A stretch of 64,000 nucleotides of DNA, taken from the NCBI GenBank assembly GCA_041737385.1, contig JBGSRU010000002.1, forward strand, positions 333,437 to 397,436, given 5' to 3'. Positions 1 through 64,000 of the stretch are shown in pieces (within the stretch, counting starts at the first letter, position 1; the number at the start of each line of letters is the position of its first letter). The translations under genes were made by a program, and so were the position numbers. Origin of the DNA: Candidatus Saccharimonadales bacterium. Lineage in GTDB: Bacteria; Patescibacteriota; Saccharimonadia; Saccharimonadales; SZUA-47. The notes under the pieces were generated by a model. It made no database searches, was not told where the DNA came from, and saw only the letters and a list, made by a program, of their open reading frames with translations.

Positions 1-1
1 T

Positions 2-334
2 ATCGTAGTACGTTCAAATGAGTGGGTTGGCATTGATCGAATTGAAGCTTCAAGCATGCCGATATCTGATGAAGATAGACGTGGCTTACAATCTAGACGA
101 GACTTTCTGAGAAGCGAAGCTACAAGGAATCTAGCAATGTTTCTCTTGCTGGATAAGTTAATTGTAGAAAAAGTAATAGATTTTACTCCAAAATTATTCA
201 TAGAGCCAGACAATAGCCCAGGTAGTTTTGGCGATAGAGATGTGATATCAGGCGTTATCGACAAGAAAAAGCACCTTGACCCAGACGCTATACGAACCTT
301 AATAGAGTCATCTACTTCTTTTGTACGTCGATAA
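2..334 (+). CDS. hypothetical protein, 3' part of a gene running off the left edge
   Basis: The frame of ORF 56..334 stays open back to base 2 (…IVVRSNEWVGIDRIEASSM…), so the listed Met is probably internal. No motif recognised. Confidence 0.35.
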   Translation: MVVRSNEWVGIDRIEASSMPISDEDRRGLQSRRDFLRSEATRNLAMFLLLDKLIVEKVIDFTPKLFIEPDNSPGSFGDRDVISGVIDKKKHLDPDAIRTLIESSTSFVRR

Positions 335-803
335 TTTATTTAATCCAGAAAACATGTCACAGGGTACTAGAGGTCCGTCCTCTATAGGTGTTACTTCGTG
401 TCACTTTATATTTCAGGCTAAACCCTATAACAGGAGATCGTTTTCTGAATAATGGTTATTAACTTCGTTGCTGATTGCAGCCAAACCAGCATAAAGACTA
501 AATACCGATGAAAAATAAGCTACTGTTATAGAATCAATTCTGAGGACTAGTCAAAAATACTTAAATTCAGGAACCATTTTTGACTGCTTAAGCATTCCGA
601 GTTCGTGTTGCTTTTTCTAAGCAAGCAAGCTTGTATTGATTGTTAGAAAAATGCTGCCTGTCAAGAACTGTGACAGAAGTTTATTTTCAATAGTGCTATT
701 TAGCCCCGCTGCGATTCTTTTGGTACTTTACTGTTCGCTTGAGAAAAGTACAAAAACAGGTCAGTTTCCTGACCGCATCCTAAAAATATGCTTAACTATA
801 CAC

Positions 804-1388
804 ATGGCGAAGACAAAAAGAGGACAAGACACATCTCCAATAGTTCCACAGCTAAGCTTTTATATAGATAAGAAAAATACCGTGACTGAATACATCCCAA
901 AAGATGCAGGCAAATTCTATGACTGGTATCGATATAATCTTCGCAGCGTCCAAAATAAGCTCAACATGCCGCATTACTACTGGCACTATCGGCATCTGCA
1001 GTCACCAGAACTCATGAAAATTGCGGACCTGCAGTTCATGATCCATGTATATAGCGACCATGAAGGGCTGCCGGAGGATAAGTGGGAGAGGCATCATTAT
1101 CGCAACGCCTACAGTCTATATAGTACTGAATTCGAAAATTTAATTGTACCGAAGCTCCTCGAAGAAAAGGAGAACAGGGCAATTATTCACCCTTATGCAG
1201 TAGCCTACTACAAACGCTGGCTCAAGAAACCCAATCCGCACATAAAGCAGTTCTACCACGGCGTGAGTTCGTATGACAGAATTGAGCTACTGCTCAGTAT
1301 CCGTGACGTGGAAGTCGAATCATCAAAAAGATACAAATGGCGTAAAAAGTATCACAACCAAAAAGTCAAAAAGTCTAAAGATGCTTAA
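804..1388 (+). CDS. hypothetical protein (W/Y/H-rich, Lys-rich C-terminus)
   Basis: ORF 636..1388. The start is moved to ATG 804 (MAKTKRG…) because TGCTTAACT (789-797) lies 6 nt upstream, matching the window's leaderless promoter pattern. No family recognised. Confidence 0.45.
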   Translation: MAKTKRGQDTSPIVPQLSFYIDKKNTVTEYIPKDAGKFYDWYRYNLRSVQNKLNMPHYYWHYRHLQSPELMKIADLQFMIHVYSDHEGLPEDKWERHHYRNAYSLYSTEFENLIVPKLLEEKENRAIIHPYAVAYYKRWLKKPNPHIKQFYHGVSSYDRIELLLSIRDVEVESSKRYKWRKKYHNQKVKKSKDA

Positions 1389-1737
1389 AGACTCCTTTCT
1401 TAGCTGTAGCCAAACCCGCATAAACAAACGTTCAATAGCAAATTATGTATTTGCACAGCTTCCCAGGGTCCGGGACATAAAGAATGTCAAACCGATGATG
1501 TTTGTTGTTGAAAATGACAATTCTTGTCGGACGTTGTAGTTTGAGGAGGAAGTGTAACGCCTAAATAGTCCGCATTGTAATTTCAACAATTCAAACTCAT
1601 AGCGCATTGATCATTTCCGTCCCGGCGATTTGCTTACTTTAGCGTATAAAATAAGGCGACAGTGTGGTGCGAAAGCCACAATATAATATTAGAAACCTCT
1701 TGTGTTTATAGAATAACTTTTTGGTATTATCATTGTT

Positions 1738-2151
1738 ATGCGCGATATTTTTGAAGTTTTTCCTGATGAAAGTGATGAGTTTGATGGAATCGACTTACTA
1801 TTTGGTTTCAATGGCGATGCTAGCCGAAAAAGCTTAGCCTTTTTTCAAGACTTAGCGCGCCAGCAAGGTGTAAATACTCAACAAAACTTTGCTAGATTTG
1901 CAAGTGGTCTAATATGGCCGCATAGCGTAAATAACTACGGTGAGAGCCTTGTTATGAAACTACACAGAATGTTACCAAACCGCAATGGTGATGCGTGGGC
2001 TTTGGCTAAAATAGAAATTAACGCCTGTATTGATTATCTTGATGTACTGTCTAAAAACCTTGTCGTTCCAATACCGATACCAATAAAAGACGACTATAGT
2101 GAACAAATTACCTGGGAAATGCGCACGCTAGGTGACAAACATCATAGTTAA
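1738..2151 (+). CDS. hypothetical protein
   Basis: 137-aa ORF. An extended -10 TGGTATTAT (1722-1730) lies 7 nt before the ATG. No motif recognised. Confidence 0.5.
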   Translation: MRDIFEVFPDESDEFDGIDLLFGFNGDASRKSLAFFQDLARQQGVNTQQNFARFASGLIWPHSVNNYGESLVMKLHRMLPNRNGDAWALAKIEINACIDYLDVLSKNLVVPIPIPIKDDYSEQITWEMRTLGDKHHS

Positions 2152-2321
2152 GCAGGCGCATTGATACCTGATCTCGAATTATGTAGAAGATTTTGCGATG
2201 ATCCATCCGCATTTGGAGATTCACTGGGTGCACGGCTTGAACTTCATGACGTTACGCAAACCAACAAATCCGGCTAATTCTAGCCAAGAATGTCAGCAAT
2301 ACATCAGGTATACTTGAGGGT

Positions 2322-3533
2322 ATGAATGAGATCAAGTGCCCGCACTGCGGGAAGAATTTTAAAGTTGATGAAGCAGGGTTTGCTGATATTTTGAAGCAAG
2401 TTCGTGACGGACAGTTTGAAAGGGAACTGCACGAACGACTGGAACTGGCTGAGAAAGACAAAACAAGCGCCGTGCAGCTTGCACAAGAAAAATCGAAAAA
2501 TGATATGCAAGCTGAATTTGTGAAATTACAACAGCAACTCTCAGAACTAAAAGCGACTAAAGAAAACGAAATAATCAAACTGCAAGCTAAACTTGACGCA
2601 GGCGAGACCGAGAAAAAACTGGCTTTAAGCGAAGCGGTTAATACTCTGGAAAAAGAACGTGACGCGCTCGCAAATAAACTAGAGAGTAAAGACACCGAAA
2701 AGCAACTACTCGAATCGTCGCTCAAGGACAAATACGAAACAGAACTAAAGTCTAAAGAAGAAATGATCGCCTACTACAAAGACATGAAGGCCAAACTCAG
2801 CACCAAAATGGTTGGTGAGAGCTTAGAGCAGCACTGCGAGACAGAGTTCAATAGATTACGTGCAACGGCGTTTCAAAACGCATATTTTGAAAAGGACAAC
2901 GACGCGAGTGCTGGCACCAAAGGCGACTACATCTACCGCGAAGCAGACCATAGCGATACGGAAATAGTATCAATAATGTTTGAAATGAAAAACGAAGACG
3001 ACCAAACAGCAACCAAGAAAAAGAATGAAGATTTCCTCGCCAAACTAGACGACGATCGAAATAAGAAGGGCTGCGAATACGCCGTATTGGTGTCACTACT
3101 AGAGTCCGACAGCGAACTATACAACTCAGGGATTGTTGATATGTCGCACAAGTATCCCAAGATGTACGTCATCAGGCCACAGTTTTTCATACCAATCATT
3201 ACCTTGCTTAGAAACGCTGCGATGAACTCCATGAAATACAAATCAGAGCTTGCAGTCGTTAAAGCGCAGAACATAGACGTCACGAACTTCGAAAAACAAC
3301 TAGACGATTTCCGTGATTCATTCGGACGTAATTACCGCCTCGCATCAGAAAAGTTCAAAACGGCAATAGACAGCATCGATAAATCCATCATCCAACTACA
3401 AAAGACGAAAGAAAACCTACTAAGATCAGAAGACAACCTACGTATAGCAAACAACAAAGCGGACGAACTAAGCATCAAAAAACTCACCCGTGGCAACAAA
3501 ACAATGCAAGACAAGTTCCGCGAAACTAGTTAG
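2322..3533 (+). CDS. DUF2130-like protein (N-terminal Zn-ribbon, long coiled coil, C-terminal nuclease-like core; RmuC-like architecture)
   Basis: Starts MNEIKCPHCGKNF. Contains an E/K/L-rich coiled coil of about 150 aa. The C-terminal block GESLEQHCETEFN…KGDYIYRE…IVSIMFEMKNE…NEDFLAKLDDDRNKKGCEYAVLVS matches DUF2130 proteins as I remember them. Confidence 0.75.
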   Translation: MNEIKCPHCGKNFKVDEAGFADILKQVRDGQFERELHERLELAEKDKTSAVQLAQEKSKNDMQAEFVKLQQQLSELKATKENEIIKLQAKLDAGETEKKLALSEAVNTLEKERDALANKLESKDTEKQLLESSLKDKYETELKSKEEMIAYYKDMKAKLSTKMVGESLEQHCETEFNRLRATAFQNAYFEKDNDASAGTKGDYIYREADHSDTEIVSIMFEMKNEDDQTATKKKNEDFLAKLDDDRNKKGCEYAVLVSLLESDSELYNSGIVDMSHKYPKMYVIRPQFFIPIITLLRNAAMNSMKYKSELAVVKAQNIDVTNFEKQLDDFRDSFGRNYRLASEKFKTAIDSIDKSIIQLQKTKENLLRSEDNLRIANNKADELSIKKLTRGNKTMQDKFRETS

Positions 3534-3569
3534 AAGTTCTGATCTATAAAATGAGTTCAGTTCTTTAGT

Positions 3570-3812
3570 CTAAACTATCTTTCCGTATTCTAGCGTCCAA
3601 CGGCCTTGAACCTGTAGCATTCTCTCATAACTAGGCGGCATGTCATCGGCCACTGCGGTAAAACCAACATGTTCGCACACTTTATCCCACTCTGCTTGAA
3701 CAAAGCCTTCTGCGACTGCTAAGAAATCATGATCTTCTTTTGAGAATCGATACTCTGGCATATCATCTGTACGTATTTCTGTGCCTTCTAAAACTTGAGC
3801 TTGTGATTTCAT
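3570..3812 (-). CDS. hypothetical small acidic protein
   Basis: 80-aa ORF with no motif recognised. Confidence 0.4.
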   Translation of the reverse strand: MKSQAQVLEGTEIRTDDMPEYRFSKEDHDFLAVAEGFVQAEWDKVCEHVGFTAVADDMPPSYERMLQVQGRWTLEYGKIV

Positions 3813-3968
3813 ATGTTTCTTTTTTTGTTTTAATTATTATGTATTAATTAAACTCCTATTTTTAGCAAAAATATGTGATTAATTGCACAAAGTGCCAACA
3901 AAAGTTTTTTTACTAGTTTTTTACTAGTTTATTTTTAAAAGCGATTAACTTTAATTGTTAAACAGTAT

Positions 3969-4649
3969 CTATACTTGCGTTCCGAAGAGAGTACCAACGC
4001 CGTAAGTAAGCGCCATTGCGAGTAAACCACCAATGATAACGCGGGTAATTGCTTTCTTGCGTGATGCACCGCCAGCTGTTGCGCTGAAATAACCGACTAG
4101 AAATAATGCTATCGTAACAGCTACAAAAGTTGACCGTAGTTTCACAGAATCAGGAGCTAGAACAACAACCAAAAAGGGAATAAGCCCGCCTGCAGTAAAG
4201 CCAATCATTGATGATAATCCAGCATCAATTGGGCTATTGATATCGTCTTCTTCCAGATTAAATTCTGCTTGTAAGTGTGCTTTTAAAGGATCTTTTTTGG
4301 TTAGTTCCTGCGCAACTTGCATTGCAGTGTTTTTAGAAATACCTAATTCAGCATAGTGATCAGCTAGTTCTTGTAACTCGCCCTCAGGATCGGTTTTAAG
4401 TTCTCGCTTTTCTTTTGCGATGAAGGCTTTTTCTGCATCAGACTGACTACTAACAGAAACATATTCTCCTACCGCCATGGATAGTGCACCAGCTACGAGT
4501 GCAGCAAGTCCTGCGGTGAATATTGCACCGTGGTCACTAGCAGTCGCTCCAGCAACACCCATAACTACAGCGGCAGTAGATACAATTCCGTCGTTTGCAC
4601 CAAGCACACCCGCGCGTAGACGGTTCAAGTTAGCTTTTGTAAGTTCCAT
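3969..4649 (-). CDS. VIT1/CCC1-family Fe/Mn transporter
   Basis: N-terminal RAGVLGANDGIVSTAAVVMGVAG signature. A central soluble helical insert and a C-terminal TM bundle are typical of the VIT family. Confidence 0.85.
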   Translation of the reverse strand: MELTKANLNRLRAGVLGANDGIVSTAAVVMGVAGATASDHGAIFTAGLAALVAGALSMAVGEYVSVSSQSDAEKAFIAKEKRELKTDPEGELQELADHYAELGISKNTAMQVAQELTKKDPLKAHLQAEFNLEEDDINSPIDAGLSSMIGFTAGGLIPFLVVVLAPDSVKLRSTFVAVTIALFLVGYFSATAGGASRKKAITRVIIGGLLAMALTYGVGTLFGTQV

Positions 4650-4735
4650 TACTTTACAGTATACCTTACTTAGATTTTACGTTTTATTGAACCTAACATT
4701 AACCATGAGCAGTGTGTAGCCGATATACTAGTTAT

Positions 4736-5746
4736 ATGGTTAGGCGCAAAAAATATCATTATAAGAAAGCTAAACATAGCTTCAAGAGTAAACATGTAGT
4801 ATTCATAGCTATAGCTCTACTACTTTTTAGTCCGGCGCTCTTAGGCTTACTGACAAGTAATGATACCCGTGATACTATGACAAATTCTGATTTCTCAAAA
4901 GAGTTGTTGCAACAAGAAAAAGAGTCCACAGCAGTAGACACTGATCCAAGAATAGCCAACAGTGTGCTTCAAAATATAGTTTTGCCAGTAGCCGGTCAGT
5001 CAGCGATGGGAACACTAGAGCTTGGCCCAATCAAAGTCAGCGACAACGAAACTCAAGCTCCTATTGCAAGTATCACCAAAATAATCACCTCACTTGTCAT
5101 CCTAGAAAAGCGGCCAATATCTTTAGGCGAGCAAGGAGACACTATCACACTAACTGCTCAAGACGAGCAATATTATTATGATTATTTGGCGCTTGAAGGC
5201 ACTTTAACACCAGTTACTGCTGGCCTCACTATGTCACAATACGAAGCTTTGCAGGCTATGCTGCTACCGTCTTCAAACAATATGGCCGATACGCTCGTTG
5301 ACCAGTACTTTTCTAGTAAGGAAGAATATCTAACTTTTGCGAACCAATACCTAGATGAAAAAGGCCTTTCAGACACGCAAGTAGCAGACACTACCGGTTT
5401 TTCTCCCGAGAGCAGAAGCACTCCATCTGACTTAATCAAGCTCGGCCAGCTTGCGCTTGAGAATGCGGTTATCAAGCAAATAGTCGCTCAGCCAACTGCA
5501 ATAATTTCTGTCGCAGGTGAGATTCCTAACTACAATCCTCTCATCGAAGATCCTGATATTATAGGAATCAAACCGGGCGCGACAGATGAGGCAGGATATA
5601 CACTGCTTTTTGCCGCTAACCTCCCTAAAAAATCAGGAGAAATCGAAACAGTCATTGCCGTGACACTCGGCCAGCAAGACAGAGCAGAATACGTACAATC
5701 TGCAAGAAGCATGATTGCAGAAGCGCGAATACTTCTATCTAAATAG
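4736..5746 (+). CDS. D-alanyl-D-alanine carboxypeptidase (peptidase S11, PBP5-like), membrane anchored
   Basis: SxxK (ASITK), SxN (SSNN) and KTG-like (KPGAT) motifs occur in the correct order, with an N-terminal TM. The start is moved to ATG 4736, which has TATACT 6 nt upstream. Confidence 0.8.
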   Translation: MVRRKKYHYKKAKHSFKSKHVVFIAIALLLFSPALLGLLTSNDTRDTMTNSDFSKELLQQEKESTAVDTDPRIANSVLQNIVLPVAGQSAMGTLELGPIKVSDNETQAPIASITKIITSLVILEKRPISLGEQGDTITLTAQDEQYYYDYLALEGTLTPVTAGLTMSQYEALQAMLLPSSNNMADTLVDQYFSSKEEYLTFANQYLDEKGLSDTQVADTTGFSPESRSTPSDLIKLGQLALENAVIKQIVAQPTAIISVAGEIPNYNPLIEDPDIIGIKPGATDEAGYTLLFAANLPKKSGEIETVIAVTLGQQDRAEYVQSARSMIAEARILLSK

Positions 5747-5799
5747 TGTTTCTGTCTTATAGTTAAAAAGCTTGTGTTATAGAGCTGTATTTCTACAAG

Positions 5800-6228
5800 C
5801 TATAGCTCATCGCCTTCGAGTGATATATCTTCGTCCTGACCGTGTGTCAGTATTTTATCAACTAGCTTATCGATGTCATCGTCGGATAAGTTTGCTTTGA
5901 CAGTATAGCCTTCGATGCCTAGTTCCCGAAGATCTGGAGAAGCTTCTGATTCATTCAAGTTCGATATCACATACACGCGGATATCTTTGCCCCAGTCGCT
6001 CGCACGCATCCGTCGCAAGACTTCGTCGCCTGCAATAATAGGAATCATCAAATCCAATAACACAAGTGCAGGGGTTTCTCTTTCAATGATTTCAAGTGCT
6101 TGCTGGCCATCAGAAGCAACAAAACAGTTATAACCAATTATTTCTAATCTTGTTTTATATATTTCGGCGAGAGACGGCGTGTCTTCTACGATCACAATTT
6201 TTAAGCGCATGTCTTGTTCTTCATTCAT
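5800..6228 (-). CDS. stand-alone response-regulator receiver domain protein
   Basis: CheY-like pattern: IVIVEDT…, VLLDLMIP (phospho-acceptor Asp), and a conserved Lys region (TVKA). There is no output domain. Confidence 0.8.
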   Translation of the reverse strand: MNEEQDMRLKIVIVEDTPSLAEIYKTRLEIIGYNCFVASDGQQALEIIERETPALVLLDLMIPIIAGDEVLRRMRASDWGKDIRVYVISNLNESEASPDLRELGIEGYTVKANLSDDDIDKLVDKILTHGQDEDISLEGDEL

Positions 6229-6255
6229 AGCATTATCATAGCGTATAGTGTGAGT

Positions 6256-6537
6256 ATGGACAAAAAATTTAAAAACCTAAAAGCTTGGATGTTTGAAGAC
6301 GATAAAGGAAACTTAACACTTGCTCAAAAGCCAAATCTACCAATTGTCATATGGGCAGTAGCTAGACTATTGCAGTTTGTCTTTACAAACGGGACATTCG
6401 CTACATTATTAGAGACGATATCTTTCGGTGCGTTATTTACGTGGGCGTGGCTTGAGTTGTTTAAAGGCGACACACCATTTAGGCGCATAGTAGGCTTCGT
6501 AGTTATTACTGCCACTATATATTCAAAGATACAATAG
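6256..6537 (+). CDS. small membrane protein, hypothetical
   Basis: Part of ORF 6214..6537. ATG 6256 (MDKKFKN…) has TATAGT 6 nt upstream. Two or three hydrophobic helices are visible. Confidence 0.45.
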   Translation: MDKKFKNLKAWMFEDDKGNLTLAQKPNLPIVIWAVARLLQFVFTNGTFATLLETISFGALFTWAWLELFKGDTPFRRIVGFVVITATIYSKIQ

Positions 6538-6554
6538 TATTGTAATAACATTTA

Positions 6555-6563
6555 TGTTATAAT
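6555..6563 (+). promoter_or_regulatory. extended -10 promoter (TGTTATAAT) placed 8 nt before ATG 6572
   Basis: Exact TGnTATAAT. The spacing predicts a leaderless transcript. Confidence 0.55.
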
Positions 6564-6571
6564 AAATATAT

Positions 6572-7081
6572 ATGGTTTCTGATAATTTATGTGAGGACGG
6601 CGCAAACGGTTTAGGCTGTCGTCTTGGTTTCTTGCTTGATAGTGATTTTACGTCACGAAATTCACCTAATAAGGTGAATTTTTCTTCTTTTACTAAAACC
6701 GAAACACTCGCTAAAAGTAGAAACAACGATTCTATTATCCGTGTCTTACAGGGAGAGTGGTCGGAGAGATTTCGCTTTATTACACACAGCATTGGTGGGT
6801 CTACCGTTGGAGTAGCTTTAGAAGAATTCAGGGGCGTCAAAACAGAAAGAGCATTAAGTATATTTACTAACCTTTCAGAAGCTGGTGCGGCATATGTAGA
6901 CATAGCAGCAACTCAACCCTACGCAGATTGCCCAATAGAAGAATACCGACTTCCTATTGATACAACGAAAGAGCTCCTAGAGGCTAGAGCAGTGATATGT
7001 CAGATGACTATTGAACTTGTAAATTCTGTTGACGGACCTTTAGCATTTGAAAGGGCATTACAGACTGCCGAGTGTTCTTAG
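6572..7081 (+). CDS. hypothetical protein (uncertain)
   Basis: 169-aa ORF with a leaderless-type promoter. A 126-aa ORF is open on the opposite strand (6523..6903), and the N-terminal half has odd composition. No motif recognised. Confidence 0.35.
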   Translation: MVSDNLCEDGANGLGCRLGFLLDSDFTSRNSPNKVNFSSFTKTETLAKSRNNDSIIRVLQGEWSERFRFITHSIGGSTVGVALEEFRGVKTERALSIFTNLSEAGAAYVDIAATQPYADCPIEEYRLPIDTTKELLEARAVICQMTIELVNSVDGPLAFERALQTAECS

Positions 7082-7101
7082 ATAAAAGTTTGCTATTATA
7101 G

Positions 7102-7683
7102 ATGTCAATGAGTAATAGCAATAATAACTGGATAGTCCTAGCCGGAGGACCTAACAGCGGCAAAACTACGTTAATTGATGAGCTAAGCAAACGTGGCTAT
7201 AAAGTGAAGCCAGAGCAAGCGATGGTAGTCATTAATGAATATTTAGCGAGTGGCGTAAAGCTGGAAAATGTCCACACAGATCCTGTGCTTGGCGGGCAAT
7301 TCCAGAGAGACATAGCGCTTAAAGAACTTGCTGCAGCAGCAGAATTCTCTCCAGACGAGCTCGTGTTTTTTGATAGATGGGCGCCTGATTATTTTGCTTT
7401 TGCAAAGATTAGAAACCTGAAAAAAGATGAAGAGATAATCAAAAAACTTGCAGACTGCTCATATAAACATATATTTGTACTCGATTTACTCAAAAACGAA
7501 TACGCCGATAATAAAATTGAAGCGCATCTAGCAGATCCTATAGCTGTCGCCATACAGCAAGAAGAGCATTTGATAGACGTCATAAACGATCTACATATGG
7601 AGTTCACACGCGTTCCAGTCATGAGCGTCGACGATAGAATTGAATATATTCTCGAAGCACTAAAAACCGCTGATACAAAATAG
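7102..7683 (+). CDS. P-loop ATPase (AAA_28/NadR-ATPase-like)
   Basis: Walker A GGPNSGKTT lies near the N-terminus, with hydrophobic-D (FVLD) as Walker B. The start could be ATG 7108, which is 8 nt after TGCTATTAT at 7091-7099. Confidence 0.65.
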   Translation: MSMSNSNNNWIVLAGGPNSGKTTLIDELSKRGYKVKPEQAMVVINEYLASGVKLENVHTDPVLGGQFQRDIALKELAAAAEFSPDELVFFDRWAPDYFAFAKIRNLKKDEEIIKKLADCSYKHIFVLDLLKNEYADNKIEAHLADPIAVAIQQEEHLIDVINDLHMEFTRVPVMSVDDRIEYILEALKTADTK

Positions 7684-7697
7684 TACCGGCGGTTTTT
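7662..7697. terminator. hairpin between convergent genes (AAAAACCGC … GCGGTTTTT)
   Basis: Perfect 9-bp inverted repeat at 7662-7670 / 7689-7697 with flanking A/T runs and an 18-nt loop. Confidence 0.45.
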
Positions 7698-7725
7698 ATC
7701 CTACAGTCTTGAGCTAACTATATGG

Positions 7726-8538
7726 TTAGTATATATAAGACCATTGGTTTGCAGGAACAGTACGGTTCGTGATTGCGTACAGTGCTTGATAGTTCATGTC
7801 TGTAATAGTAATAGTCCCATCACCGTTCACAGATTCAACGTAGGCTATGTGATTGCCTCGCTGTGCTGCTGCTCCAACACGCGGTTCTGAGCCGGTTGCT
7901 ATTCCTTGTGCTGCAGCACGTGCAACCCAAGTTCGCGCATTACCGAGATTGTTTGGAAGATCTGGGCGTCTACTTTTAACGTACCACGTACAGTAGCCGG
8001 CGACATAGCCATTACCGCTAGATGCGCCGCGCGCCGCTTGTACGGTTGGTGCTGCTTGTTGCGTAGTTCTTTTACTCGTTTTTGTTGTCTGAGCAGTGGT
8101 TGCTGGAGCAGGGGGTGCTGCTACAGGTTCAGCCGGCAACTCACGCGTCGCTACTACTTCTGCTACAGTCGGGATGACAAGCTCTGTTCCAACTTCAATT
8201 AAGTCTGGATTTTCAATACTAGTGTTTTTATCATATATTTTTTTCCACTCAAGTGAATATTGTTTCGCAATAATACTTAGGTTTTCCGATTCTTGAACCA
8301 TGTGTTTTGTTTCGACTGGTTCGACAGGTGTTTGCTCGACTACAGGCTCTGTTACGGCATCAGTTATTACAACTAGTGCCTTTGTAGACTCGGTAGATAA
8401 CAGTTTAACAACTGTATTGCTCGCTGTTTCTACATTATTTTGATTTGGTTGCTTTTGCTGGGCAATAGCACCAACTGAAGATGTTTGTGCCAAAATTAAG
8501 CCGCACAGTAATACACCCACTGGTAGGGTTAGACGCAT
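7726..8538 (-). CDS. secreted LysM + CHAP peptidoglycan hydrolase
   Basis: Signal peptide MRLTLPVGVLLCGLILAQ. LysM block (HMVQESENLSIIAKQYS…IEVGTELVIP) followed by a P/A/T linker. CHAP Cys (GYCTWYV) and His (GNHIAYVESV) are present. SD AAAGGAG. Confidence 0.85.
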   Translation of the reverse strand: MRLTLPVGVLLCGLILAQTSSVGAIAQQKQPNQNNVETASNTVVKLLSTESTKALVVITDAVTEPVVEQTPVEPVETKHMVQESENLSIIAKQYSLEWKKIYDKNTSIENPDLIEVGTELVIPTVAEVVATRELPAEPVAAPPAPATTAQTTKTSKRTTQQAAPTVQAARGASSGNGYVAGYCTWYVKSRRPDLPNNLGNARTWVARAAAQGIATGSEPRVGAAAQRGNHIAYVESVNGDGTITITDMNYQALYAITNRTVPANQWSYIY

Positions 8539-8919
8539 ATAGTTACTTTCTCCTTTTACTTATTGATGTGACCGTCATGGATTCGCATATCCTTGCTACA
8601 CGGTCTGCTGCACTCGCTAGTCTCCACTCACACGTAAAGATTGCAGTCTCACAATCCTACATAGCACACACTATGTTTGTCAATACATGCAGCCTGCCCG
8701 TGATTATGTAATGTTTTCACCTCTGTTGAAACAACCATAAATGTGATATTTCGCAAAGTAGTTTTTACAACATAATAACTACATATGGTGGTTCTTCATA
8801 TTTTCAAACCCTATAAAACATATGCTTATTGCGCTTATTTTGTAGTAAATAGCACAAAAAGCGAGGCTTACTAGCTTCATGAGTTAAGAAGCGATATACT
8901 ATACTCATTCGGAGGGAAC

Positions 8920-10341
8920 ATGAAGAGTATTAAGTCTGGTGCAGCATTGCGTGCAAAGTTATCAAAATATCTAAGCATATCGCGCGGTAAAAAAGCATTT
9001 AAGAATTTGCCAAAAAACACTAAGCTGTCTATGGCCCTTATATTGCTCCTCGTGCTTGTTGGATTTTGGGCAGTTTTATTTAACGAAAACACGACTCAAG
9101 AGATGGCTCAGAATGATGAAGAAACCGTCACAGAGCTAGAGACCGCGCCGGCAATGAAAGCGGTGCTTTCATTAACAGAAGGCGTCGTTGAAATCCGCTA
9201 TGATCAGAATGCTGATTGGCAAGATACTAAGCCTGATATGGCTGTTGATCCTGATGCAAACGTTAGAACCGTTGGAGCCAGTTCTAGAGCTATTATTAAG
9301 CTAGAAGATGGAAGCGAAATTCGTATAGACGCAAACACCGAGATCGTTTTTGAGTCTTTGACTGAGTCACGTATTGTCGTGGCGCAAAAGACTGGCTATC
9401 TGTATAACAGAATTACAGCATCAACAAAAAGAATTTATGGGGTGCATACAACTAATGCCCAATTTCAAGCTGTCGGAACAGCTTTTCGTACGATAGCTAA
9501 CGGAGACGAAGAAGCTGTAGAAGTGTATCAAAACTCTGTCAAGGAAACGAGTATTAATCTCAGTGCTTCTGAGGGTGAAAAGCTTACAATTAAAAATCCA
9601 GCGAAGCCAAGCGTAGAAAAAACGAAAGAAAAGCTATCAATTCAGCTACTTAAAGATGATGAGTTTATCGTATGGAACAGAGAGCTTGACAAGAAAAACC
9701 CTGATTTCTCGTCTAGCCTAGGGTTCCTAAGTGATTTTGATGGTCCTACTATAGATATAGCTGATCCAGCAGCCGGAAGTACTATTCAAATAGAAACAGA
9801 GGCCAGCGAAGGCACTGTAAACATTAAAGGCAAAACAGAAGCTCGGGCTTCACTTACCGTAGAATCAAAATCACAGAACGGTAGTAGTCCTGTGGCGGTT
9901 AGTGTTAACCCTGACGGCAGCTTTGAGACAGGCAGCATTACAGCGCCGGTAGGGAACTCGGTATTTGAGTTTGTCGCTAAAGACCGAGTAGGGAACGAAT
10001 CAAAACTAAATATCACCTACACTTTTGCACGAAAAGCGACCGTACAAGAACAGGCGTTATTATTTAGCGTCACTAGCTCAGATAAAAAACTTAACTTTGA
10101 GTGGCAACTTGTTGGGCTGACTGCTCCAGAAGGACTTAAAATTATTGGATCACAAACTAATAATCCTAAACTTGGTAGCGATAAAACCTATGCTACAGTC
10201 ACTTCAGGGACTGCTATTTCAGTCGATATCGATAAAGATTTTAAGAGTGGTAAAACCTATTATTTCAGACTTTGTCGATATATAAGTAGTACTGATACAT
10301 GCGACGAATACAGCAACGAAGTTTCGATAAAAATCCCATAG
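8920..10341 (+). CDS. membrane-anchored FecR-domain / Ig-like repeat surface protein
   Basis: SD GGAGGG and an N-terminal TM. FecR-like segment (RTVGASSRAIIKLEDGSEIRIDANTEIVFESL) and beta-rich C-terminal domains. Confidence 0.5.
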   Translation: MKSIKSGAALRAKLSKYLSISRGKKAFKNLPKNTKLSMALILLLVLVGFWAVLFNENTTQEMAQNDEETVTELETAPAMKAVLSLTEGVVEIRYDQNADWQDTKPDMAVDPDANVRTVGASSRAIIKLEDGSEIRIDANTEIVFESLTESRIVVAQKTGYLYNRITASTKRIYGVHTTNAQFQAVGTAFRTIANGDEEAVEVYQNSVKETSINLSASEGEKLTIKNPAKPSVEKTKEKLSIQLLKDDEFIVWNRELDKKNPDFSSSLGFLSDFDGPTIDIADPAAGSTIQIETEASEGTVNIKGKTEARASLTVESKSQNGSSPVAVSVNPDGSFETGSITAPVGNSVFEFVAKDRVGNESKLNITYTFARKATVQEQALLFSVTSSDKKLNFEWQLVGLTAPEGLKIIGSQTNNPKLGSDKTYATVTSGTAISVDIDKDFKSGKTYYFRLCRYISSTDTCDEYSNEVSIKIP

Positions 10342-10400
10342 CGATAGCCCTTGTTAATAATTTCTACTCATAATAAATGTGGTGTCACGCGAAAAGCCAC

Positions 10401-10430
10401 AAAAAAGAGGCTGATTCTCCAGCCTCTTCA
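10401..10430. terminator. bidirectional rho-independent terminator
   Basis: An A-run, then GAGGCTG (10407-13), loop ATTCTC, CAGCCTC (10420-26), then TT. It lies between convergent genes. Confidence 0.7.
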
Positions 10431-10474
10431 CTCATTCGTCCCACGTACCACTTACTGCGTACCCAACACCTGTA

Positions 10475-11116
10475 CTATTTCTTTTTCTTAATAACCGGTG
10501 CAAAGAAGAACATATAGGCGTTCATACCGACTACCATGCCAGCTATTGGTGCCAATACTAGAGTTGTGCTCAAAGCATTATTTCCAATCGCCACAGCAGG
10601 GTTCAAAAAGCCAGCTGAAGCGAGTGAAGCCAGTAGTGCTCCTGCGCTCAAGGATGCGCCAATGGTAATAGCCGCATAAGCACCTTCTAATTTCTGAGAG
10701 ATTGCAGCAGCAATTCCGGATCCGAACACTGCAGCACCTGCAGCCTCTACCCAAAATACACGCCACTCGAAGCTAGCTACGCCGGCAGAAGCAAGAGTAT
10801 CATTAGTCGCATAGTTAAAGAATAATAGCGCTACAGCGCCTCCAAGTAGCTGACAAGCAATATAAATAACCGCATCTATAGTTGTAATCTTCTTAATAGT
10901 CCATAAACTTACTGTTACTGCAGGATTTACGTGCGCTCCAGAAACGTGTCCAATCTTTGTCACTATCAATGCAAGTGCAGCACCAGCTGACAAAGCGATA
11001 TACCAAGCTGACGTTCCGGCTCCAAACATATTGCTCACGACGAGTACTGCCGATGCGAGCATAAACGTGCCAATAAACTCTGCCATTGGCGCTCTTAATT
11101 TTTGTTTCGTTAGCAT
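10475..11116 (-). CDS. MIP-family channel (aquaporin/glycerol facilitator)
   Basis: Two NPA boxes (HVNPAVT and FLNPAVAIG) and six hydrophobic helices. The start is set to the Met preceded by SD GGAGGG. Confidence 0.85.
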   Translation of the reverse strand: MLTKQKLRAPMAEFIGTFMLASAVLVVSNMFGAGTSAWYIALSAGAALALIVTKIGHVSGAHVNPAVTVSLWTIKKITTIDAVIYIACQLLGGAVALLFFNYATNDTLASAGVASFEWRVFWVEAAGAAVFGSGIAAAISQKLEGAYAAITIGASLSAGALLASLASAGFLNPAVAIGNNALSTTLVLAPIAGMVVGMNAYMFFFAPVIKKKK

Positions 11117-11185
11117 AGAACCCTCCATAACCTTAAATAAGTTTACTTTTACAGGTTCAGTATACTACCGAATGTCAAGATTAGA

Positions 11186-12784
11186 TTATTTCTTCTTAAC
11201 AGATGGCTTCTTGGCAGATTTTTTAACAGTTTTTTTCGTGACTTTATTTTTAACTGGTTCGCGGACTCGAGCAGGTGATGTTACGAGTTTTTCCTCTTCT
11301 TTGAGTTGGTTGCCAAATTTTTTAATGAGGGCAGGTGCGATGAAGGTAGTGATGATGACAACAAGCACAATTGTGCTGAACAGCTCACTAGACAGTACGC
11401 CGAGAGCGCTACCTGTAGCTGCGAATATTAATCCTACTTCACCACGAGGGACCATTGAGACACCAACAAACATCTTTTCGGTTCTTGTACCTTGGGCTGC
11501 AAAACCAGCAACAAACTTAGAGGCTATAGCTATTACAGAAATAATACCTGCTGTTAGATACAGACCTGGATCTAGTAAAGAGCCGAAATCGATCTGTAAA
11601 CCGGTGAATACGAAGAACACAGGAATGAATATGAGGCCTATGCTGTTAATCAGATCTTCGATGTGTGAGTGACGGTGCTTCTTGATGATTGAAGCAACTG
11701 TTTCATCACCCTCAAGGTATTTGATGTCTTCAATAATTTCTGGATCTGAGAATGATTCAAAGTGAACCGCGTCTAACAAGAGTCCAGCAGCAAATGCACC
11801 AATGATTGGTTCAAGGCCAAACAGTTCAGCAAGGTAACCAAATACGAGTGCGAAACCAACAGCAAGTGTGAGTTTCATACCTATCCCAGTATGAATAGCA
11901 CTGAACAACTTTGAAATAGGTTTCGCAAGTAATCCACCCAAAACGATTGCTCCACCAAGGAAACCAAATGATTTAGCTGCTAGTTCTATGATGAGCGCTG
12001 GAGTTAGTTCGCCGCCAGCTGCAAGTGAAGATACGATTGCAAGCACGATAAGTCCGAGTACGTCATCGATTACGGCTGCGCCAAGTACTGTTTGAGCAGC
12101 ACGAGTCTTCGTAAGCTTTAGTGAACGGAAGACAGACGCAGTGATTCCAACACTGGTTGCAACAAGCGATGCACCCAAGAATAGTTGTGCATTAGAAGAA
12201 GCGTCACCGAAGAAAATAGGCGCGAGAACAAAAGATCCAAGTGAGAAGGGTATAACAACGCCAATCAAAGCAACCATAAGTGCTCGAACACCAACTTTTT
12301 GCATCTCTTTAGTATTTGATTCTAGTCCAATTGAAAACAGTAAGAGCAGTGCACCAAACTGTGCAAGGAAACTTATTATTTCATTTGCAGCAATCTCTCC
12401 GATAAAACCCCAGCCGAAATATCCAACAGCAGACAATGCAACACCAGCGAGTAGCTCACCAATGACGGCAGGCTGACCGTATTTTTCGACAAAGTTACCT
12501 AGCTTACCTGCAATCAAAACAAGCGCAAACATAGCGAATATGATGCCAAAATGATGCGCTCCGCCTTCAGAGTGCTCTTCGTCTTCAGTAGCAACTTCAT
12601 TATCAGTATAGTTTGCTTTTACTTCGTTTTCGCCAACATGCGAATCACCTTCATAAGAGCTGGATTCTTCAGCGACTGCGACTAACGAATAATCGTTAGC
12701 AGCGTTGACTGAATTAGTTTGTAAAACTACAAGAGGTACAGCCGCAAAGAGCAGTACTGCCAAACTGGCAATAAATCGTTTCAT
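11186..12784 (-). CDS. cation:proton antiporter (Na+/H+ exchanger family) with signal peptide, acidic/His N-terminal region and Lys-rich tail
   Basis: At least 10 TM helices with Na_H_exchanger-like blocks (IGELLAGVALS, GLESN, PRGEVGLI). The C-terminus reads KKTVKKSAKKPSVKKK. Confidence 0.8.
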   Translation of the reverse strand: MKRFIASLAVLLFAAVPLVVLQTNSVNAANDYSLVAVAEESSSYEGDSHVGENEVKANYTDNEVATEDEEHSEGGAHHFGIIFAMFALVLIAGKLGNFVEKYGQPAVIGELLAGVALSAVGYFGWGFIGEIAANEIISFLAQFGALLLLFSIGLESNTKEMQKVGVRALMVALIGVVIPFSLGSFVLAPIFFGDASSNAQLFLGASLVATSVGITASVFRSLKLTKTRAAQTVLGAAVIDDVLGLIVLAIVSSLAAGGELTPALIIELAAKSFGFLGGAIVLGGLLAKPISKLFSAIHTGIGMKLTLAVGFALVFGYLAELFGLEPIIGAFAAGLLLDAVHFESFSDPEIIEDIKYLEGDETVASIIKKHRHSHIEDLINSIGLIFIPVFFVFTGLQIDFGSLLDPGLYLTAGIISVIAIASKFVAGFAAQGTRTEKMFVGVSMVPRGEVGLIFAATGSALGVLSSELFSTIVLVVIITTFIAPALIKKFGNQLKEEEKLVTSPARVREPVKNKVTKKTVKKSAKKPSVKKK

Positions 12785-12821
12785 TGTTTTATTAGTCCTT
12801 ATAAGATTATTATATTGTTCA

Positions 12822-12840
12822 AAATGTATTATATATCACA
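12822..12840 (-). promoter_or_regulatory. shared 19-nt upstream motif (minus-strand reading TGTGATATATAATACATTT, contains TATAAT)
   Basis: Identical 19-mer also at 15150-15168. It lies upstream of the antiporter gene. Confidence 0.55.
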
Positions 12841-12889
12841 TAAATAGCGTGTCAATAGAAAATGAGGCGCTATTTTATAACGATTTGTT

Positions 12890-15082
12890 TTATCCAAAAA
12901 GTGAAGTCAACAAGCTTCGTCTAGAATAACTTTGTGTGCTACCTACCTCAGCACCAAAAGCTTCCTCTTCGCCGTGTGCAGGCTGGTCAGTCGCATTGAT
13001 TGGCTTGGGGAATTTTAAGAATTTTGGACCGAGCTTATCTGCTACGCCAAGTATTTGAGCCCACACAAAACCTTCTGCGAGTGGGCGTGCATGAATTGGT
13101 AAAATCTGTTTTTTAGCTTCCTCAATACCATACTCATCAAGCGGGAAAGACACTACGTTCGCCATGTTACCAGGAGGTAGTAGCATGCCACCCTGAATAC
13201 CTGCTATTAAGGCAATCGATGGGTTATTCTCAGTAAACTTGAATCCTTCACGAACACCAACGAGGTTGTCGGCAACACTGCTAAATCCTGCGATCCCTAC
13301 ATATTTACCAAAGTCGTTAATGAGGTCTTTAACTATTTTGTTTGGTATTTTATCTGTTAATTCGTCAAACTTTCCGACAAGTTCTTTGAACACAGGGCTT
13401 ACAAATATCATACTCATACTCTGGAAAGGGAAGACATCTAAAACATCAGTAAAGCTATGACCAAGTGCTCGTTGCATTCTAGTCACATCTGTAACACGCC
13501 TATAAACCGCTACCGGGTTCCATTTACTCGTTACATCTCCGCCGAATCCAAGCTCTGCTTCAATCTCATCACTCACTTCTTTAGCGCTTACAGCAAAAAT
13601 CCTTGCAGTCGTAGCATCTAAGTTGTGCGACTCCATCCAATTAGTCAATCCTTCAAAGTCATCTGCAGCAACAAAATTCTTTATTTCTCTTTGCATCTCT
13701 ATTCTGTCATAACTATGTTGATCTGAGCGATCGGGTAAATTAGCAAGAACACCTGATATAAACTGGTCATAACGATGAAAATCTTCAATTCTTGATCCTT
13801 CTTCTTCATGACCGTGTGATTCAATGTGATCCTTCAAAAGCAAGTCTTTAAAACCGTCCACTTTATCAGAAAAAGCACCCAAAACATCATGTCGCATACC
13901 ATTTTTATCTTGCTCTTTTCCAAGAATAGGAAGTACAAGATTTTTTACTGACCTTCCCATTACACCTTTAACAAATCCTAGGTTACGACCTAGTGCTTCA
14001 CGGGATAGTTTACCTGCATCTTTTTCTTCGCCCTCGATAGCACCTATTTTTATCAACTCTTTAGTAATCATTTTGTTTGTGTACTCTAAAGAACGTAGCG
14101 CAGGAACCATACCTACTGACAAAGACTGCCATAATAATCCTATGCCACCAAAACGTTCTAGGGTCGCAATAAACGGTGGATCACCAAAGAAAGGGAAGCC
14201 TGCTTTATCTGAAATATGGCTTTGTAGAAGTGCTTTGATGTGACCAATTGATTCTTGTGTTGCAGGATCTTCAGAGGCAGTACTCTCTCCAGCTATAGAA
14301 GATAACGTATCTTCAACCATTTGGTCCGCAAATGATTGTGCTTGTTTGACAATTGTTGAGGCTTCTTTTGTGGTCATTCCTGAAGCTCCTACAGTAGTCA
14401 CCATAGGGGCTAAGACTGATGCAAGCTCTGTCACAATTGCAACTCGGTCTTGAAGTACTAAGTCTTTTCGTGCTGTTATCTCTTTATATATTGTTTCAAC
14501 ATCCAACATCATTCCTTCAGCGACCACAACCGTTCCTTCGATAATTGCAGTAAATTTAAGTGTTGCAGCTAGTTCCTCATCAATATGATGCAAGGTCTCT
14601 TCATCACCTTCTTTTCTGGCATTATGACGTTTTAACCCAATTAAAACAGCCTGCGAATAATAGTGTCCCTGAGTAATTGTTCTTCCAGAAGATAATTCTT
14701 TAATACCGTGAGCGAACACGCCTGTTCCTATATAGTCTAATTTATCCGGACCGTGCTCTAGATGTTCGCCCTCTTCTTCATTTTCTAGACCTTCTAACAT
14801 CTCGTCTAGAAAATCGCTCATTTCTGAATCAAGGCTTTCAATTTCTCGAATTGCTTCTAACTCTTCAGGGGTCAATTGTACTTCATCGCGGCTTTGCCCA
14901 AGCGGGTCTTCAAGGAAGAAGTCTGCTACTACGTCAAGACCTCTACCGGCCTGATGTCCAGCGTCACCTGAATATACGATTGCAGCTCCTAGGCCAGCCG
15001 CAGCGATTCCACCTTTAATTATTGCATCTCTTCTTGACATTTCTGGATTCAAATGAGGATCCGTTTCTTGCGTGTGTGCCAT
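12890..15082 (-). CDS. large orphan protein with Tat-like N-terminal signal
   Basis: ORF 12890..15139. ATG 15082 is preceded by SD GGGAG. The N-terminus MAHTQETDPHLNPEMSRRDAIIKGGIAAAGLGAAIV resembles S-R-R-x-x-x-K plus an h-region. The remainder is acidic and unrecognised. Confidence 0.6.
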   Translation of the reverse strand: MAHTQETDPHLNPEMSRRDAIIKGGIAAAGLGAAIVYSGDAGHQAGRGLDVVADFFLEDPLGQSRDEVQLTPEELEAIREIESLDSEMSDFLDEMLEGLENEEEGEHLEHGPDKLDYIGTGVFAHGIKELSSGRTITQGHYYSQAVLIGLKRHNARKEGDEETLHHIDEELAATLKFTAIIEGTVVVAEGMMLDVETIYKEITARKDLVLQDRVAIVTELASVLAPMVTTVGASGMTTKEASTIVKQAQSFADQMVEDTLSSIAGESTASEDPATQESIGHIKALLQSHISDKAGFPFFGDPPFIATLERFGGIGLLWQSLSVGMVPALRSLEYTNKMITKELIKIGAIEGEEKDAGKLSREALGRNLGFVKGVMGRSVKNLVLPILGKEQDKNGMRHDVLGAFSDKVDGFKDLLLKDHIESHGHEEEGSRIEDFHRYDQFISGVLANLPDRSDQHSYDRIEMQREIKNFVAADDFEGLTNWMESHNLDATTARIFAVSAKEVSDEIEAELGFGGDVTSKWNPVAVYRRVTDVTRMQRALGHSFTDVLDVFPFQSMSMIFVSPVFKELVGKFDELTDKIPNKIVKDLINDFGKYVGIAGFSSVADNLVGVREGFKFTENNPSIALIAGIQGGMLLPPGNMANVVSFPLDEYGIEEAKKQILPIHARPLAEGFVWAQILGVADKLGPKFLKFPKPINATDQPAHGEEEAFGAEVGSTQSYSRRSLLTSLFG

Positions 15083-15149
15083 TTTACTCCCACGAAAAGC
15101 TAGCGCTTTAATCGTATTTTTTTGATTATTTGTCAACAACTCTTTATCG

Positions 15150-15168
15150 AAATGTATTATATATCACA
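15150..15168 (-). promoter_or_regulatory. second copy of the 19-nt upstream motif
   Basis: AAATGTATTATATATCACA is identical to 12822-12840. It lies upstream of the 730-aa orphan. Confidence 0.55.
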
Positions 15169-15346
15169 AAAATTTGAGGTCAAGGGTGTAAGCAACTTTT
15201 CGAGATATGCCTTGATGTAAAGTATGTCGACAAAGCCATAACCGGTATTGTATCCACGCAAATTTTTTTTTGCTAACTTTATATAAAACGATTGTATATG
15301 CTTGCGAAGATAAGAACATCTAAAAATCGTCCATTATGATTAATTG

Positions 15347-15355
15347 TGATATAAT
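15347..15355 (+). promoter_or_regulatory. extended -10 promoter TGATATAAT, about 150 nt upstream of alr
   Basis: Exact TGnTATAAT on the plus strand in the 368-nt spacer. Confidence 0.45.
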
Positions 15356-15507
15356 TCACATAAATAGTTAAGAATTCAAGTCTAACCTAATACAATGTAT
15401 AGATTTTCCGTAACCCTAAAATCACGCAAAGATACTATTTTGTGTTGCCCAGGCCCAGTACAGTTGCGCAAGTCAGCTGTATGCATCCCTAATAAAATCG
15501 TAACTAT

Positions 15508-16656
15508 ATGAGTAAGAAATCTATCGGGCTAGAAGCCCAAATACACAGTTTAGTTTGGGCAGAGGTTGACCTTCAAAAGTTGCGAAATAATTTTTTGCAA
15601 TTACGTAAGTTTGTAAATGATAAAACTAAGTTTTTAGCTGTTGTTAAGGCTAATGCGTATGGTCATGGAATTCAACGTATATCCAAAGAGTTAGAGAAGC
15701 TAGGCGTTGATTACCTTGGTGTTTCGAATCTCAATGAAGCTGTGACGATAAGAAGATGTGGAGTAATGACTCCAATTCTTGTGTTTGGATATGTATGCCC
15801 AGAGGATATTGGTATTGCAGTAGATAATCACATCACACTTACGGTATGTGAAGATACCATGCTTAGTGCTGTTGCTTCTTACGCAACCAAAACCGATAAA
15901 ACTGTGCCAGTCCACATACAGATTGATACTGGCCTTCGCATGTACGGCGTTGATTATAGGGAAGTTGGATCATTTATAAATAAAGTCCTGCACCATTCTA
16001 ATATCTATGTAGAAGGGGTTTATAGCCATTTTACTAACTCAGAGGACAAAGATACTATACTTTCTTTTGAGCAGCTAGATCTTTTCAATAATGCATTGAA
16101 GGAAATCATCAGTTATGGGGTTAACCCTCCCTATATTCATATTGCAAATGGAGCTGCAGTTATAAATATTCCTGAATCGCACTATACGATGGTAAGAACA
16201 GGAACGTTTTTATATGGCAACCAGACAAAAGGACAAAATCCTAAATTTAAGCCAGAGCAGATCATGACATTAAAAACAAAAGTTGTTCATAAATCACAAT
16301 TAAGTCCCAGTGACCAAGTGGGTTATGAGAAATCATTTATAACGTCAGGAATTAAAGAAATCGCATGCTTACCAATTGGTTACGGTGATGGATTTAGGCA
16401 AAAACCTCATTGGGAATATGTTTTAATCAATGGTCAGCAAGCCCCTGTTATAAATGGTGTCAGCATGGATAAAACAGCTGTTGATATATCAAAAATTAAA
16501 AATGTGGAAATTGGAAGCGAAGTGGTTTTGCTGGGAACACAAAAAGAGACAATAACAATAAATCAAGTTGCACAGATGCTGAATGCAGCTAACTATGAAA
16601 TTCTCTCCGGATTAACTAGCAGGGTTAAGAGAATTTATTTAAACGAAACATTATGA
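15508..16656 (+). CDS. alr: alanine racemase
   Basis: PLP-Lys motif AVVKANAYGHG, central HIANGAA, and C-terminal GVSMDKTAVDI block. The length of 382 aa fits. Confidence 0.9.
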   Translation: MSKKSIGLEAQIHSLVWAEVDLQKLRNNFLQLRKFVNDKTKFLAVVKANAYGHGIQRISKELEKLGVDYLGVSNLNEAVTIRRCGVMTPILVFGYVCPEDIGIAVDNHITLTVCEDTMLSAVASYATKTDKTVPVHIQIDTGLRMYGVDYREVGSFINKVLHHSNIYVEGVYSHFTNSEDKDTILSFEQLDLFNNALKEIISYGVNPPYIHIANGAAVINIPESHYTMVRTGTFLYGNQTKGQNPKFKPEQIMTLKTKVVHKSQLSPSDQVGYEKSFITSGIKEIACLPIGYGDGFRQKPHWEYVLINGQQAPVINGVSMDKTAVDISKIKNVEIGSEVVLLGTQKETITINQVAQMLNAANYEILSGLTSRVKRIYLNETL

Positions 16657-18215
16657 AACAATTAATAAATACTAAACCACAGATACATACCCCTCAGCTA
16701 GAAATTGAGTTGCTTTCTGAGTTACGCGAAAAAGCATTTGCGCGTCGCCCCCAGCTGGAAGAGATCATCAACGCCTCACGAGATATGACACTTTTTGATT
16801 TCTCAAAAATGTATAATGTTCCATACTCACAAAATATTAATGCAACCCTGAAGCTACAATTCATTGATACATTTGCCAAAGAAGTGGAACGATTACTTGG
16901 CATTGAAGTAGCAGCCAGCTGTGCTCGTCAACTAGCAACAACCTATAGAGTTACGACGACTGACCATCATGGACCAATAAGCGAACCCGGTATGGTAAAC
17001 AGCAATATTCATGAAGCACTACCATATTTAAATGGAGACGAAACTATAAAAAACATTATTGTGCTTGGTTGTGCGAATGTCTCTTTTGACAACGAATCGT
17101 TTCCGCGAGGATTGTTATTTCACGTTCCTAGTGCTATTGATGCAGAATGTAAACAACTTGTATTTTTCTCCCGTTCAGTACGAGCTAAGCCTGTTATATA
17201 TCACCCATCATACGATCATGAAAACCTAACTAATGCAAAGAAATTACTTGCTAACTGGCAGATAGAAAAATCCATTAGTGAAAACGAGAAGAATAAAGTT
17301 GAAAAAATTCTTGATGACATATATGCCGAACCTTCTGTGATGCAGTGTACCAATTTTTCAGAACAAGTAACTAAAACGAACTACAGCCTTTGGGCTATGC
17401 TTATGAAGCATTATGAAAATGCACCAAAGCTTGTATATATCGAGCAAGAAAACATTGTTAATTTGCTTTTATTAAACTACCATCTAGACCAAGATACAAT
17501 CATCCATAGATTGTTATTTACACCCAAATACCACGAACTTATAATTAAACACTTCAACGGCATCGATAAGTGCTTTTCACTTCAAGAAAATAAGGGAACT
17601 TATCTATTCTGGGCACTGCCAAATGGACAAAAATATCGTGTACAGCTCTGGAAAAAAGGAAACTTTCTCACAACTGATGATGGTAGCTACCAGGTTCCAT
17701 TGACTCCTGAAGGCATTAGAAATGCGATCAATAATAAAGAGCTAATTCCTAGCACACTTATGTCGTTCACTCTTTTGTCTTTTTATTACGGTGTGAAACT
17801 CACAGGTGGGACTAACCAAACTACATATCTTAATCAGATGAAAGAGGCATTTATAAATATGCAAAATGAGTATGGAGATACAGAGAGTGCAAAGTTTGCT
17901 CGCAAAGTACCCACAAAAGAGCTGTCTGTGGCTCTGCACAATCTAGCATTTCTAGAAAACATATGGGGCAACCATTTACCTGCAACTTGTATAGATATTA
18001 TCCTTTATGGTGACAAAAACACGATGTCTAGCTTAAAAGAAGAAGCGCAAAAATTAACACTTAACGAAGTTTTTGAATGGGCTTTACCCGATCTTTATAG
18101 CTGGTACTATAGTGCAGCCGAGAGAAGTCCGCTATTATCAAACATTTCTAAGGCACAGATTAGAGACTATCTTGGTATAGACGAAAAAATAATTCCCATT
18201 GCCATACCTAGTTAA
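16653..18215 (+). CDS. orphan 520-aa protein translationally coupled to alr
   Basis: ATGA start/stop overlap with alr. There are no P-loop, ATP-grasp or TM features that I can see. Confidence 0.6.
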   Translation: MKQLINTKPQIHTPQLEIELLSELREKAFARRPQLEEIINASRDMTLFDFSKMYNVPYSQNINATLKLQFIDTFAKEVERLLGIEVAASCARQLATTYRVTTTDHHGPISEPGMVNSNIHEALPYLNGDETIKNIIVLGCANVSFDNESFPRGLLFHVPSAIDAECKQLVFFSRSVRAKPVIYHPSYDHENLTNAKKLLANWQIEKSISENEKNKVEKILDDIYAEPSVMQCTNFSEQVTKTNYSLWAMLMKHYENAPKLVYIEQENIVNLLLLNYHLDQDTIIHRLLFTPKYHELIIKHFNGIDKCFSLQENKGTYLFWALPNGQKYRVQLWKKGNFLTTDDGSYQVPLTPEGIRNAINNKELIPSTLMSFTLLSFYYGVKLTGGTNQTTYLNQMKEAFINMQNEYGDTESAKFARKVPTKELSVALHNLAFLENIWGNHLPATCIDIILYGDKNTMSSLKEEAQKLTLNEVFEWALPDLYSWYYSAAERSPLLSNISKAQIRDYLGIDEKIIPIAIPS

Positions 18216-18228
18216 AAAACTGAAATGG

Positions 18229-18654
18229 CTATCTTCGGTTGCGGCGTTTTAGTTCGGCTATTTTGAGTCGAGACGATTGCCTGTCGACAAGCATCTGAGC
18301 TTTGTCGAGAGATACTTGGTCTCTTGCTTCAGATCGTAGTTGCTTTGCGCGTTCTAGTGCAGCTTCCGCTTCTTTGGCGCTGACTTCTGAATCTTTGTCG
18401 GCAATATCAACCAATACCCGTACAGTGTTGTCAGTTATTTCAATTACTCCGCTATCAATCGCATAATACTCTTGTAGATCATCCGGTGTGTTGTTGTTCT
18501 TTCGAACCGTGATAATACCCGTCACAGCAGTCGAAACGAGCGGAGCGTGTCCTGCAAACACCGCAATAATTCCTTGTGGGGTAGGGAGCTTGACTTCGTA
18601 GATAGATTCTCGAAGCTTTACGCCGGTTAGGGTAACAAGTTCAAAATGGATCAT
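18229..18654 (-). CDS. atpC: F1 ATP synthase epsilon subunit
   Basis: MIHFELVTLTGVK…AGHAPLVS beta-sandwich pattern plus a C-terminal helical hairpin. It is the last gene of the atp cluster. Confidence 0.85.
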   Translation of the reverse strand: MIHFELVTLTGVKLRESIYEVKLPTPQGIIAVFAGHAPLVSTAVTGIITVRKNNNTPDDLQEYYAIDSGVIEITDNTVRVLVDIADKDSEVSAKEAEAALERAKQLRSEARDQVSLDKAQMLVDRQSSRLKIAELKRRNRR

Positions 18655-18658
18655 AGTA

Positions 18659-19378
18659 TTAGATCGTCCATTCCGACGTGCCTGCTTCTGCTATGTCTGA
18701 AATATGGGTGGGGGGGTCTTGGCTAGCTTCATTTGCATGTAGTCGCAGAGCCGTACTTTCTTGTGCTTGGTTGTATGTAGTGTTCGATAGTGCACTAAAG
18801 TCTTCAATCGTATCTTTTGTACCAGCTTGGATGGGTATATCAGACCCTGAACCTATTCGTGTCTCACTACTTGAGCCTCGTGTCGGCACTGCATATCTTG
18901 CAGACGCAAAATCAATGATTGTTGAACCTAGCTCATCTCCAGCAACAACAGTCATTGCGTGAGCTTTTGTCCATTCTACTGCTCCAAAAGCAGACAGTAG
19001 GCCAAATCCACGCTTCGGTTTTTCTGATGGAAATTTCTCTGGACGGTGCAACTTTCTAGCAGCTTCTTCTGCAACAAGCTTAGTAAGCGCGACAGTGTCA
19101 GATGCTGCATTTCTTACCCTATCTGAACCAGTTGCGCCAGTTACTGGATCAGTAGCTAGTAAATCGAACGTCGCATGTGCTTTTTCAACACCAGATTGAA
19201 CCTTTTTTGCTCCGCCCCAAGCAGCTAGCAATCCTAATGAACCAACAGTTAGTGGCGCTATGAGCGCAACTTCTAGTGTCTTTTTTGAAGCTCTATCAAG
19301 TCTTGCTCCAATAGATTCTAAATGATCACCATCATGCCCGACATGATTCGCTCCAGAACTATGTGCATGCACACTCAT
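18659..19378 (-). CDS. orphan 239-aa protein inserted between atpD and atpC
   Basis: Starts 2 nt after the atpD stop and ends 4 nt before the atpC start. It has a His-rich N-terminus (MSVHAHSSGANHVGHDGDH) and one hydrophobic segment (ALIAPLTVGSLGLLAAWGGA). Confidence 0.55.
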   Translation of the reverse strand: MSVHAHSSGANHVGHDGDHLESIGARLDRASKKTLEVALIAPLTVGSLGLLAAWGGAKKVQSGVEKAHATFDLLATDPVTGATGSDRVRNAASDTVALTKLVAEEAARKLHRPEKFPSEKPKRGFGLLSAFGAVEWTKAHAMTVVAGDELGSTIIDFASARYAVPTRGSSSETRIGSGSDIPIQAGTKDTIEDFSALSNTTYNQAQESTALRLHANEASQDPPTHISDIAEAGTSEWTI

Positions 19379-19380
19379 TG

Positions 19381-20823
<1,443 letters not shown>

Positions 20824-20865
20824 TCATTAATTTCGTTTGCAATAGATTCTTCTGTCGCTGCCTTA

Positions 20866-21810
20866 TCATGACATTGCCTCCGCTCCACCGACGATTTCTG
20901 CGAGTTCTTGGGTGATGGCTGATTGGCGGGCGCTGTTAGCAGCTAGTGTCAGGTCATCTATCAGATCACCAGCGTTGTCAGAAGCAGTTTTCATGGCTAA
21001 CATACGTGAACTTTGCTCTGAGGCTTGGCTCTCTAAGTAAGCTTGCCATAACTGTACATCGACTAAACGATCAGCAATAGTATCAAGCACGACTTGTGGA
21101 CTTGGTTCAAACAATGCCAGCTCTAGATCTGCTGAGACTTTTGTGTCTGTAAATGCAGCAGGTAAGAGTCGTTGTTTGGTTACTTCTTGGACAACACTCG
21201 ACTTAAAATCAGTGAACAATATGTCTACAGCATCTGTTTGGGGGATTATTTCTGCAACTATATTTTTTGCATAAGGGTTCTTAATAGTGCTTTCGTCTTC
21301 ATTCTTAACGATTATTTCTTTACCAACGAACTGTTCTTTTACAGTGCTGAGGATTGCAATCAGATCATTGATAGTTGGTCGTTCTGGCATAGAGTCGTAA
21401 CTAGCAAGCACGTGTATATCTGAGATTTTTCCAACAAACTTCGCTGCTTGTTTACCAATAGTGATGATTTTGGTTTCAATATTGTTCTCAATATCAGCTT
21501 TAAGTTCTTTTGTTAACTGACGAAGAACGTTAGAGTTATATGCTCCAGCCAATCCTCGGTCTGAGGTAATGACTATGAGAATTCGACTTTTTACCTCGCG
21601 AGTAACGAAAAGTGGATGCTTCGAGACATCAGTAAGCTCACGCAAACGAGTCAATATCTGGCGGGCTGTATGTACATATGCGCGTGACGCTACCGTTGTT
21701 TCTTGAGCACGGCGCATTTTACTGGCAGCAACCAGCTCCATAGCCTTGGTGATCTGCTTGGTATTCTTGACGCTCTTGATGCGCGCTTTGATCTGCTGTG
21801 TACTAGCCAT
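20866..21810 (-). CDS. atpG: F1 ATP synthase gamma subunit
   Basis: N-terminal IKARIKSVKNTKQITKAMELVAASKMR and C-terminal ITQELAEIVGGAEA signatures. Confidence 0.9.
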   Translation of the reverse strand: MASTQQIKARIKSVKNTKQITKAMELVAASKMRRAQETTVASRAYVHTARQILTRLRELTDVSKHPLFVTREVKSRILIVITSDRGLAGAYNSNVLRQLTKELKADIENNIETKIITIGKQAAKFVGKISDIHVLASYDSMPERPTINDLIAILSTVKEQFVGKEIIVKNEDESTIKNPYAKNIVAEIIPQTDAVDILFTDFKSSVVQEVTKQRLLPAAFTDTKVSADLELALFEPSPQVVLDTIADRLVDVQLWQAYLESQASEQSSRMLAMKTASDNAGDLIDDLTLAANSARQSAITQELAEIVGGAEAMS

Positions 21811-22183
21811 TATTGACTCCTCTCAATGCGGCAAACGCAAGATGAGAAGTTTTATTACGAAGCCGGAAAACGTCTCCTACAAGTACTTCATCCTCGCCAC
21901 GATCACGTAGCTGACGAGCTGCCCATACATCAAAATCAACGAGTATTGGTTGCTCAGTATCATCCTCAGCAGGAGTTACTACTTTGAAATCGTACGTTGA
22001 TATTCCCGTATTTGGATCGATAGCAGTTTGCGTTCTTACGAAGTTCGGTGGTAGCTGATAAGGGATAAACGCAAAGGCATAGCCTTCATTGATAGCTGTT
22101 GGTGTTTCGGTAGCCTCTATGCGAATAGCCTCCGATACAAATCCTTCAGCAAACGTTTCTAAACTTTCATATGTTTGAGCCAT
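21803..22183 (-). CDS. orphan 126-aa protein inside the atp operon
   Basis: SD AAGGTGA. Its 3' end overlaps the atpG start by 8 nt. No motif recognised. Confidence 0.55.
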   Translation of the reverse strand: MAQTYESLETFAEGFVSEAIRIEATETPTAINEGYAFAFIPYQLPPNFVRTQTAIDPNTGISTYDFKVVTPAEDDTEQPILVDFDVWAARQLRDRGEDEVLVGDVFRLRNKTSHLAFAALRGVNNG

Positions 22184-22224
22184 AAACTAATTCACCTTGC
22201 CCATTATTAACGATTTATACACGA

Positions 22225-22482
22225 TCACGCGAATCCACCCTGAGGAGACCATTCATTAATAAACTGCGGTGGTACAGGAAGTAACTGCTCTCTAGTATCT
22301 ACTAAATGATCTCCTCTATGCATAGCTGACTGAAGTCCGCATAGCGCCGCTCTTCTCGCAACAGCCAAGTCTTCACCGGTCAGAGTGCTTAGTCCAGTAA
22401 CGACATCAGCTTCAACACCCAAGCCTTTAGCGACTTCGGCGATTAGTTGTTCTGGTGTTGGGTAGGGCTGTGCATCTGACAT
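22225..22482 (-). CDS. orphan 85-aa protein inside the atp operon
   Basis: Starts 1 nt after the atpA stop, with a GAGGAAA SD inside the atpA 3' end. No motif recognised. Confidence 0.5.
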   Translation of the reverse strand: MSDAQPYPTPEQLIAEVAKGLGVEADVVTGLSTLTGEDLAVARRAALCGLQSAMHRGDHLVDTREQLLPVPPQFINEWSPQGGFA

Positions 22483-22483
22483 A

Positions 22484-24022
22484 TTATTTTTCCTCTGCGT
22501 ATTCTTTCGCTACTTTTTCAGCTTGGTCAGTGATGATTTTGGTCATTGTGTCTTCAACTTTGCCGCCTTCGTTTAACTTCGCCATATCCTTTTTCTTCTC
22601 GCTACTTAGCTGAGAGAGCAAGGCGTGTTGAGCTTTCTTGATCTGTGCAACTGGCACGCTGTCAAATGAACCACTTGTTGCAGCGATCAGACTTGCGACT
22701 TGCTCCCATACTGATAGCGGTGAGTACTGTGGTTGTTTTAGTAGTTCAGTTAGTCGTTGACCACGTTCGATACGTGATTTTGTATCTGCGTCTAGATCTG
22801 AGCTGAACTGTGCGAATGCTGCAAGTTCACGGAACTGAGCTAGGTTGATACGTAGTGAGCCAGCTGCGCCTTTCAAGGCCTTAGTCTGGGCAGCACCACC
22901 AACACGTGATACCGATAGACCAACTGAGATAGCCGGACGGATACCTTGGTTGAACAAGCTCGTTTCCATGAAAATCTGACCGTCAGTGATCGAGATCACG
23001 TTGGTCGGGACGAATGCTGATATATCTCCAGCTTGCGTTTCTACAATAGGTAGGGCAGTTAGTGAACCGCCACCTTCAGCGTCAGATAGTTTGGCCGCAC
23101 GCTCGAGTAGTCGTGAGTGTAGGTAGAACACGTCACCTGGGTAAGCTTCGCGTCCCGGTGGGCGACGGAGTAGAAGTGACATCTGGCGGTAGGCCACAGC
23201 GTGCTTTGAAAGGTCGTCATAGGTAATTAATGCGTGCTGACCATTGTCTCGGTAGAATTCACCCATAGCTGCACCCGCGTACGGCGCGAGGTATTGCATT
23301 GAAGCCGGATCAGAAGCTGAAGTCGCCACTACAATAGTCTGGTCCATCACACCTTCGCGCTCAAGTCGCTCAACCATTCGTGCAACCTTGGACATCTTTT
23401 GACCAATCGCTACATAAATATTGATCACGCCTGTGTTTTGCTTGGCTTGGTTAATCATAGTGTCTACCGCAACGGCTGTTTTACCAGTTTGGCGGTCACC
23501 GATGATCAGCTCACGCTGACCACGACCGATTGGGACCATAGCGTCAATTGCCATCAGTCCAGTCATCATAGGTTCGTGGACAGATTTACGAGCAAGCACA
23601 CCAGGAGCAGGTCGTTCTACGAGTCCAGTTAGCTTTGTTTTGATAGGACCCTTGTCGTCAAGTGGTCGTCCAAGTGGATCAACAACGCGACCTTGCAGCT
23701 CAGGGCCGATAGGGACCTCTAGGACTGAACCAGATAGTTTGACCTTGGCGCCGGCTTTCACCTTGGTATCTGAATCTAGCAATACAGCTCCGATTTCGTC
23801 TTCCATGAGGTTGAGGGCAAATGCACTGACTGAACCGCCGTCGGCTGATTCGATTTCTAACATTTCTGAATAACCTGCAGCAGATAGTCCGTAAATCCAT
23901 GCCACACCGTCACCGATACGGGTGACGATTCCTGATTTTTCAACGTTTCCGCTGGTTTTTAGTGCTTGAATGGCGCTTCTTACTTCTGCGGCCAGTTCTG
24001 CTGTTGATACTTGTGTACTCAT
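22484..24022 (-). CDS. atpA: F1 ATP synthase alpha subunit
   Basis: Walker A GDRQTGKT and alpha-type blocks ([23 protein letters not shown]). Confidence 0.95.
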
Positions 24023-24023
24023 A

Positions 24024-24413
24024 TTATTTGCTCTCCGATATTGCTGTTTTAAATCTATTTAATCTTCCTCGTACTGTTAGGTCTATTTCTGACTCACCTG
24101 AACGGGCTTTGACTCCGCCAATGACACTTAGGTCGATGACTTCATTGAACTGTGGGTTCTCAACCTCAAGAAGCGCTGCGAGCTGCTTCTTCACTTCACC
24201 AGATACCTCATGTGCAGACGTAATAGTAACCTGTGCAGACCCACGGCGAGTTAACTCTTCATCAATAGCTCGCATAACCGCTGACATATCGCGACTACGA
24301 CGTTCTTCTAGTAGGTATGCGGCAATGCTTGACGATAAATGCTTGATGTTTGAGCCAGCTTCAAGCTGATCAACCGCATACTTAGCCAAGTCGTTAGTCG
24401 TTACTTTACCCAC
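24024..24413 (-). CDS. atpH: F1 ATP synthase delta (OSCP) subunit, short form (129 aa)
   Basis: The C-terminal [30 protein letters not shown] matches the delta C-terminal motif. Its position between atpF and atpA fits. Confidence 0.75.
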
Positions 24414-24976
24414 TATTTCAAAGCCTCCTTGAGATAGTTTTCTACTAATTTTCTGTCACCTGACTCGTCGAGTTTTTGACCGATGATTGCTTCGGTCGCT
24501 TCAGTTACCAAACTTGCCATTTCGGATTTCAGACCTTTGCGGGCTTCATCAATGTCGCGTTCAATTTTGCCTTCAGCCGCACGTAGAATATCGTCAGCCT
24601 TTTGATTGGCTTTTTCTTCAGCAGCTTGGATCATTTTACCCGTTTCTTGACTAGCTTCAGCAATGATCAAGTCAGCTTCTTTTCTGGCAGCTTTCAAGGC
24701 TTTCTCTACAGTCAGTTCTAGCTCTGCAGACTTCTTGTCCATTTCTGAAGTTAGATGCAGGCCACGGCTGATGTCTTCCTCGCGCTTCTGCAGGTTAGCA
24801 ACGATACCACTAAGTGCGTACTTCTTAATCACAAAGAACAAGACGAGGAAGGTAATTGCAGATGCACCGATTGCAGGCAAGCTTAAGCCTAGCGCACCGA
24901 TGCCTTCAGAAGTTTCTTCCGCTTTTTCACCGGCTGCCGCAGCTCCAGCTGCAAATGTATTTAGTAAGTTCATCAT
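24413..24976 (-). CDS. atpF: Fo ATP synthase subunit b
   Basis: A single N-terminal TM followed by a long charged helix. Its position fits, and it has a 1-nt overlap with atpH. Confidence 0.8.
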   Translation of the reverse strand: MMNLLNTFAAGAAAAGEKAEETSEGIGALGLSLPAIGASAITFLVLFFVIKKYALSGIVANLQKREEDISRGLHLTSEMDKKSAELELTVEKALKAARKEADLIIAEASQETGKMIQAAEEKANQKADDILRAAEGKIERDIDEARKGLKSEMASLVTEATEAIIGQKLDESGDRKLVENYLKEALK

Positions 24977-25082
24977 ATATTTCTAATTGTATCCTTTCCG
25001 GTCGGAACAACCATAACTGATTACGATTGATCATAGTCAGGTGTCGTTGTTCGAGGGAAATTAATTGTTAAATGTTGTTGGT

Positions 25083-25110
25083 GGAGAGAGCAACTGAGGT
25101 CACTCTCTCC
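25083..25110 (-). other. 8-bp stem hairpin in the atpE-atpF spacer
   Basis: GGAGAGAG (25083-90) / CTCTCTCC (25103-10). It lies just 3' of the atpE stop within a 146-nt intra-operon gap. Confidence 0.5.
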
Positions 25111-25122
25111 CAATGGTGCTTC

Positions 25123-25374
25123 CTACAAGAGGAATGCGCCAAGTAGGAACGCAAGCAGTGCGGTAACCTCGATCATAGCTGCGATAATCACAACCTGACT
25201 TGAAGCTTTTCCAGCTTCTGGATTTCGTCCAATAGCTTTCATGTAGTTTGAACCTACAAGACCAAGACCAATAGCTGCTAGTGCTAGTGAGAGACCAACC
25301 ATTCCAGCTTTTGACCATGCTTCTGCAACTTGAACATCAAATTCAGTTGCTTGTGCTAGAGTTTGTAAAAACAT
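25123..25374 (-). CDS. atpE: Fo ATP synthase subunit c
   Basis: Two-helix hairpin with a polar loop RNPE and the ion-binding Glu in AAMIEVTAL. Confidence 0.85.
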   Translation of the reverse strand: MFLQTLAQATEFDVQVAEAWSKAGMVGLSLALAAIGLGLVGSNYMKAIGRNPEAGKASSQVVIIAAMIEVTALLAFLLGAFLL

Positions 25375-25421
25375 ATTTTTTCTCCGTAGGAATTATATTC
25401 CGTGGTTACTTTTTAAATATT

Positions 25422-26297
25422 TCATGATGAAGGTACTAGCTCTTCGACCTTTTGAGCGTTAACTTCTTCATGTTCATCGTGATGGTCGGCGTGTGCAATC
25501 GCCAAGGACAAGTAGGTAGCAGTGAGTACCGTAAACACATATGCCTGAATACCGGCGACAAGCAACTCAAACATCAGAATTGGAATGACCGCAATTGGTG
25601 TCCGTCCGCCAGTCAGCACTAAACTCGTAAACACGGCTATCAAAATCTCACCAACAGCAGTGTTTAAAAACAAACGCAACGACAAGGATAAGATACGAGT
25701 AAACTCACCGAAAACCTCTAAAATACCTATAAAAAAATTGATTGGGTTGAGCGGTTTGCTACTGAAATAATGCGTTAAGTGGCCCTTGATGCCCTGAGCA
25801 CGAATTGACAAGATCTGTACATAAACAATCGCAATGATCGACATAACCAATGTACCGTTCAAATCTGCAGTGAAGGGACGGAAGAGTGGGATTTGGCCTT
25901 CTTTTGTACTGACCTCTAACGCTGGACCAACCAGTGGGAAGAGTCCCATGATATTCGTGAATAGTATGAATATAAAGAACGTTGCCATAATAGGCGCATA
26001 TTTGTAGGCTTTCTGTCGTGAACCAAAGGCGCCTTCAAGCATTCCTACGACGAACTGCACGATAGATTCAAGCACTGCGACCGAATAGTTTTTCTTGGCT
26101 GGTTTTACGGTGGATTTTTTAGCAATAGTTGTCAGGACAACTCCCATGAACAACGCGACGATTACACCATATACCATTGAATTCGTAACTGGTATGCCAG
26201 CAACGTTCCATAGCTCTTCAGCTTTAAGCGACACGTGAATTTCAGACTCACCAGCTGCAAAAACAGAGGTAATAGGGTATAGCAAAGAATTAAGCAT
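25422..26297 (-). CDS. atpB: Fo ATP synthase subunit a
   Basis: Essential-Arg motif LSLSLRLFLN. Polytopic, and the first gene of the cluster. Confidence 0.85.
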   Translation of the reverse strand: MLNSLLYPITSVFAAGESEIHVSLKAEELWNVAGIPVTNSMVYGVIVALFMGVVLTTIAKKSTVKPAKKNYSVAVLESIVQFVVGMLEGAFGSRQKAYKYAPIMATFFIFILFTNIMGLFPLVGPALEVSTKEGQIPLFRPFTADLNGTLVMSIIAIVYVQILSIRAQGIKGHLTHYFSSKPLNPINFFIGILEVFGEFTRILSLSLRLFLNTAVGEILIAVFTSLVLTGGRTPIAVIPILMFELLVAGIQAYVFTVLTATYLSLAIAHADHHDEHEEVNAQKVEELVPSS

Positions 26298-26482
26298 TAT
26301 GCATACTCCAGCGTGCGCGTCGGCGTTTCAGTCGGCGTATATCTCATTTCACCCTATTTTAGCAGAGAAGTCAGACCTCAGACAAGGCTTTTTGTGATAA
26401 AAATCACTTTTTTTATAAAAAGTGTATAATCTATAAAACAATTTTGTATTTTTACCAAAATATTGTAGAATAGAAAGTTATC

Positions 26483-28414
26483 ATGCCTGAAATTTCACTA
26501 CCACCAATTACAGACACTATTGATCCGCACATTCGGATGGGTTTTTCAATTGGAAACAACCCTGTGCATGAATCAATGTTACACAGAAATAGTAATCCAC
26601 TAGAAATTCGCCACGATCACAAGCCTTCGATTTGGGACAGTCGTACTTGGGGCGCGACCCAACCCGATTATATTACCTTCGAACCAAACGATTTCTTGCA
26701 TCGATTACAGAGCGGTCATACACCAACTCGCTCAGATAGATTAAGATATCAAACTACCCGAGGATTTCGTGCTGGTGTTTTTAGAGATGTAGCAGACGAC
26801 ACAGACTCTAGAGAGCGACACAACGTTTCTCTCCATAGGATAAGTCAAGATCATACGAGCATTCCAAGAAGAAGAGTCCGTAGAGGCTTTGAAGCCGGAG
26901 TTGCCGTAAATGGACGTACAGTAGCCGCCACGCTTGCAGCAAGTGCACTTGTGTCTAGCGTCGGGGTACCAGATTTATTAGAGCCTTTTGTCATTAGAAT
27001 TGATACAGAAGACAAAATTATCCCGCTTGGATTAAGACAAGTAGAGCGTGATATTCCATTTCAAGAGCAGGAGTTTGTGACGACACGGCAGCGCAGTGAA
27101 CCTACGTTTAGCACAGGGCCTACTTTTGGAAGCGTCAGTACAACGGAAGAGTTTTCCAAGGAATTTACTATTCCAATGATCTGGTCTGAAACATTTGGAC
27201 CAAATGCAAAAATAGGCCTAGCTAACGCCGCTCCTCTCGATGCTGTCTACGATCTTGTAGACCAAGAAGGTATAGATATAGATAGTATCGTTATCAGAGG
27301 CTACTCAGACGCTACCGATGACACTCGTGATGGAGTAGCAGGTGTCCAAACACAAACGGCTGGGAACCAAGCAATTGCCGATGCGCGAGGAGAATTCATA
27401 GCCCGTGAAATAGTCGGGAACACTACTGTCGACAGCACTGTTGTATCGCAAGCCTTTGACCATATAGCTGAAGATAGCTTTACGGATGCAGAGCTAGAGA
27501 CTTTGCAAGTACTTTCAGAAAAATACGGCCGATTACCGGACGAGTTAATTGAACAATTCCACCGAGGTGCTATATCTGAAGCAGAAATTATAGCTTGGGG
27601 AACCGAAGAAATTGATGCCGAACAACGCGTAGAAGTCACTGTCGCCGGTACAACTACATCAACAGCTACAGGCGTAACGGGCGAGCAAGAGTTTTGCGAT
27701 ATACGAGAAACAGTGACCGAAGTTCCCATTAACGAAACTGAAATGGTGACCGAGCAAAACGAAATCGGTTTGCCAGATGTTTCACTCGCAATATTACCGT
27801 TGTTCTTGTACGCGGCTAGGCGCATGCGTGTTCACAAGCGACGTGTAGAGCCTTTAAGCGAAAATGCAGAAGCAATACGACGCGCTATAGAAAGCGAACT
27901 CTCTCCTCAGCAACAGATTAGACTACCAAGGTTGCAAACTGGTCGAGGCTCAGGTGGCAGCGGAGCAGGGCGCGTTCCTACAAGTAGGGGGAGCACAGGA
28001 GCAACTCCGACAACACCTCGAACGCCATCTCCTACTACATCGCCGCGACCAAATACTGGAAGCGCTCCAAATACTCCAGCTAGGACTCCTCAACCAAGAC
28101 CAGAAGCAACCCCACCAGCATCTACCGTCGTAAGACCACCCCGCCCAACGATCAGAGAGACACTACGCCAGTGGCGATTTCCTGCGCTTGTCGGAGGCGG
28201 AGTTGTAGCAGCTGTTATTCTGCTTTCAATGTGTGATAGTGATCCTGATTTGCCAAATTACGATTTCAGCGTTCCACGAATAGAATCAGACGGTAATCCA
28301 CCGAGCGAGCCAGAGCTTGAATCAAAAGAATGTAAAATTACTACCGTCAGTACAGATCGAAACGGCGAAGTATCCATTTCCTCAGCAGACACAACCATAA
28401 TCGTAGAAAAATAA
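26483..28414 (+). CDS. large orphan membrane protein with P/T-rich linker
   Basis: 643-aa ORF. Weak OmpA-like block (IRGYSDATDD…GNQAIADARGEFIARE). Internal LPDVS, hydrophobic stretch and RRMRVHKRR. PT-rich tract, then a second TM. Confidence 0.55.
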   Translation: MPEISLPPITDTIDPHIRMGFSIGNNPVHESMLHRNSNPLEIRHDHKPSIWDSRTWGATQPDYITFEPNDFLHRLQSGHTPTRSDRLRYQTTRGFRAGVFRDVADDTDSRERHNVSLHRISQDHTSIPRRRVRRGFEAGVAVNGRTVAATLAASALVSSVGVPDLLEPFVIRIDTEDKIIPLGLRQVERDIPFQEQEFVTTRQRSEPTFSTGPTFGSVSTTEEFSKEFTIPMIWSETFGPNAKIGLANAAPLDAVYDLVDQEGIDIDSIVIRGYSDATDDTRDGVAGVQTQTAGNQAIADARGEFIAREIVGNTTVDSTVVSQAFDHIAEDSFTDAELETLQVLSEKYGRLPDELIEQFHRGAISEAEIIAWGTEEIDAEQRVEVTVAGTTTSTATGVTGEQEFCDIRETVTEVPINETEMVTEQNEIGLPDVSLAILPLFLYAARRMRVHKRRVEPLSENAEAIRRAIESELSPQQQIRLPRLQTGRGSGGSGAGRVPTSRGSTGATPTTPRTPSPTTSPRPNTGSAPNTPARTPQPRPEATPPASTVVRPPRPTIRETLRQWRFPALVGGGVVAAVILLSMCDSDPDLPNYDFSVPRIESDGNPPSEPELESKECKITTVSTDRNGEVSISSADTTIIVEK

Positions 28415-28485
28415 TTTATGTCACTTTGAGCAAGTGAACTTAAGTAGTTGCAACCCTGCTTGCGGCTTAAGAAACTATTCACCGA

Positions 28486-29124
28486 TTACTCCCAGAATCT
28501 AACAGCTGTTTCGAGTCGTTCTGATAGGGTTAGTTCTTTGCTGCCGGTGCAGGCTGAAGGATCGGCACGCTGATTGTATTCGCCCGCGTCTTGCGAGATT
28601 TCTGCATATTGTTCGTCTAGTTTTTCTCTCGTTGGACTACCAACGCTTATCAATAATGTGTCTTCTGATCGAATCGTCCGATTCGCAGTTGTTTCGACTT
28701 CGTCGCCGTTTAAGATAAATCTAATTTGAGTATCTTCGTCTTCAACGTACACTACACCGTCATAACGGAACACTGTATCTCCATCTGTCATACCGACGTT
28801 AGCAAAGAAATGTCCCCACGTTGCTGCTTCGTCGTGAACATGGACGATATGGTTGACTTGGTCATGCATGTGCGCGCGGATTTTAGGGTTATTTAGGTCG
28901 TCGCCACCACATGATTGCACTTCCTCGTAGTAAAATGGGCTATCAAACGGTAACCGTTGTTCTTCGATAAAAACAGCAAAATTAGCGTGATAATGCGTAG
29001 ATTCACGTGTATACAAGACGAACCTCAACGCGAGCAGCCAAAAAGCTCCGATGATGAAGGCAATAATCACTAATTTGAGCTCTTTTTTGTGTACTTTTAA
29101 TTTTTCCATAGATTCAGTATACAA
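28486..29124 (-). CDS. membrane-anchored His-motif protein, hypothetical
   Basis: N-terminal TM, then HYHANFAVF… and HMHDQVNHIVHVHDE His clusters. Confidence 0.5.
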   Translation of the reverse strand: MYTESMEKLKVHKKELKLVIIAFIIGAFWLLALRFVLYTRESTHYHANFAVFIEEQRLPFDSPFYYEEVQSCGGDDLNNPKIRAHMHDQVNHIVHVHDEAATWGHFFANVGMTDGDTVFRYDGVVYVEDEDTQIRFILNGDEVETTANRTIRSEDTLLISVGSPTREKLDEQYAEISQDAGEYNQRADPSACTGSKELTLSERLETAVRFWE

Positions 29125-29131
29125 TATTGTT

Positions 29132-29440
29132 ATGATTAGATTTATTTTTGCCCACGCAGGCGAAGTGCACGACTCAACAATTACAGCATCGGCCCATGAG
29201 CTTGCTTGGTACGTTCAACTACCGCTTTTTTTCATTGTCGTCGCTATGTTTGGCAGTCTTATATGGTTAGTCTCGAAACGACAAGACACGACACTACTCA
29301 TTACGTCGTTTGCCTTACTTATTGCAGGGTTCAGCTTGTTTAAGGTCGCTCCAATTGCTAGTGCGACAGCAATTACCTTAGGACTTGTTACGACATTAGC
29401 CGTAACGCTCCTCGGTCTCGGTTCACCAGAAAAAAAATAG
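29132..29440 (+). CDS. small membrane protein, hypothetical
   Basis: Part of ORF 29051..29440. ATG 29132 (MIRFIFAHAGEVHD…) avoids overlap with the divergent gene. Three hydrophobic helices. Confidence 0.45.
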   Translation: MIRFIFAHAGEVHDSTITASAHELAWYVQLPLFFIVVAMFGSLIWLVSKRQDTTLLITSFALLIAGFSLFKVAPIASATAITLGLVTTLAVTLLGLGSPEKK

Positions 29441-29482
29441 ATTCTTTTGACTAAAAACCTCTAGACGCGCTACTGTTAGGAT

Positions 29483-30055
29483 ATGGCATTTGAAGATTTT
29501 AAAACAAAAGACGCTGTCGTCGTCGTGTACACAGGTGAAGGCAAGGGTAAAACGAGCGCTTCGATAGGGCTTATGGTGCGTGCGCTAGGCAGGGACTGGA
29601 ACGTCGCTTATGTACAGTTTGTCAAAATGTGGGAAACTGGCGAATCGCAATTCATTACGAAACTGAAGGCTACTGGAGAGTTTGATAACCTCACTTATTT
29701 CAGAGGTGGCAAGGGGTTCTATAACGCAGGTGATCTCAGTGCTAAAAACGTCAGTGAAGCTGAGCATAAAAAAGCAGCCCAAGAAACCTACGAAAAAGCT
29801 ATCCAATACGCCACTAGCGGTGAATTTGATCTCGTTATATGCGATGAAATCAATAATTCAGTCCATGATGGGCTACTACCGAAAGCTGACCTCAAAAAAC
29901 TACTCACTAAGCGACATAGCAAAACGAGTGTTTGTGTAACAGGAAGAGATTTCCCTGAAGACTTAGTTAAATTCACTGACATTGCAACGAACATGACGAA
30001 GATAAAGCATCATTTTGATGATAAATTTCTCGCGAATAAGGGCATAGACTATTGA
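29483..30055 (+). CDS. cob(I)yrinic acid a,c-diamide / cob(I)alamin adenosyltransferase (CobO/BtuR type)
   Basis: VVVYTGEGKGKTSASIGLMVRALGRDWNVAYVQFVK matches the CobA/CobO P-loop block, followed by DLVICDEI. Confidence 0.75.
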   Translation: MAFEDFKTKDAVVVVYTGEGKGKTSASIGLMVRALGRDWNVAYVQFVKMWETGESQFITKLKATGEFDNLTYFRGGKGFYNAGDLSAKNVSEAEHKKAAQETYEKAIQYATSGEFDLVICDEINNSVHDGLLPKADLKKLLTKRHSKTSVCVTGRDFPEDLVKFTDIATNMTKIKHHFDDKFLANKGIDY

Positions 30056-30534
30056 CCGCGCAAGTACTCTCTGAGGCCGCAAGACAGGCAGAAGCCGACA
30101 GTCTACACCAATCCTTAGTTGAAGCTCACGAAAGAGTAAGAGAATTTAGCCAGTATGTTATTCCCCACGAAGAACCATCCCAGTTTGAGATAGGATTTGA
30201 ACAATCATCGATCGAGCATATAGAGTTAATCATTAGACATTTAGCTTTTGTTGGTGCTCATCAGATCGAACTGGTCCCAACCGAACTAAACCCGACACCA
30301 GAGACAACGACTATTTCAGATTTTGTAGTCGAGATCGAACGGTTCACTTCAACACTTTTTTTTATTACCGAGGAAGGTACAACACCGCTGGAGTCAATTA
30401 AGCGTTTTATCGTTTTACCTTCACCTGCTTTGATAATGAGTCAAGCTACTCGTTTTCCACTACTTAGTCGAGAGCTCTTGCCACTAACTCGTAGTTTGTT
30501 TGCCATACCGACCTCGATGCAACGTTTCTGGTGA
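30052..30534 (+). CDS. hypothetical protein
   Basis: 160-aa ORF with a TTG start overlapping the upstream stop (ATTGA). No motif recognised. Confidence 0.4.
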   Translation: MTAQVLSEAARQAEADSLHQSLVEAHERVREFSQYVIPHEEPSQFEIGFEQSSIEHIELIIRHLAFVGAHQIELVPTELNPTPETTTISDFVVEIERFTSTLFFITEEGTTPLESIKRFIVLPSPALIMSQATRFPLLSRELLPLTRSLFAIPTSMQRFW

Positions 30535-30545
30535 TAGTGATTAAT

Positions 30546-30857
30546 TTATATTTCTTGGGATAGTTTTTCGAGAGAATCAAGAAAACGACGGAGCGGTTTC
30601 TGGTGCTGAACAATCGCATAGTAGACTCGTAGATTGTCATGGGTTCGATCGGATGCAATTAGGCCTACATCAGTAAGCATTCGGAGTTTTTTTGACAGGG
30701 TGGATGGGTTGATCTGAAGTTCATCTCGCAACTCGCTGAAGTTACGTTCACCATATCGGTCAAGTTCATATACTATTTTAAGTACGCTAGCGTCTCCGAA
30801 TACATAAAATCCTCTCAAAAGTGCTAATAATTTCGCATCTGGTAATTGATTTTTCAT
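30546..30857 (-). CDS. winged-helix transcriptional regulator (ArsR/HxlR-like)
   Basis: About 100 aa with an HTH segment NFSELRDELQINPSTLSKKLRMLTDVGLI. Confidence 0.6.
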   Translation of the reverse strand: MKNQLPDAKLLALLRGFYVFGDASVLKIVYELDRYGERNFSELRDELQINPSTLSKKLRMLTDVGLIASDRTHDNLRVYYAIVQHQKPLRRFLDSLEKLSQEI

Positions 30858-30924
30858 AATTTAGCCATGTATATATTTCATACTACTACACTTTATAAAC
30901 AGCTTAAAATCCTTTCATTTCTTA

Positions 30925-30933
30925 TGCTATTAT
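30925..30933 (+). promoter_or_regulatory. extended -10 TGCTATTAT, 6 nt before ATG 30940
   Basis: TGnTATTAT followed by 6 nt and then ATG, which predicts a leaderless transcript. Confidence 0.5.
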
Positions 30934-30939
30934 TAACGC

Positions 30940-31581
30940 ATGAACAAAGACAAGCTCATGAATCAAAAAACTTTTAGTATTTTTTCATGGTCATTGTTCG
31001 CTTTGTCGTTGGCTATTGTTATAGCATCTTGGGGCATAGGTGTCTCGTGGCAACTCGAATCACTTAGCCCATACCAGTGGTTTCCGTTATTTGGACTACT
31101 CGCATGGATAATAATGGCAGGACATTATTATACCGGTGTTTTTCGAGTTCTAGATCATAGTCTTAAAAAACCCAAATTTTACAAAAATTTAACTGAGTAT
31201 GTGGTGCTTGGAAGCCTGCTGCTACATCCGGGGATTCTTGCAATCGCTCAGTTCAATAATGGCGAGGGACTTCCGCCTCAATCGTTTATTGATTATGTTG
31301 GTGAAGGATTGAAACTGGCAGTTTTACTTGGCTCAATATCACTTCTACTGTTCCTCAGTTTTGAAGTATTCAACCGTATGAGAAAAAACCGTTTCGTTAA
31401 AAAATATTGGTTAGCAGTTTCACTAAGCCAAAGTTTCGCAATGACGTTTATATGGGTGCATGGTCTACGACTTGGCACGAATTTAGGTGATGGATGGTTT
31501 AGGATCCTATGGATAGTTCTTGGGTTTGCACTACTACCATGCTTTTACTTTATTCATAAAGCAGATTTCACAAAAGAATAG
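30940..31581 (+). CDS. polytopic membrane protein, hypothetical
   Basis: 213 aa with 5-6 hydrophobic helices. Divergent from the wHTH regulator. Confidence 0.55.
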   Translation: MNKDKLMNQKTFSIFSWSLFALSLAIVIASWGIGVSWQLESLSPYQWFPLFGLLAWIIMAGHYYTGVFRVLDHSLKKPKFYKNLTEYVVLGSLLLHPGILAIAQFNNGEGLPPQSFIDYVGEGLKLAVLLGSISLLLFLSFEVFNRMRKNRFVKKYWLAVSLSQSFAMTFIWVHGLRLGTNLGDGWFRILWIVLGFALLPCFYFIHKADFTKE

Positions 31582-31598
31582 GCTATACAAAAACGCAT

Positions 31599-32102
31599 AT
31601 GAAACCAACACTACATTTACTGATGGGGCTCCCAGGGAGCGGCAAGACAACGCTGGCAAAGCATATTCAGAAACTCACCAAAGCAGTTAGATTGTCGTCA
31701 GACGACTATAGGTTATTGGTATTTCCAGAGCCAACTTTTAGTCAGAAAGAGCATGACAACCTTTACGGTCTCATCGATCACAATGTTGAGCACCTTCTCA
31801 GCTCAGGGCATAGTGTCATATACGACGCGAACCTTAACCGCCGGCATCATCGTGATGAGAAGTATGCACTCGCTAAAAAGTATGGCGCTGAAGTTAAACT
31901 ATGGTGCCTCAATACTCCCGAAAATCTCTCCAAGAAAAGAAGAGTTGAAGATCAAAACGACTCTCTATTGCCAGACGGCGAGTCACCTGAGCGTATGTTC
32001 GATCGAATCTCTTCATTGTTTGAACCGCCGCTAGTAGATGAGCCATGCACCTATATTGACGGTACTAAAATAACAGAAGAAACCGTTAAAGAAATCTTAT
32101 AA
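31599..32102 (+). CDS. P-loop kinase (AAA_33 / polynucleotide-kinase-like)
   Basis: Walker A GLPGSGKTT at residue 10 and a size of about 167 aa. Confidence 0.6.
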   Translation: MKPTLHLLMGLPGSGKTTLAKHIQKLTKAVRLSSDDYRLLVFPEPTFSQKEHDNLYGLIDHNVEHLLSSGHSVIYDANLNRRHHRDEKYALAKKYGAEVKLWCLNTPENLSKKRRVEDQNDSLLPDGESPERMFDRISSLFEPPLVDEPCTYIDGTKITEETVKEIL

Positions 32103-32182
32103 TTCCAACTCGGTTTCTCGGCTATATGGATTTTGTTTGAGTGGGTGTATTATATTTTTATAATAAAATATGAAAGAGAGCT

Positions 32183-32860
32183 ATGAGTTATAAATTTTTA
32201 GGTCCGTTAATTGGTGTATTAGTCTTTGTTGGTGGTTTTGTTGCAATAACGAGTTTGAGTGACGATTCAGAAACCGAACCAAGTAGCAGCTCATCGTCTG
32301 AAGTAGCATCAACTGATGCAAATGAGCCAACTTTCGCACCAGTGAACACTTTCGATGAATCATTCGTTGCCACCATCAGCGGCACAACGGAAGGACAAAG
32401 CTTTAGTGCAATACTTGAATCAGATGGTAACGGCGTTACTAAGTTCTCGTCAACGGATGAAAACGGGTCAAGTTTTGAATTCTACAATACACCTGATAGT
32501 ACTATAAATTGTTCTGAAGGACAGTGTGTTAAATTGCCAAGCTCAGGCGAAGCTTCAAATACCGAAGAATATACGTTTAACCAGTCAGATTTTGATAAGT
32601 TTAAAGAGACTGCTGAATACGAAGGTGAAGAAGATTGCCCAGCAGGGAAGTGCGACGTTTGGCTTGTAGCAGACGACGATGTTGCCGGCAATCCAAGCCA
32701 GTCATTAGAGACTAAAATCTACATTTCAAAGAAGGATCAGCGCATCAGTCAAGTTGTTGGGATGCAAAACGGAGAGGTAACGACCATTGTATACGAGTTC
32801 AAGGATGTCACGATTACACTTCCAGAAAACGTACAAGAACTTCCGAACTTTAATTCTTAA
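32183..32860 (+). CDS. membrane-anchored/secreted acidic protein, hypothetical
   Basis: N-terminal TM, a Ser-rich linker, and Cys pairs. Confidence 0.5.
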   Translation: MSYKFLGPLIGVLVFVGGFVAITSLSDDSETEPSSSSSSEVASTDANEPTFAPVNTFDESFVATISGTTEGQSFSAILESDGNGVTKFSSTDENGSSFEFYNTPDSTINCSEGQCVKLPSSGEASNTEEYTFNQSDFDKFKETAEYEGEEDCPAGKCDVWLVADDDVAGNPSQSLETKIYISKKDQRISQVVGMQNGEVTTIVYEFKDVTITLPENVQELPNFNS

Positions 32861-32887
32861 GCAGTTCTGCGCGTGGAAACCGACCTG

Positions 32888-33715
32888 CTATCGCCTACTT
32901 CTTATCACGTCGAGCGGTAAGAACAACAAGCTAAAAAGAAAAATCACAAATCCCAGTCCGAGAGAAAACAAAAAGCCGAGTGCAGTACTCGAAGGCTTGA
33001 GCCGTCGCAGGTTGGGTGAGCGGAGATTACCGTTATTTGTGTGTAGCTCTTTAGTACTGTTAATGAGTCGTCGATATTCAAAAATCTTTACCGTATTCAC
33101 GTATCGCTGACCATAGGTTGAGATAAGTAGATGATTATCTTGGATAATTTTTCCGCCTTGAGCAGCCATCCAGAGCGAGAGATCTTGGTCTTCGTGCACG
33201 AGAGAATCGTCATCAATTACTTTGTCTGCAACATCCTCCCACGCAGATTTACGAATTGCCATATTAGCTCCCCACATCGTGATCGTATGAAAGAGAGCGT
33301 GGACAAACCAATAGTAACCTCTTGCGAAAATAGTTGTTTTTAGCAGCGAGCTTCTTGGAATTATCGTTGCTCTTCCTAGCCCCGTCACCCCTTGAAGGCC
33401 AGCATCTAATTCGAATAATTCCTTAACCCGTTTTACCCAATCTACGTCAAGCTCCGAGTCAGCATCAATTCGACCAATTATTTCAGATTTCGCTGCATTA
33501 CATCCAGCAGTTCGTGCATGCCCACGGCCTTGCCTCGGTTCGTGAGTTATAGTGACGAAACCATACCTTCTTGCGATTTCCATGCTGGCATCTGTACAAT
33601 TATTATCCACAACGACAACCTCGTCTGGTGCAACCGTTTGTTTGGCAATTGAGTCTAAGCACTTTGGAAGCTCTGATTCTTCGTTGAAAACTGGGATTAC
33701 AATGGATATGGTCAT
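32888..33715 (-). CDS. family 2 glycosyltransferase with C-terminal TM
   Basis: ISIVIPVFNEE…VVVVDNNCTDAS and a DxD-region (RIDADSE). Confidence 0.8.
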   Translation of the reverse strand: MTISIVIPVFNEESELPKCLDSIAKQTVAPDEVVVVDNNCTDASMEIARRYGFVTITHEPRQGRGHARTAGCNAAKSEIIGRIDADSELDVDWVKRVKELFELDAGLQGVTGLGRATIIPRSSLLKTTIFARGYYWFVHALFHTITMWGANMAIRKSAWEDVADKVIDDDSLVHEDQDLSLWMAAQGGKIIQDNHLLISTYGQRYVNTVKIFEYRRLINSTKELHTNNGNLRSPNLRRLKPSSTALGFLFSLGLGFVIFLFSLLFLPLDVIRSRR

Positions 33716-33750
33716 GCACTCAATAATAACAGCTATCTGGCTAGATCCAC

Positions 33751-34296
33751 CTAGATATCACTAGCGTAAACAGTAACATAGAGATGCTGCTCGGTGTCTT
33801 CATCGAACAAAACTTCAGCCATACCTATTCGGTTCATTTTTCCGTTCAGCATACAGTCCTTATGCGGTAAACTGACTGACCATTGCGCTACAGCAGTGGC
33901 AGGATCGTTAGTAAGTAGTAGGTTCTCACAGGACTGAGCAGTTCTAGAAATAGCATATTTTTCTAATAAATCACTAAAAGTTTTGCCTTCGAATGAGTGG
34001 CTGTAGTATCTTTTAGTTTTCATATCGTTTGCACGTTCCTGCGCGAGACTATTTAGTCGAGTATCTTCTGTAAGGGCAGGTTGATTATTTATACGACGGT
34101 AATCGTTAATTTCGTTTGTTGTTCGTTGCTTATTTACAGCAGTGAACATTTCTGAGTTAATCACAGATACTCCTGCTACCTGCGGGCTCGCCGTAGCATA
34201 ATAAGTACCTTCTTGTGAGTTGTTAAAACTCCTTGCAGACAGGACAAAACAAGCAGAAAATACGTAAAACAGAAAAAACCTCACAAGTGTTTTCAT
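33751..34296 (-). CDS. CAP/SCP (YkwD-like) domain secreted protein
   Basis: LAQERANDMKTKRYYSHSF…CENLL…AQWSVSLPHKDCML pattern. The start is set to MKTLVRFF (signal peptide), with TGTTAAAAT 8 nt upstream. Confidence 0.7.
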   Translation of the reverse strand: MKTLVRFFLFYVFSACFVLSARSFNNSQEGTYYATASPQVAGVSVINSEMFTAVNKQRTTNEINDYRRINNQPALTEDTRLNSLAQERANDMKTKRYYSHSFEGKTFSDLLEKYAISRTAQSCENLLLTNDPATAVAQWSVSLPHKDCMLNGKMNRIGMAEVLFDEDTEQHLYVTVYASDI

Positions 34297-34395
34297 AATA
34301 ATATATTTTAACATAATATTATCTATTATGTCAAGCATTAGCATATCGCTTTATTTGTAATTCTACGATATACTTCTAGGAAGTTAATTAATCAT

Positions 34396-35535
34396 ATGAC
34401 ACAGAAAACTACTAAACGTAAAACGACTAGCAGAGCACCCTCAAACGACATGGGCGTAAAGCTGAGGAACTTTCTTTTAATTCTTGTTCCAAAATCTAAA
34501 TGGGGAAGAATATTTGCGGTCTCCTTATACGGCACAATCATTGCTGTGCTACTTTTCAGTTTTACATTGTCCCAGTGGTATAGAGTTTCACATAGTTCTG
34601 AGCCACTAACGATAGGCGCGACTTTCGTTCCAGGGTATGCACGATACTTTGAGCTTGACCCAAAAGAAACAATGCAAGCGATGATTGATGATCTGGGTAT
34701 TAAAAGGTTCCGACTCGTAAGTTACTGGAAAGATTACGAAAAAGAACCAGACCAATATGATTTTACTGATCTTGATTGGCAGTTTGACATGGTTGAAGCA
34801 GCCGGTGGAGAAGTTTCGCTAGCAATGGGCTTGAGGCAACCGCGATGGCCAGAATGTCATGGACCAGAATGGGCAATGCAAAAACCAGTCGCCGAGTGGA
34901 CTGAAGACTTAAAAGAATTCATGGGAGTTGTTGTTGATCGCTACAAAAATCGAGCCGTATTAACCGAATACCAACTTGAGAATGAGTTTTTCTTGAGTGT
35001 GTTTGGTGAGTGCCCGGACTTCAGCAGAGACCGACTCATCGACGAATACAATTACCTCGAAAATGCAGACAGCTCTAGGCCAATAATTATAAGCAGGAGC
35101 AATAATGCAGTTGGGTTCCCACTCGGCGATCCGCGTCCAGATAAATTTGCATTAACAGTTTACAAACGTGTATGGGATAAAACACTCACCAAAAGATACT
35201 TCGAGTATCCATTTCCTGCGTGGTTTTATGGCTTTCTTGCCGGAGGGGGTGAGATTCTGACAGGCAAGGAGCTGTTTGTTCACGAACTGCAAACTGAAGC
35301 CTGGCTCCCTGACGCGATCAGAGACCAAGGCTTCGATATGACGAATGCTTCAATTGAAGAGCTATACAAATCAATGGATCCAGAAAGACTTGCTTCTAGA
35401 ATTCAGTACGCGGTAGACACCGGCATGCGTACAATTGACGTCTGGGGAGTCGAGTGGTGGTATCAGATGAAAGAAAAACGAAACGCACCAGAACTATGGG
35501 ACACCGCTAAGCGCGAGCTACAGAGTTACCGCTGA
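34396..35535 (+). CDS. membrane-anchored TIM-barrel glycoside hydrolase-like protein
   Basis: N-terminal TM. QLENEFF (an NE acid/base-type motif) and a later HELQTEAW (candidate nucleophile Glu). The family is not resolved. Confidence 0.45.
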   Translation: MTQKTTKRKTTSRAPSNDMGVKLRNFLLILVPKSKWGRIFAVSLYGTIIAVLLFSFTLSQWYRVSHSSEPLTIGATFVPGYARYFELDPKETMQAMIDDLGIKRFRLVSYWKDYEKEPDQYDFTDLDWQFDMVEAAGGEVSLAMGLRQPRWPECHGPEWAMQKPVAEWTEDLKEFMGVVVDRYKNRAVLTEYQLENEFFLSVFGECPDFSRDRLIDEYNYLENADSSRPIIISRSNNAVGFPLGDPRPDKFALTVYKRVWDKTLTKRYFEYPFPAWFYGFLAGGGEILTGKELFVHELQTEAWLPDAIRDQGFDMTNASIEELYKSMDPERLASRIQYAVDTGMRTIDVWGVEWWYQMKEKRNAPELWDTAKRELQSYR

Positions 35536-35540
35536 ACTAA

Positions 35541-36254
35541 CTAGACCTTAGGCTCTGGAAATATAAACGGAGTGATGGCATCTATTGTTCTATTCGGTGC
35601 TAGTAATGCTTCCATGTGATAATGCTCTGCTATAACTACGGTAGATATGCCATCGTCAGCAGCTTTTTGCATGTCCGCTGATTCTTGGAATCTAAAGCTG
35701 TCTCTTCCTGAGTGCACTATTGCTCGTCCAGCTGGGAAGTCATCATACCTTCCAACCAAGTCATCAACTGTCGAATAACCTCTGCTTATCCTCAACGGAG
35801 TCACTAGTGTAGTTAAAGGGCTTCTGGCTAACTCGACGCCTGCACCAATCATATCTAGTATTCCGCCTTTGTGTGCACCAGATTCTTTTTCAATATGGTC
35901 AGCCATTATGTCGTTTGCTCTTTTTAATAATTCAATAAAGGGAACTTGCTCTGGAGGGTTAAAAGCTATAACTTGTAATGCCCCTCTTATTCGCATAATG
36001 CCAGCAGAATGCGCAATTACTGCTCTGCGTCGCATCTCTTTTGCTAACGCAGCTCTGTTAATCATTGCAGCAGACCTATTTAAGGTTATTACTTCTACAT
36101 CCTCAACTTCTTCCCAGATATTTTGAAAGAATCTACGCTCATCAAGAGATTGGGCCAAAAACTCGCCAACGCGCTTTCTTTCACTATGACCAAGCACGAC
36201 GAAAGCTTTGCTTGCTTCTAGTCTAAATTTTGGGCCGAGTGTTTCGCTGCTCAT
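35541..36254 (-). CDS. alpha/beta-hydrolase-like protein, hypothetical
   Basis: Part of ORF 35541..36338. The start is set to MSSETLG. Nucleophile-elbow-like IAHSAG. Confidence 0.4.
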   Translation of the reverse strand: MSSETLGPKFRLEASKAFVVLGHSERKRVGEFLAQSLDERRFFQNIWEEVEDVEVITLNRSAAMINRAALAKEMRRRAVIAHSAGIMRIRGALQVIAFNPPEQVPFIELLKRANDIMADHIEKESGAHKGGILDMIGAGVELARSPLTTLVTPLRISRGYSTVDDLVGRYDDFPAGRAIVHSGRDSFRFQESADMQKAADDGISTVVIAEHYHMEALLAPNRTIDAITPFIFPEPKV

Positions 36255-36317
36255 ATTTCTATTATAACACTTTTTTAATATGTTGTCTATAACCATAACC
36301 TCTGTTAGAATAGGAGG

Positions 36318-36785
36318 GTGAAAAAGAAGCAGCAGCAAAACGAAAAAACTATCAGAAATCGGCGAGCATCATTTGATTACGAACTTGGCGATAGTTTTGT
36401 TGTGGGAATAGTTCTAAATGGCAGAGAGACAAAAAGCCTACGTCTCGGCCATGCTCAGCTTCAAGGAGCATACGTAACGGTGAAAAATGAAGAACTATGG
36501 CTAATCAATGCAAGCATACATGGTACAAATGGTATTCCTATTGAAGACTCAGAGGTTACAAATGCGAGAAAACTACTTGCTAAGCGTAAAGAAATTGATC
36601 AAATAATTGCAGCCAAGCAACAGGGGAGAACAATTGTTCCGACCGCTATTCTCACGAAAGGTAGATTTATAAAAGTTCGTATTGCACTTGGTAAAGGTAA
36701 AAAATCCTATGACAAACGCGAGACAATGAAACGCCGCGACGACAACCGGAATACACATAGAGAAGTCAGAAACACTCTACGTTAA
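36318..36785 (+). CDS. smpB: SsrA-binding protein
   Basis: IRNRRASFDYELGDSFVVGIVLNGRETKSLR… and a basic C-terminal tail. GTG start, so the exact start is uncertain. Confidence 0.85.
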   Translation: MKKKQQQNEKTIRNRRASFDYELGDSFVVGIVLNGRETKSLRLGHAQLQGAYVTVKNEELWLINASIHGTNGIPIEDSEVTNARKLLAKRKEIDQIIAAKQQGRTIVPTAILTKGRFIKVRIALGKGKKSYDKRETMKRRDDNRNTHREVRNTLR

Positions 36786-37159
36786 CGATTAAATTCTAAG
36801 AGTTTTGGCTGGACATAATTCATTGTCTCTATAACGGGCTTAGCAGCAACTTCTGCTACACCATAAGGGATACCAGTTTTTACTTCTGCTACTACTAAAG
36901 CTCCGGCTACTGCTACACCAAGTGTTGCGTTTCCTACTTGTCTTATTGTTGAGTCTCTAAATTTAGGATCTAAAGGATAGAATTCAGGAGGATAACTCTG
37001 TAAATCGGGAAATCTACTTATGCCCATAGTACCTTCAGATGTATAAAGAAAAGCATTCATTACCGCTACGGTTGTCTTCAATGATCCACGACCAGCACTA
37101 TTACGAACTCTCGTAAACAAACTTTGAACTTTATTATACGGAGATACTAATTCACTCAT
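36782..37159 (-). CDS. hypothetical protein
   Basis: 125-aa ORF. On the minus strand TGATATAAC lies 8 nt upstream of the ATG. Confidence 0.45.
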   Translation of the reverse strand: MSELVSPYNKVQSLFTRVRNSAGRGSLKTTVAVMNAFLYTSEGTMGISRFPDLQSYPPEFYPLDPKFRDSTIRQVGNATLGVAVAGALVVAEVKTGIPYGVAEVAAKPVIETMNYVQPKLLEFNR

Positions 37160-37202
37160 TACATAATGTTATATCACGAAAACGATAAAATTACAATACT
37201 TA

Positions 37203-37907
37203 TTAGCCGATAACTGTGCCGACGTGCTCGCCGTTTATGAGTCTGGTTAGTCCGTCAGGTTCGTGGAGGTTCATCACAACCACTTTGACGCCTTGTTCAG
37301 CGGCAAGTCCCATTGCTGACTTGTCCATGACTTTAATTTCTGGGTTTTCAAGTGCTTGTTGGTAGCTTACTGATTCTAACTTCTGTGCATCAGCGAATTT
37401 GTTTGGATCTTTGTCATAGACACCGTCAACTTTTGTCGATTTGATAACCAGCTCACAACCTAGTTCAAGTCCGACTAGCACCGCAGCGCTGTCATGAGTA
37501 GAGTAGGGGCGTCCGATTCCACCTGCAACGATGAGTACTCTTCCTGCTTGGAGGTGCTTTTCAGCGAGCCTAAATGAAAAGTTTTCAGCAACTTGTTCAG
37601 CATATATATTGCTTAAACAGCGTGTAGGCACTCCGTGAGCTTCAAATATATCAGTCATTGCCATCGCATTAATAAGACCGCTCAGCATGCCCATCTGGTC
37701 AGCTGTAACGCGTTTGATACCGTCTCCAGCGAGTTCAGCTCCGCGAACTAGATTGCCACCACCAGCGATAATGACTAATTGGCAACCAGTTTCTACTATT
37801 TTCTTTGCTTCACCTGCGATCCACGCAACTACGTTTGGATCGATCCCTGAGTCGTGCTCGCCGGCTAGTTGCTCGCCGGACACTTTGAGCAATATTCTTT
37901 TATACAT
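37203..37907 (-). CDS. pyrH: UMP kinase
   Basis: YKRILLKVSGEQLAG, VIIAGGGN and TKVDGVYDKDP blocks. Confidence 0.9.
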   Translation of the reverse strand: MYKRILLKVSGEQLAGEHDSGIDPNVVAWIAGEAKKIVETGCQLVIIAGGGNLVRGAELAGDGIKRVTADQMGMLSGLINAMAMTDIFEAHGVPTRCLSNIYAEQVAENFSFRLAEKHLQAGRVLIVAGGIGRPYSTHDSAAVLVGLELGCELVIKSTKVDGVYDKDPNKFADAQKLESVSYQQALENPEIKVMDKSAMGLAAEQGVKVVVMNLHEPDGLTRLINGEHVGTVIG

Positions 37908-38034
37908 TAGCTCCTATTGTAGCAAGCTTTAAAGGCTACTAAAAGCTATACTTCAAGTTTAAGTACGAGATGTTTTGTCAAGATCACGTCGATGTGTTCG
38001 CCAACAATTGTATCAACGACAGTTGCTGGTAAAT

Positions 38035-38448
38035 CTAGACCACTGGACTTATGGCTCTATACTCGCCTGCGACATATATTTTTCCAAACATTACTTCTGT
38101 ATTCTCAGGATTAGATCTAATTAGGAATCCATTGAATTGTTGTTTAGAATCAGCTTGAGTTTTTATGTCTCCATTATCTCCAGCGACTGTGACCCCACTA
38201 AATAGATTAATAGAGCTAAAATACCATGCTTGTAGTACTCCAGTTTCTTTTAACCAGCATGCACTTGCGAGTACACCTACTTTTCGAACGTTCTTGGGAT
38301 TCTTAGCGCCAAAATACATGTGCTCTGTTTCTTCATGTTGATAGCCTAGTACTTTAGAAGGAATTAGAGAGAACGAAGCGTGCGATTCAGGAGTGTCGGC
38401 GCCCAAAAGCAGACGGGAAGTACGAAGGGGAGCACGAGAGGTAAACAT
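38035..38448 (-). CDS. hypothetical protein
   Basis: 137-aa ORF with a leaderless-type promoter. No motif recognised. Confidence 0.45.
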   Translation of the reverse strand: MFTSRAPLRTSRLLLGADTPESHASFSLIPSKVLGYQHEETEHMYFGAKNPKNVRKVGVLASACWLKETGVLQAWYFSSINLFSGVTVAGDNGDIKTQADSKQQFNGFLIRSNPENTEVMFGKIYVAGEYRAISPVV

Positions 38449-38456
38449 ATTATTTG

Positions 38457-38465
38457 ATTATATCA
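38457..38465 (-). promoter_or_regulatory. extended -10 TGATATAAT, 8 nt before ATG (38448)
   Basis: Exact TGnTATAAT on the minus strand. Confidence 0.6.
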
Positions 38466-38487
38466 CACAATAGTAGTATTGTCAATA

Positions 38488-38496
38488 TGCTACACT
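38488..38496 (+). promoter_or_regulatory. extended -10 TGCTACACT, 6 nt before ATG 38503
   Basis: TGnTACACT on the plus strand, divergent from the previous promoter. Confidence 0.55.
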
Positions 38497-38502
38497 TCAA
38501 TC

Positions 38503-39300
38503 ATGAAGTTATATTCTTGGAATGTGAACGGAATCAGAGCGGTCTGGAACAAAGGTTCGTTTCAGGCGTTTATAGAGGAGCATCAACCCGATATATTGTG
38601 TCTGCAAGAGACCAAAGCTCAACGCGACCAATCGCCAGTAGATTTACCTGATTACATTGAATACTGGCATAGCGCAGAGAAAAAAGGCTACAGCGGTACT
38701 GCGATATTTACAAAGACCGAGCCTCTTTTAGCCCAAAATGGCTTCTCAGAAGCAATTATGGACAAGTACGACTTTGCTGATTCGTTTGGCGATACGAGCA
38801 AAGAGGGAAGAGTGTTGACGCTGGAATTCCCTGAATTTTACGTTACAACCGTCTATACACCGAACAGCAAAGGCAAGTTAGAGCGACTACATATGCGTGA
38901 GGAAGTCTGGGGACCTGCCTACCAAGATCACTTGAAAGAATTACAATCTAAAAAGCCAGTGCTTGCTTGTGGTGACTTTAATGTCGCTCACAACGAAATA
39001 GATCTCGCTAGGCCTGCAGAGAACGTAGGCAAACATGGATTCACCGATGAAGAACGCAACGATTTTACTGAGCTACTTGAAACCGGCGTTATCGATACGT
39101 TCAGAAGCCTATATCCAGACGAGAAAGAAGCCTATAGCTGGTGGACGGCATGGGGCGGGGCACGCGAGCGTAATGTAGGCTGGCGGATAGACTACTGGCT
39201 GGCATCAGAAAGTCTAAAAGACCGTATTAAAGAAGCCAAAATCCACCCCGAAGTCATGGGTAGTGACCACTGTCCAGTGAGCATTGAACTACATCAGTAA
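38503..39300 (+). CDS. xth: exodeoxyribonuclease III
   Basis: MKLYSWNVNGIRA, CLQETK, GDFNVAH and SDHCPV motifs. Confidence 0.9.
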   Translation: MKLYSWNVNGIRAVWNKGSFQAFIEEHQPDILCLQETKAQRDQSPVDLPDYIEYWHSAEKKGYSGTAIFTKTEPLLAQNGFSEAIMDKYDFADSFGDTSKEGRVLTLEFPEFYVTTVYTPNSKGKLERLHMREEVWGPAYQDHLKELQSKKPVLACGDFNVAHNEIDLARPAENVGKHGFTDEERNDFTELLETGVIDTFRSLYPDEKEAYSWWTAWGGARERNVGWRIDYWLASESLKDRIKEAKIHPEVMGSDHCPVSIELHQ

Positions 39301-39309
39301 AAACAATAT

Positions 39310-39951
39310 CTATGCAGCCTTAATTAGTTCGAGTTCTGCTTTTTGTTTAGCGAACGATTCTTTGGCTTCTTTAAAGGTCTTGATAGAAGCGACTGCGCCC
39401 ACAGCTCGAGAAGCAACAAGTAGCGCTCGATAACTTCTGAAGTTAATTAATGGTGAAACTTCTCCGGTTTGTAGTGCATTCAAAAATCCGGTTTTCATTT
39501 TAGCTTTTTTAGAAGCCTTGACGTTAACACCGTCGGGAGCTTTAAATCTCTCTACAGTCATTGCAATGTCTCGGACGAGTATGCCTGTTTGTGGAACAGC
39601 CAAGGCAGCTGCAGTTAAAGTATGGCCAGCTTTATATATCCTATAAATTGACGCGTACGCTACTACATGATTAACGGCCTTGTCGGTAATGTCATCTAGC
39701 TGACTATTATATTTTTCAGAAGGGCTACCAAGCTGTTCAGCCAACCAAGCAAGCTTGCCATCTACAAAATCGCCCATAGCAACACCACCATGAACAGCTG
39801 AGAGTGCTACTGTACCGTATGCAGGAACATTTTGAACCCTATCCATTGATGCAATGCCAACTGCCTCAGCAACGCCGACTCCTGTTCGAAACCAAGTGGT
39901 AAAGTCAGCTCCAAAACGAGCGACGTTTGCTGCTGCTATATTTTTTTGCAT
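39310..39951 (-). CDS. membrane protein, weak CDP-alcohol phosphatidyltransferase-like motif
   Basis: DGKLAW…LDDITD loosely fits DGxxAR…DxxxD but has an insertion. Several moderately hydrophobic helices. Confidence 0.3.
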   Translation of the reverse strand: MQKNIAAANVARFGADFTTWFRTGVGVAEAVGIASMDRVQNVPAYGTVALSAVHGGVAMGDFVDGKLAWLAEQLGSPSEKYNSQLDDITDKAVNHVVAYASIYRIYKAGHTLTAAALAVPQTGILVRDIAMTVERFKAPDGVNVKASKKAKMKTGFLNALQTGEVSPLINFRSYRALLVASRAVGAVASIKTFKEAKESFAKQKAELELIKAA

Positions 39952-40011
39952 AATTTGATCAGATTGTACTTTGTTTAATAGTTATAAACAAAAGCGGTAT
40001 ACTAGTAGCTA

Positions 40012-40743
40012 ATGAGAAAGCAATTCGCAGTATTTGATATCGATGGAACTATATCGCGTACCAGCTTATTACAACTGATGGTTCGCGAGCTTGTTGCGCG
40101 CGGAAAACTCGGCATAGGTCCAGGCCGAGAAATTGAGATTATGCTCCATGATTATCGACAAAAAATAGCTGATGATGACTTTGGTGGCTACATGAAAAAA
40201 GCCGTCGACATCATGTTCAAAGGAATGCCAAATGGACTGCGAATTGAAGATTATAACGAAATTACCGATGCAATTGTCAAAATGTCACTTAGCAGTACTT
40301 ATGTATACACCCGCGAACTCGTACAGACGCTAAAGCGAAACAATTTCTTTCTTATCGCTATTTCTGGCTCTGAGGTTAAAGCAGTGAGCACTTTTGCACG
40401 GGCAATGGGGTTCGACGCTTGGGTAGGTGAAGTTAGCTACGCGCAAAAAGATGGCAAGCTGACCGGTGAGGTTAAAGCGCTTAAACAAACAAAAGCCGAA
40501 ATCCTTAATGCCATAATCAAGAAATTCGACCTCGACATCAAAGGCAGCACAGCAGTCGGTGATACAAGTAGCGATATAAGTGTCCTCGAAATGGTCGATA
40601 GCCCAATCGTGTTTAATCCTAACCAAGCATTGTTCAAAGTGGCGCGAGAAAGAGACTGGATGATAGTTCTGGAGCGCAAAGATATGGTGTACGGCATGGT
40701 CAAAGAAAACGGCCAGTACATACTAAAACAAGTCAACGCCTGA
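40012..40743 (+). CDS. HAD-superfamily hydrolase (SerB-like subfamily IB)
   Basis: Motif I FDIDGTI, motif II ISGS, motif IV GDTSSD. Confidence 0.75.
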   Translation: MRKQFAVFDIDGTISRTSLLQLMVRELVARGKLGIGPGREIEIMLHDYRQKIADDDFGGYMKKAVDIMFKGMPNGLRIEDYNEITDAIVKMSLSSTYVYTRELVQTLKRNNFFLIAISGSEVKAVSTFARAMGFDAWVGEVSYAQKDGKLTGEVKALKQTKAEILNAIIKKFDLDIKGSTAVGDTSSDISVLEMVDSPIVFNPNQALFKVARERDWMIVLERKDMVYGMVKENGQYILKQVNA

Positions 40744-40759
40744 AGAAGCACAAAATCCC

Positions 40760-40768
40760 TGTTACAAT
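40760..40768 (+). promoter_or_regulatory. extended -10 TGTTACAAT, 6 nt before ATG 40775
   Basis: TGnTACAAT followed by 6 nt and then ATG. Confidence 0.5.
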
Positions 40769-40774
40769 TAGAAT

Positions 40775-41506
40775 ATGAAACGGAAGTTTGCGGTTTTTGA
40801 TATTGATGGAACGTTTTTTCGTTCGCACCTATTCTGGGAAGTTGTTTTAGAACTTGCCAACAGAGAAATTCTGCACCCAAAGCTCAATGAATATACCGTC
40901 GACATGTACGATAAATGGAAAAGACGAGCGAATAAACGAGCCTTTGAGGATTTCGACTATGGAGTGGTTAACGAACTAAAGGAGCTGGTAACAGAACTTG
41001 ATCCGGTGATATACGACAGCGTCGTGAAAAAGGTTATCGAGTCGAAGCTTGACCACGTCTATACGTTTTCAAAAGGATTGTTGAAAGAGCTTAAAGGCAA
41101 AGGCTACTTTGTAATCGCAATTTCTGGCTCAAGACAAGAAGAAGTTGATATTTTTGCGCCGTACCATGGGTTTGACGATTGGATTGGTCAAAAGTTTGAA
41201 CGCTCCGCCGATGGCAAAAAATACACTGGCAATATTGAAGCAACCTACAAAGATAAACACATTACACTTGAGAAATTCGTCAAAAAACATGACCTTACAT
41301 ACGAAGGCAGTTATGCAATCGGAGACACAGGAGGCTATATATCTATGCTGGATGTCGTGGATAATCCAATTGCATTTAACCCAAACCATTTGCTGCTGGA
41401 GCATGCGCAGAAAAATGGCTGGAAAATAGTTTTAGAAAGAAAAAGTATTGTCTATACGTTGGAGGCACAAGATGGATCATACCTATTGGCTAAAACAGAC
41501 GTCTGA
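40775..41506 (+). CDS. HAD-superfamily hydrolase, tandem paralog
   Basis: Same 243-aa length and collinear motifs (FDIDGTF, ISGS, GDTGGY) as the upstream gene. Confidence 0.75.
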   Translation: MKRKFAVFDIDGTFFRSHLFWEVVLELANREILHPKLNEYTVDMYDKWKRRANKRAFEDFDYGVVNELKELVTELDPVIYDSVVKKVIESKLDHVYTFSKGLLKELKGKGYFVIAISGSRQEEVDIFAPYHGFDDWIGQKFERSADGKKYTGNIEATYKDKHITLEKFVKKHDLTYEGSYAIGDTGGYISMLDVVDNPIAFNPNHLLLEHAQKNGWKIVLERKSIVYTLEAQDGSYLLAKTDV

Positions 41507-42260
41507 GCCACTATTCCCAGATATTCTCTGGAGCCGACCTGAATCGAAAGCTGGAGCGGGGAAACTCGCTGTTATCGGTGGTAACTCTCACGGATTTAGC
41601 GCACCTGGTATTGCTTATATGAGCGCGTTGCAAGCAGGGGCAGGTGTTGTTCAAGCGATGTTGCCTGACGCGGTGAAAAAAGTAGTCAAGCACATGCTGC
41701 CGGCTGCCGAGTTTGCTCCAAGCACCCCTAGCGGGAGCTTCAATAAGCGCGCCTTGGATGATCTGGTGCGAATTAGTTCATGGGCGGACTGCACACTTCT
41801 TTCGGGCGACATTGGTCGCAACAGCGAAACAGCTATTCTGCTTGAAAACTTTGTTGAAAAATTCCAAGACAAGCTCGTTATTACACAGGACGCAGTTGAT
41901 TATTTTAAAGAAATCCCGCTGCAATTGGTTAATAGAGACCAGACGATAGTTGTATTGTCACTCAGCCAGCTGCAGAAAATGTTCATTAACACACCTACAA
42001 TTATGCCTATTACACTATCCATGAATACGCCGCAGCTCGTTGAAGCGCTACATAACTACACGATTGAGCACCAAGCATGTATTGTGACGAATCATAACGA
42101 CATGGTGTTCGTTGCTCATAAAGGGAAGGTGAGCACAACAAAGCATGAAGAAAAGATATGGCGAGTCGAAACTGCTGCAAAAATGAGCGTATGGTGGCTC
42201 CAGAATCCCGACAAGCTATTTGAAGCAACCACTTCGTCTCTATATCAAACCGATAAATAA
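41472..42260 (+). CDS. YjeF C-terminal-like carbohydrate kinase / NAD(P)HX dehydratase-like protein
   Basis: GAGKLAVIGGNSHGFSAPGIAYMSALQAGAGVV resembles the YjeF_C N-terminal block. I could not see the C-terminal GxGD motif. Confidence 0.45.
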   Translation: MDHTYWLKQTSEPLFPDILWSRPESKAGAGKLAVIGGNSHGFSAPGIAYMSALQAGAGVVQAMLPDAVKKVVKHMLPAAEFAPSTPSGSFNKRALDDLVRISSWADCTLLSGDIGRNSETAILLENFVEKFQDKLVITQDAVDYFKEIPLQLVNRDQTIVVLSLSQLQKMFINTPTIMPITLSMNTPQLVEALHNYTIEHQACIVTNHNDMVFVAHKGKVSTTKHEEKIWRVETAAKMSVWWLQNPDKLFEATTSSLYQTDK

Positions 42261-42895
42261 TAGCTCACTAGAATAACTACATGCATCATGAATCCATACG
42301 TTAACTGTTTGAGTAGATAATATGGCTTATCGCGTATCAAAAGTTGCGGCGCCAAAATTGCCAGGAATATCGAACAAACTAATACGAATATTCTAACGTC
42401 ACTTTTAAAAGAACTACTCAGAACAATTGATAGTATCCCAAGAATAAAAAGTGCTCCAAATAAATTTGCCGTTAAATCATGAGTAAAGATATGCTTATCT
42501 TTTCTTGGGATAAAATTGTTTAGCGCAAATAGCGTTACAGCGATAACAAATAGCGAGAATATATGCACTGGAAGCTTGTTCCAACTATTTAGCCACGCTA
42601 TAAAACCAGCGGTGTAAAATAGACAAGAAATTGCAAAAATTTTATGAGCAGGATCCTTAGAAACATGATCACTAAATGTAGCTGATGTGTTTACGCCCCA
42701 TCTTTTTAAAATAAATAACACTGTACTTATTAGAAGTAGGGTTGATAGTGGTCCAAGATATTGCATTGACTTAATTAAAACACACAAAAATAGTATTTTA
42801 ACTTTGAATTGCTTAACAGAGATATCGTCTCTATAATGTAGCGATAGGATTACCGCAGTAGTGGAATTCTTAGTGCAAAGTTCTGGCATTAACAA
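42245..42895 (-). CDS. polytopic membrane protein, hypothetical
   Basis: Several hydrophobic helices. The true start may be internal (MQYLGPLS…). Confidence 0.45.
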   Translation of the reverse strand: MLMPELCTKNSTTAVILSLHYRDDISVKQFKVKILFLCVLIKSMQYLGPLSTLLLISTVLFILKRWGVNTSATFSDHVSKDPAHKIFAISCLFYTAGFIAWLNSWNKLPVHIFSLFVIAVTLFALNNFIPRKDKHIFTHDLTANLFGALFILGILSIVLSSSFKSDVRIFVLVCSIFLAILAPQLLIRDKPYYLLKQLTYGFMMHVVILVSYYLSV

Positions 42896-42922
42896 TTACA
42901 CATAGTATCAATACCATTTGGG

Positions 42923-43008
42923 GCCGCGGTGGCGGAATTGGTATACGCGCACGACTCAAAATCGTGTTCCTTAACGGATTGAGGGTTCAAGTCCCTCCCG
43001 CGGCACCA
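42923..43008 (+). tRNA. tRNA-Leu (anticodon CAA), CCA encoded
   Basis: Hand-folded cloverleaf. Acceptor GCCGCGG/CCGCGGC. Anticodon stem CACGA/TCGTG with loop CTCAAAA. Long variable arm. T-arm GAGGG-TTCAAGT-CCCTC. Confidence 0.9.
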
Positions 43009-43137
43009 AATGAGATTGATACGTCAGACTTTAGAATCCTGTGAGCATTACGCTCGCAGAATGTAGGCAAGTCCGCCAAAGCGGTACCATGTTTTTCTGA
43101 CACATTACCTACTGACACTCAAAATGCTATACTGTTA

Positions 43138-44589
43138 ATGATTATGAGCACAAGTGATGAAAACAGTACGGCAAATGATGATTCAAACAACTTGCCACTC
43201 AAAAACGAAAAAGTAATTCAACCCCTAAGCAGCGGGCAGTCAAGCACGCTTAATATAACTGGATCAAGTGACGATCTGTTGGCTGAGTTACGTGCAAAAA
43301 CTGCTGCGCTTGCAGATCAAGTCAAAGGAGTAGATCATCCAAGTAGTCGGACGCTGGTGCTTGATAGTGAAAAACTTGATGAAGAAATTATCGATGCGTT
43401 GCAACAAGATAGAGTAGGAAGCATAGAGACGAGGCGGACTTCAAAAGACCTCAAAGATACATCTAATCCTGCAGTTGAACTTGTTCGAAACAAACTAGCT
43501 AGACTCTACAAAAAAGAGCCAGATGCCGCTGAAGAAGCACTCGAGTCATATCAAGCTGGTGCAGAAAGATCGAAACACCAAGAATTCATGTATACCTTGT
43601 CGACGTCCGGTAAATCATTAGCTGACATACAGACCGAGTGGCACGAGTATTACACAGCTTTGTCTGATGACGAAAAACATTCTGTTTGGAAAGAATTCTA
43701 TGAAGCCCAGAACCACCCCGCACAATATGCAGCCGCCCAACAAACACCAGCTCCACAACCAGAAAAAACCACAAGACGAACTCGTCAAACACAGATACAT
43801 GCGAGCGAACCACAAGATCAAAGAACCGTCAACGACATAAAAGAACAGCTCATGAATCGTGTGAACGCAGGGGGCAAGCTAACAGCTGTTCACCATGCGA
43901 AGTCACTACTGTTTGGACTTGGGTTGGCTGCATTTGTCGGACTCGTTATCACGTTCACATTTTTCAATGAAGTTTTTGTTGCACCATTCATAAGTCCGAG
44001 TCGTAGCGTTAGTGCGACGCCGATAATTGGTAGCCAGACCGGTGAAGTCGGACCTGATTCAAAGATAATCATTCCGAAGATTAACCTCGAAGTACCAGTT
44101 GTATTTGACCTCACCACTGTTGATGAAGCAACGATACAGAATTCATTAGAAAATGGAGTAGTTCACTATGCTACTTCTCCAAACCCCGGCGAAACTGGTA
44201 ACTCAGTTATCGTCGGGCACTCAAGTAATAATATTCTAAACTCTGGTAAATATAAATTTGCGTTTGTTCTGTTAAAACGGCTAGAGATAGACGATACCTT
44301 TTTCGTTCAACGTGGTGGCCAACGCTACACCTACAAAGTCTACAAAAAAGAAATAGTAGGCCCCAATGACGTATCCGTTCTGGACACGCAGGAAAAGCCA
44401 AATACAATGACGCTTATCACTTGTGATCCTCCGGGAACGTCAATCAATCGACTCATCGTTACCGCCGAACAAATCGCGCCAGATCCAGCAGGGAATAAGC
44501 CAAGCACAGCAATTCAGACGCCAGTTAGCGAAATAGAACAACTTCCATCAAACGCACCAAGTCTATGGTCGAGACTATGGCCATTTTAA
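43138..44589 (+). CDS. sortase-family transpeptidase with ~270-aa N-terminal extension
   Basis: His (VIVGHSS), TLITC catalytic Cys motif and downstream Arg (NRLIV). There is a TM just before the catalytic domain. Confidence 0.8.
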   Translation: MIMSTSDENSTANDDSNNLPLKNEKVIQPLSSGQSSTLNITGSSDDLLAELRAKTAALADQVKGVDHPSSRTLVLDSEKLDEEIIDALQQDRVGSIETRRTSKDLKDTSNPAVELVRNKLARLYKKEPDAAEEALESYQAGAERSKHQEFMYTLSTSGKSLADIQTEWHEYYTALSDDEKHSVWKEFYEAQNHPAQYAAAQQTPAPQPEKTTRRTRQTQIHASEPQDQRTVNDIKEQLMNRVNAGGKLTAVHHAKSLLFGLGLAAFVGLVITFTFFNEVFVAPFISPSRSVSATPIIGSQTGEVGPDSKIIIPKINLEVPVVFDLTTVDEATIQNSLENGVVHYATSPNPGETGNSVIVGHSSNNILNSGKYKFAFVLLKRLEIDDTFFVQRGGQRYTYKVYKKEIVGPNDVSVLDTQEKPNTMTLITCDPPGTSINRLIVTAEQIAPDPAGNKPSTAIQTPVSEIEQLPSNAPSLWSRLWPF

Positions 44590-44626
44590 TAGGCTACAAC
44601 CAAAAGTAAACTACTACCAAAACTTT

Positions 44627-46108
44627 CTACCTATCAGCTGCTGCACGCATAGAAGTTGTAATAAGACGAGAAGGTCCGCCTGCTTCTACTGGCGGCATGA
44701 ATGTATAGAACTGATCAAAATCTTTCTCCATAAACCCACCAAGAAGCGGATCCGACATGATTAAATCAAACACATTGCTCCCGTCAAAATCCATAATATA
44801 TTGTACACCATCGCTGCTAACGCTTATGTGTTGGCCATCGAGCCAGCGTAACTTCTGATTCGGATCGAGCGGCGCTTCGAGCTTAAACTGATATGATCTG
44901 TCGGCTTCAAACTCATGCGACGCAAAAGACTGACCTCCACGTGCAACAATAACGCTTGAGTCAGCAGATATCACAAGTTCTTCAGGATTCGGCACGCGTA
45001 AAACAGTTATTGGAACAGGGATTTTAGAAAACTCGTTATTTTTGATCTCGTTAACTGGATCTTTGTATATAATCACTCTATCTTCAGCTGGAGAACCGAT
45101 ACCTACCACTAGCGAGCTGCCAAGTTTTGAAATATCGAGCAAATAATTAGGACTTTGCTTTAGTGATCGAAGTTTATACGTTTCATTGCCGACCAACAAA
45201 TTCACCACTACCATGCCTTCTTCAGCTCCTTCGCTAGTCACGTACAGCAACTTATCATCATCATAACTAACATAATCAAGCACCTTATCAAGGACTAGTT
45301 CGGCCGTGCCATCAGTATTTGCACGGTATACCGTTTCTGAAACACGGTCATACAGGTAGACTGCGTTCTTTTTCCGTGAGCGTAAACTTACCTCTGTAAA
45401 AATAACAGTAGGAAAACGCGTACTAAGTTTAACAGATCTGTTTCCATCTTCTCTATCTATCAAAACATACTCTATCGTTGAGGCGGTTGTATACGATGCT
45501 AGAAACGTCTTGTTATCATCAGCCCAGTCGATGACTTCCCACGTTCCTGCTTCTTTAGTGTTAAGCAGATCAAGCGGTAACTGCAGTAGGTCAAGCCGTA
45601 ACTCATTTCTATTAAGATCAATAACTTGGAGCTGTAATGGGTTTTCTGTTGATGCCATAACCAGCCAGCGCTTGTCGATACTTTGACTTGCCATTGTTGG
45701 ATTCGCAACCAAGTTCAATGCTAACTCGCTATCAAGTGAAGAAGGAATAAGGCGAGCGTATGTGAGGCGACGCAAACTTCCGCCTTCTAAGACAAGCTCC
45801 CTTTGCCAATCTCGGTAGCCATCACGGCTCATTTTCACATCATACTCACCGGCAGGGATCACTAACCGTGCGTCAGTTCGACCGCGCTGTTTTTCACCAT
45901 TCAGATATATGTCTGCGGATTCAGGTTTGCTATCTAAATAAATCAGACCATTTTGAATAACTTCACCAGTTTGCCGGTCTATAGAGTACCCATTTACAAG
46001 ATATACTACGACGACTGTTCCAATAGCTATTGCAACTCCTAATAGAACGTACATAACCATTAGGCTGATCTTTTTACGCTGTTTCTTTTTGGGGTCTAGG
46101 TAATCCAT
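44627..46108 (-). CDS. membrane-anchored PEGA-domain protein
   Basis: N-terminal TM followed by a PEGA-type block (PESADIYLNGEKQRGRTDARLVIPAGEYDVKMSRDGYRDW). Confidence 0.7.
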   Translation of the reverse strand: MDYLDPKKKQRKKISLMVMYVLLGVAIAIGTVVVVYLVNGYSIDRQTGEVIQNGLIYLDSKPESADIYLNGEKQRGRTDARLVIPAGEYDVKMSRDGYRDWQRELVLEGGSLRRLTYARLIPSSLDSELALNLVANPTMASQSIDKRWLVMASTENPLQLQVIDLNRNELRLDLLQLPLDLLNTKEAGTWEVIDWADDNKTFLASYTTASTIEYVLIDREDGNRSVKLSTRFPTVIFTEVSLRSRKKNAVYLYDRVSETVYRANTDGTAELVLDKVLDYVSYDDDKLLYVTSEGAEEGMVVVNLLVGNETYKLRSLKQSPNYLLDISKLGSSLVVGIGSPAEDRVIIYKDPVNEIKNNEFSKIPVPITVLRVPNPEELVISADSSVIVARGGQSFASHEFEADRSYQFKLEAPLDPNQKLRWLDGQHISVSSDGVQYIMDFDGSNVFDLIMSDPLLGGFMEKDFDQFYTFMPPVEAGGPSRLITTSMRAAADR

Positions 46109-46254
46109 AGGTGCTGATTTTGCTACTTTCTACAAACTACATTATGTCATATTTTGTATAAAATTGTTATACAATTATCCTTGCGTATGTTGCATATTCA
46201 AGATACGATATATGATAGAACGGGTAACAACATTAGTAACAGAGGTAATACAGC

Positions 46255-47358
46255 GTGGGAACACAACATCAAGATGTTATAGAGATAAATGGTAAAAAAT
46301 ACGACGCTGTCTCAGGCAGATTAATCGACAAAAATCAAACAACCAATCAAATCACTACTATGCAGCCTACAGTGAAGCGAACTAACGGAGTTGCGGTCGA
46401 TGGATTTGTTAAAAGCACACATGCAATTCGTAAGGTGCAACATCAAAAAAAACCATTGCAAAAATCTCAAACGTTAATGCGAACTGCAGTCAAAAAACCT
46501 ATAGCAACTACTAAAACACCTCGACCAACTACGGTTGCAGGCATCTCAAAACCGCAGCTTGGAAGCTCAGCGCATCGTCAAAAGCTAGCCGCAGAAACCA
46601 TCAAAAGTCCACAAATATCTAAGTTCGGAAGCGCAGAACACCGAACCTCGATTGTTAAAAAAGTTCAAGACTTGCCTGTAAAGCAAGTTGTTCAGCATGC
46701 AACCCACCATGAAACTGCAACACTGCAAGCTCATCATGCAGTGCAAGCGCAACCAAGTGCATCACACTTGGCTCCTTCGAGAAGCAAAGCAACGTCAGCA
46801 CTCATCGAGAAAGCTCTCACAAATGCAACAGCACATGAACAACCCCTACATTCTGTTGAGCACGGTAAAAAGCGAAGGAAAATCGCTCACAAACTCGGTA
46901 TTAGTGCCCGCGCCATGGCAGTAAGTTCGAGCGTACTTGCGGGTGTCTTACTTGGTGGGTTTTTTGCACTTCAAAACGTGCCAAACCTCTCCATGAGAGT
47001 TGCAGCAGCGCGCGCTGGCTTCAACGCAAGTATGCCAGGCTACAATCCGTCAGGATTTAGCTTCAAAGGACCAATTAATTACAGCCCAGGACAAGTAACC
47101 GTTTCTTTCAGCTCAAACACTGATGATCGCCAATACAACGTCACACAAAGAGCAAGCAATTGGAATAGTGACGCACTCCTGTCTAATTTTGTTGCCGTAG
47201 ACAGCAATCAGTATCAAACGTACCTTGATCGAGGTCGAACATTATATATTTATGATGGTTCCAATGCAACATGGGTAGATAACGGCATCTGGTATCAGAT
47301 AGAAGGCAAGTCGGCAATGACTACTGACCAACTTGTTCGTATCGCTGCTAGCATCTAA
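46255..47358 (+). CDS. membrane-anchored hypothetical protein
   Basis: GTG start. Basic/His-rich N-terminal half, a central TM, and a beta-rich C-terminal domain. Confidence 0.45.
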   Translation: MGTQHQDVIEINGKKYDAVSGRLIDKNQTTNQITTMQPTVKRTNGVAVDGFVKSTHAIRKVQHQKKPLQKSQTLMRTAVKKPIATTKTPRPTTVAGISKPQLGSSAHRQKLAAETIKSPQISKFGSAEHRTSIVKKVQDLPVKQVVQHATHHETATLQAHHAVQAQPSASHLAPSRSKATSALIEKALTNATAHEQPLHSVEHGKKRRKIAHKLGISARAMAVSSSVLAGVLLGGFFALQNVPNLSMRVAAARAGFNASMPGYNPSGFSFKGPINYSPGQVTVSFSSNTDDRQYNVTQRASNWNSDALLSNFVAVDSNQYQTYLDRGRTLYIYDGSNATWVDNGIWYQIEGKSAMTTDQLVRIAASI

Positions 47359-47371
47359 CCAATAGGAGTCT

Positions 47372-48673
47372 ATGGACGTCAGCAAAAAAGTAAGATTCAA
47401 CTACGGACTTATCATAACTCTAACAATAGTAGCAATTCCTATGTTCGGATGGAAGCTATCTTATTCATTCATAGGGCTCTCAACATACGATGCGTTGCTT
47501 ATATCTTTTGCCAAAATCGGTGCTTTTGGTGGTCTTGCAATGTTTGCAGTCTCTCTAATTCTTAGCGGGAGGTATGTATTCTACGAAAGACTTTTTGGTG
47601 GTTTAGACAAAATGTATATTGCTCACCGATTTTTCGGCACAGTAAGTGTCGCTTTACTGTTTATACATCCTTTTGCACTTAGTCTACTAACTATCGAGAG
47701 TGGCCTAGGCGCCGCAGCCCTTTTGTGGATAGATGTGCGTGATTTTGGCGTGATCTTAGGGGCGCTAAGTCTTTACGGTTTGATAGGGCTAATAGTGTGG
47801 ACAATATTCGCTAAAATGTCTTATGAAACTTTCATCAAAGTGCACCGCTTATTGGGGGTCTTTTTTATCTTAGGAGCCGTACACGCATTCATGCGTGGTA
47901 GCGTTTTAGACGAAAGTCTTTTTATGCAAGTGTACGTTTTGGCGCTTACAGCTGCTGGATCGATAACATTTTTAGTCTACTCAGTTTTCGGCGACATTTT
48001 ACACCGACCTCTTTCGTACCATGTCTCTTCAGCGCGTAAATTACCAAATGACATTATTGAAATTGTCCTTCGGCCGCGTATAAAGACTCTGCGGTTTAGC
48101 CCAGGGCAGTTTGTATATGTCAGTTTTCCAGAATTACAAAATAAGGAATACCATCCGTTTTCAATAGCATCCGGGAAGAACGACAGTGAATTACGTCTTG
48201 TGGTTCGTAAATTTGGTGATTTTACTAATGAACTTACGGACATATCTCTAGACACTCATGTAAATGTAAAGGGTCCGTTTGGAGGGTTCACATTCTTTGC
48301 TGCACGTCGAAAAAAACAACTATGGATTGCAGGTGGTATCGGAGTTACGCCGTTTTTGAGCGGCGCTCGGTCACTGCGAAGCTCAACTGAAACTGGCAAG
48401 ATAGAAATGGTCTATGCAACTGCCGAGAAAAATCCATATGGACTAAAGGAGCTTGAACGAATCGAAGACCAAAACCCATCGTTTAACATTACACACCTTC
48501 ATCAAGAAACATTTGGCCACATCTCGCTCCGTACACTGCAGGAACAGTTCAAAGACATACACGAACGGGTTATTTATCTATGTGGCCCACCGGGCATGAT
48601 TCAGGCTCTAGAAAAAGAAGCAGAAGAACTAGGCCTCAGCAAGAACCTCCACTTCGAAGCCTTCAGCTACTGA
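47372..48673 (+). CDS. ferric-reductase/NADPH-oxidase-like flavocytochrome (FRD TM domain + FAD + NAD(P)H domains)
   Basis: SD AGGAG. His pairs H..(14)..H (AHRFFGTVSVALLFIH) and H..(13)..H (VHRLLGVFFILGAVH). HPFSIAS FAD motif, GGIGVTPF NAD(P)H motif, and C-terminal CGPPGM. Confidence 0.8.
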   Translation: MDVSKKVRFNYGLIITLTIVAIPMFGWKLSYSFIGLSTYDALLISFAKIGAFGGLAMFAVSLILSGRYVFYERLFGGLDKMYIAHRFFGTVSVALLFIHPFALSLLTIESGLGAAALLWIDVRDFGVILGALSLYGLIGLIVWTIFAKMSYETFIKVHRLLGVFFILGAVHAFMRGSVLDESLFMQVYVLALTAAGSITFLVYSVFGDILHRPLSYHVSSARKLPNDIIEIVLRPRIKTLRFSPGQFVYVSFPELQNKEYHPFSIASGKNDSELRLVVRKFGDFTNELTDISLDTHVNVKGPFGGFTFFAARRKKQLWIAGGIGVTPFLSGARSLRSSTETGKIEMVYATAEKNPYGLKELERIEDQNPSFNITHLHQETFGHISLRTLQEQFKDIHERVIYLCGPPGMIQALEKEAEELGLSKNLHFEAFSY

Positions 48674-49845
48674 TGCTCGGTTAATTCCTCTGGTAAGAAC
48701 CCTTCTTGAGGCTTGAAGTCGGCTTTCCATTTGTAGTCTTTGCCACATTCTAAATCTTTCATGAGTTTGGTCGGTGCATTGCGAAGATGCAGGGGAACTT
48801 TTGCGTTCGGGTGGTAGGCTACCTGACGCTTTGCTCCACTCATCAGTTCTGCAACCTCTCTAGACTTCGGATTTTTGGCCATTGCGATTACTGCGTGGGA
48901 AAGTGCATATTCTGCTTCAGGCAAGCCAACTCTTTCAACCGCCTGAAACGCTGCAACGGCTAAAGTCAGTGCGTACGGGGCGGCCATGCCGATGTCCTCA
49001 GATGCAAAAATCAGTATCCTTCGTGCTATAAATAGTGGATCTTCTCCTCCCACAATCAGGCGGTGCAGATAATACAAACTAGCTTCAACGCTTGATCCAC
49101 GCATTGATTTGATGAATGCTGATGCAAGATTATAGTGCTCCTCGCCGTTTTTATCAAACTGATAATTTGTCCGCTGCATGACCGTCTTAATATGATCTTC
49201 GGTCAGTTGCTGTTTAGAGTTTACAAGCTGTGAAGCAATTTCGATCGTATTTATAGCGCTGCGGGCGTCTCCACCCGATAACTGCGCCAACAACTTAGCT
49301 GCTTTTAGCTCGATGGGATGATTTATGCGTTTGGATGCTTTTTTAATCAGCTGAACTAGCGCTTGTTCGTCTAGTGCGCTAAGCACAACAACTCTTGTGC
49401 GTGAGAGCAAGGCGTTGTTGACTTCAAAACTTGGGTTCTCAGTCGTTGCACCAATCAAAGTCAGCTCACCCGATTCAATATGCGGCAGAAATGCATCTTG
49501 CTGCGACTTGTTGAACCGATGCACTTCATCTACAAATAGCACCGTCTGCTGACCAAGCCGCCGATTCTGCTGCGCCCGCTCTACAACCGCGCGCACGTCC
49601 TTAACGCCGGCCGTTACCGCACTCATCTCTATAAAGTCTACGTCTCCCCAAGATTCTTTCAATAGCCGAGCAATAGTCGTCTTACCAGTCCCAGGAGGAC
49701 CCCACAGTATCAAACTTGTTGGCTGCTTATTCTTGATGAGTAAAGACAACATACCGTTAGGACCAGTCAAATGTTCTTGCCCAATCACTTCAGAAAGCTT
49801 CATAGGCCGCAACTTCTCCGCCAAAGGTATATAAACATGCTCCAT
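48667..49845 (-). CDS. rarA: replication-associated recombination protein A (AAA+)
   Basis: [19 protein letters not shown], and the MgsA C-terminal helical domain. Confidence 0.9.
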
Positions 49846-49912
49846 ACATATATATTAACCTAAGAAATCAGCATTTTGACAAATATTCATATTTAATTTA
49901 TAATTTATTCAA

Positions 49913-50392
49913 ATGATTACACCAGAAACCGATGCTTTTTATGAGCGAATGCTCTTAGAATCTATCGACACGCAAACCATCTTGTTCCCAGGTGACAACC
50001 GCGCTCACTCTATGCGTATATTGGCAGAAAAAGTATTGCAACATGACGGTGAAGTAGAGATTGAAGAATTTGATGACTTCACAAGAATGACCAGAACACA
50101 AGGCTGGACAGACTTTAACGCTGAATGTATCTTGACCAGAGATGCATCAGGAATTAATAGGCTAAGAAGATTTGGCTTAGTGGACTACCCAGCAGGAGCA
50201 ACACTTTGGTTTGCAAGATATGACCTAGAAGAAAGCGCAACTGAAACATCTGAAGGAATTAAAATTACTGCTACAGACGTTACTGAAGACTTCAAACGAC
50301 CACTAAGTGATTTAACAGTTCCCGTTATACAGCGGCGAACTCATGGCTTAACGACTAATTTCGTTACAGCATTCTCAGCAGCTAGAAATTAA
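49913..50392 (+). CDS. hypothetical protein
   Basis: 159-aa ORF. TATAAT lies 8 nt upstream of the ATG. Confidence 0.45.
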   Translation: MITPETDAFYERMLLESIDTQTILFPGDNRAHSMRILAEKVLQHDGEVEIEEFDDFTRMTRTQGWTDFNAECILTRDASGINRLRRFGLVDYPAGATLWFARYDLEESATETSEGIKITATDVTEDFKRPLSDLTVPVIQRRTHGLTTNFVTAFSAARN

Positions 50393-52062
50393 GATAGTCT
50401 AGATAAAACTGTTTCTTCGCCTACGATTTGCATGATTGTGTAGAGATCTGGGGTGCGAGTTTTTCCAGTTGTTTTGACGCGGATTATTTTGGCGAAGTCG
50501 GCTAAACCGCCTTTAAATTTATCTGGATTTGATTTTAAGTCTTTACGGTCTAGGGCGTAACCGGACTTTTCTGCTGCTGATTTCATGTTCTCAAACCATG
50601 CATCCTTATCAGCCGAATGATCATAGCCCGACAAAAAATTCTGACATGCTGTCTGCACATCCACATCAGATATACCCTCAAGTGCCTCAGTTATTAATGG
50701 GACGAATCGCGTTGCGAAAATTTCGTCGTAGAAATACCCGAATTGTTCTGGTACATCAGACCATTTTGCAACATCTTTGCGGGGCTGATCACCGTCTCGC
50801 TCGATTGACAAGACTCGATTTGTAAAATCACCGTCAACCATCATAGCTTCGAATAGCGGGCTATCATGCGCATTCGCCCATGCCAGTACAGCTTTGTTAA
50901 ATGCGCCTTGGTCCATTGAAGCTATCTCATCTTTTGCATAATCCTCAACTTTTTTCATATCAAGCAAAGGTGAACGAGAACTAGCAAGTTTGTCTAAACT
51001 TAATTCAAAGTCACCTAGATCTGAGTCAAGATTAGCCTTGTACCATTCTTCGAAGTTTGAGTTAGCTAACCCAAGCAAATAGGCCTTCACAGCTCTGAGT
51101 GGATATGCGGCCTCTTGCCAATATGCAACATCAGCTTCTGGATCTTTACGCTTTGATAGTTTGCGCTTACCACCGCCATTTGGATCTACAATCGATATAA
51201 CTGGTGTATGTGCATATCTGAAAGGTTTGATTCCGAGCGCCTCGGCAAGTTCAATATGTAGCGGGGTAGACGGCAGCCATTCTTCGCCGCGGAAAATAAT
51301 TGCCGCGCGCATTAGATAGTCGTCAACCACATGGGCTAAATGATAGGTTGGCAAACGGTATTCGTCTGATTTAATGAGCGGTACGTCGAGATCGTTTTCT
51401 GGAACGTTCATATGGCCCTTTAGCACGTCATCAAACTCCATGCGTTTGATGTGTGAGCCTTCAGATTTAAACCTCAGGACAAACGGCTTACCGGCATCTA
51501 GTGCCGCCTGCACATCATCGTCTGATCTATCGCGCCATAGCGCCCATTCGCCGTAATACCCAGGACGAAGCTTTTTAGATTGCTGGTCTTTAACGGCGGC
51601 TTGCAACTCTTCAGAAGTTGCAAAACAGGGGTATGCTCGTCCTTTCTCTAGTAAATCGAGTGCAAAAGCTAGGTATATATCACCTCGTTCGCTTTGCACA
51701 TACGGACCATATTCACCGATAACTGAGCCGTCTGCTTGCAGGCCTTCGTCTGGAATAACTTCAAAGGCTTTTAGTTGCTGGGCTATTAGCTCTTTAGCAC
51801 CTTCAACTTCACGTTTTTTGTCAGTATCTTCGATTCGTAAAACATACACGCCGTTAGTTTGACGAGCTACATATTGGCAAATCATAGCCGTAAATATTGC
51901 GCCAATATGGACAAAGCCTGTTGGAGAGGGACAAAATCGTGTTACTTCAGCACCATCAGGTAGATGGCGCTCAGGATATCTGGCTTCGATTTTAGAACGG
52001 GAGGCAATTTGTCGATTATTAGTGAGTTGCTTTGCAATACTTTGTTGTAGATTTTCATTCAT
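50389..52062 (-). CDS. gltX: glutamate--tRNA ligase
   Basis: RFCPSPTGFVHIGAIFTA (HIGH-type motif) and KLSKRK (KMSKS-type motif). At 557 aa it is longer than typical bacterial GluRS. Confidence 0.85.
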   Translation of the reverse strand: MNENLQQSIAKQLTNNRQIASRSKIEARYPERHLPDGAEVTRFCPSPTGFVHIGAIFTAMICQYVARQTNGVYVLRIEDTDKKREVEGAKELIAQQLKAFEVIPDEGLQADGSVIGEYGPYVQSERGDIYLAFALDLLEKGRAYPCFATSEELQAAVKDQQSKKLRPGYYGEWALWRDRSDDDVQAALDAGKPFVLRFKSEGSHIKRMEFDDVLKGHMNVPENDLDVPLIKSDEYRLPTYHLAHVVDDYLMRAAIIFRGEEWLPSTPLHIELAEALGIKPFRYAHTPVISIVDPNGGGKRKLSKRKDPEADVAYWQEAAYPLRAVKAYLLGLANSNFEEWYKANLDSDLGDFELSLDKLASSRSPLLDMKKVEDYAKDEIASMDQGAFNKAVLAWANAHDSPLFEAMMVDGDFTNRVLSIERDGDQPRKDVAKWSDVPEQFGYFYDEIFATRFVPLITEALEGISDVDVQTACQNFLSGYDHSADKDAWFENMKSAAEKSGYALDRKDLKSNPDKFKGGLADFAKIIRVKTTGKTRTPDLYTIMQIVGEETVLSRLS

Positions 52063-52118
52063 ATATTAACAGTTTACAGCACTAGACTTTAACTAGCCAT
52101 AAGGGTATAAATTAACCC

Positions 52119-52745
52119 ATGAAGAAAAAACTTACTAAAAAGAAAATTATTATTAGGACTGTTACTAAAAAACAGCTCGTAATTGTCACAATACTGTCAT
52201 TCATATTGTCAATTGTCATAGCACTTGGGGCTATTGGACTGGCGTATCAACAACTGATTACTAAAGAAAATGAATCATCAATTAGTAAAATTGCGTATTT
52301 TATAGACTCTGCAACCAGAAACTTATCACAAATTACCCCACAGGTTGACTACACGGACAATTACTTTGTTCAAGGAGCAAAAATACAGTTTACATCTAAT
52401 GATCACACTATACTTCGGCACATGTACGATGATTCTATTAATTCAACCATCTATTTGACATCTGATGTATTGCTCGACTCAAGTTCTAATAAAATCCATG
52501 GTGCTTTAACGTTTGAACAAAGTATTAGTGAAGTACCAAATTTTCAAAACTGTAGCCGTGTATCAGCCATAACATTTAACGAACAACGACCGGCAAATTA
52601 TGAAGATTATGTTGCGAACGGCAACAAAAAATTACAAGATGGAAGAACTGCATATTTCTGGAAACTTCCCGAAAATCTCTGTAAAGAGTATGAATTAGTC
52701 GACTCACTGAACAAAATTATCCAAACCATAGAGAGCTTCAATTAA
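52119..52745 (+). CDS. membrane-anchored hypothetical protein
   Basis: Lys-rich N-terminus and a TM. No motif recognised. Confidence 0.45.
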   Translation: MKKKLTKKKIIIRTVTKKQLVIVTILSFILSIVIALGAIGLAYQQLITKENESSISKIAYFIDSATRNLSQITPQVDYTDNYFVQGAKIQFTSNDHTILRHMYDDSINSTIYLTSDVLLDSSSNKIHGALTFEQSISEVPNFQNCSRVSAITFNEQRPANYEDYVANGNKKLQDGRTAYFWKLPENLCKEYELVDSLNKIIQTIESFN

Positions 52746-52807
52746 AAGTCGTTAAGTTTGTTAATTGCATAGAGAGTCGTTAACTTGTACAATACTGTTT
52801 AAGCTTT

Positions 52808-53962
52808 ATGGAACAACAAAATAGTTTAGGGGAATCAACTTCTCCGCACCCAATTGATGTAACGAAAAAAGACAGATTTGCTGTCGTAAAGGCGTTTATG
52901 CGTAAACGACCACCAAAGAAACGTCTCGCTATCGTTGCTGGAGTCTCGCTCGGCGTCCTACTCATGGGTAGTGTGGGTGCATTTACTCTCATCAAAGACA
53001 ACACAGAACCACTACCCGAGCCAGTCATAGAATCAACTTATGTGCCACCCGCAGAAAAAATATACGCTCCGCTCACTGGACTTGAGACAACTGCTGAGCT
53101 CGCTGCCCGACCTGTGGTAGGAGTCATGATTGAGAATAGCATTGACGCGCGGCCTCAATCAGGCTTACAAGAAGCCGGAGTGGTTATTGAAGCAATAGCC
53201 GAAGGCGGCATTACACGTTTTCTCGCGTTATACCAAGAAGCTCAGCCAGAGAACATCGGTCCAATCAGGTCAGCGCGGCCTTATTATGTGCAGTGGGCGG
53301 CAGGATTTGATGCTGCGTATCTTCATAGTGGTGGTAGCCCAGAAGCACTTGCACTCATTCCAGCGCTCGGACTAAAAGATCTCGATCATGGCAGATTCGG
53401 AGAAAAACTCGCAAGTAGAGTAAGTAATCGTTATGCACCACACAACGTCTATACAAGCATGAGTAGAATTGACGAAGTTCGTAATTCACTTGGATATACA
53501 AGCAGCACATTTACTCCGTTTTCAAGGGTAGAAGTAGAAGAAGTCATCACCGACGCGACACCGGCAGCAGTAACTGCAGGGAAGATCTCCTTCGACATCT
53601 CTAGTCCGCTATACAACACAAGCTATACCTATGACACAGCAGCAAATTCGTATAGTCGTATTATGGCTGGACAAGCTCACACTGACGAGAAAAGTGGCAA
53701 ACAAATCACTCCACGGGTAGTTGTTGCGATGTACATGACTTACGGCATTCACCCAGATGGTGTCCATACTTTGTACGGAAATATTGGAGCCGGTAAAGCA
53801 TTAATTTTCCAAAACGGACAAGCTGTTGAAGCATCGTGGGAAAAGAAAACACAAACTGATCCAATCGTATTCAAAGACGCTGCCGGAGAAAACATTGTGT
53901 TTGAACGAGGACAGATGTGGATTACTGCAATCCCTGAGGGGAGAGTTTCCTACACTCCGTAA
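52808..53962 (+). CDS. DUF3048-domain protein (YerB-like)
   Basis: VMIENSIDARPQSGLQEAGVVIEAIAEGGITRFLALY and SARPYY blocks. Confidence 0.7.
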   Translation: MEQQNSLGESTSPHPIDVTKKDRFAVVKAFMRKRPPKKRLAIVAGVSLGVLLMGSVGAFTLIKDNTEPLPEPVIESTYVPPAEKIYAPLTGLETTAELAARPVVGVMIENSIDARPQSGLQEAGVVIEAIAEGGITRFLALYQEAQPENIGPIRSARPYYVQWAAGFDAAYLHSGGSPEALALIPALGLKDLDHGRFGEKLASRVSNRYAPHNVYTSMSRIDEVRNSLGYTSSTFTPFSRVEVEEVITDATPAAVTAGKISFDISSPLYNTSYTYDTAANSYSRIMAGQAHTDEKSGKQITPRVVVAMYMTYGIHPDGVHTLYGNIGAGKALIFQNGQAVEASWEKKTQTDPIVFKDAAGENIVFERGQMWITAIPEGRVSYTP

Positions 53963-53989
53963 TGATGGAGTAGAGGGCGGGTAAACTTT

Positions 53990-55546
53990 ATGGATTACGC
54001 GAAACAGTATAAAAGGAAACTCTCACTCATTGTTGCAGCATCTTTACTTTTCAGCGTGCTCATAAGCCTTGGTATGTGGTTATTTTTATCGTCCGTCTTC
54101 AGTGACGATCAACTACTTCTCGTTATAGTTTGGGTGTTAATTACTTCTGCGTTAATAGGGTTTTTATCGTTACATGTTGCTCGCGCTACTTTTCAACCAC
54201 TTAGCAAGCTATCTGACGCAATCGTATTTGCTGGGCATAATTCTAGAGGTGGAACAGCACCTGACACTGAAGCGCTTCATCTTGGTCGAGAGCTCGTTAC
54301 ATCACTTGCCCTGCAGGTCTATGATTTAGCCAGCATGGCCAGTGACAGCAGCTCAATGACAAATGAAACAAATCAAACTTTAGCCACACCAACCATGCAA
54401 GCAATCACTCCTTCCGTACTTGACCATGTTGGATTGCCGGTTTTTGGTATTGATCCAAACCAGAATATTACCGCAGTGAATAGAGCAGCCTGTGAATATC
54501 TCGGCATAGAAGCAAGCCAAGTAATGGGTAGACCGTTTTATGACGCCGTAAAGCTATCATTTCAGAGTGAAGAGACTTTTGAAGCATGGCTCAAAACAAC
54601 GCAAGGAAACGCCATAAAAGGTGTACGACTATGGGAACGAGTGCGAACAGTTGACCCAGAAGGCAATGCTGTTAAACAGTTCGATTTAGTTGCAAGTTTT
54701 AGCAAAGAAAACGTCAGTGGAACTGAAACAATGTTGGCTATATATGACCGAACTGAACAATATTCACGCGATGATCAAGAAATTGGGTTTGTTGCACTTG
54801 CGGTTCACGAACTTCGTACGCCACTCACTATTATGAAGGGCTACATCGAAGTTTTTGAAGACGAAGTAGGGCCAACATTGACGCCAGAGCTGACTGGTTT
54901 TATGCACAAGATGCAGGCTAGCGCGCAACAGCTTACTTCATTTGTTGGGAATATTTTAAACGTTGCACGCATACAAGAAAACCAACTCGTACTCAAGCTA
55001 CAGCAGCAAGATTGGCCACAAATTCTGAAAATTGCTGTAGAAGACCTTGCCTTAAGAGCTGGTGTTCACGGTAAGCACATCGAAGTGCAAGTAGCAGAGA
55101 ACATTCCACCGGTGGCTGTAGACAGAATTAGCATTCATGAAGTGCTCAATAATCTCGTCGATAACGCGATTAAGTACTCAGGAGATTCAGGTAAAATCGT
55201 TATCAAAACCGGCGTCAACCAAGACGGCATGGTGGAAACTAGTGTCCAAGATTTTGGTATTGGGATACCAACTGCGGTCATGCCAGATTTATTCCAGAAG
55301 TTCTACCGCAGTCACAAAAGCAGCATTCAAGTTGGTGGCACAGGCCTAGGATTATACCTCTGTAAAGCAGTCGTGGGTGCGCATGACGGCAATATCTGGG
55401 TTCGCTCAAAAGAAGGTGAGGGAAGTATTTTTAGTTTCACAATTCAACCGTTTGACCAACTCAAGCACGAACAGCCAGCTGGCCAAGATGGTATTATGAG
55501 AGGAGCTCATGGATGGATCAAAAACCATTCAATGAATAGACAATAA
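53990..55546 (+). CDS. sensor histidine kinase (2 TM, PAS-like, HisKA, HATPase_c)
   Basis: H-box HELRTPL, N-box NLVDNAIKY, G1 DFGIGI, G2 GTGLGL. Confidence 0.9.
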   Translation: MDYAKQYKRKLSLIVAASLLFSVLISLGMWLFLSSVFSDDQLLLVIVWVLITSALIGFLSLHVARATFQPLSKLSDAIVFAGHNSRGGTAPDTEALHLGRELVTSLALQVYDLASMASDSSSMTNETNQTLATPTMQAITPSVLDHVGLPVFGIDPNQNITAVNRAACEYLGIEASQVMGRPFYDAVKLSFQSEETFEAWLKTTQGNAIKGVRLWERVRTVDPEGNAVKQFDLVASFSKENVSGTETMLAIYDRTEQYSRDDQEIGFVALAVHELRTPLTIMKGYIEVFEDEVGPTLTPELTGFMHKMQASAQQLTSFVGNILNVARIQENQLVLKLQQQDWPQILKIAVEDLALRAGVHGKHIEVQVAENIPPVAVDRISIHEVLNNLVDNAIKYSGDSGKIVIKTGVNQDGMVETSVQDFGIGIPTAVMPDLFQKFYRSHKSSIQVGGTGLGLYLCKAVVGAHDGNIWVRSKEGEGSIFSFTIQPFDQLKHEQPAGQDGIMRGAHGWIKNHSMNRQ

Positions 55547-55548
55547 TT

Positions 55549-55962
55549 ATGGAAGAATCACCTACAACACCACCATCCACAACTCAGCCAAGCATCCTCG
55601 TCATCGAGGATGAACGCTTTATTTCTGAGCTCTACACCCGCGCACTACAAAAAGCAGGTTACAAGGTAGAGACTTCAGCCGACGGTGAGCAAGCACTCTT
55701 CACTGCAGTCAATAACCACTTTGATGTGATTTTGTTAGATATTATGTTACCGACGATGAATGGTGTTGATCTTTTATATAAAATGAAGAGCGACCATGTC
55801 CAACCTGCGATGACTAGCAAGATAATCATTACGACAAACCTCGATCAAAAAGAAGAAACAAGAAGCAAAATTGAGAAACTAGCTGATGGTTATCTTATCA
55901 AGGCTGAAATTACTCCTAGAGAGCTCGTCAACTATGTCAACCAAGTTATTGGCCGTTCATAG
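55549..55962 (+). CDS. receiver-only response regulator
   Basis: ILVIEDE…, ILLDIMLP, and a conserved Lys (LIKA). No DNA-binding domain. It starts 2 nt after the kinase stop. Confidence 0.85.
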   Translation: MEESPTTPPSTTQPSILVIEDERFISELYTRALQKAGYKVETSADGEQALFTAVNNHFDVILLDIMLPTMNGVDLLYKMKSDHVQPAMTSKIIITTNLDQKEETRSKIEKLADGYLIKAEITPRELVNYVNQVIGRS

Positions 55963-55987
55963 CTTACTAGACATCACCTCTGTTTCT

Positions 55988-55996
55988 TGCTATTAT
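55988..55996 (+). promoter_or_regulatory. extended -10 TGCTATTAT with no credible ORF downstream
   Basis: TGnTATTAT lies 26 nt after the regulator stop. The downstream 430 nt are non-coding and end at a strong terminator (56416-56444). Confidence 0.4.
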
Positions 55997-56039
55997 CTTG
56001 TAAGTTTTCACCATTGAATAAGATTAATACGCACCCAGC

Positions 56040-56067
56040 CCGTTCAAAGAGAGGATTCTTTGAACGG
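56040..56067 (+). other. perfect 11-bp stem hairpin
   Basis: CCGTTCAAAGA (56040-50), loop GAGGAT, TCTTTGAACGG (56057-67). There is no U-tract. Confidence 0.6.
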
Positions 56068-56157
56068 AACGAATCAAAGACTCGTTTTGGCTACAATTTT
56101 TGCTCATCTATCTTGTTTTGTGGGCAAAAAAGTAACCAAACCATTACGCTTCGATTC

Positions 56158-56173
56158 AGGTCCCATCATCTAA
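56158..56173 (+). repeat. copy of the tRNA-Glu 5' end (AGGTCCCATCaTCTAA)
   Basis: 15 of 16 identical to 56528-56543, the start of the tRNA-Glu gene. Confidence 0.7.
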
Positions 56174-56197
56174 AGTAAGAAATGCCTGTGGCATTTA

Positions 56198-56295
56198 GCA
56201 AGGAGACTTTCTGAATCAAACTTGTTTTCAAAAGAGAAGTTACGGGTGAGACAATCCTGTGAATTGTCGCAAGGAGACTTTCTGAATCAAACTTG
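56198..56295 (+). repeat. two perfect 27-nt direct repeats (GCAAGGAGACTTTCTGAATCAAACTTG), each preceded by a short hairpin
   Basis: Copies at 56198-56224 and 56269-56295, period 71 nt. Preceding hairpins are AAATGCC-tgt-GGCATTT and GACAAT-cctgtga-ATTGTC. Confidence 0.8.
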
Positions 56296-56415
56296 CTTGA
56301 TATCATGAAATCTCGGGGTCGCTGAAAGTGACCGCTGAAAGTGGGTAGGACATCTTAACCGTCAAAAACATAGCGTTTTAAAAATCTTAATATATAATGT
56401 TGTTAAGTGTAGCTT

Positions 56416-56444
56416 AAAAAATCACGAGAGGACTCGTGATTTTT
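56416..56444. terminator. bidirectional rho-independent terminator
   Basis: AAAAA, ATCACGAG, loop AGGA, CTCGTGAT, TTTT. Confidence 0.8.
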
Positions 56445-56528
56445 AGAGGAGTGACTTGTGTGACCAAGTCTTTACTTAACAAAGAGTAACGTCTTTGTTA
56501 AGCTAGACAGGTCATCAAGTCACGACGA

Positions 56529-56603
56529 GGTCCCATCGTCTAACGGTTAGGACACTAGATTCTCAATCTAGCAATACGAGTTCGATTCTCGTTGGGATCA
56601 CCA
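56529..56603 (+). tRNA. tRNA-Glu (anticodon CUC), CCA encoded
   Basis: Hand-folded. Acceptor GGTCCCA/TGGGATC. Anticodon stem CTAGA/TCTAG with loop TTCTCAA. T-arm ACGAG-TTCGATT-CTCGT. 75 nt. Confidence 0.9.
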
Positions 56604-56665
56604 TTTTAGTTTTACAAAGGTCAGAAAATCTGCAGTTCACGTATTTTCTATTTTGTGTCTTGGGA

Positions 56666-56695
56666 CAATAGTGAAAGAGTTCGACTCTTATTAGG
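56666..56695 (+). repeat. degenerate copy of the tRNA-Glu 3' half (T-arm-like hairpin AAGAG-TTCGA-CTCTT)
   Basis: CAATA…GAGTTCGA.TCT…TT.GG is collinear with the tRNA variable loop, T-arm and acceptor. It lies 63 nt after the tRNA. Confidence 0.5.
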
Positions 56696-56737
56696 TGTAT
56701 AATGTGGTAAATGAATAAAAAACTAACTATATAGTCT

Positions 56738-57259
56738 ATGGCGAATGAAATTTTATTCGAAACAACTATCGATAAATACGATTTTGGACCGTACTTTTAT
56801 ACAGTTGTTTATGTAGGCAGCGACATTACTGACCAGCTACCTATGGATAAGTATCCACGATTAAGAGTAGAGGCTACTGTTGACGGCTACCCTTCGAAGG
56901 GCGCGTTAATGCCTGACAAGATAGGCTCAAAACAAACAGAGCACCTGCTGAATAAAAGTTACACGAAACGTGGTGAAAGAATCTGGTATTTTCAGGTACC
57001 GAAGAAAGTACTTAAAGAAATATCGAAAGAACTTGGTGATTCTGTAGAGGTCAAAATAAGTGTGGGTAATCAAGATGAGGTCGAAATTCATCCAGCAATG
57101 GAGGATTTCTTAAGAGAAAACGATACAGTTAATCAAAAATGGGAAACATTGACTCCAGGAAAAAAGCGATCTTTAGCATACCCTGTGTTGAAAGCAAAAA
57201 CAGATATAACACTCGAGAAAAGACTTATAGAACTAGAGGAAGCATTACTCAACCTATGA
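56738..57259 (+). CDS. DUF1905 + YdeI/OmpD-associated-like protein
   Basis: N-terminal DUF1905-like beta domain. The C-terminal TPGKKRSLAYPVLKAKTDITLEKRL resembles the YdeI C-terminal motif. Confidence 0.55.
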   Translation: MANEILFETTIDKYDFGPYFYTVVYVGSDITDQLPMDKYPRLRVEATVDGYPSKGALMPDKIGSKQTEHLLNKSYTKRGERIWYFQVPKKVLKEISKELGDSVEVKISVGNQDEVEIHPAMEDFLRENDTVNQKWETLTPGKKRSLAYPVLKAKTDITLEKRLIELEEALLNL

Positions 57260-57421
57260 CAATCATTCCTTGAGAGGTTTTTTATAATTGAATCTCAAAA
57301 TAACTCTACAACAAACAATACTTTTCTTACGCTATGAGGCTCAGAAGCCTCTAAGCAAAAACGTATTTGGAGATTATATTCTTAAACTAATGATGCAAGA
57401 AATATAGACAATTAAAAACTA

Positions 57422-58096
57422 TTAGTTTATTTTACAGAATCTTTTAAAGTAATTTTGAAATTCAACTGCTGCTTTGTAGTCTTCTAGTATCGAAGGTAGT
57501 AAATCGTCTGATAGTGCTAAATCAATTGGATACTCTTTTCCATAAGTCCAAGTTTTATTTAAAATATACGGGTTTTTATTCAGTGAGCCTTCAAACTCTT
57601 TGGGAACTCGTTTGTTTCGTTCGCCGTTTACTCCACCCCAATGTTTATTAAATGTTTTTGACTTAATTATTTTCATAAATTCTTCTGGGTTTTCAGCCAT
57701 TGCTGATTGTATTTTATTTTTAATTGATGTACCGGGCATATACATGCCGCCTAATACTTGGATGTTATCTACGACTCCTAGAGATATCAAGTAGCCAGGC
57801 CAGGTGAATGTATCTGATTTATTAATTCCAAAAGCAACAGCCATGTTAGTCCGGTATGGTGCTTTATCTTTGCTGAAACGAACGTCTTTATTGATCCTAA
57901 GCATCGCATTCGGTCCATCAACTTCTATGTCTTGGTCAATCTTTTTCATACCTTCAAGCAAATCTGTACTAAATTTCTTAAACGGATCTCTGACAAACAT
58001 TTCGTACCCACTTCGATGCTCGTCAAACCACTCCTTATTATTATTCAGTGTTAAATTACCAAAAAATTCTATATATTTATTTGTAAAGTATTTCAT
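57422..58096 (-). CDS. DUF2461 (TIGR02453) family protein
   Basis: FFGNLTLNNNKEWFDEHRSGYE…RINKDVRFSKDKAPYRT pattern. Confidence 0.7.
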   Translation of the reverse strand: MKYFTNKYIEFFGNLTLNNNKEWFDEHRSGYEMFVRDPFKKFSTDLLEGMKKIDQDIEVDGPNAMLRINKDVRFSKDKAPYRTNMAVAFGINKSDTFTWPGYLISLGVVDNIQVLGGMYMPGTSIKNKIQSAMAENPEEFMKIIKSKTFNKHWGGVNGERNKRVPKEFEGSLNKNPYILNKTWTYGKEYPIDLALSDDLLPSILEDYKAAVEFQNYFKRFCKIN

Positions 58097-58129
58097 GTAA
58101 TTATCATAGCTAAATAAAAATATATTTGC

Positions 58130-58150
58130 AATACGATACCGTATCGTATT
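58130..58150. promoter_or_regulatory. perfect palindrome AATACGATAC-C-GTATCGTATT, candidate TetR operator
   Basis: 10-bp arms, 12 nt upstream of the MFS start, overlapping a TATTAT -10-like hexamer. A TetR gene is the next gene downstream of the MFS gene. Confidence 0.55.
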
Positions 58151-58161
58151 ATCATTTATTT

Positions 58162-59682
58162 ATGGAAATATTTACAAGATCTAACTCAAAACAAGCAATA
58201 CAAAAAAAGCGCTGGCTCATCCACGCAGTCATGAGTAGTGGGCTTTTACTCGTAATCATGTCAGTAAGCTCATTAAATGTCGCTATACCGACTTTAGTAC
58301 GCGAACTTGGGACTACATCAACTCAACTACAATGGATATTAGACAGTTACGCATTAGTCTTTGCAGGGCTACTATTTTTAGCCGGTTCAATTGGAGATAG
58401 ATATGGCAGAAAAGGTGCATTTCTAGCTGGAATGAGCGTTTTCGGAATTGCAAGTATCTTCGCTGGTTTAGCCGATACACCTCAACAGTTAATTGCAAGC
58501 CGTGCTCTGATGGGAGCTGGTGCAGCTTTTATTATGCCGGCAACACTGTCAATTATTGCAAACGTATTCACAGACAAAAGAGAACGAGCAAAAGCGGTAG
58601 CTATGTGGGCTGGGTTTGCTGGAGCGGGCGGTGCTATTGGCCCCGTAGTTGCTGGTACTTTACTCGAGTTCTTTTGGTACGGCTCAATATTTTTCGCTGC
58701 AATACCCGTTGTTATACTCTCTATGGCTTTGACAGTGTTATTCGTGCCGACCTCGATGGATCCTGAACATGAAAAACTCGATTGGACAGGTGCACTACTT
58801 TCAGTGGCAACAATCGGTGCATTACTCTACACCATTATCGAAGCGCCCGTTTACGGATGGGCTAGTATACACACACTTATCTCAGCGATTATTAGTATCG
58901 TCTTGTTTATTCTGTTTATTTTATGGGAGCGTAGAGTCAAACATCCTATGCTGCCACTTAGTTTCTTTTCATCTAAAAGATTTTCTATCGGTAGTTTGAC
59001 TTTAGTACTCACGTTCTTTGGATTATTTGGTTTGTTTTATGTCTTGACGCAATACTTGCAGTTTGTACAGGGTTATACAGCGCTGGAAGCGGCAATACGC
59101 ACATTGGTTATTGGTGGAGCATTAGTAGCTGTTTCTAAATACGTGACAAACTTTGAAGAGAAACTTGGGACACGAAAAGTTCTTACAGGAGGACTTATTA
59201 TTGTTGGCATTGCTTTTGTAATGCTAGCGCAATTAAACGCAGACACTTCAGTCTGGTATATTTTGGCTAGCTTAACAGTACTTGGAGGCGGCATGGGACT
59301 TGCAATGCCGACTGCTACAGAAGCTATTATAGGTTCTGTGCCAACTAGAAAAGCCGGGGTTGGTTCAGCAATGAATGACACAACACGTGAATTTGGAGGT
59401 GCACTTGGCATAGCGGTATTTGGAAGCTTACTTGCTTCTAACTATAGCTCAAACATCGCAAGTTCTCTATCAAATTTACCACAAGAAGCGCTAAAAACTG
59501 CTGAATCTTCAATTGGTGGGGCTTATGCAATTGCTGAAACATTACCCGAACAGGCTAATACAATTATTATGGCTGCTAATACTTCATTTATAGATAGCTT
59601 ATCCGTCATAATGTACATTGGTGCCTCAGTCATGGTCTTGGCTGCATTAATTGCTTACAATCTTATGGTTGATAATAAATAA
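58162..59682 (+). CDS. MFS transporter, DHA2 (EmrB/QacA-like, 14-TMS) drug:H+ antiporter family
   Basis: GSIGDRYGRK (motif A-like), and many TM helices over about 500 aa. The start is set to ATG 58162. Confidence 0.8.
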   Translation: MEIFTRSNSKQAIQKKRWLIHAVMSSGLLLVIMSVSSLNVAIPTLVRELGTTSTQLQWILDSYALVFAGLLFLAGSIGDRYGRKGAFLAGMSVFGIASIFAGLADTPQQLIASRALMGAGAAFIMPATLSIIANVFTDKRERAKAVAMWAGFAGAGGAIGPVVAGTLLEFFWYGSIFFAAIPVVILSMALTVLFVPTSMDPEHEKLDWTGALLSVATIGALLYTIIEAPVYGWASIHTLISAIISIVLFILFILWERRVKHPMLPLSFFSSKRFSIGSLTLVLTFFGLFGLFYVLTQYLQFVQGYTALEAAIRTLVIGGALVAVSKYVTNFEEKLGTRKVLTGGLIIVGIAFVMLAQLNADTSVWYILASLTVLGGGMGLAMPTATEAIIGSVPTRKAGVGSAMNDTTREFGGALGIAVFGSLLASNYSSNIASSLSNLPQEALKTAESSIGGAYAIAETLPEQANTIIMAANTSFIDSLSVIMYIGASVMVLAALIAYNLMVDNK

Positions 59683-59697
59683 GTTATACTTAGTGAA

Positions 59698-60276
59698 ATG
59701 GACCAACAAGATACAAGAATAGAGCTGTCTAAAAACAAGATAACCGAAGCGGCATTGGAATGGATGCTAGCTGATGGTATGGACGCCCTAAGCATCGATG
59801 GTCTCGTTAAACGATCTGGCGTAGCAAAGACAACCATATATCGTCATTTTGAATCGATAAACGATATACTTGCAGACACCATAATTAAAACACTTCCAAA
59901 ACAAAAATCTGTTGATACTGGCTCTATTATTACCGATATGGAGTTATTACTTGGCTATACTCGTCAATCATTTGAATCTGCAACATGGGGAAAGTTACTT
60001 GCCGATATAGTAAAGAAAACAATTCAAGACGAAGAATTTAGAAAAATAAAAGGCAAACACATGGCCCAAATGATGGATCCAATGAGAGTTGCAATAAAAC
60101 GCAGTATAGATAGGGGGGAAATTAACCCAGACATTCCAACTGAGAATGTTATTGTGCATATGATTGGGCCATGCTATTACGCCCATTTTGAATGTCCAGA
60201 TCTGTATAGAACAAAAAAAGACATCGATTTGATTGTGCACAACTCTTTGTCAGAATACTTAGTAAATAACCAGTAA
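59698..60276 (+). CDS. TetR/AcrR-family transcriptional regulator
   Basis: N-terminal HTH: LSIDGLVKRSGVAKTTIYRHFES. Confidence 0.85.
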   Translation: MDQQDTRIELSKNKITEAALEWMLADGMDALSIDGLVKRSGVAKTTIYRHFESINDILADTIIKTLPKQKSVDTGSIITDMELLLGYTRQSFESATWGKLLADIVKKTIQDEEFRKIKGKHMAQMMDPMRVAIKRSIDRGEINPDIPTENVIVHMIGPCYYAHFECPDLYRTKKDIDLIVHNSLSEYLVNNQ

Positions 60277-60292
60277 TGATTTTAAAAGTAAC

Positions 60293-60871
60293 ATGATAGA
60301 GACTGATAATTTTGAAAAGGTCATAATAAGTTCTAAGCAAGAATTAAGAAACTGGCTCTTGAAAAATAATGGACAAAGCGAAAGTGTGTGGATAGTTACT
60401 TACATGAAGCATATTGGTGATTGTTACGTCTCTAAAGAACAAATACTTGACGAGGTACTATGTTTTGGCTGGGTAGATGGCATTAGACGTAAATTAAATG
60501 ATAACCAGACTATGCAGCTAATCAGTAAACGCAAAGCTCAACATTGGGCTAGGTCATACAAAAAAAGAGTAGAGAACTTGGCTACTGCAAACCTAATGCA
60601 TGAGTCAGGAATTAAAAGCGTGGAAGAAAGCAAATCAAGTGGGCTATGGAATTTTATGGATGACGTCGATGACTTGATACTTCCTAATGATCTTAAACAG
60701 GAATTACTGAAAGCCCCACCAGCCTATTCTAACTTCATGTCATTTAACAATTCTTCAGTGCGAAATATGTTACGCAGAATCAAATTGACTAAAACTGAAA
60801 AAACTAGGATAAAGTACATTCAGCAAACGGTAAACCTTGCTAAATTAAATAAAAAAGTACCACAAACCTGA
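60293..60871 (+). CDS. YdeI/OmpD-associated family protein
   Basis: ELRNWLLKN…VWIV…ILDEVLCFGWVDGIRRKLND pattern, and a C-terminal LRRIKLTKTEKTRIKYIQ. Confidence 0.6.
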   Translation: MIETDNFEKVIISSKQELRNWLLKNNGQSESVWIVTYMKHIGDCYVSKEQILDEVLCFGWVDGIRRKLNDNQTMQLISKRKAQHWARSYKKRVENLATANLMHESGIKSVEESKSSGLWNFMDDVDDLILPNDLKQELLKAPPAYSNFMSFNNSSVRNMLRRIKLTKTEKTRIKYIQQTVNLAKLNKKVPQT

Positions 60872-60905
60872 CAGCCATAGCAACTAATTAATTTTAAACT
60901 TTTAC

Positions 60906-61130
60906 CTATAAACAATGTAATTCATCTTTACACATTATTTCTTTATAGATACTATGATCTAATATATTATGTGAACCTTCCCACACACTACTTTTGTAAA
61001 TTATTGCTAGTTTTCTATATCTTAAGCCATTAAATGTCATTACTGTAATTCCTGTATGCTCAAGAATCTTAACTACTATCATCGCTTGCTCCCTGAGACT
61101 TCCATCATGATGATTTGGATTTATAGTCAA
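60906..61130 (-). CDS. small hypothetical ORF (doubtful)
   Basis: 74 aa with a non-ATG start. No convincing motif. Confidence 0.25.
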   Translation of the reverse strand: MTINPNHHDGSLREQAMIVVKILEHTGITVMTFNGLRYRKLAIIYKSSVWEGSHNILDHSIYKEIMCKDELHCL

Positions 61131-61511
61131 TACTTTAACACTTAGACCTCTCTTTATTTTTTACGAGCACATGTTAGTGAACCTGGTGGCTCAGAGCCTA
61201 GTTATGTATGAGCTCACAATAATAACTTCGCGTTTTGCTTTCTTTATATCGGTACTGAAAGCTTTAAACTAGGAGTATTCATCAAAAAGCTCTGACTAGA
61301 CAGGGAAGTGATCTCTTTTTCTAAACATCTTTAAATTCCTCGAATTTCTCAAGACGTTTATCAAGCTTAATTAAATCATCGTAAAGCGAGTTCCACCCAT
61401 TTGCCGGCAGGCTCACCAAATAAAGTAGGTCACAAAAGTGGCCTTTTTTATTTGATGTCCTGACGAGCGATCGAGCTAAAAGAGTTCGCTAATCCCCCGA
61501 ATCTTTGATTC

Positions 61512-61548
61512 AGACGGGCGGATTCTTCCTATCTAGTTGGGATCACCA
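61512..61548 (+). repeat. left copy of the ~46-nt direct repeat (AGACGGGCGGATTCTTCCTAT…GGATCACCA)
   Basis: 21-nt exact core shared with 63871-63891. Both copies end in GGATCACCA. Confidence 0.75.
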
Positions 61549-61555
61549 GTGTTAG

Positions 61556-61580
61556 AGCCTCACGTTTATGTGGGGCTTTT
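61556..61580 (+). terminator. terminator-like hairpin after repeat unit 1
   Basis: AGCCTCA, loop, TGGGGCT (one G-U pair), then TTT. Confidence 0.45.
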
Positions 61581-61680
61581 ACACTTGTGGTTTCACTTGT
61601 GAAACCGAACTCGAGAGTTCGTTCAGCACCCAATACTCAAGCTGCTGGTACTCTTCTCGTTGGGATCACCAACTTAAGCA

Positions 61681-61702
61681 CTCACCCCCGTGGTGAGTTT
61701 TT
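61681..61702 (+). terminator. rho-independent terminator after repeat unit 2
   Basis: CTCACC, loop CCCGT, GGTGAG, TTTTT. Confidence 0.7.
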
Positions 61703-61862
61703 AAATTCACAGCCTCATCGAGGTCGAGCCAGAAGAGTTCGTTATTTATCAGTCGCTACGCTACAGACGTGCAACATTCATTTTAATTTGAAAAATATCT
61801 CTACCTGTACACCGAATTACGCTATATACATGGAGGAATTAAACAATTATGATTGGGGTTGA

Positions 61863-62363
61863 ATGAATGAAAATGATTTCTATAAAAAACTCTTAAAAAA
61901 CTTACACCGATTCTTTATGTCAAAAACTTTTGATATATCATTAAGTGAAGATTTAACGAGCGAAGTATTACTAACTGTTTATGAGCAATTCAAGATACAG
62001 CAAGGAAATTCGAATATCAAGGATAGAGAGAAGTATGTATATGGTATCGCAAAAAATGTTTGGCTTAGGTACCTTAGGTCAAAGTACTCAAACTTAGTTG
62101 ATTATGTTGAGAACGTCGAAGATTTTGAAAAATATGTCCTAAATTCAGTCGAAGAATATGAAAAGATGTCAATAATCCATAGGGCAGTCCCTTTTATTGA
62201 ACAACTACCTGAAAAGCAAAAACAGATATTACTGTTAAGGTTCAGGGATGGAATGAGTCTCAAAGAAATATGCAAAGCGACTGGTTCAAATATGAACTAT
62301 GTTAAAACTACCCAGAAAAGAGGAATCGCCTCATTGAAGAATAATATCCAAGGAGATAAATGA
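61863..62363 (+). CDS. sigma-70 family (ECF-like) RNA polymerase sigma factor
   Basis: Region 2-like YGIAKNVWLRYLR. Region 4 HTH: LPEKQKQILLLRFRDGMSLKEICKATGSNMNYVKTTQKRGIASLK. Confidence 0.8.
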   Translation: MNENDFYKKLLKNLHRFFMSKTFDISLSEDLTSEVLLTVYEQFKIQQGNSNIKDREKYVYGIAKNVWLRYLRSKYSNLVDYVENVEDFEKYVLNSVEEYEKMSIIHRAVPFIEQLPEKQKQILLLRFRDGMSLKEICKATGSNMNYVKTTQKRGIASLKNNIQGDK

Positions 62364-63745
62364 TGGAAAACAATGATTTAGAAAAATTATTTTCAGGAGA
62401 ACAACTTGAACCAAGTAAAAAATTCGAAAAACAATTACTCAATAGGCTCAGTAAAGATGCTAAAAATCCAAAGATATGGTTTTTTTATAAGCTGAGCAGC
62501 GTATTAGTTATCACACTGATGCTCATAGGCGTAGCTCTTTATCAACCAAACTCTGATAATTTGAGCAATACAGTTCTTCTTAAAGAGCTATACCAAAAGG
62601 CGTTGGCGGATGAACTACCAGAGTCAAATGATGTAAACTTCTGGAAAATAATCGGAGGTACAACTTATGGAGCACAAGCACCTCTTTGCACAAATACTGA
62701 ATCGGGTGTTTCCTATCAGAAGCTTTCATTGCTGTATAAAAACAATCAAGAGTCTGCGTATTTTAATACCAGCACAGAGCAATATACACAACCGTATATG
62801 AATTATAGCGATGATTCTGATATTCCCGCCTACGATGATTCCGTATTCACCGGTGCAAATTCATACGTTGTTCAACAATATCTAGCAAATACTTATCTTA
62901 CAAACGAAAACGGCAATAAACTAACTGATAACGCAACAACAGAAGTTAAAACCGAAGGATCTTACCTCGTGTATGCCAAACTAGAAACACCAAGTTCGGA
63001 TGTAAAGAACTTCGTAGACGGATGTAATAATCTACAGATAAAAATTGAGATTGATGCAGAGACAGGATTATACGAGTCTATCTACATTTACAATGTTTCA
63101 AACAATAGTAAGTTAGATGAAGCAAACCTTAGTTTTTCGCTCTTTCAGCAGATTGAAACTGCTAGTTTCGCGAGCTTTTCTGATGTTGATGAAGAATTTA
63201 TCTCTGAGGGATTTGATCTTGAAACCGCACGATCAAATACCTTGAATAATTCCTACTCCCGAATAGTAAACAAAGAAGCAGGTTTCGAATTTTGGTATGA
63301 CAAACCACTGCTTGGCAAGTCAGAATTAAAATTAAGTCGTGATAATAACGGAAATGTGACGTCGTATCAATATGTCTTTTTGAAACATCCAGAAGTAACC
63401 TACATTATATACACATCATTCGCTAGAGACGTCATAAATTTGGAAGAGAAAATAGTTTTAGATAATCTAGAAGTTGTTACTAGAAACACTGGTGAGTTTA
63501 AGTTGCCCGGGTATGGAGAAGTAACGAGTACTTATTTGACAGCAAAAAATGACACTACAAAATACCAACTATCGATAACTGGCTCGACTGATATCATTGC
63601 GGTATATATTGAGGCTCCCCTTGAGCTGGGAGTATCAACAAAAGTAGATAAAAATGCCCCAGATTTTCCATATATAGAGGACAAAATATTGTCTATGATC
63701 GTCAGTGTATTTCCTCCTAATACAGACCCACCGAGTGGGCTATAA
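62360..63745 (+). CDS. single-pass membrane protein coupled to the sigma factor (putative anti-sigma/partner)
   Basis: ATGA overlap with the sigma gene. Short cytoplasmic N-terminus, a TM (YKLSSVLVITLMLIGVALY), and a large extracytoplasmic domain. Confidence 0.5.
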   Translation: MMENNDLEKLFSGEQLEPSKKFEKQLLNRLSKDAKNPKIWFFYKLSSVLVITLMLIGVALYQPNSDNLSNTVLLKELYQKALADELPESNDVNFWKIIGGTTYGAQAPLCTNTESGVSYQKLSLLYKNNQESAYFNTSTEQYTQPYMNYSDDSDIPAYDDSVFTGANSYVVQQYLANTYLTNENGNKLTDNATTEVKTEGSYLVYAKLETPSSDVKNFVDGCNNLQIKIEIDAETGLYESIYIYNVSNNSKLDEANLSFSLFQQIETASFASFSDVDEEFISEGFDLETARSNTLNNSYSRIVNKEAGFEFWYDKPLLGKSELKLSRDNNGNVTSYQYVFLKHPEVTYIIYTSFARDVINLEEKIVLDNLEVVTRNTGEFKLPGYGEVTSTYLTAKNDTTKYQLSITGSTDIIAVYIEAPLELGVSTKVDKNAPDFPYIEDKILSMIVSVFPPNTDPPSGL

Positions 63746-63870
63746 AATATCACAATCTGTAAGAAACTTAAGCCGATCAATATTGCATTATGTGTAGATA
63801 CAGACAAAAAGCATGATCTCTAGTCAAACAGAACCCTAAAGAGCCTGCTAAGCCTGCAAACTTTAGCTTA

Positions 63871-63907
63871 AGACGGGCGGATTCTTCCTATTCGCTCAGG
63901 ATCACCA
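63871..63907 (+). repeat. right copy of the ~46-nt direct repeat
   Basis: AGACGGGCGGATTCTTCCTAT, then TCGCTCAGGATCACCA. Confidence 0.75.
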
Positions 63908-64000
63908 AAGAAGAATTTTCAGACGATAAGGCTTTAGAAAAAGGATTCTTCTCTGTAAAAAAGGTGTGTTTCGTGTTTGAATTTTTATAATTTCATAGCT

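Follow-up and report, generated by a model that had tools for sequence, protein, structure and literature searches.

A putative tandem array of decayed, recombinase-less islets behind tRNA-Glu(CTC) in a Saccharibacteria lineage

In classical tRNA-linked islands and prophages (P4-like), tyrosine integrases carry out integration, and the crossover falls in the T-loop of the tRNA or in its 3' end. The mode of gene gain and loss matters for understanding Saccharibacteria, given their very small genomes and their life attached to host bacteria. A classification of tRNA-linked integration was reportedly given by Williams in 2002. In streptococci, cis-mobilizable elements (CIMEs) and tandem accretion are described at the att sites of ICESt1/ICESt3-type elements and of tRNA-Lys IMEs (PMC5704250, citing Pavlovic 2004 and Bellanger 2011).

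We analyzed a 64-kb stretch of Saccharibacteria DNA (hereafter, the window) that contains a tRNA-Glu gene followed by repeats of its 3' end. We consider it rather probable that this locus is a tandem array of decayed, CIME-like, recombinase-less islets at an integration hotspot 3' of tRNA-Glu(CTC) in this lineage.

Copies of the tRNA-Glu 3' end and the associated units

The intact tRNA-Glu(CTC) gene (56529..56603, plus strand; ARAGORN and Rfam tRNA, 64.3 bits) ends in S0 (56586-56603, plus strand), the left, attL-like junction, which includes the 12-nt core TTGGGATCACCA (56592-56603, plus strand). A sequence-only reading of this DNA had reported that the 18-nt end of the tRNA, TTCTCGTTGGGATCACCA, recurs exactly, and pattern search in the window indeed found it at 56586-56603 and 61654-61671, while ~1.3e-6 copies are expected from base composition alone and shuffled sequences contain none. 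The same reading took this for a simple repeat pair and missed two further copies. The tRNA-Glu 3' end is present four times, ending at 56603 (the tRNA), 61548, 61671 (exact), and 63907 (degenerate), in one orientation and all inside 7.3 kb. S1 (ATCTAGTTGGGATCACCA, 61531-61548, plus strand; pattern search) matches the tRNA at 16 of 18 positions, with two mismatches and the last 12 nt exact; S2 (61654-61671, plus strand) matches at 18 of 18; and S3 (63890-63907, plus strand) is a degenerate copy found by repeat search. The array also holds four occurrences of GGATCACCA, compared with ~0.24 expected in the whole window, and the tRNA-Leu in the same window, used as a control, has no 3'-end copies. 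At each of S1, S2, and S3, a direct repeat of the tRNA 3' part thus stands at the far boundary of a block, as in site-specific tRNA-integrated islands. One more, decayed copy of the T-arm and the 3' part of the acceptor (GAGTTCGACTCTTATTAGG..., 56677..56704, plus strand, 79% to tRNA positions 56578-56596) is possible with low confidence; it resembles a short third copy in the relative L091.

S1, S2, and S3 each close a ~90-nt unit. Unit E1 (~95 nt, 61453..61548, plus strand; repeat search and nhmmer) ends in S1, unit B (~85 nt, 61587..61671, plus strand; alignments and nhmmer) ends in the exact S2, and unit E3 (63812..63907, plus strand; nhmmer) ends in S3 at the right end of a second block carrying a sigma factor gene. 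Unit B has a counterpart in the relative L005, directly 3' of the tRNA terminator, and nhmmer places E1, E3, and both copies of B in one family. E1 and E3 share a 70-nt repeat (61479-61548 and 63838-63907, 74% identical) with a common exact 20-mer, and without their last 18 nt they are identical at 57 of 74 positions (z 8.8). S1 is exact to the tRNA over the last 12 nt, and further upstream the sequence is different and common to E3; such a foreign arm upstream of the core is what one would see if the arm of an element had been joined to a chromosomal core. Neither the 20-mer of E1 and E3 nor the core of unit B matched viral contigs or any locus fetched, and no intact element with an E1/E3-type arm was found in the viral collection or in these loci.

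Terminators accompany the units. The terminator scan found a hairpin followed by a T-run just upstream of E1 (61427..61444, plus strand) and another terminator-like hairpin 3' of S2 (61680..61698, plus strand). The terminator hairpin at 61549..61584 (plus strand; fold and alignments) corresponds in position, and in part of its sequence, to the terminator 3' of the real tRNA-Glu in L005 and L094. Moreover, the motif AGAGTTCG has six matches in the window versus 1.96 expected, and four of them (56676-56683, 61481-61488, 61614-61621, and 61734-61741, all on the plus strand) cluster at the array, with offsets of +73, +66, and +63 nt after repeat ends (S0, S1, and S2, respectively) and of -67 and -57 nt before repeat ends. 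In unit B of L005 the matching position is occupied by AGGGTTCG, and in L093 AGAGTTCG lies ~100 nt 3' of the tRNA.

In the window, the folds of B, E1, and E3 are no better than those of shuffled sequences (z from -0.5 to -1.0). Unit B of L005 has a stable fold (z -3.75), its terminal stem differing from the window copy by one compensatory change. An identity of the units as tRNA-like RNAs was rejected, as neither ARAGORN nor Rfam made a call and the folding energy of the window copies is unremarkable. The tRNA-like end of unit B tracks the own tRNA of each genome, and the unit is 73% identical between genomes with kinases just ~63% identical. Judged from these alignments, unit B is less likely to be a neutral scar than to have been subject to selection, gene conversion, or recent transfer.

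Beside tRNA-Glu there is also a structured, covariation-supported element, X, without an Rfam match. Hammerhead, SRP, tmRNA, and intron identities of X were rejected on sequence inspection, with no Rfam family matched. A reading of the units as shortened reverse copies of X was dropped: an 11-mer is common to both, yet nhmmer and the covariance model show no link.

Block contents and the search for a recombinase

The block that follows S0, 4.9 kb in length, encodes a DUF1905 and OmdA/YdeI-like protein (56738..57259, plus strand), a DUF2461 protein (57422..58096, minus strand; Pfam, 4.8e-47), a DHA2/EmrB-type MFS transporter (58126..59682, plus strand; Pfam MFS_1), a TetR-family regulator (59698..60276, plus strand; Pfam TetR_N and TetR_C_11), and a second OmdA/YdeI-like protein (60293..60871, plus strand), both OmdA/YdeI-like assignments coming from Pfam. 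Homologues of the transporter carry the names EmrB/QacA or DHA2 in their sources; its best non-self match is 62% identical, and the named matches, at ~50%, are from Actinomycetota. The MFS-TetR pair occurs also in L086, in another context. This is the cargo that the sequence-only reading had listed, and the small ORF that it had called doubtful (74 aa, 60906..61130, minus strand) has no Pfam match. Its impression by eye that the segment is AT-richer than the core is borne out: with a GC content of 0.370, the block lies under every one of 517 core windows of equal length (mean 0.425, sd 0.017, minimum 0.379), and a tetranucleotide profile, which it had proposed as a check, gave the block a distance greater than that of any of the 517. 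Its composition thus differs from the core, as in a tRNA-integrated island.

The second low-GC block (61672-63907, 2.2 kb, GC 0.358) carries an ECF-type sigma factor (61863..62363, plus strand; Pfam Sigma70_r4_2 and r2) and a 461-aa protein (62360..63745, plus strand) without a Pfam match. The latter gene starts before the sigma factor gene ends, and from this position only, the protein might have an anti-sigma role. GC stays low past 61671 up to the end of the window, which comes 93 nt past S3. The array is of at least three repeat-bounded segments and runs off the window end, and therefore a recombinase or integrase may lie just past 64000.

In the window itself, none of the ORFs of at least 150 aa has an integrase, Phage_integrase, Resolvase, Recombinase, or transposase domain, and the same holds inside the 4.9-kb block, for which the sequence-only reading had stated the lack of a recombinase; its wording, "decayed or mobilised in trans", describes the block fairly. 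tblastn with the recombinases of relatives gave no significant match in the window, either to a serine recombinase gene or to a detectable remnant. A serine-recombinase pseudogene after S0 was rejected, because the sole tblastn match (E 0.035) is mostly explained by 13 residues from the tRNA complement. The source contig (531,481 bp) has no homologue among the best 120 matches to the serine recombinase. Serine recombinases need neither long identity segments nor arm sites. At the tRNA-Glu site of relatives they are the only recombinases seen, with no sequence link to the window islets, and this weighs against the array reading: in L094 and L095 a large serine recombinase adjoins the tRNA-Glu 3' end (the two proteins are 65% identical), and the 8-10 kb available of these elements show neither direct repeats of the tRNA end nor ~90-nt units.

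The tRNA-Glu locus in relatives

In most relatives examined, the common gene order is gltX, DUF3048, a histidine kinase (HK), a response regulator (RR), tRNA-Glu, a variable interval, CNNM/CBS, and a second HK; in L003 and L094, it is rearranged downstream of RR. The variable interval ranges from 0.85 kb (L091 and L092) to 9 kb (L093), and each species examined has different genes there. A comparison with relatives, called for by the sequence-only reading, found the cargo genes of the window at the tRNA-Glu locus in none of the syntenic ones, contrary to the universal presence that would have spoken against an island. In this sense the 4.9-kb block is an insertion polymorphism, albeit between genomes whose adjacent histidine kinases are only 61-73% identical (best 73%); the collections contain no strain-level relative and hence offer neither a truly empty site nor an exact presence/absence pair. 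The patterns of a metagenome scan with the response-regulator alignment were too generic, and only the loci L006-L009 were relevant; these have no repeats.

Repeats are found elsewhere in the group. In L005, copies of the tRNA end bound a different islet, with a single gene, and extra tRNA-end copies are present in L090, L091, and L092. A 5'-half copy of tRNA-Glu lies upstream in L001, L089, L003, and the window, and L090-L092 have a downstream 3'-end copy of the L001-type tRNA, flank included.

The right boundary of the 4.9-kb block was placed by comparison with L005, where the tRNA, the terminator, and unit B follow each other uninterrupted. Window positions 61531-61671 are collinear with L005 positions 2293-2431, which hold the real tRNA 3' end, the terminator, and unit B, and with the 18-mers excluded the alignment has 72 identities in 99 positions (73%, z 8.8). 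As the terminator and B follow both the L005 tRNA and window position 61548, the block most likely ends at 61548, at the attR-like S1, and not at the exact copy ending at 61671, where the sequence-only reading had drawn the boundary. The exact copy S2 would then most likely belong to the conserved unit B, in a separate conserved module of 123 nt.

Origin of the array and comparison with known systems

The locus reads, from left to right, the tRNA (S0), the 4.9-kb block, E1/S1, the terminator and B/S2, the 2.2-kb sigma block, E3/S3, and the window end. How the blocks recombined, in which order, and whether any of them are still mobile is inferred as follows. Site-specific recombination may have brought in each block, one partner being the tRNA 3' end or a copy downstream of it, and the other a site of the element, with a core resembling the tRNA 3' end. 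The tRNA would be rebuilt on the left, and on the right the arm of the element would be fused to a tRNA-end copy, yielding the ~90-nt units. Every event would regenerate a usable target, so that elements would accumulate one behind the other. The crossover of the 4.9-kb block presumably fell inside the last 12 nt (TTGGGATCACCA), which also gives 61548 and not 61671 as the right junction. The recombinase genes may have been lost or may act in trans, and the islets would fit the CIMEs of the streptococcal literature.

Other explanations are less probable. The sequence-only reading saw a tRNA-integrated island, of which the accessory insertion at the tRNA-Glu 3' end stands, while its pairing of the exact 18-mers as attL and attR of a single 5.07-kb island is probably wrong. 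That a single island lies between 56586-56603 and 61654-61671, with E1/S1 and the terminator internal to it, is unlikely: although no 18-nt pair other than S0 and S2 is exact, and their recombination would cleanly excise the interior and restore the tRNA and the flank after S2, L005 has nothing between tRNA, terminator, and unit B, and 61531-61671 aligns to that stretch over the full length, terminator included. Moreover, S1 is built like a junction (a foreign arm and a 12-nt exact core), and 3' of S2 comes another low-GC block, the right end of which resembles E1. It is very unlikely that site-specific integration was not involved, the units being decayed paralogues of an old tandem tRNA-Glu array between which genes were gained by ordinary insertion, deletion, and homologous recombination. 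MAFFT can align the units along the entire tRNA, and the 5'-half and 3'-end copies in relatives look like remnants of a second tRNA-Glu allele; but the similarity is sharply uneven, with the last 12-18 nt exact and the other ~70 nt barely recognisable, which argues against uniform decay, and neither the non-tRNA 20-mer common to E1 and E3 nor the atypical cargo composition fits.

It is quite unlikely that the ~90-nt units and terminators have a function of their own in a cassette-capture platform, either as docking sites that can be reused or as small tRNA-like RNAs, with a recombinase acting in trans. Such a role would account for the conservation of B in position and sequence (73%) between distant genomes, for its 3' end matching the own tRNA, for the L005 fold with its compensatory change, and for the hairpins 3' of S1 and S2 and 5' of E1; the large serine recombinase beside tRNA-Glu in L094 and L095 would be a candidate for the enzyme. 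However, just four units are known, from two genomes, too few to judge covariation, the window copies fold like shuffled sequence, neither the 64-kb window nor, among the best 120 matches, the source contig yields a recombinase, and the L094 and L095 loci lack such units. The broader possibility that the tRNA-Glu locus is a dedicated gene-capture platform, with the conserved tRNA-derived ~90-nt units, their terminators, and the AGAGTTCG motifs as self-regenerating docking sites, a recombinase encoded elsewhere that inserts and shuffles the small integrase-less blocks, and the neighbouring element X as a part of the machinery, is very doubtful. If true, a CPR bacterium would have something like an integron that is based on the end of a tRNA, and the enzyme might be one of the serine recombinases seen at this tRNA in relatives.

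As a tandem islet array, the locus would be a defined hotspot behind tRNA-Glu where efflux, regulator, and sigma-factor genes are swapped between species. Footprints of site-specific integration with no recombinase on site would mark a place to seek active mobile elements and trans-acting recombinases in the phylum, and the corrected boundary matters for any detection of excision joints.

Similar to integron cassette arrays, the locus has short integrase-less blocks in series, separated by a recurring site of ~60-140 nt. However, it has no intI, attI, or Pc, the blocks are multi-gene, in both orientations, and some with their own regulator, and the site derives from the tRNA 3' end and has no attC-type palindrome; given also that the window copies fold like shuffled sequence, a cassette array was rejected. 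So was an IS or MITE, as there is no transposase and the boundaries are long direct tRNA-end repeats rather than inverted repeats. The serine-recombinase elements of L094 and L095 occupy the same site, immediately 3' of the tRNA-Glu 3' end and terminator, with variable cargo past the recombinase; unlike the window, they carry that gene, and they have no tRNA-end repeats or ~90-nt units in the available DNA. Classical tRNA islands agree in the target (the tRNA 3' end), in the direct repeat from the T-loop or acceptor through CCA, in the restored tRNA, the atypical base composition, and the accessory cargo, but their integrase gene, normally adjoining the tRNA, is absent here, and the islets are very small (0.12, 2.2, and 4.9 kb).

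Compared with CIMEs, the window junctions differ in carrying a conserved ~90-nt unit, terminators, and the AGAGTTCG motif; no parent ICE or IME related to the islets was found, conjugation genes are nowhere in view, the host belongs to the CPR bacteria and has a reduced genome, and islet mobility is putative. Like CIMEs, the blocks lack integration or transfer genes; attL/attR-like direct repeats containing the 3' end of the target gene are retained on both sides of S0-S1, S1-S2, and S2-S3, and several blocks stand in tandem at one site, where each junction would regenerate the target. A decayed tRNA-linked islet array of this type is of a familiar kind, ordinary for bacteria generally, and is here in more pieces than the sequence-only reading saw.

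Copies of the tRNA-Glu 3' end and base composition

The tRNA-Glu(CTC) gene was placed at 56529-56603 by both ARAGORN and Rfam. A pattern search of the window confirmed that, as noticed in the sequence-only reading, its terminal 18-mer, TTCTCGTTGGGATCACCA, is present exactly at both 56586-56603 (S0, the end of the tRNA itself) and 61654-61671 (S2); window shuffles contained 0 copies, and ∼1e-6 copies are predicted from base composition. A third copy of the tRNA end, S1 (61531-61548), has two mismatches and an exact match over the final 12 nt. The repeat search yielded a fourth, degenerate copy, S3 (63890-63907), closing the second member of a 70-nt repeat (61479-61548 and 63838-63907) with 74% identity and an exact 20-mer in common. 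GGATCACCA occurs four times within 56.5-63.9 kb, always on the + strand, against ∼0.24 occurrences expected over the whole window. For the other tRNA of the window, tRNA-Leu(CAA), no 3'-end repeat was found.

The YdeI, DUF2461, MFS and TetR cargo listed in that reading was recovered by Pfam. The AT-richness it had judged by eye holds in the GC profile. The 4.9-kb block with this cargo (56604-61530) has the GC content of 0.370, below the minimum of 0.379 in 517 core windows of 4.9 kb (mean 0.425, sd 0.017), and its tetranucleotide distance to the core, 0.0199, exceeds that of all core windows (maximum 0.0185). The GC content of the following block, encoding an ECF sigma factor (61672-63907), is 0.358, and low GC persists up to position 64000. 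The core reference includes a second low-GC stretch, its lowest-GC part (ca. 15000-18200, GC 0.36-0.37), which spans the gene for alanine racemase as well as an ORF of 520 aa lacking Pfam matches.

The tRNA-Glu locus in relatives

With the kinase adjoining tRNA-Glu as the query, the genomes recovered were all Candidatus Saccharibacteria. Even in the closest ones, this histidine kinase is just 61-73% identical to that of the window, and hence the comparisons are not at the strain level. Most relatives examined have the common order gltX, DUF3048, histidine kinase, response regulator, tRNA-Glu, a variable part, CNNM/CBS, and a second histidine kinase; in loci L003 and L094, the order is rearranged beyond the response regulator. 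The variable part is different in each species examined: a single HAD-like gene in 0.85 kb (L091 and L092), a single 308-aa ORF (L090), 2-3 kb encoding, among others, PadR and membrane proteins (L001 and L089), 9 kb including a Y1 transposase (L093), and over 8 kb with a large serine recombinase at its start (L094). The L093 transposase gene, at 9627-10241 on the - strand, is of the IS200/IS605 type. No homologues of the window cargo proteins were found in these tRNA-Glu loci (L001, L089-L094). The MFS-TetR pair is also present elsewhere, in very different surroundings, in one case between IS110 transposases. The nearest named homologues of the MFS pump (58126-59682), with ∼50% identity, come from Actinomycetota, the host phylum of many Saccharibacteria, and closer matches lacking names (54-62%) reside on short contigs; a host-to-epibiont transfer of the pump is possible.

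The islet had been described as lacking an integrase, and indeed domain searches in ORFs of at least 150 aa across the 64-kb window revealed no integrase, resolvase, recombinase or transposase domains. In two relatives, large serine recombinases abut tRNA-Glu. The one in L094 (530 aa, 5259-6851, - strand) meets tRNA-Glu(CTC) at 5225-5299, whose 3' end is near-identical to that of the window, and the one in L095 (10001-11593, + strand) meets tRNA-Glu(TTC) at 11553-11627 (- strand). The two proteins are 65% identical, and both genes converge on the tRNA, overlapping its final 41 nt. Given this position, the tRNA-Glu site is used in relatives by integrative elements. The last ∼13 residues of these recombinases are encoded by the complement of the tRNA and the preceding ∼10 by the complement of its terminator; in both loci, the variable cargo extends from the recombinase as far as a tyrosine-recombinase gene and mgsA, which form a conserved pair. 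Neither tRNA-end repeats nor the ∼90-nt units seen in the window were found in the available DNA of these two loci. A tblastn search of the window found no remnant of the serine recombinase, and none of its best 120 homologues came from the 531-kb source contig.

A structured element beside tRNA-Glu

Upstream of tRNA-Glu, the window carries a conserved, structured element of ∼120 nt, here called X (56159-56365, + strand), part of which is present twice in tandem (56175-56227 and 56246-56298). The covariance model places X beside the tRNA-Glu gene at ten loci, which represent nine distinct relatives, as L091 and L092 are near-identical there. Examples are L001 12156-12281, L004 12463-12588, L094 4925-5050, L003 15367-15495 (- strand), L091 4882-5022 (- strand), and L090 with 5232-5358 (- strand) and 4983-5113 (+ strand); in L090-L092, X follows the tRNA instead and lies on the other strand. 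The predicted structure of 33 base pairs, with standard pairs in 93.9% of cells, is strongly supported by covariation: in 21 pairs both partners have changed, compared to 10.4 ± 2.0 in shuffles (0 of 500 reach 21) and 3-8 in slid controls. At two of the predicted pairs, almost every sequence has G-U (7/7 and 6/7), suggesting that a single strand is functional. A hairpin with a T-run at ∼56420-56450 may be the terminator of X. No matching Rfam family was found, and X is a candidate new non-coding RNA.

X lies between tRNA-Glu fragment copies matching each genome's own tRNA (window 56160-56174 and 56345-56364; L001 12158-12172; L003 ∼15495-15370, - strand; downstream of the tRNA in L090-L092). 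In the + orientation, it splits a 5'-half copy within the D-loop, and this copy bears the genome's own tRNA substitutions, such as GGCCTCATCTTCTAA found in both in L003. In L090-L092, it is reversed within the T-loop of a 3' fragment which comes from the other tRNA-Glu allele and keeps the 3' flank of the latter. This orientation-dependent placement suggests two ancestral tandem tRNA-Glu genes, one or the other having been disrupted.

Boundaries and nature of the array

In the relative L005, tRNA-Glu, differing from that of the window in the T-stem only, precedes a terminator hairpin and then unit B (∼85 nt), which ends in a copy of the L005 tRNA 3' end, TTCCCGCTGGGATTACCA. Window positions 61531-61671 align end to end with this stretch, comprising an imperfect tRNA-end copy, a terminator, and B with the exact 18-mer; without the 18-mers, 72 of 99 aligned positions are identical (z 8.8 against shuffles). 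The simplest reading of this collinearity is that the window's ancestor would have had the tRNA, then the terminator, then B, as in L005, and that the 4.9-kb block would have been inserted afterwards at the tRNA 3' end. At S1, a non-tRNA arm, common to unit E3 that ends in S3, extends to ATCTAG and is succeeded by the 12-nt exact core TTGGGATCACCA and a flank. On the same reading, S1 has the form expected of the right junction with the ancestral flank after the core, and the 18-mer at 61654-61671 is a part of B. A single 5.07-kb island bounded by the exact 18-mer pair, as proposed in the sequence-only reading, is at odds with the L005 collinearity; a tRNA-linked, integrase-less islet is retained in part, with its boundary moved to S1 and within a more complex array.

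The nhmmer models built from B gave weak matches to E3 and to E1, the unit ending in S1, while a joint model recovered all four units (E1, E3 and both B copies) with E 1e-16 to 1e-23, and the units are alignable over their length. The motif AGAGTTCG lies 73, 66 and 63 nt past the ends of S0, S1 and S2, and also 67 and 57 nt ahead of the S1 and S2 ends. Four of its six window occurrences are in the array, on one strand (1.96 expected per window). B of L005 has AGGGTTCG at the matching position, and L093 has AGAGTTCG ∼100 nt past its tRNA. Terminator-like hairpins occur after S1, after S2, and ahead of E1. This combination of core sites and repeated flanking arm motifs looks like attP of tyrosine integrases.

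Were the units decayed tandem tRNA paralogues, their identity to the tRNA would not be expected to be so sharply restricted to the 3' end, nor would E1 and E3 share a non-tRNA 20-mer. Simple decay, in turn, does not explain why B is conserved across distant genomes and why its end tracks each genome's tRNA, features that may point to functional docking sites or RNAs, with just four copies to judge from. The locus is best interpreted as a tRNA-Glu hotspot holding decayed islets in a tandem array, none of them with an integrase. L005 also contains a 655-bp integrase-less islet (2432-3086) with one gene, a 182-aa ORF. The TTCCCGCTGGGATTACCA terminus of B and another copy of the tRNA end, TCCCAGCTGGGATCACCA, delimit this islet, and this second repeat-bounded example supports the generality of the pattern. 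The array in the window fits the definition of cis-mobilizable elements and their tandem accretion (PMC5704250).

Follow-up and report, generated by a model that had tools for sequence, protein, structure and literature searches.

tRNA genes are hot spots of integration, and the tRNA fragments displaced by it are a known nuisance in annotation. In tRNA-gene islands a regenerated tRNA gene lies at one end and the displaced fragment at the other, sometimes in tandem, as set out for Islander/TIGER-type islands (PMC4383910); the fragments are reviewed in PMC9897764. The characterised attachment sites of large serine recombinases (LSRs) of the phiC31/Bxb1 type measure less than 50 bp, have a crossover of 2 bp and show little identity (PMC1470463).

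The locus described here lies in a stretch of 64,000 nucleotides from a Candidatus Saccharimonadales bacterium, referred to below as the window. Among known features the closest is the genomic island that targets a tRNA gene and leaves a displaced fragment of it (PMC4383910, PMC9897764). As in such islands, the locus has an intact tRNA gene at one end and direct-repeat copies of its 3' end at the other end or ends, together with atypical composition, accessory cargo, stacked fragments and, in relatives, a recombinase gene beside the tRNA. That several fragments are stacked points to serial integration. Unlike Islander elements, whose usual enzyme is described as a tyrosine integrase (PMC4383910), the locus is associated with an LSR. 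It also differs from tRNA islands in that the arm is a mimic of the tRNA T-arm broken by a conserved, structured insert, each fragment has a terminator, and many modules are free of cargo.

Two tRNA genes are present in the window. One of them is an intact tRNA-Glu(CTC) on the forward strand (56529-56603; ARAGORN; Rfam tRNA model, 64.3 bits), and this gene is best explained as the integration target, on the attL side, and as the origin of the repeated 3'-end block. The final 13 nt of the gene, GTTGGGATCACCA, occur exactly at three places in the window and nowhere else in it (56591-56603, 61536-61548 and 61659-61671), and the 18-nt sequence TTCTCGTTGGGATCACCA is common to the tRNA and the second unit of the array described below. 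The tRNA and the 13- and 18-nt copies are in direct orientation, 5 kb apart. An earlier note, made from the sequence of the window alone, had described the ends of two units as a tRNA acceptor 3' strand plus CCA; they are exact copies of the end of this gene.

A C-terminal remnant of an LSR gene lies on the reverse strand at 56566-56679, overlapping the 3' half of the tRNA and extending 76 nt beyond it. The remnant was found by tblastn with the LSR of a relative, L053 (residues 517-547, 45% identity over 38 amino acids, E = 0.005; fetched loci and contigs are given L numbers throughout). The same search gave no other LSR similarity in the window, and no recombinase gene is present there. The tRNA-Glu of the window is identical to that of L053, which is overlapped by an intact LSR gene, and the two sequences diverge right behind the CCA.

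The sequence behind the tRNA has the character of an island. GC content is approximately 42-46% upstream of the tRNA, falls to 34-40% from the tRNA on and stays low until the end of the window. From open reading frames, Pfam matches and composition, the cargo at 56604-61385 consists of DUF1905/OmdA, DUF2461, MFS transporter, TetR and OmdA genes, followed by non-coding debris. Further on, two genes on the forward strand at 61863-63745 encode an ECF-type sigma factor (61863-62363) and a protein of 461 amino acids (62360-63745), the latter with no family match in Pfam. Exact look-up of these two proteins found neither on record; the same gene pair adjoins a tRNA-Met plus module in locus L023.

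Between and behind these cargo regions lies a series of short units, all on the forward strand. The sequence AGAGTTCG starts at 61481, 61614 and 61734, the three positions named in the earlier note, and again at 56676, 73 nt past the tRNA-Glu; six matches are observed in the window against 1.96 expected. The tRNA 3'-end copies end in CCA, and in units 1 and 2 each has AGAGTTCG before it and a terminator hairpin behind it. The three units of the earlier note are present; the array is larger, and two members, here numbered 0 and 4, had been missed.

Unit 0 (61386-61418) is an arm resembling a tRNA 3' end but with no insert, GCGAGTTCCACCC...GGCTCACCA, or, read as an arm, ..GAGTTCCACCC..GGCTCACCA. 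It has its own terminator at 61427-61450 (AGGTCAC AAAA GTGGCCT, then a T run; 61427-61444 in the hairpin scan), where flanking A/T tracts lengthen the pairing to an inverted repeat at 61414-61457. Unit 0 aligns with arms in L048, L053, L041, L046 and L065 that follow the pattern GTTCCAWTT..GGYTCACCA and have a terminator behind them. It is a homologue of the arm found at the right end of relatives' LSR elements, an arm that also stands before the terminal module in a complete island, L066.

Unit 1 (61471-61548) consists of GTTCG at 61484-61488, a structured insert and a tRNA-Glu 3' block. The insert core, CTAATCCCCCG-GAATC TTT GATTC-AGACGGGCGGATT, spans 61489-61524, and its tail, CTTCCTA, ends at 61531. 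The block TCTAGTTGGGATCACCA at 61532-61548 matches the tRNA exactly over 13 nt and nearly so over 17 nt, with a score of 29 that exceeds all 20 shuffles (maximum 24). The terminator at 61556-61580 reads AGCCTCAC GTTTAT GTGGGGCT TTTT, and sequence comparison places terminators of this type behind tRNA-Met in L023 and behind a CCA end in L045.

A hairpin, S1, and a palindrome follow at 61589-61620 (GGTTTCAC TTG TGAAACC, then GAACTC GA GAGTTC) and form the left part of unit 2. The layout is repeated in L054 and L032 as CTTTCAC GCTG TGAAAG TC GAACTC TA GAGTTCG, and by blastn 61537-61621 of the window is 78% identical to L054 over 87 nt. Unit 2 (61604-61671) has GTTCG at 61617-61621, a 32-nt insert at 61622-61653 and the block TTCTCGTTGGGATCACCA at 61654-61671, which scores 36 against the tRNA, above all shuffles. 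The unit is CGAGAGTTCG and TTCTCGTTGGGATCACCA with 32 nt between them, that is, a tRNA 3' portion opened within the T-loop, just as the earlier note had read it. The insert differs in type from that of unit 1, and its end, CAAGCTGCTGGTACTCT, resembles the end of the approximately 100-nt 'module A' insert of L035 and L048. The terminator behind it lies at 61680-61703 (ACTCACC CCCGT GGTGAGT TTTT; hairpin at 61680-61698), and the terminator scan recovers this hairpin as well as that at 61427-61444. The hairpins behind units 1 and 2 fold strongly (z = -4.8 and -2.6 for unit and hairpin together) and T runs stand behind both, which upholds the view of these hairpins as terminator-like.

Unit 3 (61724-61790) is probably a degenerate unit of the insert type, TCGAGCC AGAAGAGTTCG ... 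CAGACGTGCAACATTC, an assignment read weakly from the sequence; of the 15 positions in a comparison with one gap, its CAGACGTGCAACATTC agrees with CAGACGGGCGGATTC of unit 1 in 12. It has neither a 3' block nor a terminator. Unit 4 (63838-63907) is a diverged unit of the insert type behind the sigma-factor gene pair, which thus lies between units 3 and 4. It ends in CTCAGGATCACCA, a terminal sequence also given as GGATCACCA, and the L053 module has a 3' end that matches its own, CTCGCTCAGGATCACCA. Over 70 nt the unit shows 74% identity to unit 1, and the two have in common the exact 21-mer AGACGGGCGGATTCTTCCTAT (63871-63891 in unit 4), for which no chance match is expected.

The units do not form a tandem repeat, although they had been taken for a tandem array: Tandem Repeats Finder gave no rows at a minimum score of 30, and pairwise identity among the three original units is barely above the level of shuffled sequence (z of approximately 2.5, 2.6 and -0.4). 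By the features tested they are not tRNA genes either. In common with tRNA and tmRNA (Rfam RF00005) they contain the GTTCG part of the T-loop, the T-stem and acceptor 3' strands and CCA; unlike these, they lack the 5' strand of the acceptor as well as the D and anticodon arms. ARAGORN reported only the two true tRNAs in the window, with no cloverleaf at the units, where none had been folded before, and Rfam gave no match there at the gathering score or at E values up to 10. A known RNA family was rejected on the same grounds, as Rfam gave no match at the gathering score or at permissive E values for the units or for well-preserved modules.

Unit 1 belongs to a widespread and previously undescribed module that carries a conserved hairpin at the T-loop position of a tRNA. 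A homologue of the 461-amino-acid protein led to L023, in which a tRNA-Met is followed by a terminator homologous to that of unit 1 and then by the T-arm and acceptor pieces of tRNA-Met around an insert of the unit 1 type. The inserts of L023 and unit 1 differ by compensatory changes. A pattern built from these two copies, and requiring GTTCG, matched 41 metagenome contigs, approximately 35 of which are genuine. The module occurs in at least 20 metagenome samples, beside tRNA-Glu, tRNA-Met, tRNA-Phe and tRNA-Asn. Where the neighbour is tRNA-Glu (TTC or CTC), tRNA-Met or tRNA-Phe the block matches the 3' end of that tRNA, and L027 adjoins tRNA-Asn. Within the Glu set the tRNA-like parts track the T-stem allele of the host, CTCGT, CTCCT or CTCCG.

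The layout of the module is regular. In order, it comprises the 3' end of a tRNA or tRNA-like arm (..ACCA), a terminator, a small hairpin, a diverged antisense copy of the tRNA 3' half, a short hairpin, the variable-loop and T-stem 5' sequence up to GTTCG, the insert, ATT, the T-stem and acceptor 3' strands of the neighbouring tRNA with CCA, and a terminator. The signature of the family is GTTCG, CTAATYCCCCG, an inner hairpin and ACGGGCGRATT, with the neighbouring tRNA's 3' end behind them, and unit 1 conforms to it. The insert is a hairpin of approximately 43-47 nt placed exactly between T-loop positions 57 and 58. Twenty distinct versions were collected, 17 of which fold identically, with an outer stem AAUYC-CCC / GGG-C-GRAUU that keeps a bulged C and an AAA bulge, and an inner stem of 5-7 bp that comes in no fewer than 12 sequences. 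Between the conserved arms the spacing ranges from 13 to 21 nt.

A covariance model, R1, was built from six copies, two of which received one extra base so that the alignment stayed in register. On the fetched loci it found 40 full copies, in addition to unit 1 of the window (61484-61539, 47.2 bits, E = 2e-7 to 7e-9). In the resulting alignment 97.1% of cells are paired and double, compensatory changes occur at 10 of the 17 pairs, a result reached by none of 500 shuffles; when the partner columns were slid as a control, pairing fell to 29-44%. The alignment was fitted to the model, which favours structure, and the variation of the inner stem is still plain in the raw sequences. The insert of unit 1 is a covarying hairpin of this family; units 2 (8.3 bits) and 4 (6.2 bits) score below significance with R1 and unit 3 is undetected. 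On the tRNA-sense strand there are 5 G.U pairs against 1 A.C pair; the numbers are small, and the excess hints that it is the sense strand that folds.

Modules occur in several contexts. L035, L048 and L032 contain arrays of two or three modules that differ in insert type, and every module in them ends in CCA with a terminator behind it. Pairs of modules flank single genes at a distance of 0.87-1.27 kb in L031, L040 and L041. L062 consists of one module plus 1.45 kb with a terminal direct repeat of 72 nt, and therefore looks circular or tandem. In L025 and L026 a tRNA-Glu that is otherwise complete is broken by the insert. The 5' part of this gene is the same as in the intact tRNA of the window, and an intact tRNA-Glu of another allele follows the interrupted one. 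Other inserts are found at the same spot, of 32 nt (unit 2), approximately 100 nt (L035 and L048) and 16 nt (L065). The insert core was never found outside the context of a tRNA fragment in the window or the fetched loci, a result to which the GTTCG required by the metagenome pattern lends a bias.

Relatives of the module were sought more broadly. Scans with GACGGGCGGATTC-type patterns of the viral_contigs and genome_contigs collections gave only chance matches in GC-rich coding DNA, blastn against phage and plasmid collections gave no match, and the viral contigs contained no relative by the refined pattern or by the LSR protein. A literature search found nothing specific to a module with a T-loop insert.

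Several other identities for the module were considered and rejected. The conserved GGATTATAC reads TATAAT on the other strand, as an antisense promoter would; neither the second module subtype nor the units of the window contain it, and no fitting -35 element accompanies it. A guide RNA, in which the hairpin would be the scaffold and the tRNA-matching block the 'spacer', was rejected as no nuclease or transposase co-occurs with the modules. A crossover placed within the T-loop, which would make the insert a collapsed element, does not fit L025 and L026, where the hairpin lies wholly to one side of the junction.

The association of the recombinase with tRNA-Glu is consistent in relatives. Intact LSR genes overlap tRNA-Glu(CTC) in seven contigs (L053, L025, L066, L068, L069, L070 and L072). 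The L053 protein is an intact LSR of 547 amino acids with Resolvase, Recombinase and Zn-ribbon domains, and its gene overlaps the 3' half of the tRNA on the opposite strand, the reading frame running antisense through the terminator and the tRNA 3' half to a stop in the anticodon loop; L025 has the same arrangement. LSR homologues are numerous, and all five further loci fetched (64-92% identity) sit on tRNA-Glu(CTC). In L043 the overlap is with tRNA-Val instead. LSR sequence was seen in only approximately 5 of the approximately 35 module-bearing contigs, which are short, and ten large ORFs adjoining other modules are ordinary genes.

The complete island L066 comprises, in order, the tRNA, the LSR gene, approximately 9 kb of defence and toxin-antitoxin cargo, the arm (..TTAGGTTCACCA, also given as ..GTCGTTAGGTTCACCA), a terminator, a small hairpin, the insert and a block of 19 nt with exactly the tRNA sequence from A58 through CCA. 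The order arm, terminator, module, block is common to L066, L053, L032 and the window, where it is represented by unit 0, its terminator, unit 1 and the block; the unit 1 block is followed by a terminator of the type found behind tRNAs in relatives. The arm TTAGGTTCACCA is unchanged across hosts with different tRNA alleles, which indicates that it travels with the element; the block behind the module is host-specific. In L048 the CCA of the module is directly followed by a terminator and LSR 3' end like those behind the tRNA of L025 (94% amino-acid identity), whereas L044 and L062 contain the same module without them. This comparison points to an element boundary at or inside the block. It also suggests that elements insert at module blocks as well as at the tRNA itself, and that stacks arise in this way.

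With LSR systems of the phiC31/Bxb1 type these elements share the Resolvase, Recombinase and Zn_ribbon_recom domains and a recombinase gene at the element edge, by the attachment site. They differ in having 16-19 nt in common between the two ends and the 3' end of a tRNA as target. A further difference is the LSR frame, which runs antisense through terminator and tRNA to the anticodon loop. Palindromic flanks lie beside the 16-19-nt identity blocks.

We consider that the units are probably stacked attR-type scars of serial insertions at the 3' end of tRNA-Glu(CTC) by a family of elements driven by the LSR. The LSR gene of such an element would be convergent to the tRNA and overlap it. Each insertion would regenerate the tRNA and bring a new terminator behind it, while displacing the old tRNA 3' end (T-stem and acceptor 3' strands and CCA) and the old terminator to the far end of the element. 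There the element-side arm would mimic the tRNA T-arm as far as ..GTTCG, broken between T-loop positions 57 and 58 by an insert, which would be the conserved two-tier hairpin of approximately 43 nt in unit 1, a different sequence of 32 nt in unit 2 and absent from unit 0. Later loss of cargo, here including the recombinase gene, would have shrunk older elements to approximately 120-130 nt each, and such collapsed elements would account for the array-like look. The sequence from 56604 to at least 63907 would then be a composite island formed by repeated insertion at tRNA-Glu. Its youngest layer would reach from the tRNA to unit 0 or unit 1 and would have lost its recombinase gene, units 2 and 3 would be older, collapsed layers, and the sigma-factor gene pair with unit 4 an older layer that has kept its cargo. 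The direct repeats, the recombinase remnant, the like architecture of intact elements in relatives and the place of unit 1 in a family with a covarying hairpin are observed; the order of events, the serine recombinase as the acting enzyme and the exact point of crossover are inferred.

The earlier note had offered two explanations, and its stacked att scars from serial integrations are favoured by the tRNA 5 kb upstream, the 18-nt repeat, the LSR remnant and the same order in relatives. As a feature of the window, the units are best read as attachment-site leftovers at the far edge of a tRNA-Glu genomic island, which is ordinary biology. On this reading the CCA ends derive from the tRNA 3' end, the terminators are displaced or element-supplied ones, and neither is a sign of RNA genes. 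Some observations are less expected of scars. The recombinase of the window is a short remnant with E = 0.005, and few module-bearing contigs contain LSR sequence. A 16-19-nt identity block and a module of approximately 170 nt are unusual for serine recombinases. The full 5' part of tRNA-Glu joined to the insert in L025 and L026 is not what a simple attL/attR scheme leads one to expect. The insert core is almost invariant over four tRNA types and at least 20 samples, with a covarying inner stem, unlike a decaying scar.

The hairpin is too conserved and too clearly compensated to be neutral debris. Since a covarying hairpin is common to dozens of loci beside four tRNA types, a role in single-stranded nucleic acid is possible. 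One such role would be that of an integron attC-like site in a tRNA-anchored cassette system, the recombinase recognising the folded hairpin and not the duplex, with one module for each small cassette of one or two genes; the sigma-factor pair of the window might then be one cassette. Modules resemble attC in that a hairpin is kept while its inner sequence varies, as the 20 inserts, 17 of them alike in fold, and their covariation illustrate, in the conserved boxes and unpaired bases at the base of the stem (here the bulged C and the AAA bulge), and in occasionally flanking single genes, as the pairs in L031, L040 and L041 do. The circular or tandem L062 also fits, and the spacing of 13-21 nt between the arms is easier to reconcile with a hairpin than with a rigid protein dimer bound to duplex DNA. 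Unlike attC, the module is joined to a copied tRNA 3' end, and only one to four units make up an array. No IntI-type tyrosine integrase and no attI site is present among the ORFs examined in the window and loci; the sole recombinase found belongs to the serine class, which acts on duplex DNA. Modules stand singly at most loci, no cassette was seen in different array positions, and the strand bias (5 G.U against 1 A.C) is thin evidence. By the features tested the locus is not an integron, and we regard a folded cassette site of this kind as improbable.

To the same low degree we would credit the units or the hairpin module with acting as transcribed RNA, either as a CCA-ending mimic of a tRNA 3' half or as a processing or insulating element for read-through transcripts. 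The covariation and the preference for G.U over A.C on the tRNA-sense strand speak for an RNA, as do intrinsic terminators on the same strand behind the units (none is recorded for unit 3), and T-loop motifs of other RNAs tolerate extra nucleotides between positions 57 and 58. Against it, no promoter-like site was found upstream of any unit, each sitting right behind a terminator, the acceptor 3' strand has no pairing partner, and in most modules the 5' strand of the T-stem is not kept complementary to the 3' strand. Units alone fold no better than shuffled sequence on either strand, Rfam has no family for the module, and the structure is lost in units 2, 3 and 4. These results, with those of ARAGORN, leave unsupported the other explanation in the earlier note, that of small RNAs which derive from tRNA and end in a CCA-bearing mimic, and we do not think that the hairpin is a free-standing RNA. 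Least probable, and in our opinion very unlikely, is that the hairpin of approximately 47 nt is a small palindromic mobile element, MITE- or REP-like, which targets GTTCG^A of the T-loop in redundant tRNA copies and fragments. The constant point of insertion, the interruption of an otherwise complete tRNA-Glu in L025 and L026 and the several unrelated inserts at the same spot would all fit such an element. The core, however, never left the context of a tRNA fragment, in a search biased by its GTTCG requirement, neither a target-site duplication nor a transposase was seen, and the inner stems differ by lineage and are not copies of one master element. Our best guess, with the units as attachment-site scars, is that the hairpin, as a part of the element arm, distinguishes attP and attR from attB, or that it serves the arm as an architectural or protein-binding site.

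What sets these elements apart from known tRNA islands is the serine recombinase, the structured arm with its T-loop insert and the frequency of modules free of cargo. An LSR found consistently on tRNA-Glu(CTC) is an uncommon pairing, and large serine recombinases with defined natural targets are sought as tools for genome engineering. We know of no obvious precedent for a structured element inside the attachment site of a serine recombinase. The modules account for series of pseudo-tRNA 3' ends with terminators that might otherwise be mistaken for small-RNA genes. A bolder proposal, which we think unlikely, is that the module is a new structured recombination site folded as a single strand, or a cis-acting RNA, by which LSR elements and recombinase-less mini-cassettes are stacked behind tRNA genes of uncultivated bacteria in the manner of an integron. 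If this were true, loci such as L025 and L026, in which the resident tRNA-Glu is interrupted, would depend on a sole intact copy supplied by the element, which would make the element hard to lose. For the elements as we understand them, a hairpin in the attachment-site arm could bear on the directionality of recombination or on the control of mobilisation.

Two metagenome contigs carry a resident tRNA-Glu gene that has been interrupted (L026 2934-3160 and L025 5964-6190). In both, a complete tRNA-Glu 5' part runs at GTTCG into the hairpin insert, with a degenerate 3' end after it; in L026 this 5' part is identical to that of the intact tRNA in the window. A second, intact tRNA-Glu of another allele lies 45 nt downstream of the interrupted copy and is preceded by a TATAAT box. 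The intact copy is followed by a terminator and then by recombinase sequence, a whole gene in L025 and a 38-aa remnant in L026. It seems that the resident tRNA has lost its activity and that an element-borne copy has taken its place.

Serine recombinase reading frames run antisense to the tRNA in three contigs (L053 58-1701, L025 6150-7022 and L043 654-2369). These frames traverse both the tRNA terminator and the 3' half of the tRNA, which therefore dictate the last 25-35 codons of the recombinase. In L053 the TGA stop codon of the recombinase is the antisense of the anticodon-loop TCA.

The T-loop position of the hairpin insert can also hold inserts of other types. One type, of about 100 nt, is found in L035 (7440-7640) and L048 (1746-1900), and another, with a terminal ATATGCGCGAAGGCGCTAT, is common to L032 (3079-3155, reverse-complement coordinates) and L066. 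The arm of L065 has a 16-nt hairpin as its T-loop insert. At 1640-1694 of L048 the outer stem is altered to ATTGC-CCG / CGG-C-GCAAT. The window also contains a T-arm-like hairpin that lacks an insert (56670-56700, AAGAG TTCGA CTCTT followed by ATTAGGTG), 73 nt 3' of tRNA-Glu; the ATTAGGT found here is similar to the element-borne arm ATTAGGTTCACCA of L053, L032 and L066.

A conserved motif, TTACAGATA(G/C)A..GATTGGT, is present about 8-12 nt 3' of the CCA end in L023, L038, L059, L064 and L066 (in the last at 16456-16520, reverse-complement coordinates). It adjoins copies of tRNA 3' ends of both the tRNA-Met and the tRNA-Glu type, and the hosts concerned are unrelated. The arm on the recombinase side contains the motif as its reverse complement, TATCTGTAA, about 40 nt past the tRNA. 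The motif is a candidate half-site.

Contig L062 comprises a single module and about 1.45 kb with one ORF. Its two ends form a 72-nt terminal direct repeat (1-72 and 1624-1695), so that it represents a circular molecule or else a tandem duplication. The L062 sequence recurs in L044, where it is placed behind tRNA-Glu(TTC).

In the window, about 500 nt (60872-61385) separate the last island gene from unit 0, the insert-less tRNA-3'-like arm. They hold no convincing ORF, the only frame being one of 74 aa with no Pfam match, and are probably decayed element sequence. An ECF-type sigma factor gene overlaps by 4 nt the gene for a 460-aa protein in the window (61863-63745), L023 (2073-3952) and L024 (1228-3125), and the pair adjoins tRNA-linked modules in two of these three loci. 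The 460-aa protein has no Pfam match, and only three homologues were found among 5.8 billion proteins. In L066 (2965-8735), genes for ThsB-TIR, NUDIX, a deaminase, RadC, Fic, ParE and PIN are among the cargo of the complete recombinase island; this island at tRNA-Glu is a defence and toxin-antitoxin island.

Follow-up and report, generated by a model that had tools for sequence, protein, structure and literature searches.

Organization of the locus

The window analysed here is a 64,000-nucleotide stretch of one contig from a Candidatus Saccharimonadales bacterium, and its right-hand portion is anchored by a tRNA-Glu(CUC) gene (Table 1). The backbone order leading up to this gene (PEGA, GluRS, DUF3048, kinase, response regulator, tRNA-Glu) is common to the window and contigs L016 and L020, and the closest homologues of the flanking kinase are found in Ca. 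Saccharibacteria (best identity 73%). Conservation of gene order stops exactly at the tRNA, past which lies AT-richer variable DNA that differs in nine relatives, none of them from the same species (L001, L003, L005, L006, L007, L009, L010, L020 and L021). The tRNA gene itself ends in ...TTCTCGTTGGGATCACCA, also given as ...GAGTTCGATTCTCGTTGGGATCACCA, which is the template copied by the units described below. As one part of the best overall explanation, tRNA-Glu(CUC) is probably an integration hot spot in this genome, with island remnants having accreted downstream of it.

Island E1 occupies the space between the CCA end of the tRNA and the gene's presumed former terminator. Its GC content of 0.368 falls below that of all equal-sized backbone windows (backbone, 0.424), and for the 2359-bp segment that lies farther downstream (0.364), 0.4% of backbone windows of its size reach an equally low value. 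E1 and a recombinase-encoding element in L009 have homologous right ends. The '(ii)-type' site found there is also present in L016 and L017 and is followed, in the window and L009 alike, by CCAA.TAAAG and a terminator. From its position, this terminator would be the original one of the tRNA, predating the arrival of E1.

The 2359-bp segment contains a two-gene operon. The first product consists of sigma regions 2 and 4 only, as is typical of ECF sigma factors; region 4 was readily recognised (Sigma70_r4_2, 2.2e-9; Sigma70_r4, 7.9e-8; 37.3 bits against a cut-off of 25.7), and region 2 scored slightly under its cut-off (Sigma70_r2, 21.1 bits; cut-off 24). The start of the second gene overlaps the sigma stop codon by 4 nt (ATGA). 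Its product, a membrane protein, matched no Pfam family; the 4-nt overlap and the single hydrophobic segment suggest that it may serve as the anti-sigma factor. A promoter-like match, TATACA-17-TATGAT (61825-61853), overlaps a conserved leader, and the similarity of the cassette to L011 and L012 begins at this promoter, approximately 10 nt after U3, with none further upstream. The cassette is rare, with 3 matching protein clusters among 5.8 billion. Its only two homologues lie in other contexts, one beside tRNA-Met and a Met-flavoured unit in L011 and one between FKBP and metK in L012. A comparison with relatives had been suggested when the cassette was first read as an insertion; the cassette is missing from every tRNA-Glu locus inspected in relatives, the closest of which shares 73% identity in the kinase.

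Table 1. Features downstream of tRNA-Glu(CUC), in window coordinates
Feature	Position	Strand	Basis and remarks
tRNA-Glu(CUC)	56529..56603	+	ARAGORN; Rfam tRNA 64.3 bits; anchor of variable region
Island E1	56604..61418	+	Pfam: DUF1905/OmdA, DUF2461, MFS transporter, TetR and OmdA genes; no recombinase
'(ii)-type' site GAGTTCCACCCATTTGCCGGCAGGCTCACCA	61388..61418	+	attR-like right end of serine-recombinase element family; aligns with L009 4137-4167
Terminator hairpin and T run	61427..61449	+	Terminator scan; positional homologue in L009
Unit U1 (copy 1, attL-like)	61455..61548	+	Covariance model 82 bits
Terminator-like hairpin GAGCCTCACGTTTATGTGGGGCTTTT after U1	61555..61580	+	Read from sequence; failed strict terminator scan
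Unit U2	61583..61671	+	Second unit type, CAGC..GCTG hairpin in T-loop position; covariance model weak, 20.9 bits
Terminator after U2	61680..61703	+	Terminator scan
Unit U3, degenerate copy	about 61716..61795	+	Local alignment z = 6.7; undetected by covariance model
Promoter/leader TGTACACC ... CTATATACAYGGAGG ... TATGATTGG	61806..61862	+	Conserved 5' of the sigma gene in window, L011 and L012
ECF-type (group 4-like) sigma factor, 166 aa	61863..62363	+	Pfam
Membrane partner, 461 aa	62360..63745	+	ORF list; one hydrophobic segment, residues ~40-62
Unit U4 (copy 2, attR-like)	63814..63907	+	Covariance model 68 bits
Inverted repeat AGAAGAAT ... ATTCTTCT immediately 3' of U4	63909..63952	+	Read from sequence only

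A family of units resembling the 3' half of tRNA-Glu

The sequence-only reading had described an imperfect direct repeat of approximately 46 nt, with an exact 21-nt core, on either side of the sigma cassette. A repeat search of the window confirmed this repeat and lengthened it to 70 nt (61479-61548 and 63838-63907; 74% identity, ungapped), with the same start-to-start spacing of 2359 bp as first read. U2, U3, the sigma gene and its overlapping partner all lie between the copies, also as first read. The exact 21-mer AGACGGGCGGATTCTTCCTAT has two copies in the 64 kb (61512-61532 and 63871-63891), and still only two when 3 mismatches are allowed; it never occurred in 100 dinucleotide shuffles of the window. 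The proposed search for further copies thus returned the two in the window and none in viral contigs, where scans with the 21-mer, the hairpin pattern and the recombinase were all without a match. Local alignment of the two 94-nt units that contain the copies, U1 and U4, scored 56, against 13.3 +/- 2.0 in shuffles (z = 21). The motif GGATCACCA occurs five times in the window (0.24 expected), four of them on the + strand, at the tRNA-Glu end (56595) and in units at 61540, 61663 and 63899. The claim that both repeat copies finish in tRNA-Glu-like sequence holds at 61540 and 63899.

The repeat copies are members of a small unit family. Every unit mimics the 3' half of tRNA-Glu and finishes in GGATCACCA, with a conserved hairpin occupying the T-loop position. 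Homologous units adjoin tRNA-Glu in two other Saccharibacteria contigs and tRNA-Met in a third, and their tRNA-like arms follow the identity of the adjacent tRNA, Glu or Met. The outer stem of the hairpin is conserved and is accompanied by a bulged (extrahelical) base, whereas the inner stem-loop varies; across four genomes, the inner stems are perfect yet different in sequence. The 21-nt core corresponds to the 3' arm of this hairpin plus 8 nt, and the 8-nt tail, CTTCCTAT, is common to U1 and U4 only.

Copies of the tRNA 3' end were found at 61388-61418, 61530-61548, 61654-61671 and 63892-63907, all on the + strand. The hairpin after U1 is almost identical to GTCTCACATTTATGTGGGGCTTTTTT, which follows tRNA-Met in L011. 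The final 18 nt of U2 match the tRNA-Glu 3' end at 18/18 positions, and a homologous unit in L005, located directly after tRNA-Glu and a terminator, shows one compensatory pair in the hairpin. U3 retains a 5' part (TCGAGCCAGAAGAGTTCGTTA) agreeing with U1 at 18/21 positions, its hairpin and CCA end having decayed. When whole units were folded and compared with shuffles, z values were -0.6, -0.9, -0.2 and 0.0 (real tRNA, -3.1). Rfam matches were confined to the tRNAs, whether gathering thresholds or E <= 1 were applied, and the units fell into no Rfam family.

Several other candidates were considered. A possible degenerate 3'-end copy at 56674-56701 ('U0') gave weak alignments (z about 2.8-2.9) and was not counted as a unit. 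Classification of the units as tRNA pseudogenes, tRNAs with long variable arms or tmRNA ends was rejected, as neither ARAGORN nor Rfam made such a call and the T arm cannot form. It is conceivable that the hairpin arose as a miniature insertion, of the IS200/IS605 or REP kind, with specificity for the T loop; no transposase was seen.

Reciprocal chimerism of U1 and U4

L009 carries a single unit at the orthologous position, and window positions 61388-61548 align with L009 4137-4335 through the (ii)-type site, the terminator and the hairpin-bearing unit. The ancestral state of each unit arm was defined by this one orthologous unit, with partial support from L006. By this standard, the left arm of U1 is of the ancestral type, with an intact hairpin (AATCCCCCG..CGGGCGGATT; fold z = -2.35) and matches to L009 and L006 at 17/18 and 18/18 positions, respectively; its right arm, CTAGTTGGGATCACCA, which follows the core, is of a different type (10/18 against L009) and is identical to the true tRNA end at 16 of 17 positions. 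In U4 the arrangement is reversed: the left arm has diverged and lacks a stable hairpin (fold z = +1.1), and the right arm, TCGCTCAGGATCACCAAA, is ancestral (18/18 against L009). All seven informative sites in the left arm favour U1 as the partner of L009, L006 and L011, and all eight in the right arm favour U4 as the partner of L009. Thus, the 15 sites partition completely (7:0 and 0:8; Fisher p = 3.3e-4). None of 1000 shuffles matched L009 as well as U1-left or U4-right did; by the same test, U4-left shows no match (900/1000) and U1-right a weak one (16/1000).

This arrangement of arms around an exact core is probably the attL/attR signature of a circle that inserted into one site. The absence of the family hairpin from the left arm of U4 is expected under such an insertion, because that arm would have come from the incoming DNA. 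Gene conversion from the tRNA could be a partial source of the pattern, given the near identity of the U1 right arm to the tRNA end. When the incoming site was reconstructed from U4-left and U1-right, its left arm had no significant match to any site seen elsewhere. It was compared with the distal site of L010: the right arm agreed at 16/16 positions and the left arm was non-significant (178/1000 shuffles), and no claim is made for it.

The sequence-only reading had proposed a second insertion at the same tRNA-end target. The repeats are indeed tRNA-Glu-related and att-like, and the chimeric arms support an insertion; the target has to be revised to a tRNA-derived pseudo-site. Because the block of identity is the 21-nt core within that pseudo-site, and the neighbourhoods of GGATCACCA differ between the copies, the crossover region is placed in the core, not at the tRNA end. 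Crossover inside one hairpin arm is an unusual geometry for tRNA-targeting tyrosine or serine integrases.

Recombinases in the window and in relatives

A large serine recombinase gene is present in L009, L006 and L013-L019, where its 3' end overlaps tRNA-Glu on the opposite strand. The protein contains Resolvase, Recombinase and Zn-ribbon domains and has more than 200 homologues. The elements that carry it finish in further tRNA-3'-like copies; in L014, for instance, 19 nt are repeated exactly at a distance of 8.9 kb. In the window, Pfam detected no recombinase among the post-tRNA genes (56.6-64 kb, the window stopping 93 nt after U4) or among 20 recombinase-sized ORFs scanned upstream. A tblastn search of the whole window with the L009 recombinase found only a 32-residue C-terminal remnant (56563-56679, E = 0.004), a match that is partly just tRNA antisense. 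The former description of the segment as a minimal mobile cassette would apply to its past only: the segment is composite, and neither the 56.6-64 kb region nor the 20 upstream ORFs supply a recombinase. Since no recombinase is encoded in it, the segment would be decayed, or mobilisable in cis or in trans in the manner of CIMEs (discussed below), rather than self-mobile.

Proposed history and alternative explanations

We consider it likely, from the sequence comparisons above, that the two repeat copies are the left and right junction scars of a recombinase-less 2.4-kb segment inserted into a tRNA-Glu-derived, attachment-like site. In this history, units of the same orientation that mimic the tRNA 3' half would delimit island remnants downstream of tRNA-Glu. 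A circular 2359-bp segment would have entered, Campbell fashion, into a single pre-existing unit located just past the terminator of the tRNA, with crossover inside the 21-nt block now identical in U1 and U4, leaving U1 as its left junction and U4 as its right. As cargo, it would have brought two gene-less modules of a unit plus a terminator (U2 and U3), together with an operon made autonomous by a promoter of its own and encoding the ECF-type sigma factor and its translationally coupled membrane partner. We infer that a site-specific recombinase, not homologous recombination, made the insertion; any identification of that recombinase would likewise be by deduction.

A different history, possible though not favoured here, is serial stacking, in which U1 to U4 would mark the right ends of separate elements, each integrating in turn at the tRNA's CCA end and displacing its predecessors outward. 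The sigma operon would then reside within the U3-U4 element, and U1 and U4 would be alike through descent from two elements of the same family, not through one event. Serial stacking accounts for the regular spacing of the units, each followed by a hairpin or terminator, for the start of cassette homology right after U3, and for the gene-less modules of terminator plus unit found directly after tRNAs in L005, L009 and L011; it also has precedents in tycheposons and in the ssrA islands of Dehalococcoides. What it fails to predict is that U1 and U4 are reciprocally chimeric when compared with the one L009 unit (p = 3e-4), or that these two units alone have the 8-nt tail in common, and U3, without a CCA end, is too decayed for testing.

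It is unlikely that the hairpin-bearing units are not scars but dedicated recombination sites, by which Saccharibacteria would capture and swap small cassettes devoid of a recombinase, the sigma operon among them, in arrays downstream of tRNA genes and with a recombinase encoded elsewhere acting in trans. This proposal includes tRNA-matched variants of the unit, Glu here and Met in L011. If true, it would mean that a bacterium of the Candidate Phyla Radiation (CPR) has a cassette system functionally akin to integrons, with tRNA genes as its anchors. Saccharibacteria are epibionts with tiny genomes and are barely tractable genetically, for which reasons gene gain and loss among them are poorly documented; functional units would offer a compact, sequence-defined landing pad that could aid the development of genetic tools. 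Should the units be no more than scars, the locus would be a clear but ordinary case of island accretion.

Local duplication without any mobile element, whereby a unit was copied by unequal crossing-over or replication slippage around a resident operon, with differential decay and gene conversion from the tRNA afterwards, seems improbable. The tandem U1-U2-U3 array does resemble the product of local repeat dynamics, and the U1 right arm is nearly identical to the tRNA end (16/17). However, the segment is AT-rich like the neighbouring island, the cassette is missing from the tRNA-Glu loci of relatives and has other contexts elsewhere, and the full partition of informative sites would be unlikely under independent decay. 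We give very little credence to a reading of the units as genes whose transcripts, made together with the tRNA or after it, would be small, structured and tRNA-like, so that the repeat would reflect an RNA family. The retained hairpin architecture, with perfect inner stems of different sequence in four genomes, the compensatory pair in the U2/L005 hairpin and the CCA ends followed by terminators would all suit such genes. Against them stand the lack of an Rfam family even at E <= 1, whole-unit folds no better than shuffles, the loss of the hairpin in U3 and U4, and arms that follow the adjacent tRNA (Glu or Met), as those of att sites or displaced fragments do. Lastly, chance similarity or a generic dispersed repeat is refuted by the shuffles (0/100 for the 21-mer) and the alignment (z = 21), by a covariance model whose matches in 226 kb lie only at tRNA-adjacent positions, and by viral contigs without matches.

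Comparison with known systems

There are precedents for islands that lie in tandem, carry repeated 3' fragments of a tRNA or tmRNA and include decayed members (PMC4383910; PMC2764846; bioRxiv 10.1101/2020.12.28.424599; PMC5704250). Islander-type islands (Hudson et al. 2015, PMC4383910) provide a close likeness: an intact tRNA gene is followed by 3'-end fragments of the same orientation, which bound foreign blocks of deviant composition in tandem. An intact tRNA-Glu with such fragments, deviant composition and variable presence are all seen here, the last among relatives that are not of the same species. Unlike Islander elements, the blocks contain no integrase or recombinase, the exact identity block lies outside the tRNA-identical segment, and a hairpin takes the place of the T-loop. 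The enzyme associated with the relatives' elements is also different, being a large serine recombinase, a family that was not known to target tRNA genes according to the Islander paper (PMC4383910).

The ssrA islands of Dehalococcoides (McMurdie et al. 2009, PMC2764846) formed by serial integration at the 3' end of tmRNA and carry reductive dehalogenase cargo. Up to 11 copies of a direct repeat of approximately 20 bp occur downstream, with traces of similarity around each; a recombinase gene cluster adjoins the target gene, and many modules have no recombinase of their own (PMC2764846). The two cases share a streamlined genome and repeated insertion at a single small RNA gene, on its 3' side; however, the target there is tmRNA, not tRNA, and no hairpin-bearing pseudo-site was described. 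Tycheposons of Prochlorococcus (Hackl et al., bioRxiv 10.1101/2020.12.28.424599) likewise belong to small genomes in which islands grow at tRNA genes through repeated integration, with flanking partial tRNAs, scattered degraded remnants and, in a minority, a large serine recombinase. Tycheposons encode an integrase of their own and, in many cases, replication genes, neither of which is present here.

CIMEs (Pavlovic 2004; Bellanger 2011; reviewed in PMC5704250) keep attL and attR, have lost their integration genes, and come to lie in tandem when a newcomer integrates into a resident att site. U1 and U4 are hybrids of a resident and an incoming site in the same sense, and the DNA between the repeats encodes nothing beyond the sigma factor and its partner, with no integration or transfer genes. 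Mobilisation in cis or in trans is, in principle, conceivable for the segment as well. CIMEs originate from conjugative elements of Firmicutes (PMC5704250); the 2359-bp segment shows neither conjugation nor integration genes, nor any remnants of such genes.

Among serine-recombinase elements of the L009 family, the recombinase gene overlaps the tRNA, where the window has a short remnant at most. The distal end typical of this family (...GTTCCA..AGG.TCACCA, then a terminator) is present at window positions 61388-61449, which align with L009 4137-4200; this likeness concerns island E1, not the sigma segment.

Integron cassettes resemble the present arrangement in being short cargo modules, each with an imperfect hairpin of conserved outer stem, extrahelical base and variable inner stem-loop. 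The cassette here has its own promoter, however, and its units are tRNA mimics. IntI, attI and Pc were not found, and no tyrosine recombinase appeared in any Pfam scan of the window. As read from the sequence, the hairpin base, CTAATCCCCCG ... CGGGCGGATT, fits neither half of the attC consensus (R'' RYYYAAC; R' GTTRRRY). Membership among integron attC sites was accordingly rejected, and the likeness is one of resemblance only.

Taken together, the locus falls into a familiar class of genome island, the hairpin being its one unexplained feature. It is a tRNA-Glu hot spot that gathers small islands, at which a widespread family of serine recombinases overlaps the same tRNA in relatives, and to which a regulatory module, a sigma factor with its membrane partner, probably arrived as a discrete 2.4-kb unit.

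The repeat pair and its tRNA-like units

The sequence-only reading had described an imperfect direct repeat of about 46 nt with a 21-nt core, bracketing tandem units and a sigma factor with its overlapping membrane partner. The repeat is real and longer than described: a search of the window returned two copies of 70 nt with 74% identity, spaced 2359 nt apart, and the exact 21-mer AGACGGGCGGATTCTTCCTAT is confined, in the whole window, to positions 61512 and 63871 when up to three mismatches are tolerated, and is found in 0 of 100 shuffles. The copies belong to two 94-nt units (U1, left, and U4, right), which aligned locally with z = 21. The bracketing was likewise confirmed, with two further units (U2 and U3) lying between the copies together with two protein genes, one for a sigma-70 region 2/4 product of 166 aa and one for a product of 461 aa.

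The motif GGATCACCA was found five times in the window against 0.24 expected, and four of these occurrences are the tRNA-Glu end and three repeat units, all on one strand. The final 18 nt of U2 are identical to the 3' end of tRNA-Glu, as are 16 of 17 nt at the end of U1, and U4 has its last 9 nt in common with it. AGAGTTCG, present in the upstream part of U1, U2, and U3, resembles the 5' strand of the T stem and the start of the T loop; U1 and U4 carry about 45 extra nt between GTTCG and the 3' strand of the T stem. The units thus imitate the 3' half of a tRNA, with extra sequence inserted where the T loop would be. Whole-unit folds were no better than those of shuffles. An identity as tRNAs or known RNAs was rejected, since ARAGORN and Rfam reported only the two real tRNAs in the window and called none of the units, even at E ≤ 1.

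Coordinates of features in the window and in comparison contigs from relatives (L-numbers)
Feature	Contig	Position	Strand	Remark
tRNA-Leu(CAA)	window	42923-43008		3' end (TTCAAGTCCCTCCCGCGGCACCA) resembled by the next feature
GGCAAGTCCGCCAAAGCGGTACCA	window	43066-43089		~60 nt past tRNA-Leu
Upstream element	window	56159-56363		
27-nt repeat GCAAGGAGACTTTCTGAATCAAACTTG	window	56198-56224, 56269-56295		71 nt spacing
tRNA-Glu(CUC)	window	56529-56603		3' end ...ACGAGTTCGATTCTCGTTGGGATCACCA
Island	window	56604-61418		
U1	window	61455-61548		repeat copy 61479-61548
U2	window	61583-61671		
U3	window	~61716-61795		
TATGATTGG	window	61848-61865		upstream of sigma gene
U4	window	63814-63907		repeat copy 63838-63907
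Upstream-element counterpart	L001	~12150-12290		
Upstream-element counterpart	L003	15340-15490	minus	
Upstream-element counterpart	L005	2047-2190		
Upstream-element counterpart	L020	8340-8470		
Upstream-element counterpart	L021	4985-5115		
Upstream-element counterpart	L007, L010			
Recombinase gene	L009	58-1701	minus	
Recombinase gene	L006	3120-3648		
Recombinase gene	L013-L019			
U1-type hairpin unit	L009	4256-4335		just past recombinase element and its terminator
U1-type hairpin unit	L006	2978-3052		within host tRNA-Glu
U1-type hairpin unit	L011	1531-1609	minus	after tRNA-Met and terminator
Disrupted tRNA-Glu and second, intact tRNA-Glu	L006	2935-3160		
Distal tRNA-Glu 3' copy	L010	273-321	minus	5.2 kb from tRNA
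8.9-kb island	L014/L015	2700-11670		

tRNA-Glu as the edge of a variable region

The flanking histidine kinase has homologues only from Candidatus Saccharibacteria, at ≤73% identity. Upstream of the tRNA, the gene order is common to relatives (PEGA protein, GluRS, DUF3048, kinase, response regulator, tRNA-Glu), and GC falls at tRNA-Glu from 0.424 to 0.364-0.368. When presence of the cassette was followed across relatives, the DNA beyond tRNA-Glu proved to differ in every one examined, and homologous cassettes turned up on two contigs (L011 and L012) in other contexts. This break in order and the drop in GC mark tRNA-Glu as the edge of a variable region, which was probably acquired. The island that follows the tRNA has a lower GC than every backbone window of equal size, and the 2359-bp segment a lower GC than 99.6% of backbone windows of its size.

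Just upstream of tRNA-Glu lies a conserved element that has no Rfam match. It opens with the tRNA's own 5' end (GGTCCCATCATCTAAAG), continues with a structured insert of 100-190 nt (hairpin, GCAAGG, GAAAACTTGTTTTC), and closes with GGTAGGACATC..., corresponding to the 3' side of the D arm and the anticodon stem; these tRNA-like ends track the tRNA-Glu of each genome. L021 additionally carries the insert in inverted orientation next to a matching 3' fragment, and a second-type tRNA-Glu separates the two. The element may derive from a tRNA copy that was split or has decayed, or it may be an unknown RNA; the exact 27-nt direct repeat within it looks like a local duplication that the relatives do not show. 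At the second tRNA of the window, tRNA-Leu, GGCAAGTCCGCCAAAGCGGTACCA may be another att-like fragment.

Serine recombinase elements at tRNA-Glu in relatives

L009 encodes, next to tRNA-Glu, a large serine recombinase of 547 aa with Resolvase, Recombinase, and Zn-ribbon domains, whose closing codons lie on the antisense of the tRNA. The same overlap is found in L006 and L013-L019, whose recombinases share 64-92% identity with the L009 enzyme and whose tRNA-Glu sequences differ; more than 200 recombinase homologues were recorded. In this family, the final 10-15 codons are read from the antisense of tRNA-Glu, so the C-terminal tail varies with the host tRNA. The distal ends of these elements carry further tRNA-3'-like copies, with a conserved right-end, attR-like site in L009, L016, and L017, and L014 has an exact 19-nt repeat 8.9 kb from tRNA-Glu with defence-type cargo between.

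The island of L014/L015 encodes a ThsB-like TIR protein, PIN, Fic, ParE/antitoxin, NUDIX, deaminase, RadC, and a radical SAM protein, cargo that looks like defence and toxin-antitoxin functions. In L010, the stretch between tRNA-Glu and its distal copy includes a histidyl-tRNA synthetase-like gene, and that copy has TCTAGTTGGGATCACCA in common with the right arm of U1 (17/17).

A hairpin-bearing unit family

Units of the U1 type recur in three relatives (see table). The T-stem and acceptor parts of the L011 unit match tRNA-Met, not tRNA-Glu. In L006, the hairpin insert interrupts the T loop of the resident tRNA-Glu, which is also cut off after the T stem and thus disrupted; 45 nt downstream, a second, complete tRNA-Glu with its own promoter-like sequence adjoins the recombinase gene, and a replacement tRNA seems to have come with the element. 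A covariance model of five unit copies recovered them at 68-82 bits. Across 226 kb, its only other matches, weak ones, were to U2 and to true tRNA ends, and so the unit is no generic dispersed repeat.

The insert of U1, L006, L009, and L011 shares one fold, in which an outer stem of AATCCCCCG paired with CGGG(C)GGATT contains a bulged C and leads through an A-rich bulge of 4-5 nt to an inner stem closed by a triloop. On direct reading, the inner stem comprises 5-7 perfect pairs, wholly different in sequence among copies. The DNA fold z-scores of these four hairpins range from -2.35 to -4.3, and U4 is unable to form the family hairpin (z = +1.1). L005 has a homologue of U2 immediately downstream of tRNA-Glu and the tRNA's terminator; comparison of the two units revealed one compensatory pair, and the tRNA-like parts of the L005 unit track L005's own tRNA. 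The hairpin might be part of the architecture of the arms, act as a single-strand site, stem from a miniature insertion, or be an RNA.

Chimeric arms and the origin of the 2359-bp module

Positions 61388-61548 of the window align piecewise with L009 4137-4335, both running from a right-end site ending TCACCA (61388-61418 in the window) through AA.TAAAG and a terminator to a hairpin unit. By this alignment, the 4.8-kb island sits where L009 has its recombinase element, and U1 is the positional orthologue of L009's single unit, beyond which L009 has a rimK-like gene. The island has lost its recombinase; the trace in the window amounts to 32 residues (E = 0.004), partly explained by tRNA antisense.

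Compared with the L009 unit, the left arm matches in U1 at 17/18 positions and in U4 at 10/18, whereas the right arm matches in U4 at 18/18 (CCAAA included) and in U1 at 10/18. The informative sites divide without exception, the seven of the left arm siding with U1 and the eight of the right arm with U4 (Fisher p = 3.3e-4). For the left arm, L006 and L011 agree, and shuffle tests gave the same arm pattern. Between the arms sits the block identical in U1 and U4, the last 8 nt of which (CTTCCTAT) are exclusive to these two copies. Such a pattern would be expected if circular DNA with a related site had recombined with one resident unit inside the block, an event that would yield attL (U1) and attR (U4) flanking a 2359-bp insertion.

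We thus favour, with moderate confidence, one insertion of Campbell type at a pseudo-att site of tRNA origin, within an accretion of islands, that left a recombinase-less, CIME-like module (PMC5704250). Set beside the chimeric arms, a plain serial stacking that made U1 and U4 the ends of different elements seems unlikely. Of the insertion at a tRNA end proposed in the sequence-only reading, the single-insertion pattern is retained and the target revised to the pseudo-att site. The minimal mobile cassette that it envisaged may describe a past state of the segment. No recombinase was found among the genes after tRNA-Glu or in 20 other window ORFs.

The segment comprises, in order, the right arm of U1 with a hairpin, U2 with a terminator, the decayed U3, and the operon. 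That hairpin is nearly identical to the one following tRNA-Met in L011. The 461-aa protein contains no Pfam domains, its ATG overlaps the sigma stop, and the gene arrangement makes it a putative anti-sigma factor. The 57 nt upstream of the operon are conserved in L011 and L012, the only two homologous cassettes known, and similarity ends ~10 nt after U3. A promoter-like TATACA-17-TATGAT overlaps these conserved nucleotides; were TATGAT the -10 box, the sigma transcript would have almost no leader. The ATG within conserved TATGATTGG opens just a 5-codon ORF in the window (MIGVE). The three cassettes occupy three different contexts, that of L011 again next to a tRNA and a hairpin unit.

Comparison with known systems

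Islands delimited by tRNA 3'-end repeats, tandem arrays, and decayed members are already known (PMC4383910; PMC2764846; bioRxiv 10.1101/2020.12.28.424599; PMC5704250). Serine recombinases were stated not to be known to target tRNA genes (Islander, 2015, PMC4383910); precedents for related arrangements are the Dehalococcoides ssrA islands (PMC2764846) and some tycheposons (bioRxiv 10.1101/2020.12.28.424599). It is improbable that the units amount to a truly novel system for exchanging cassettes. What is new is the host lineage, the family of serine recombinases found at tRNA-Glu in relatives, and the conserved hairpin-bearing unit as the probable insertion target.
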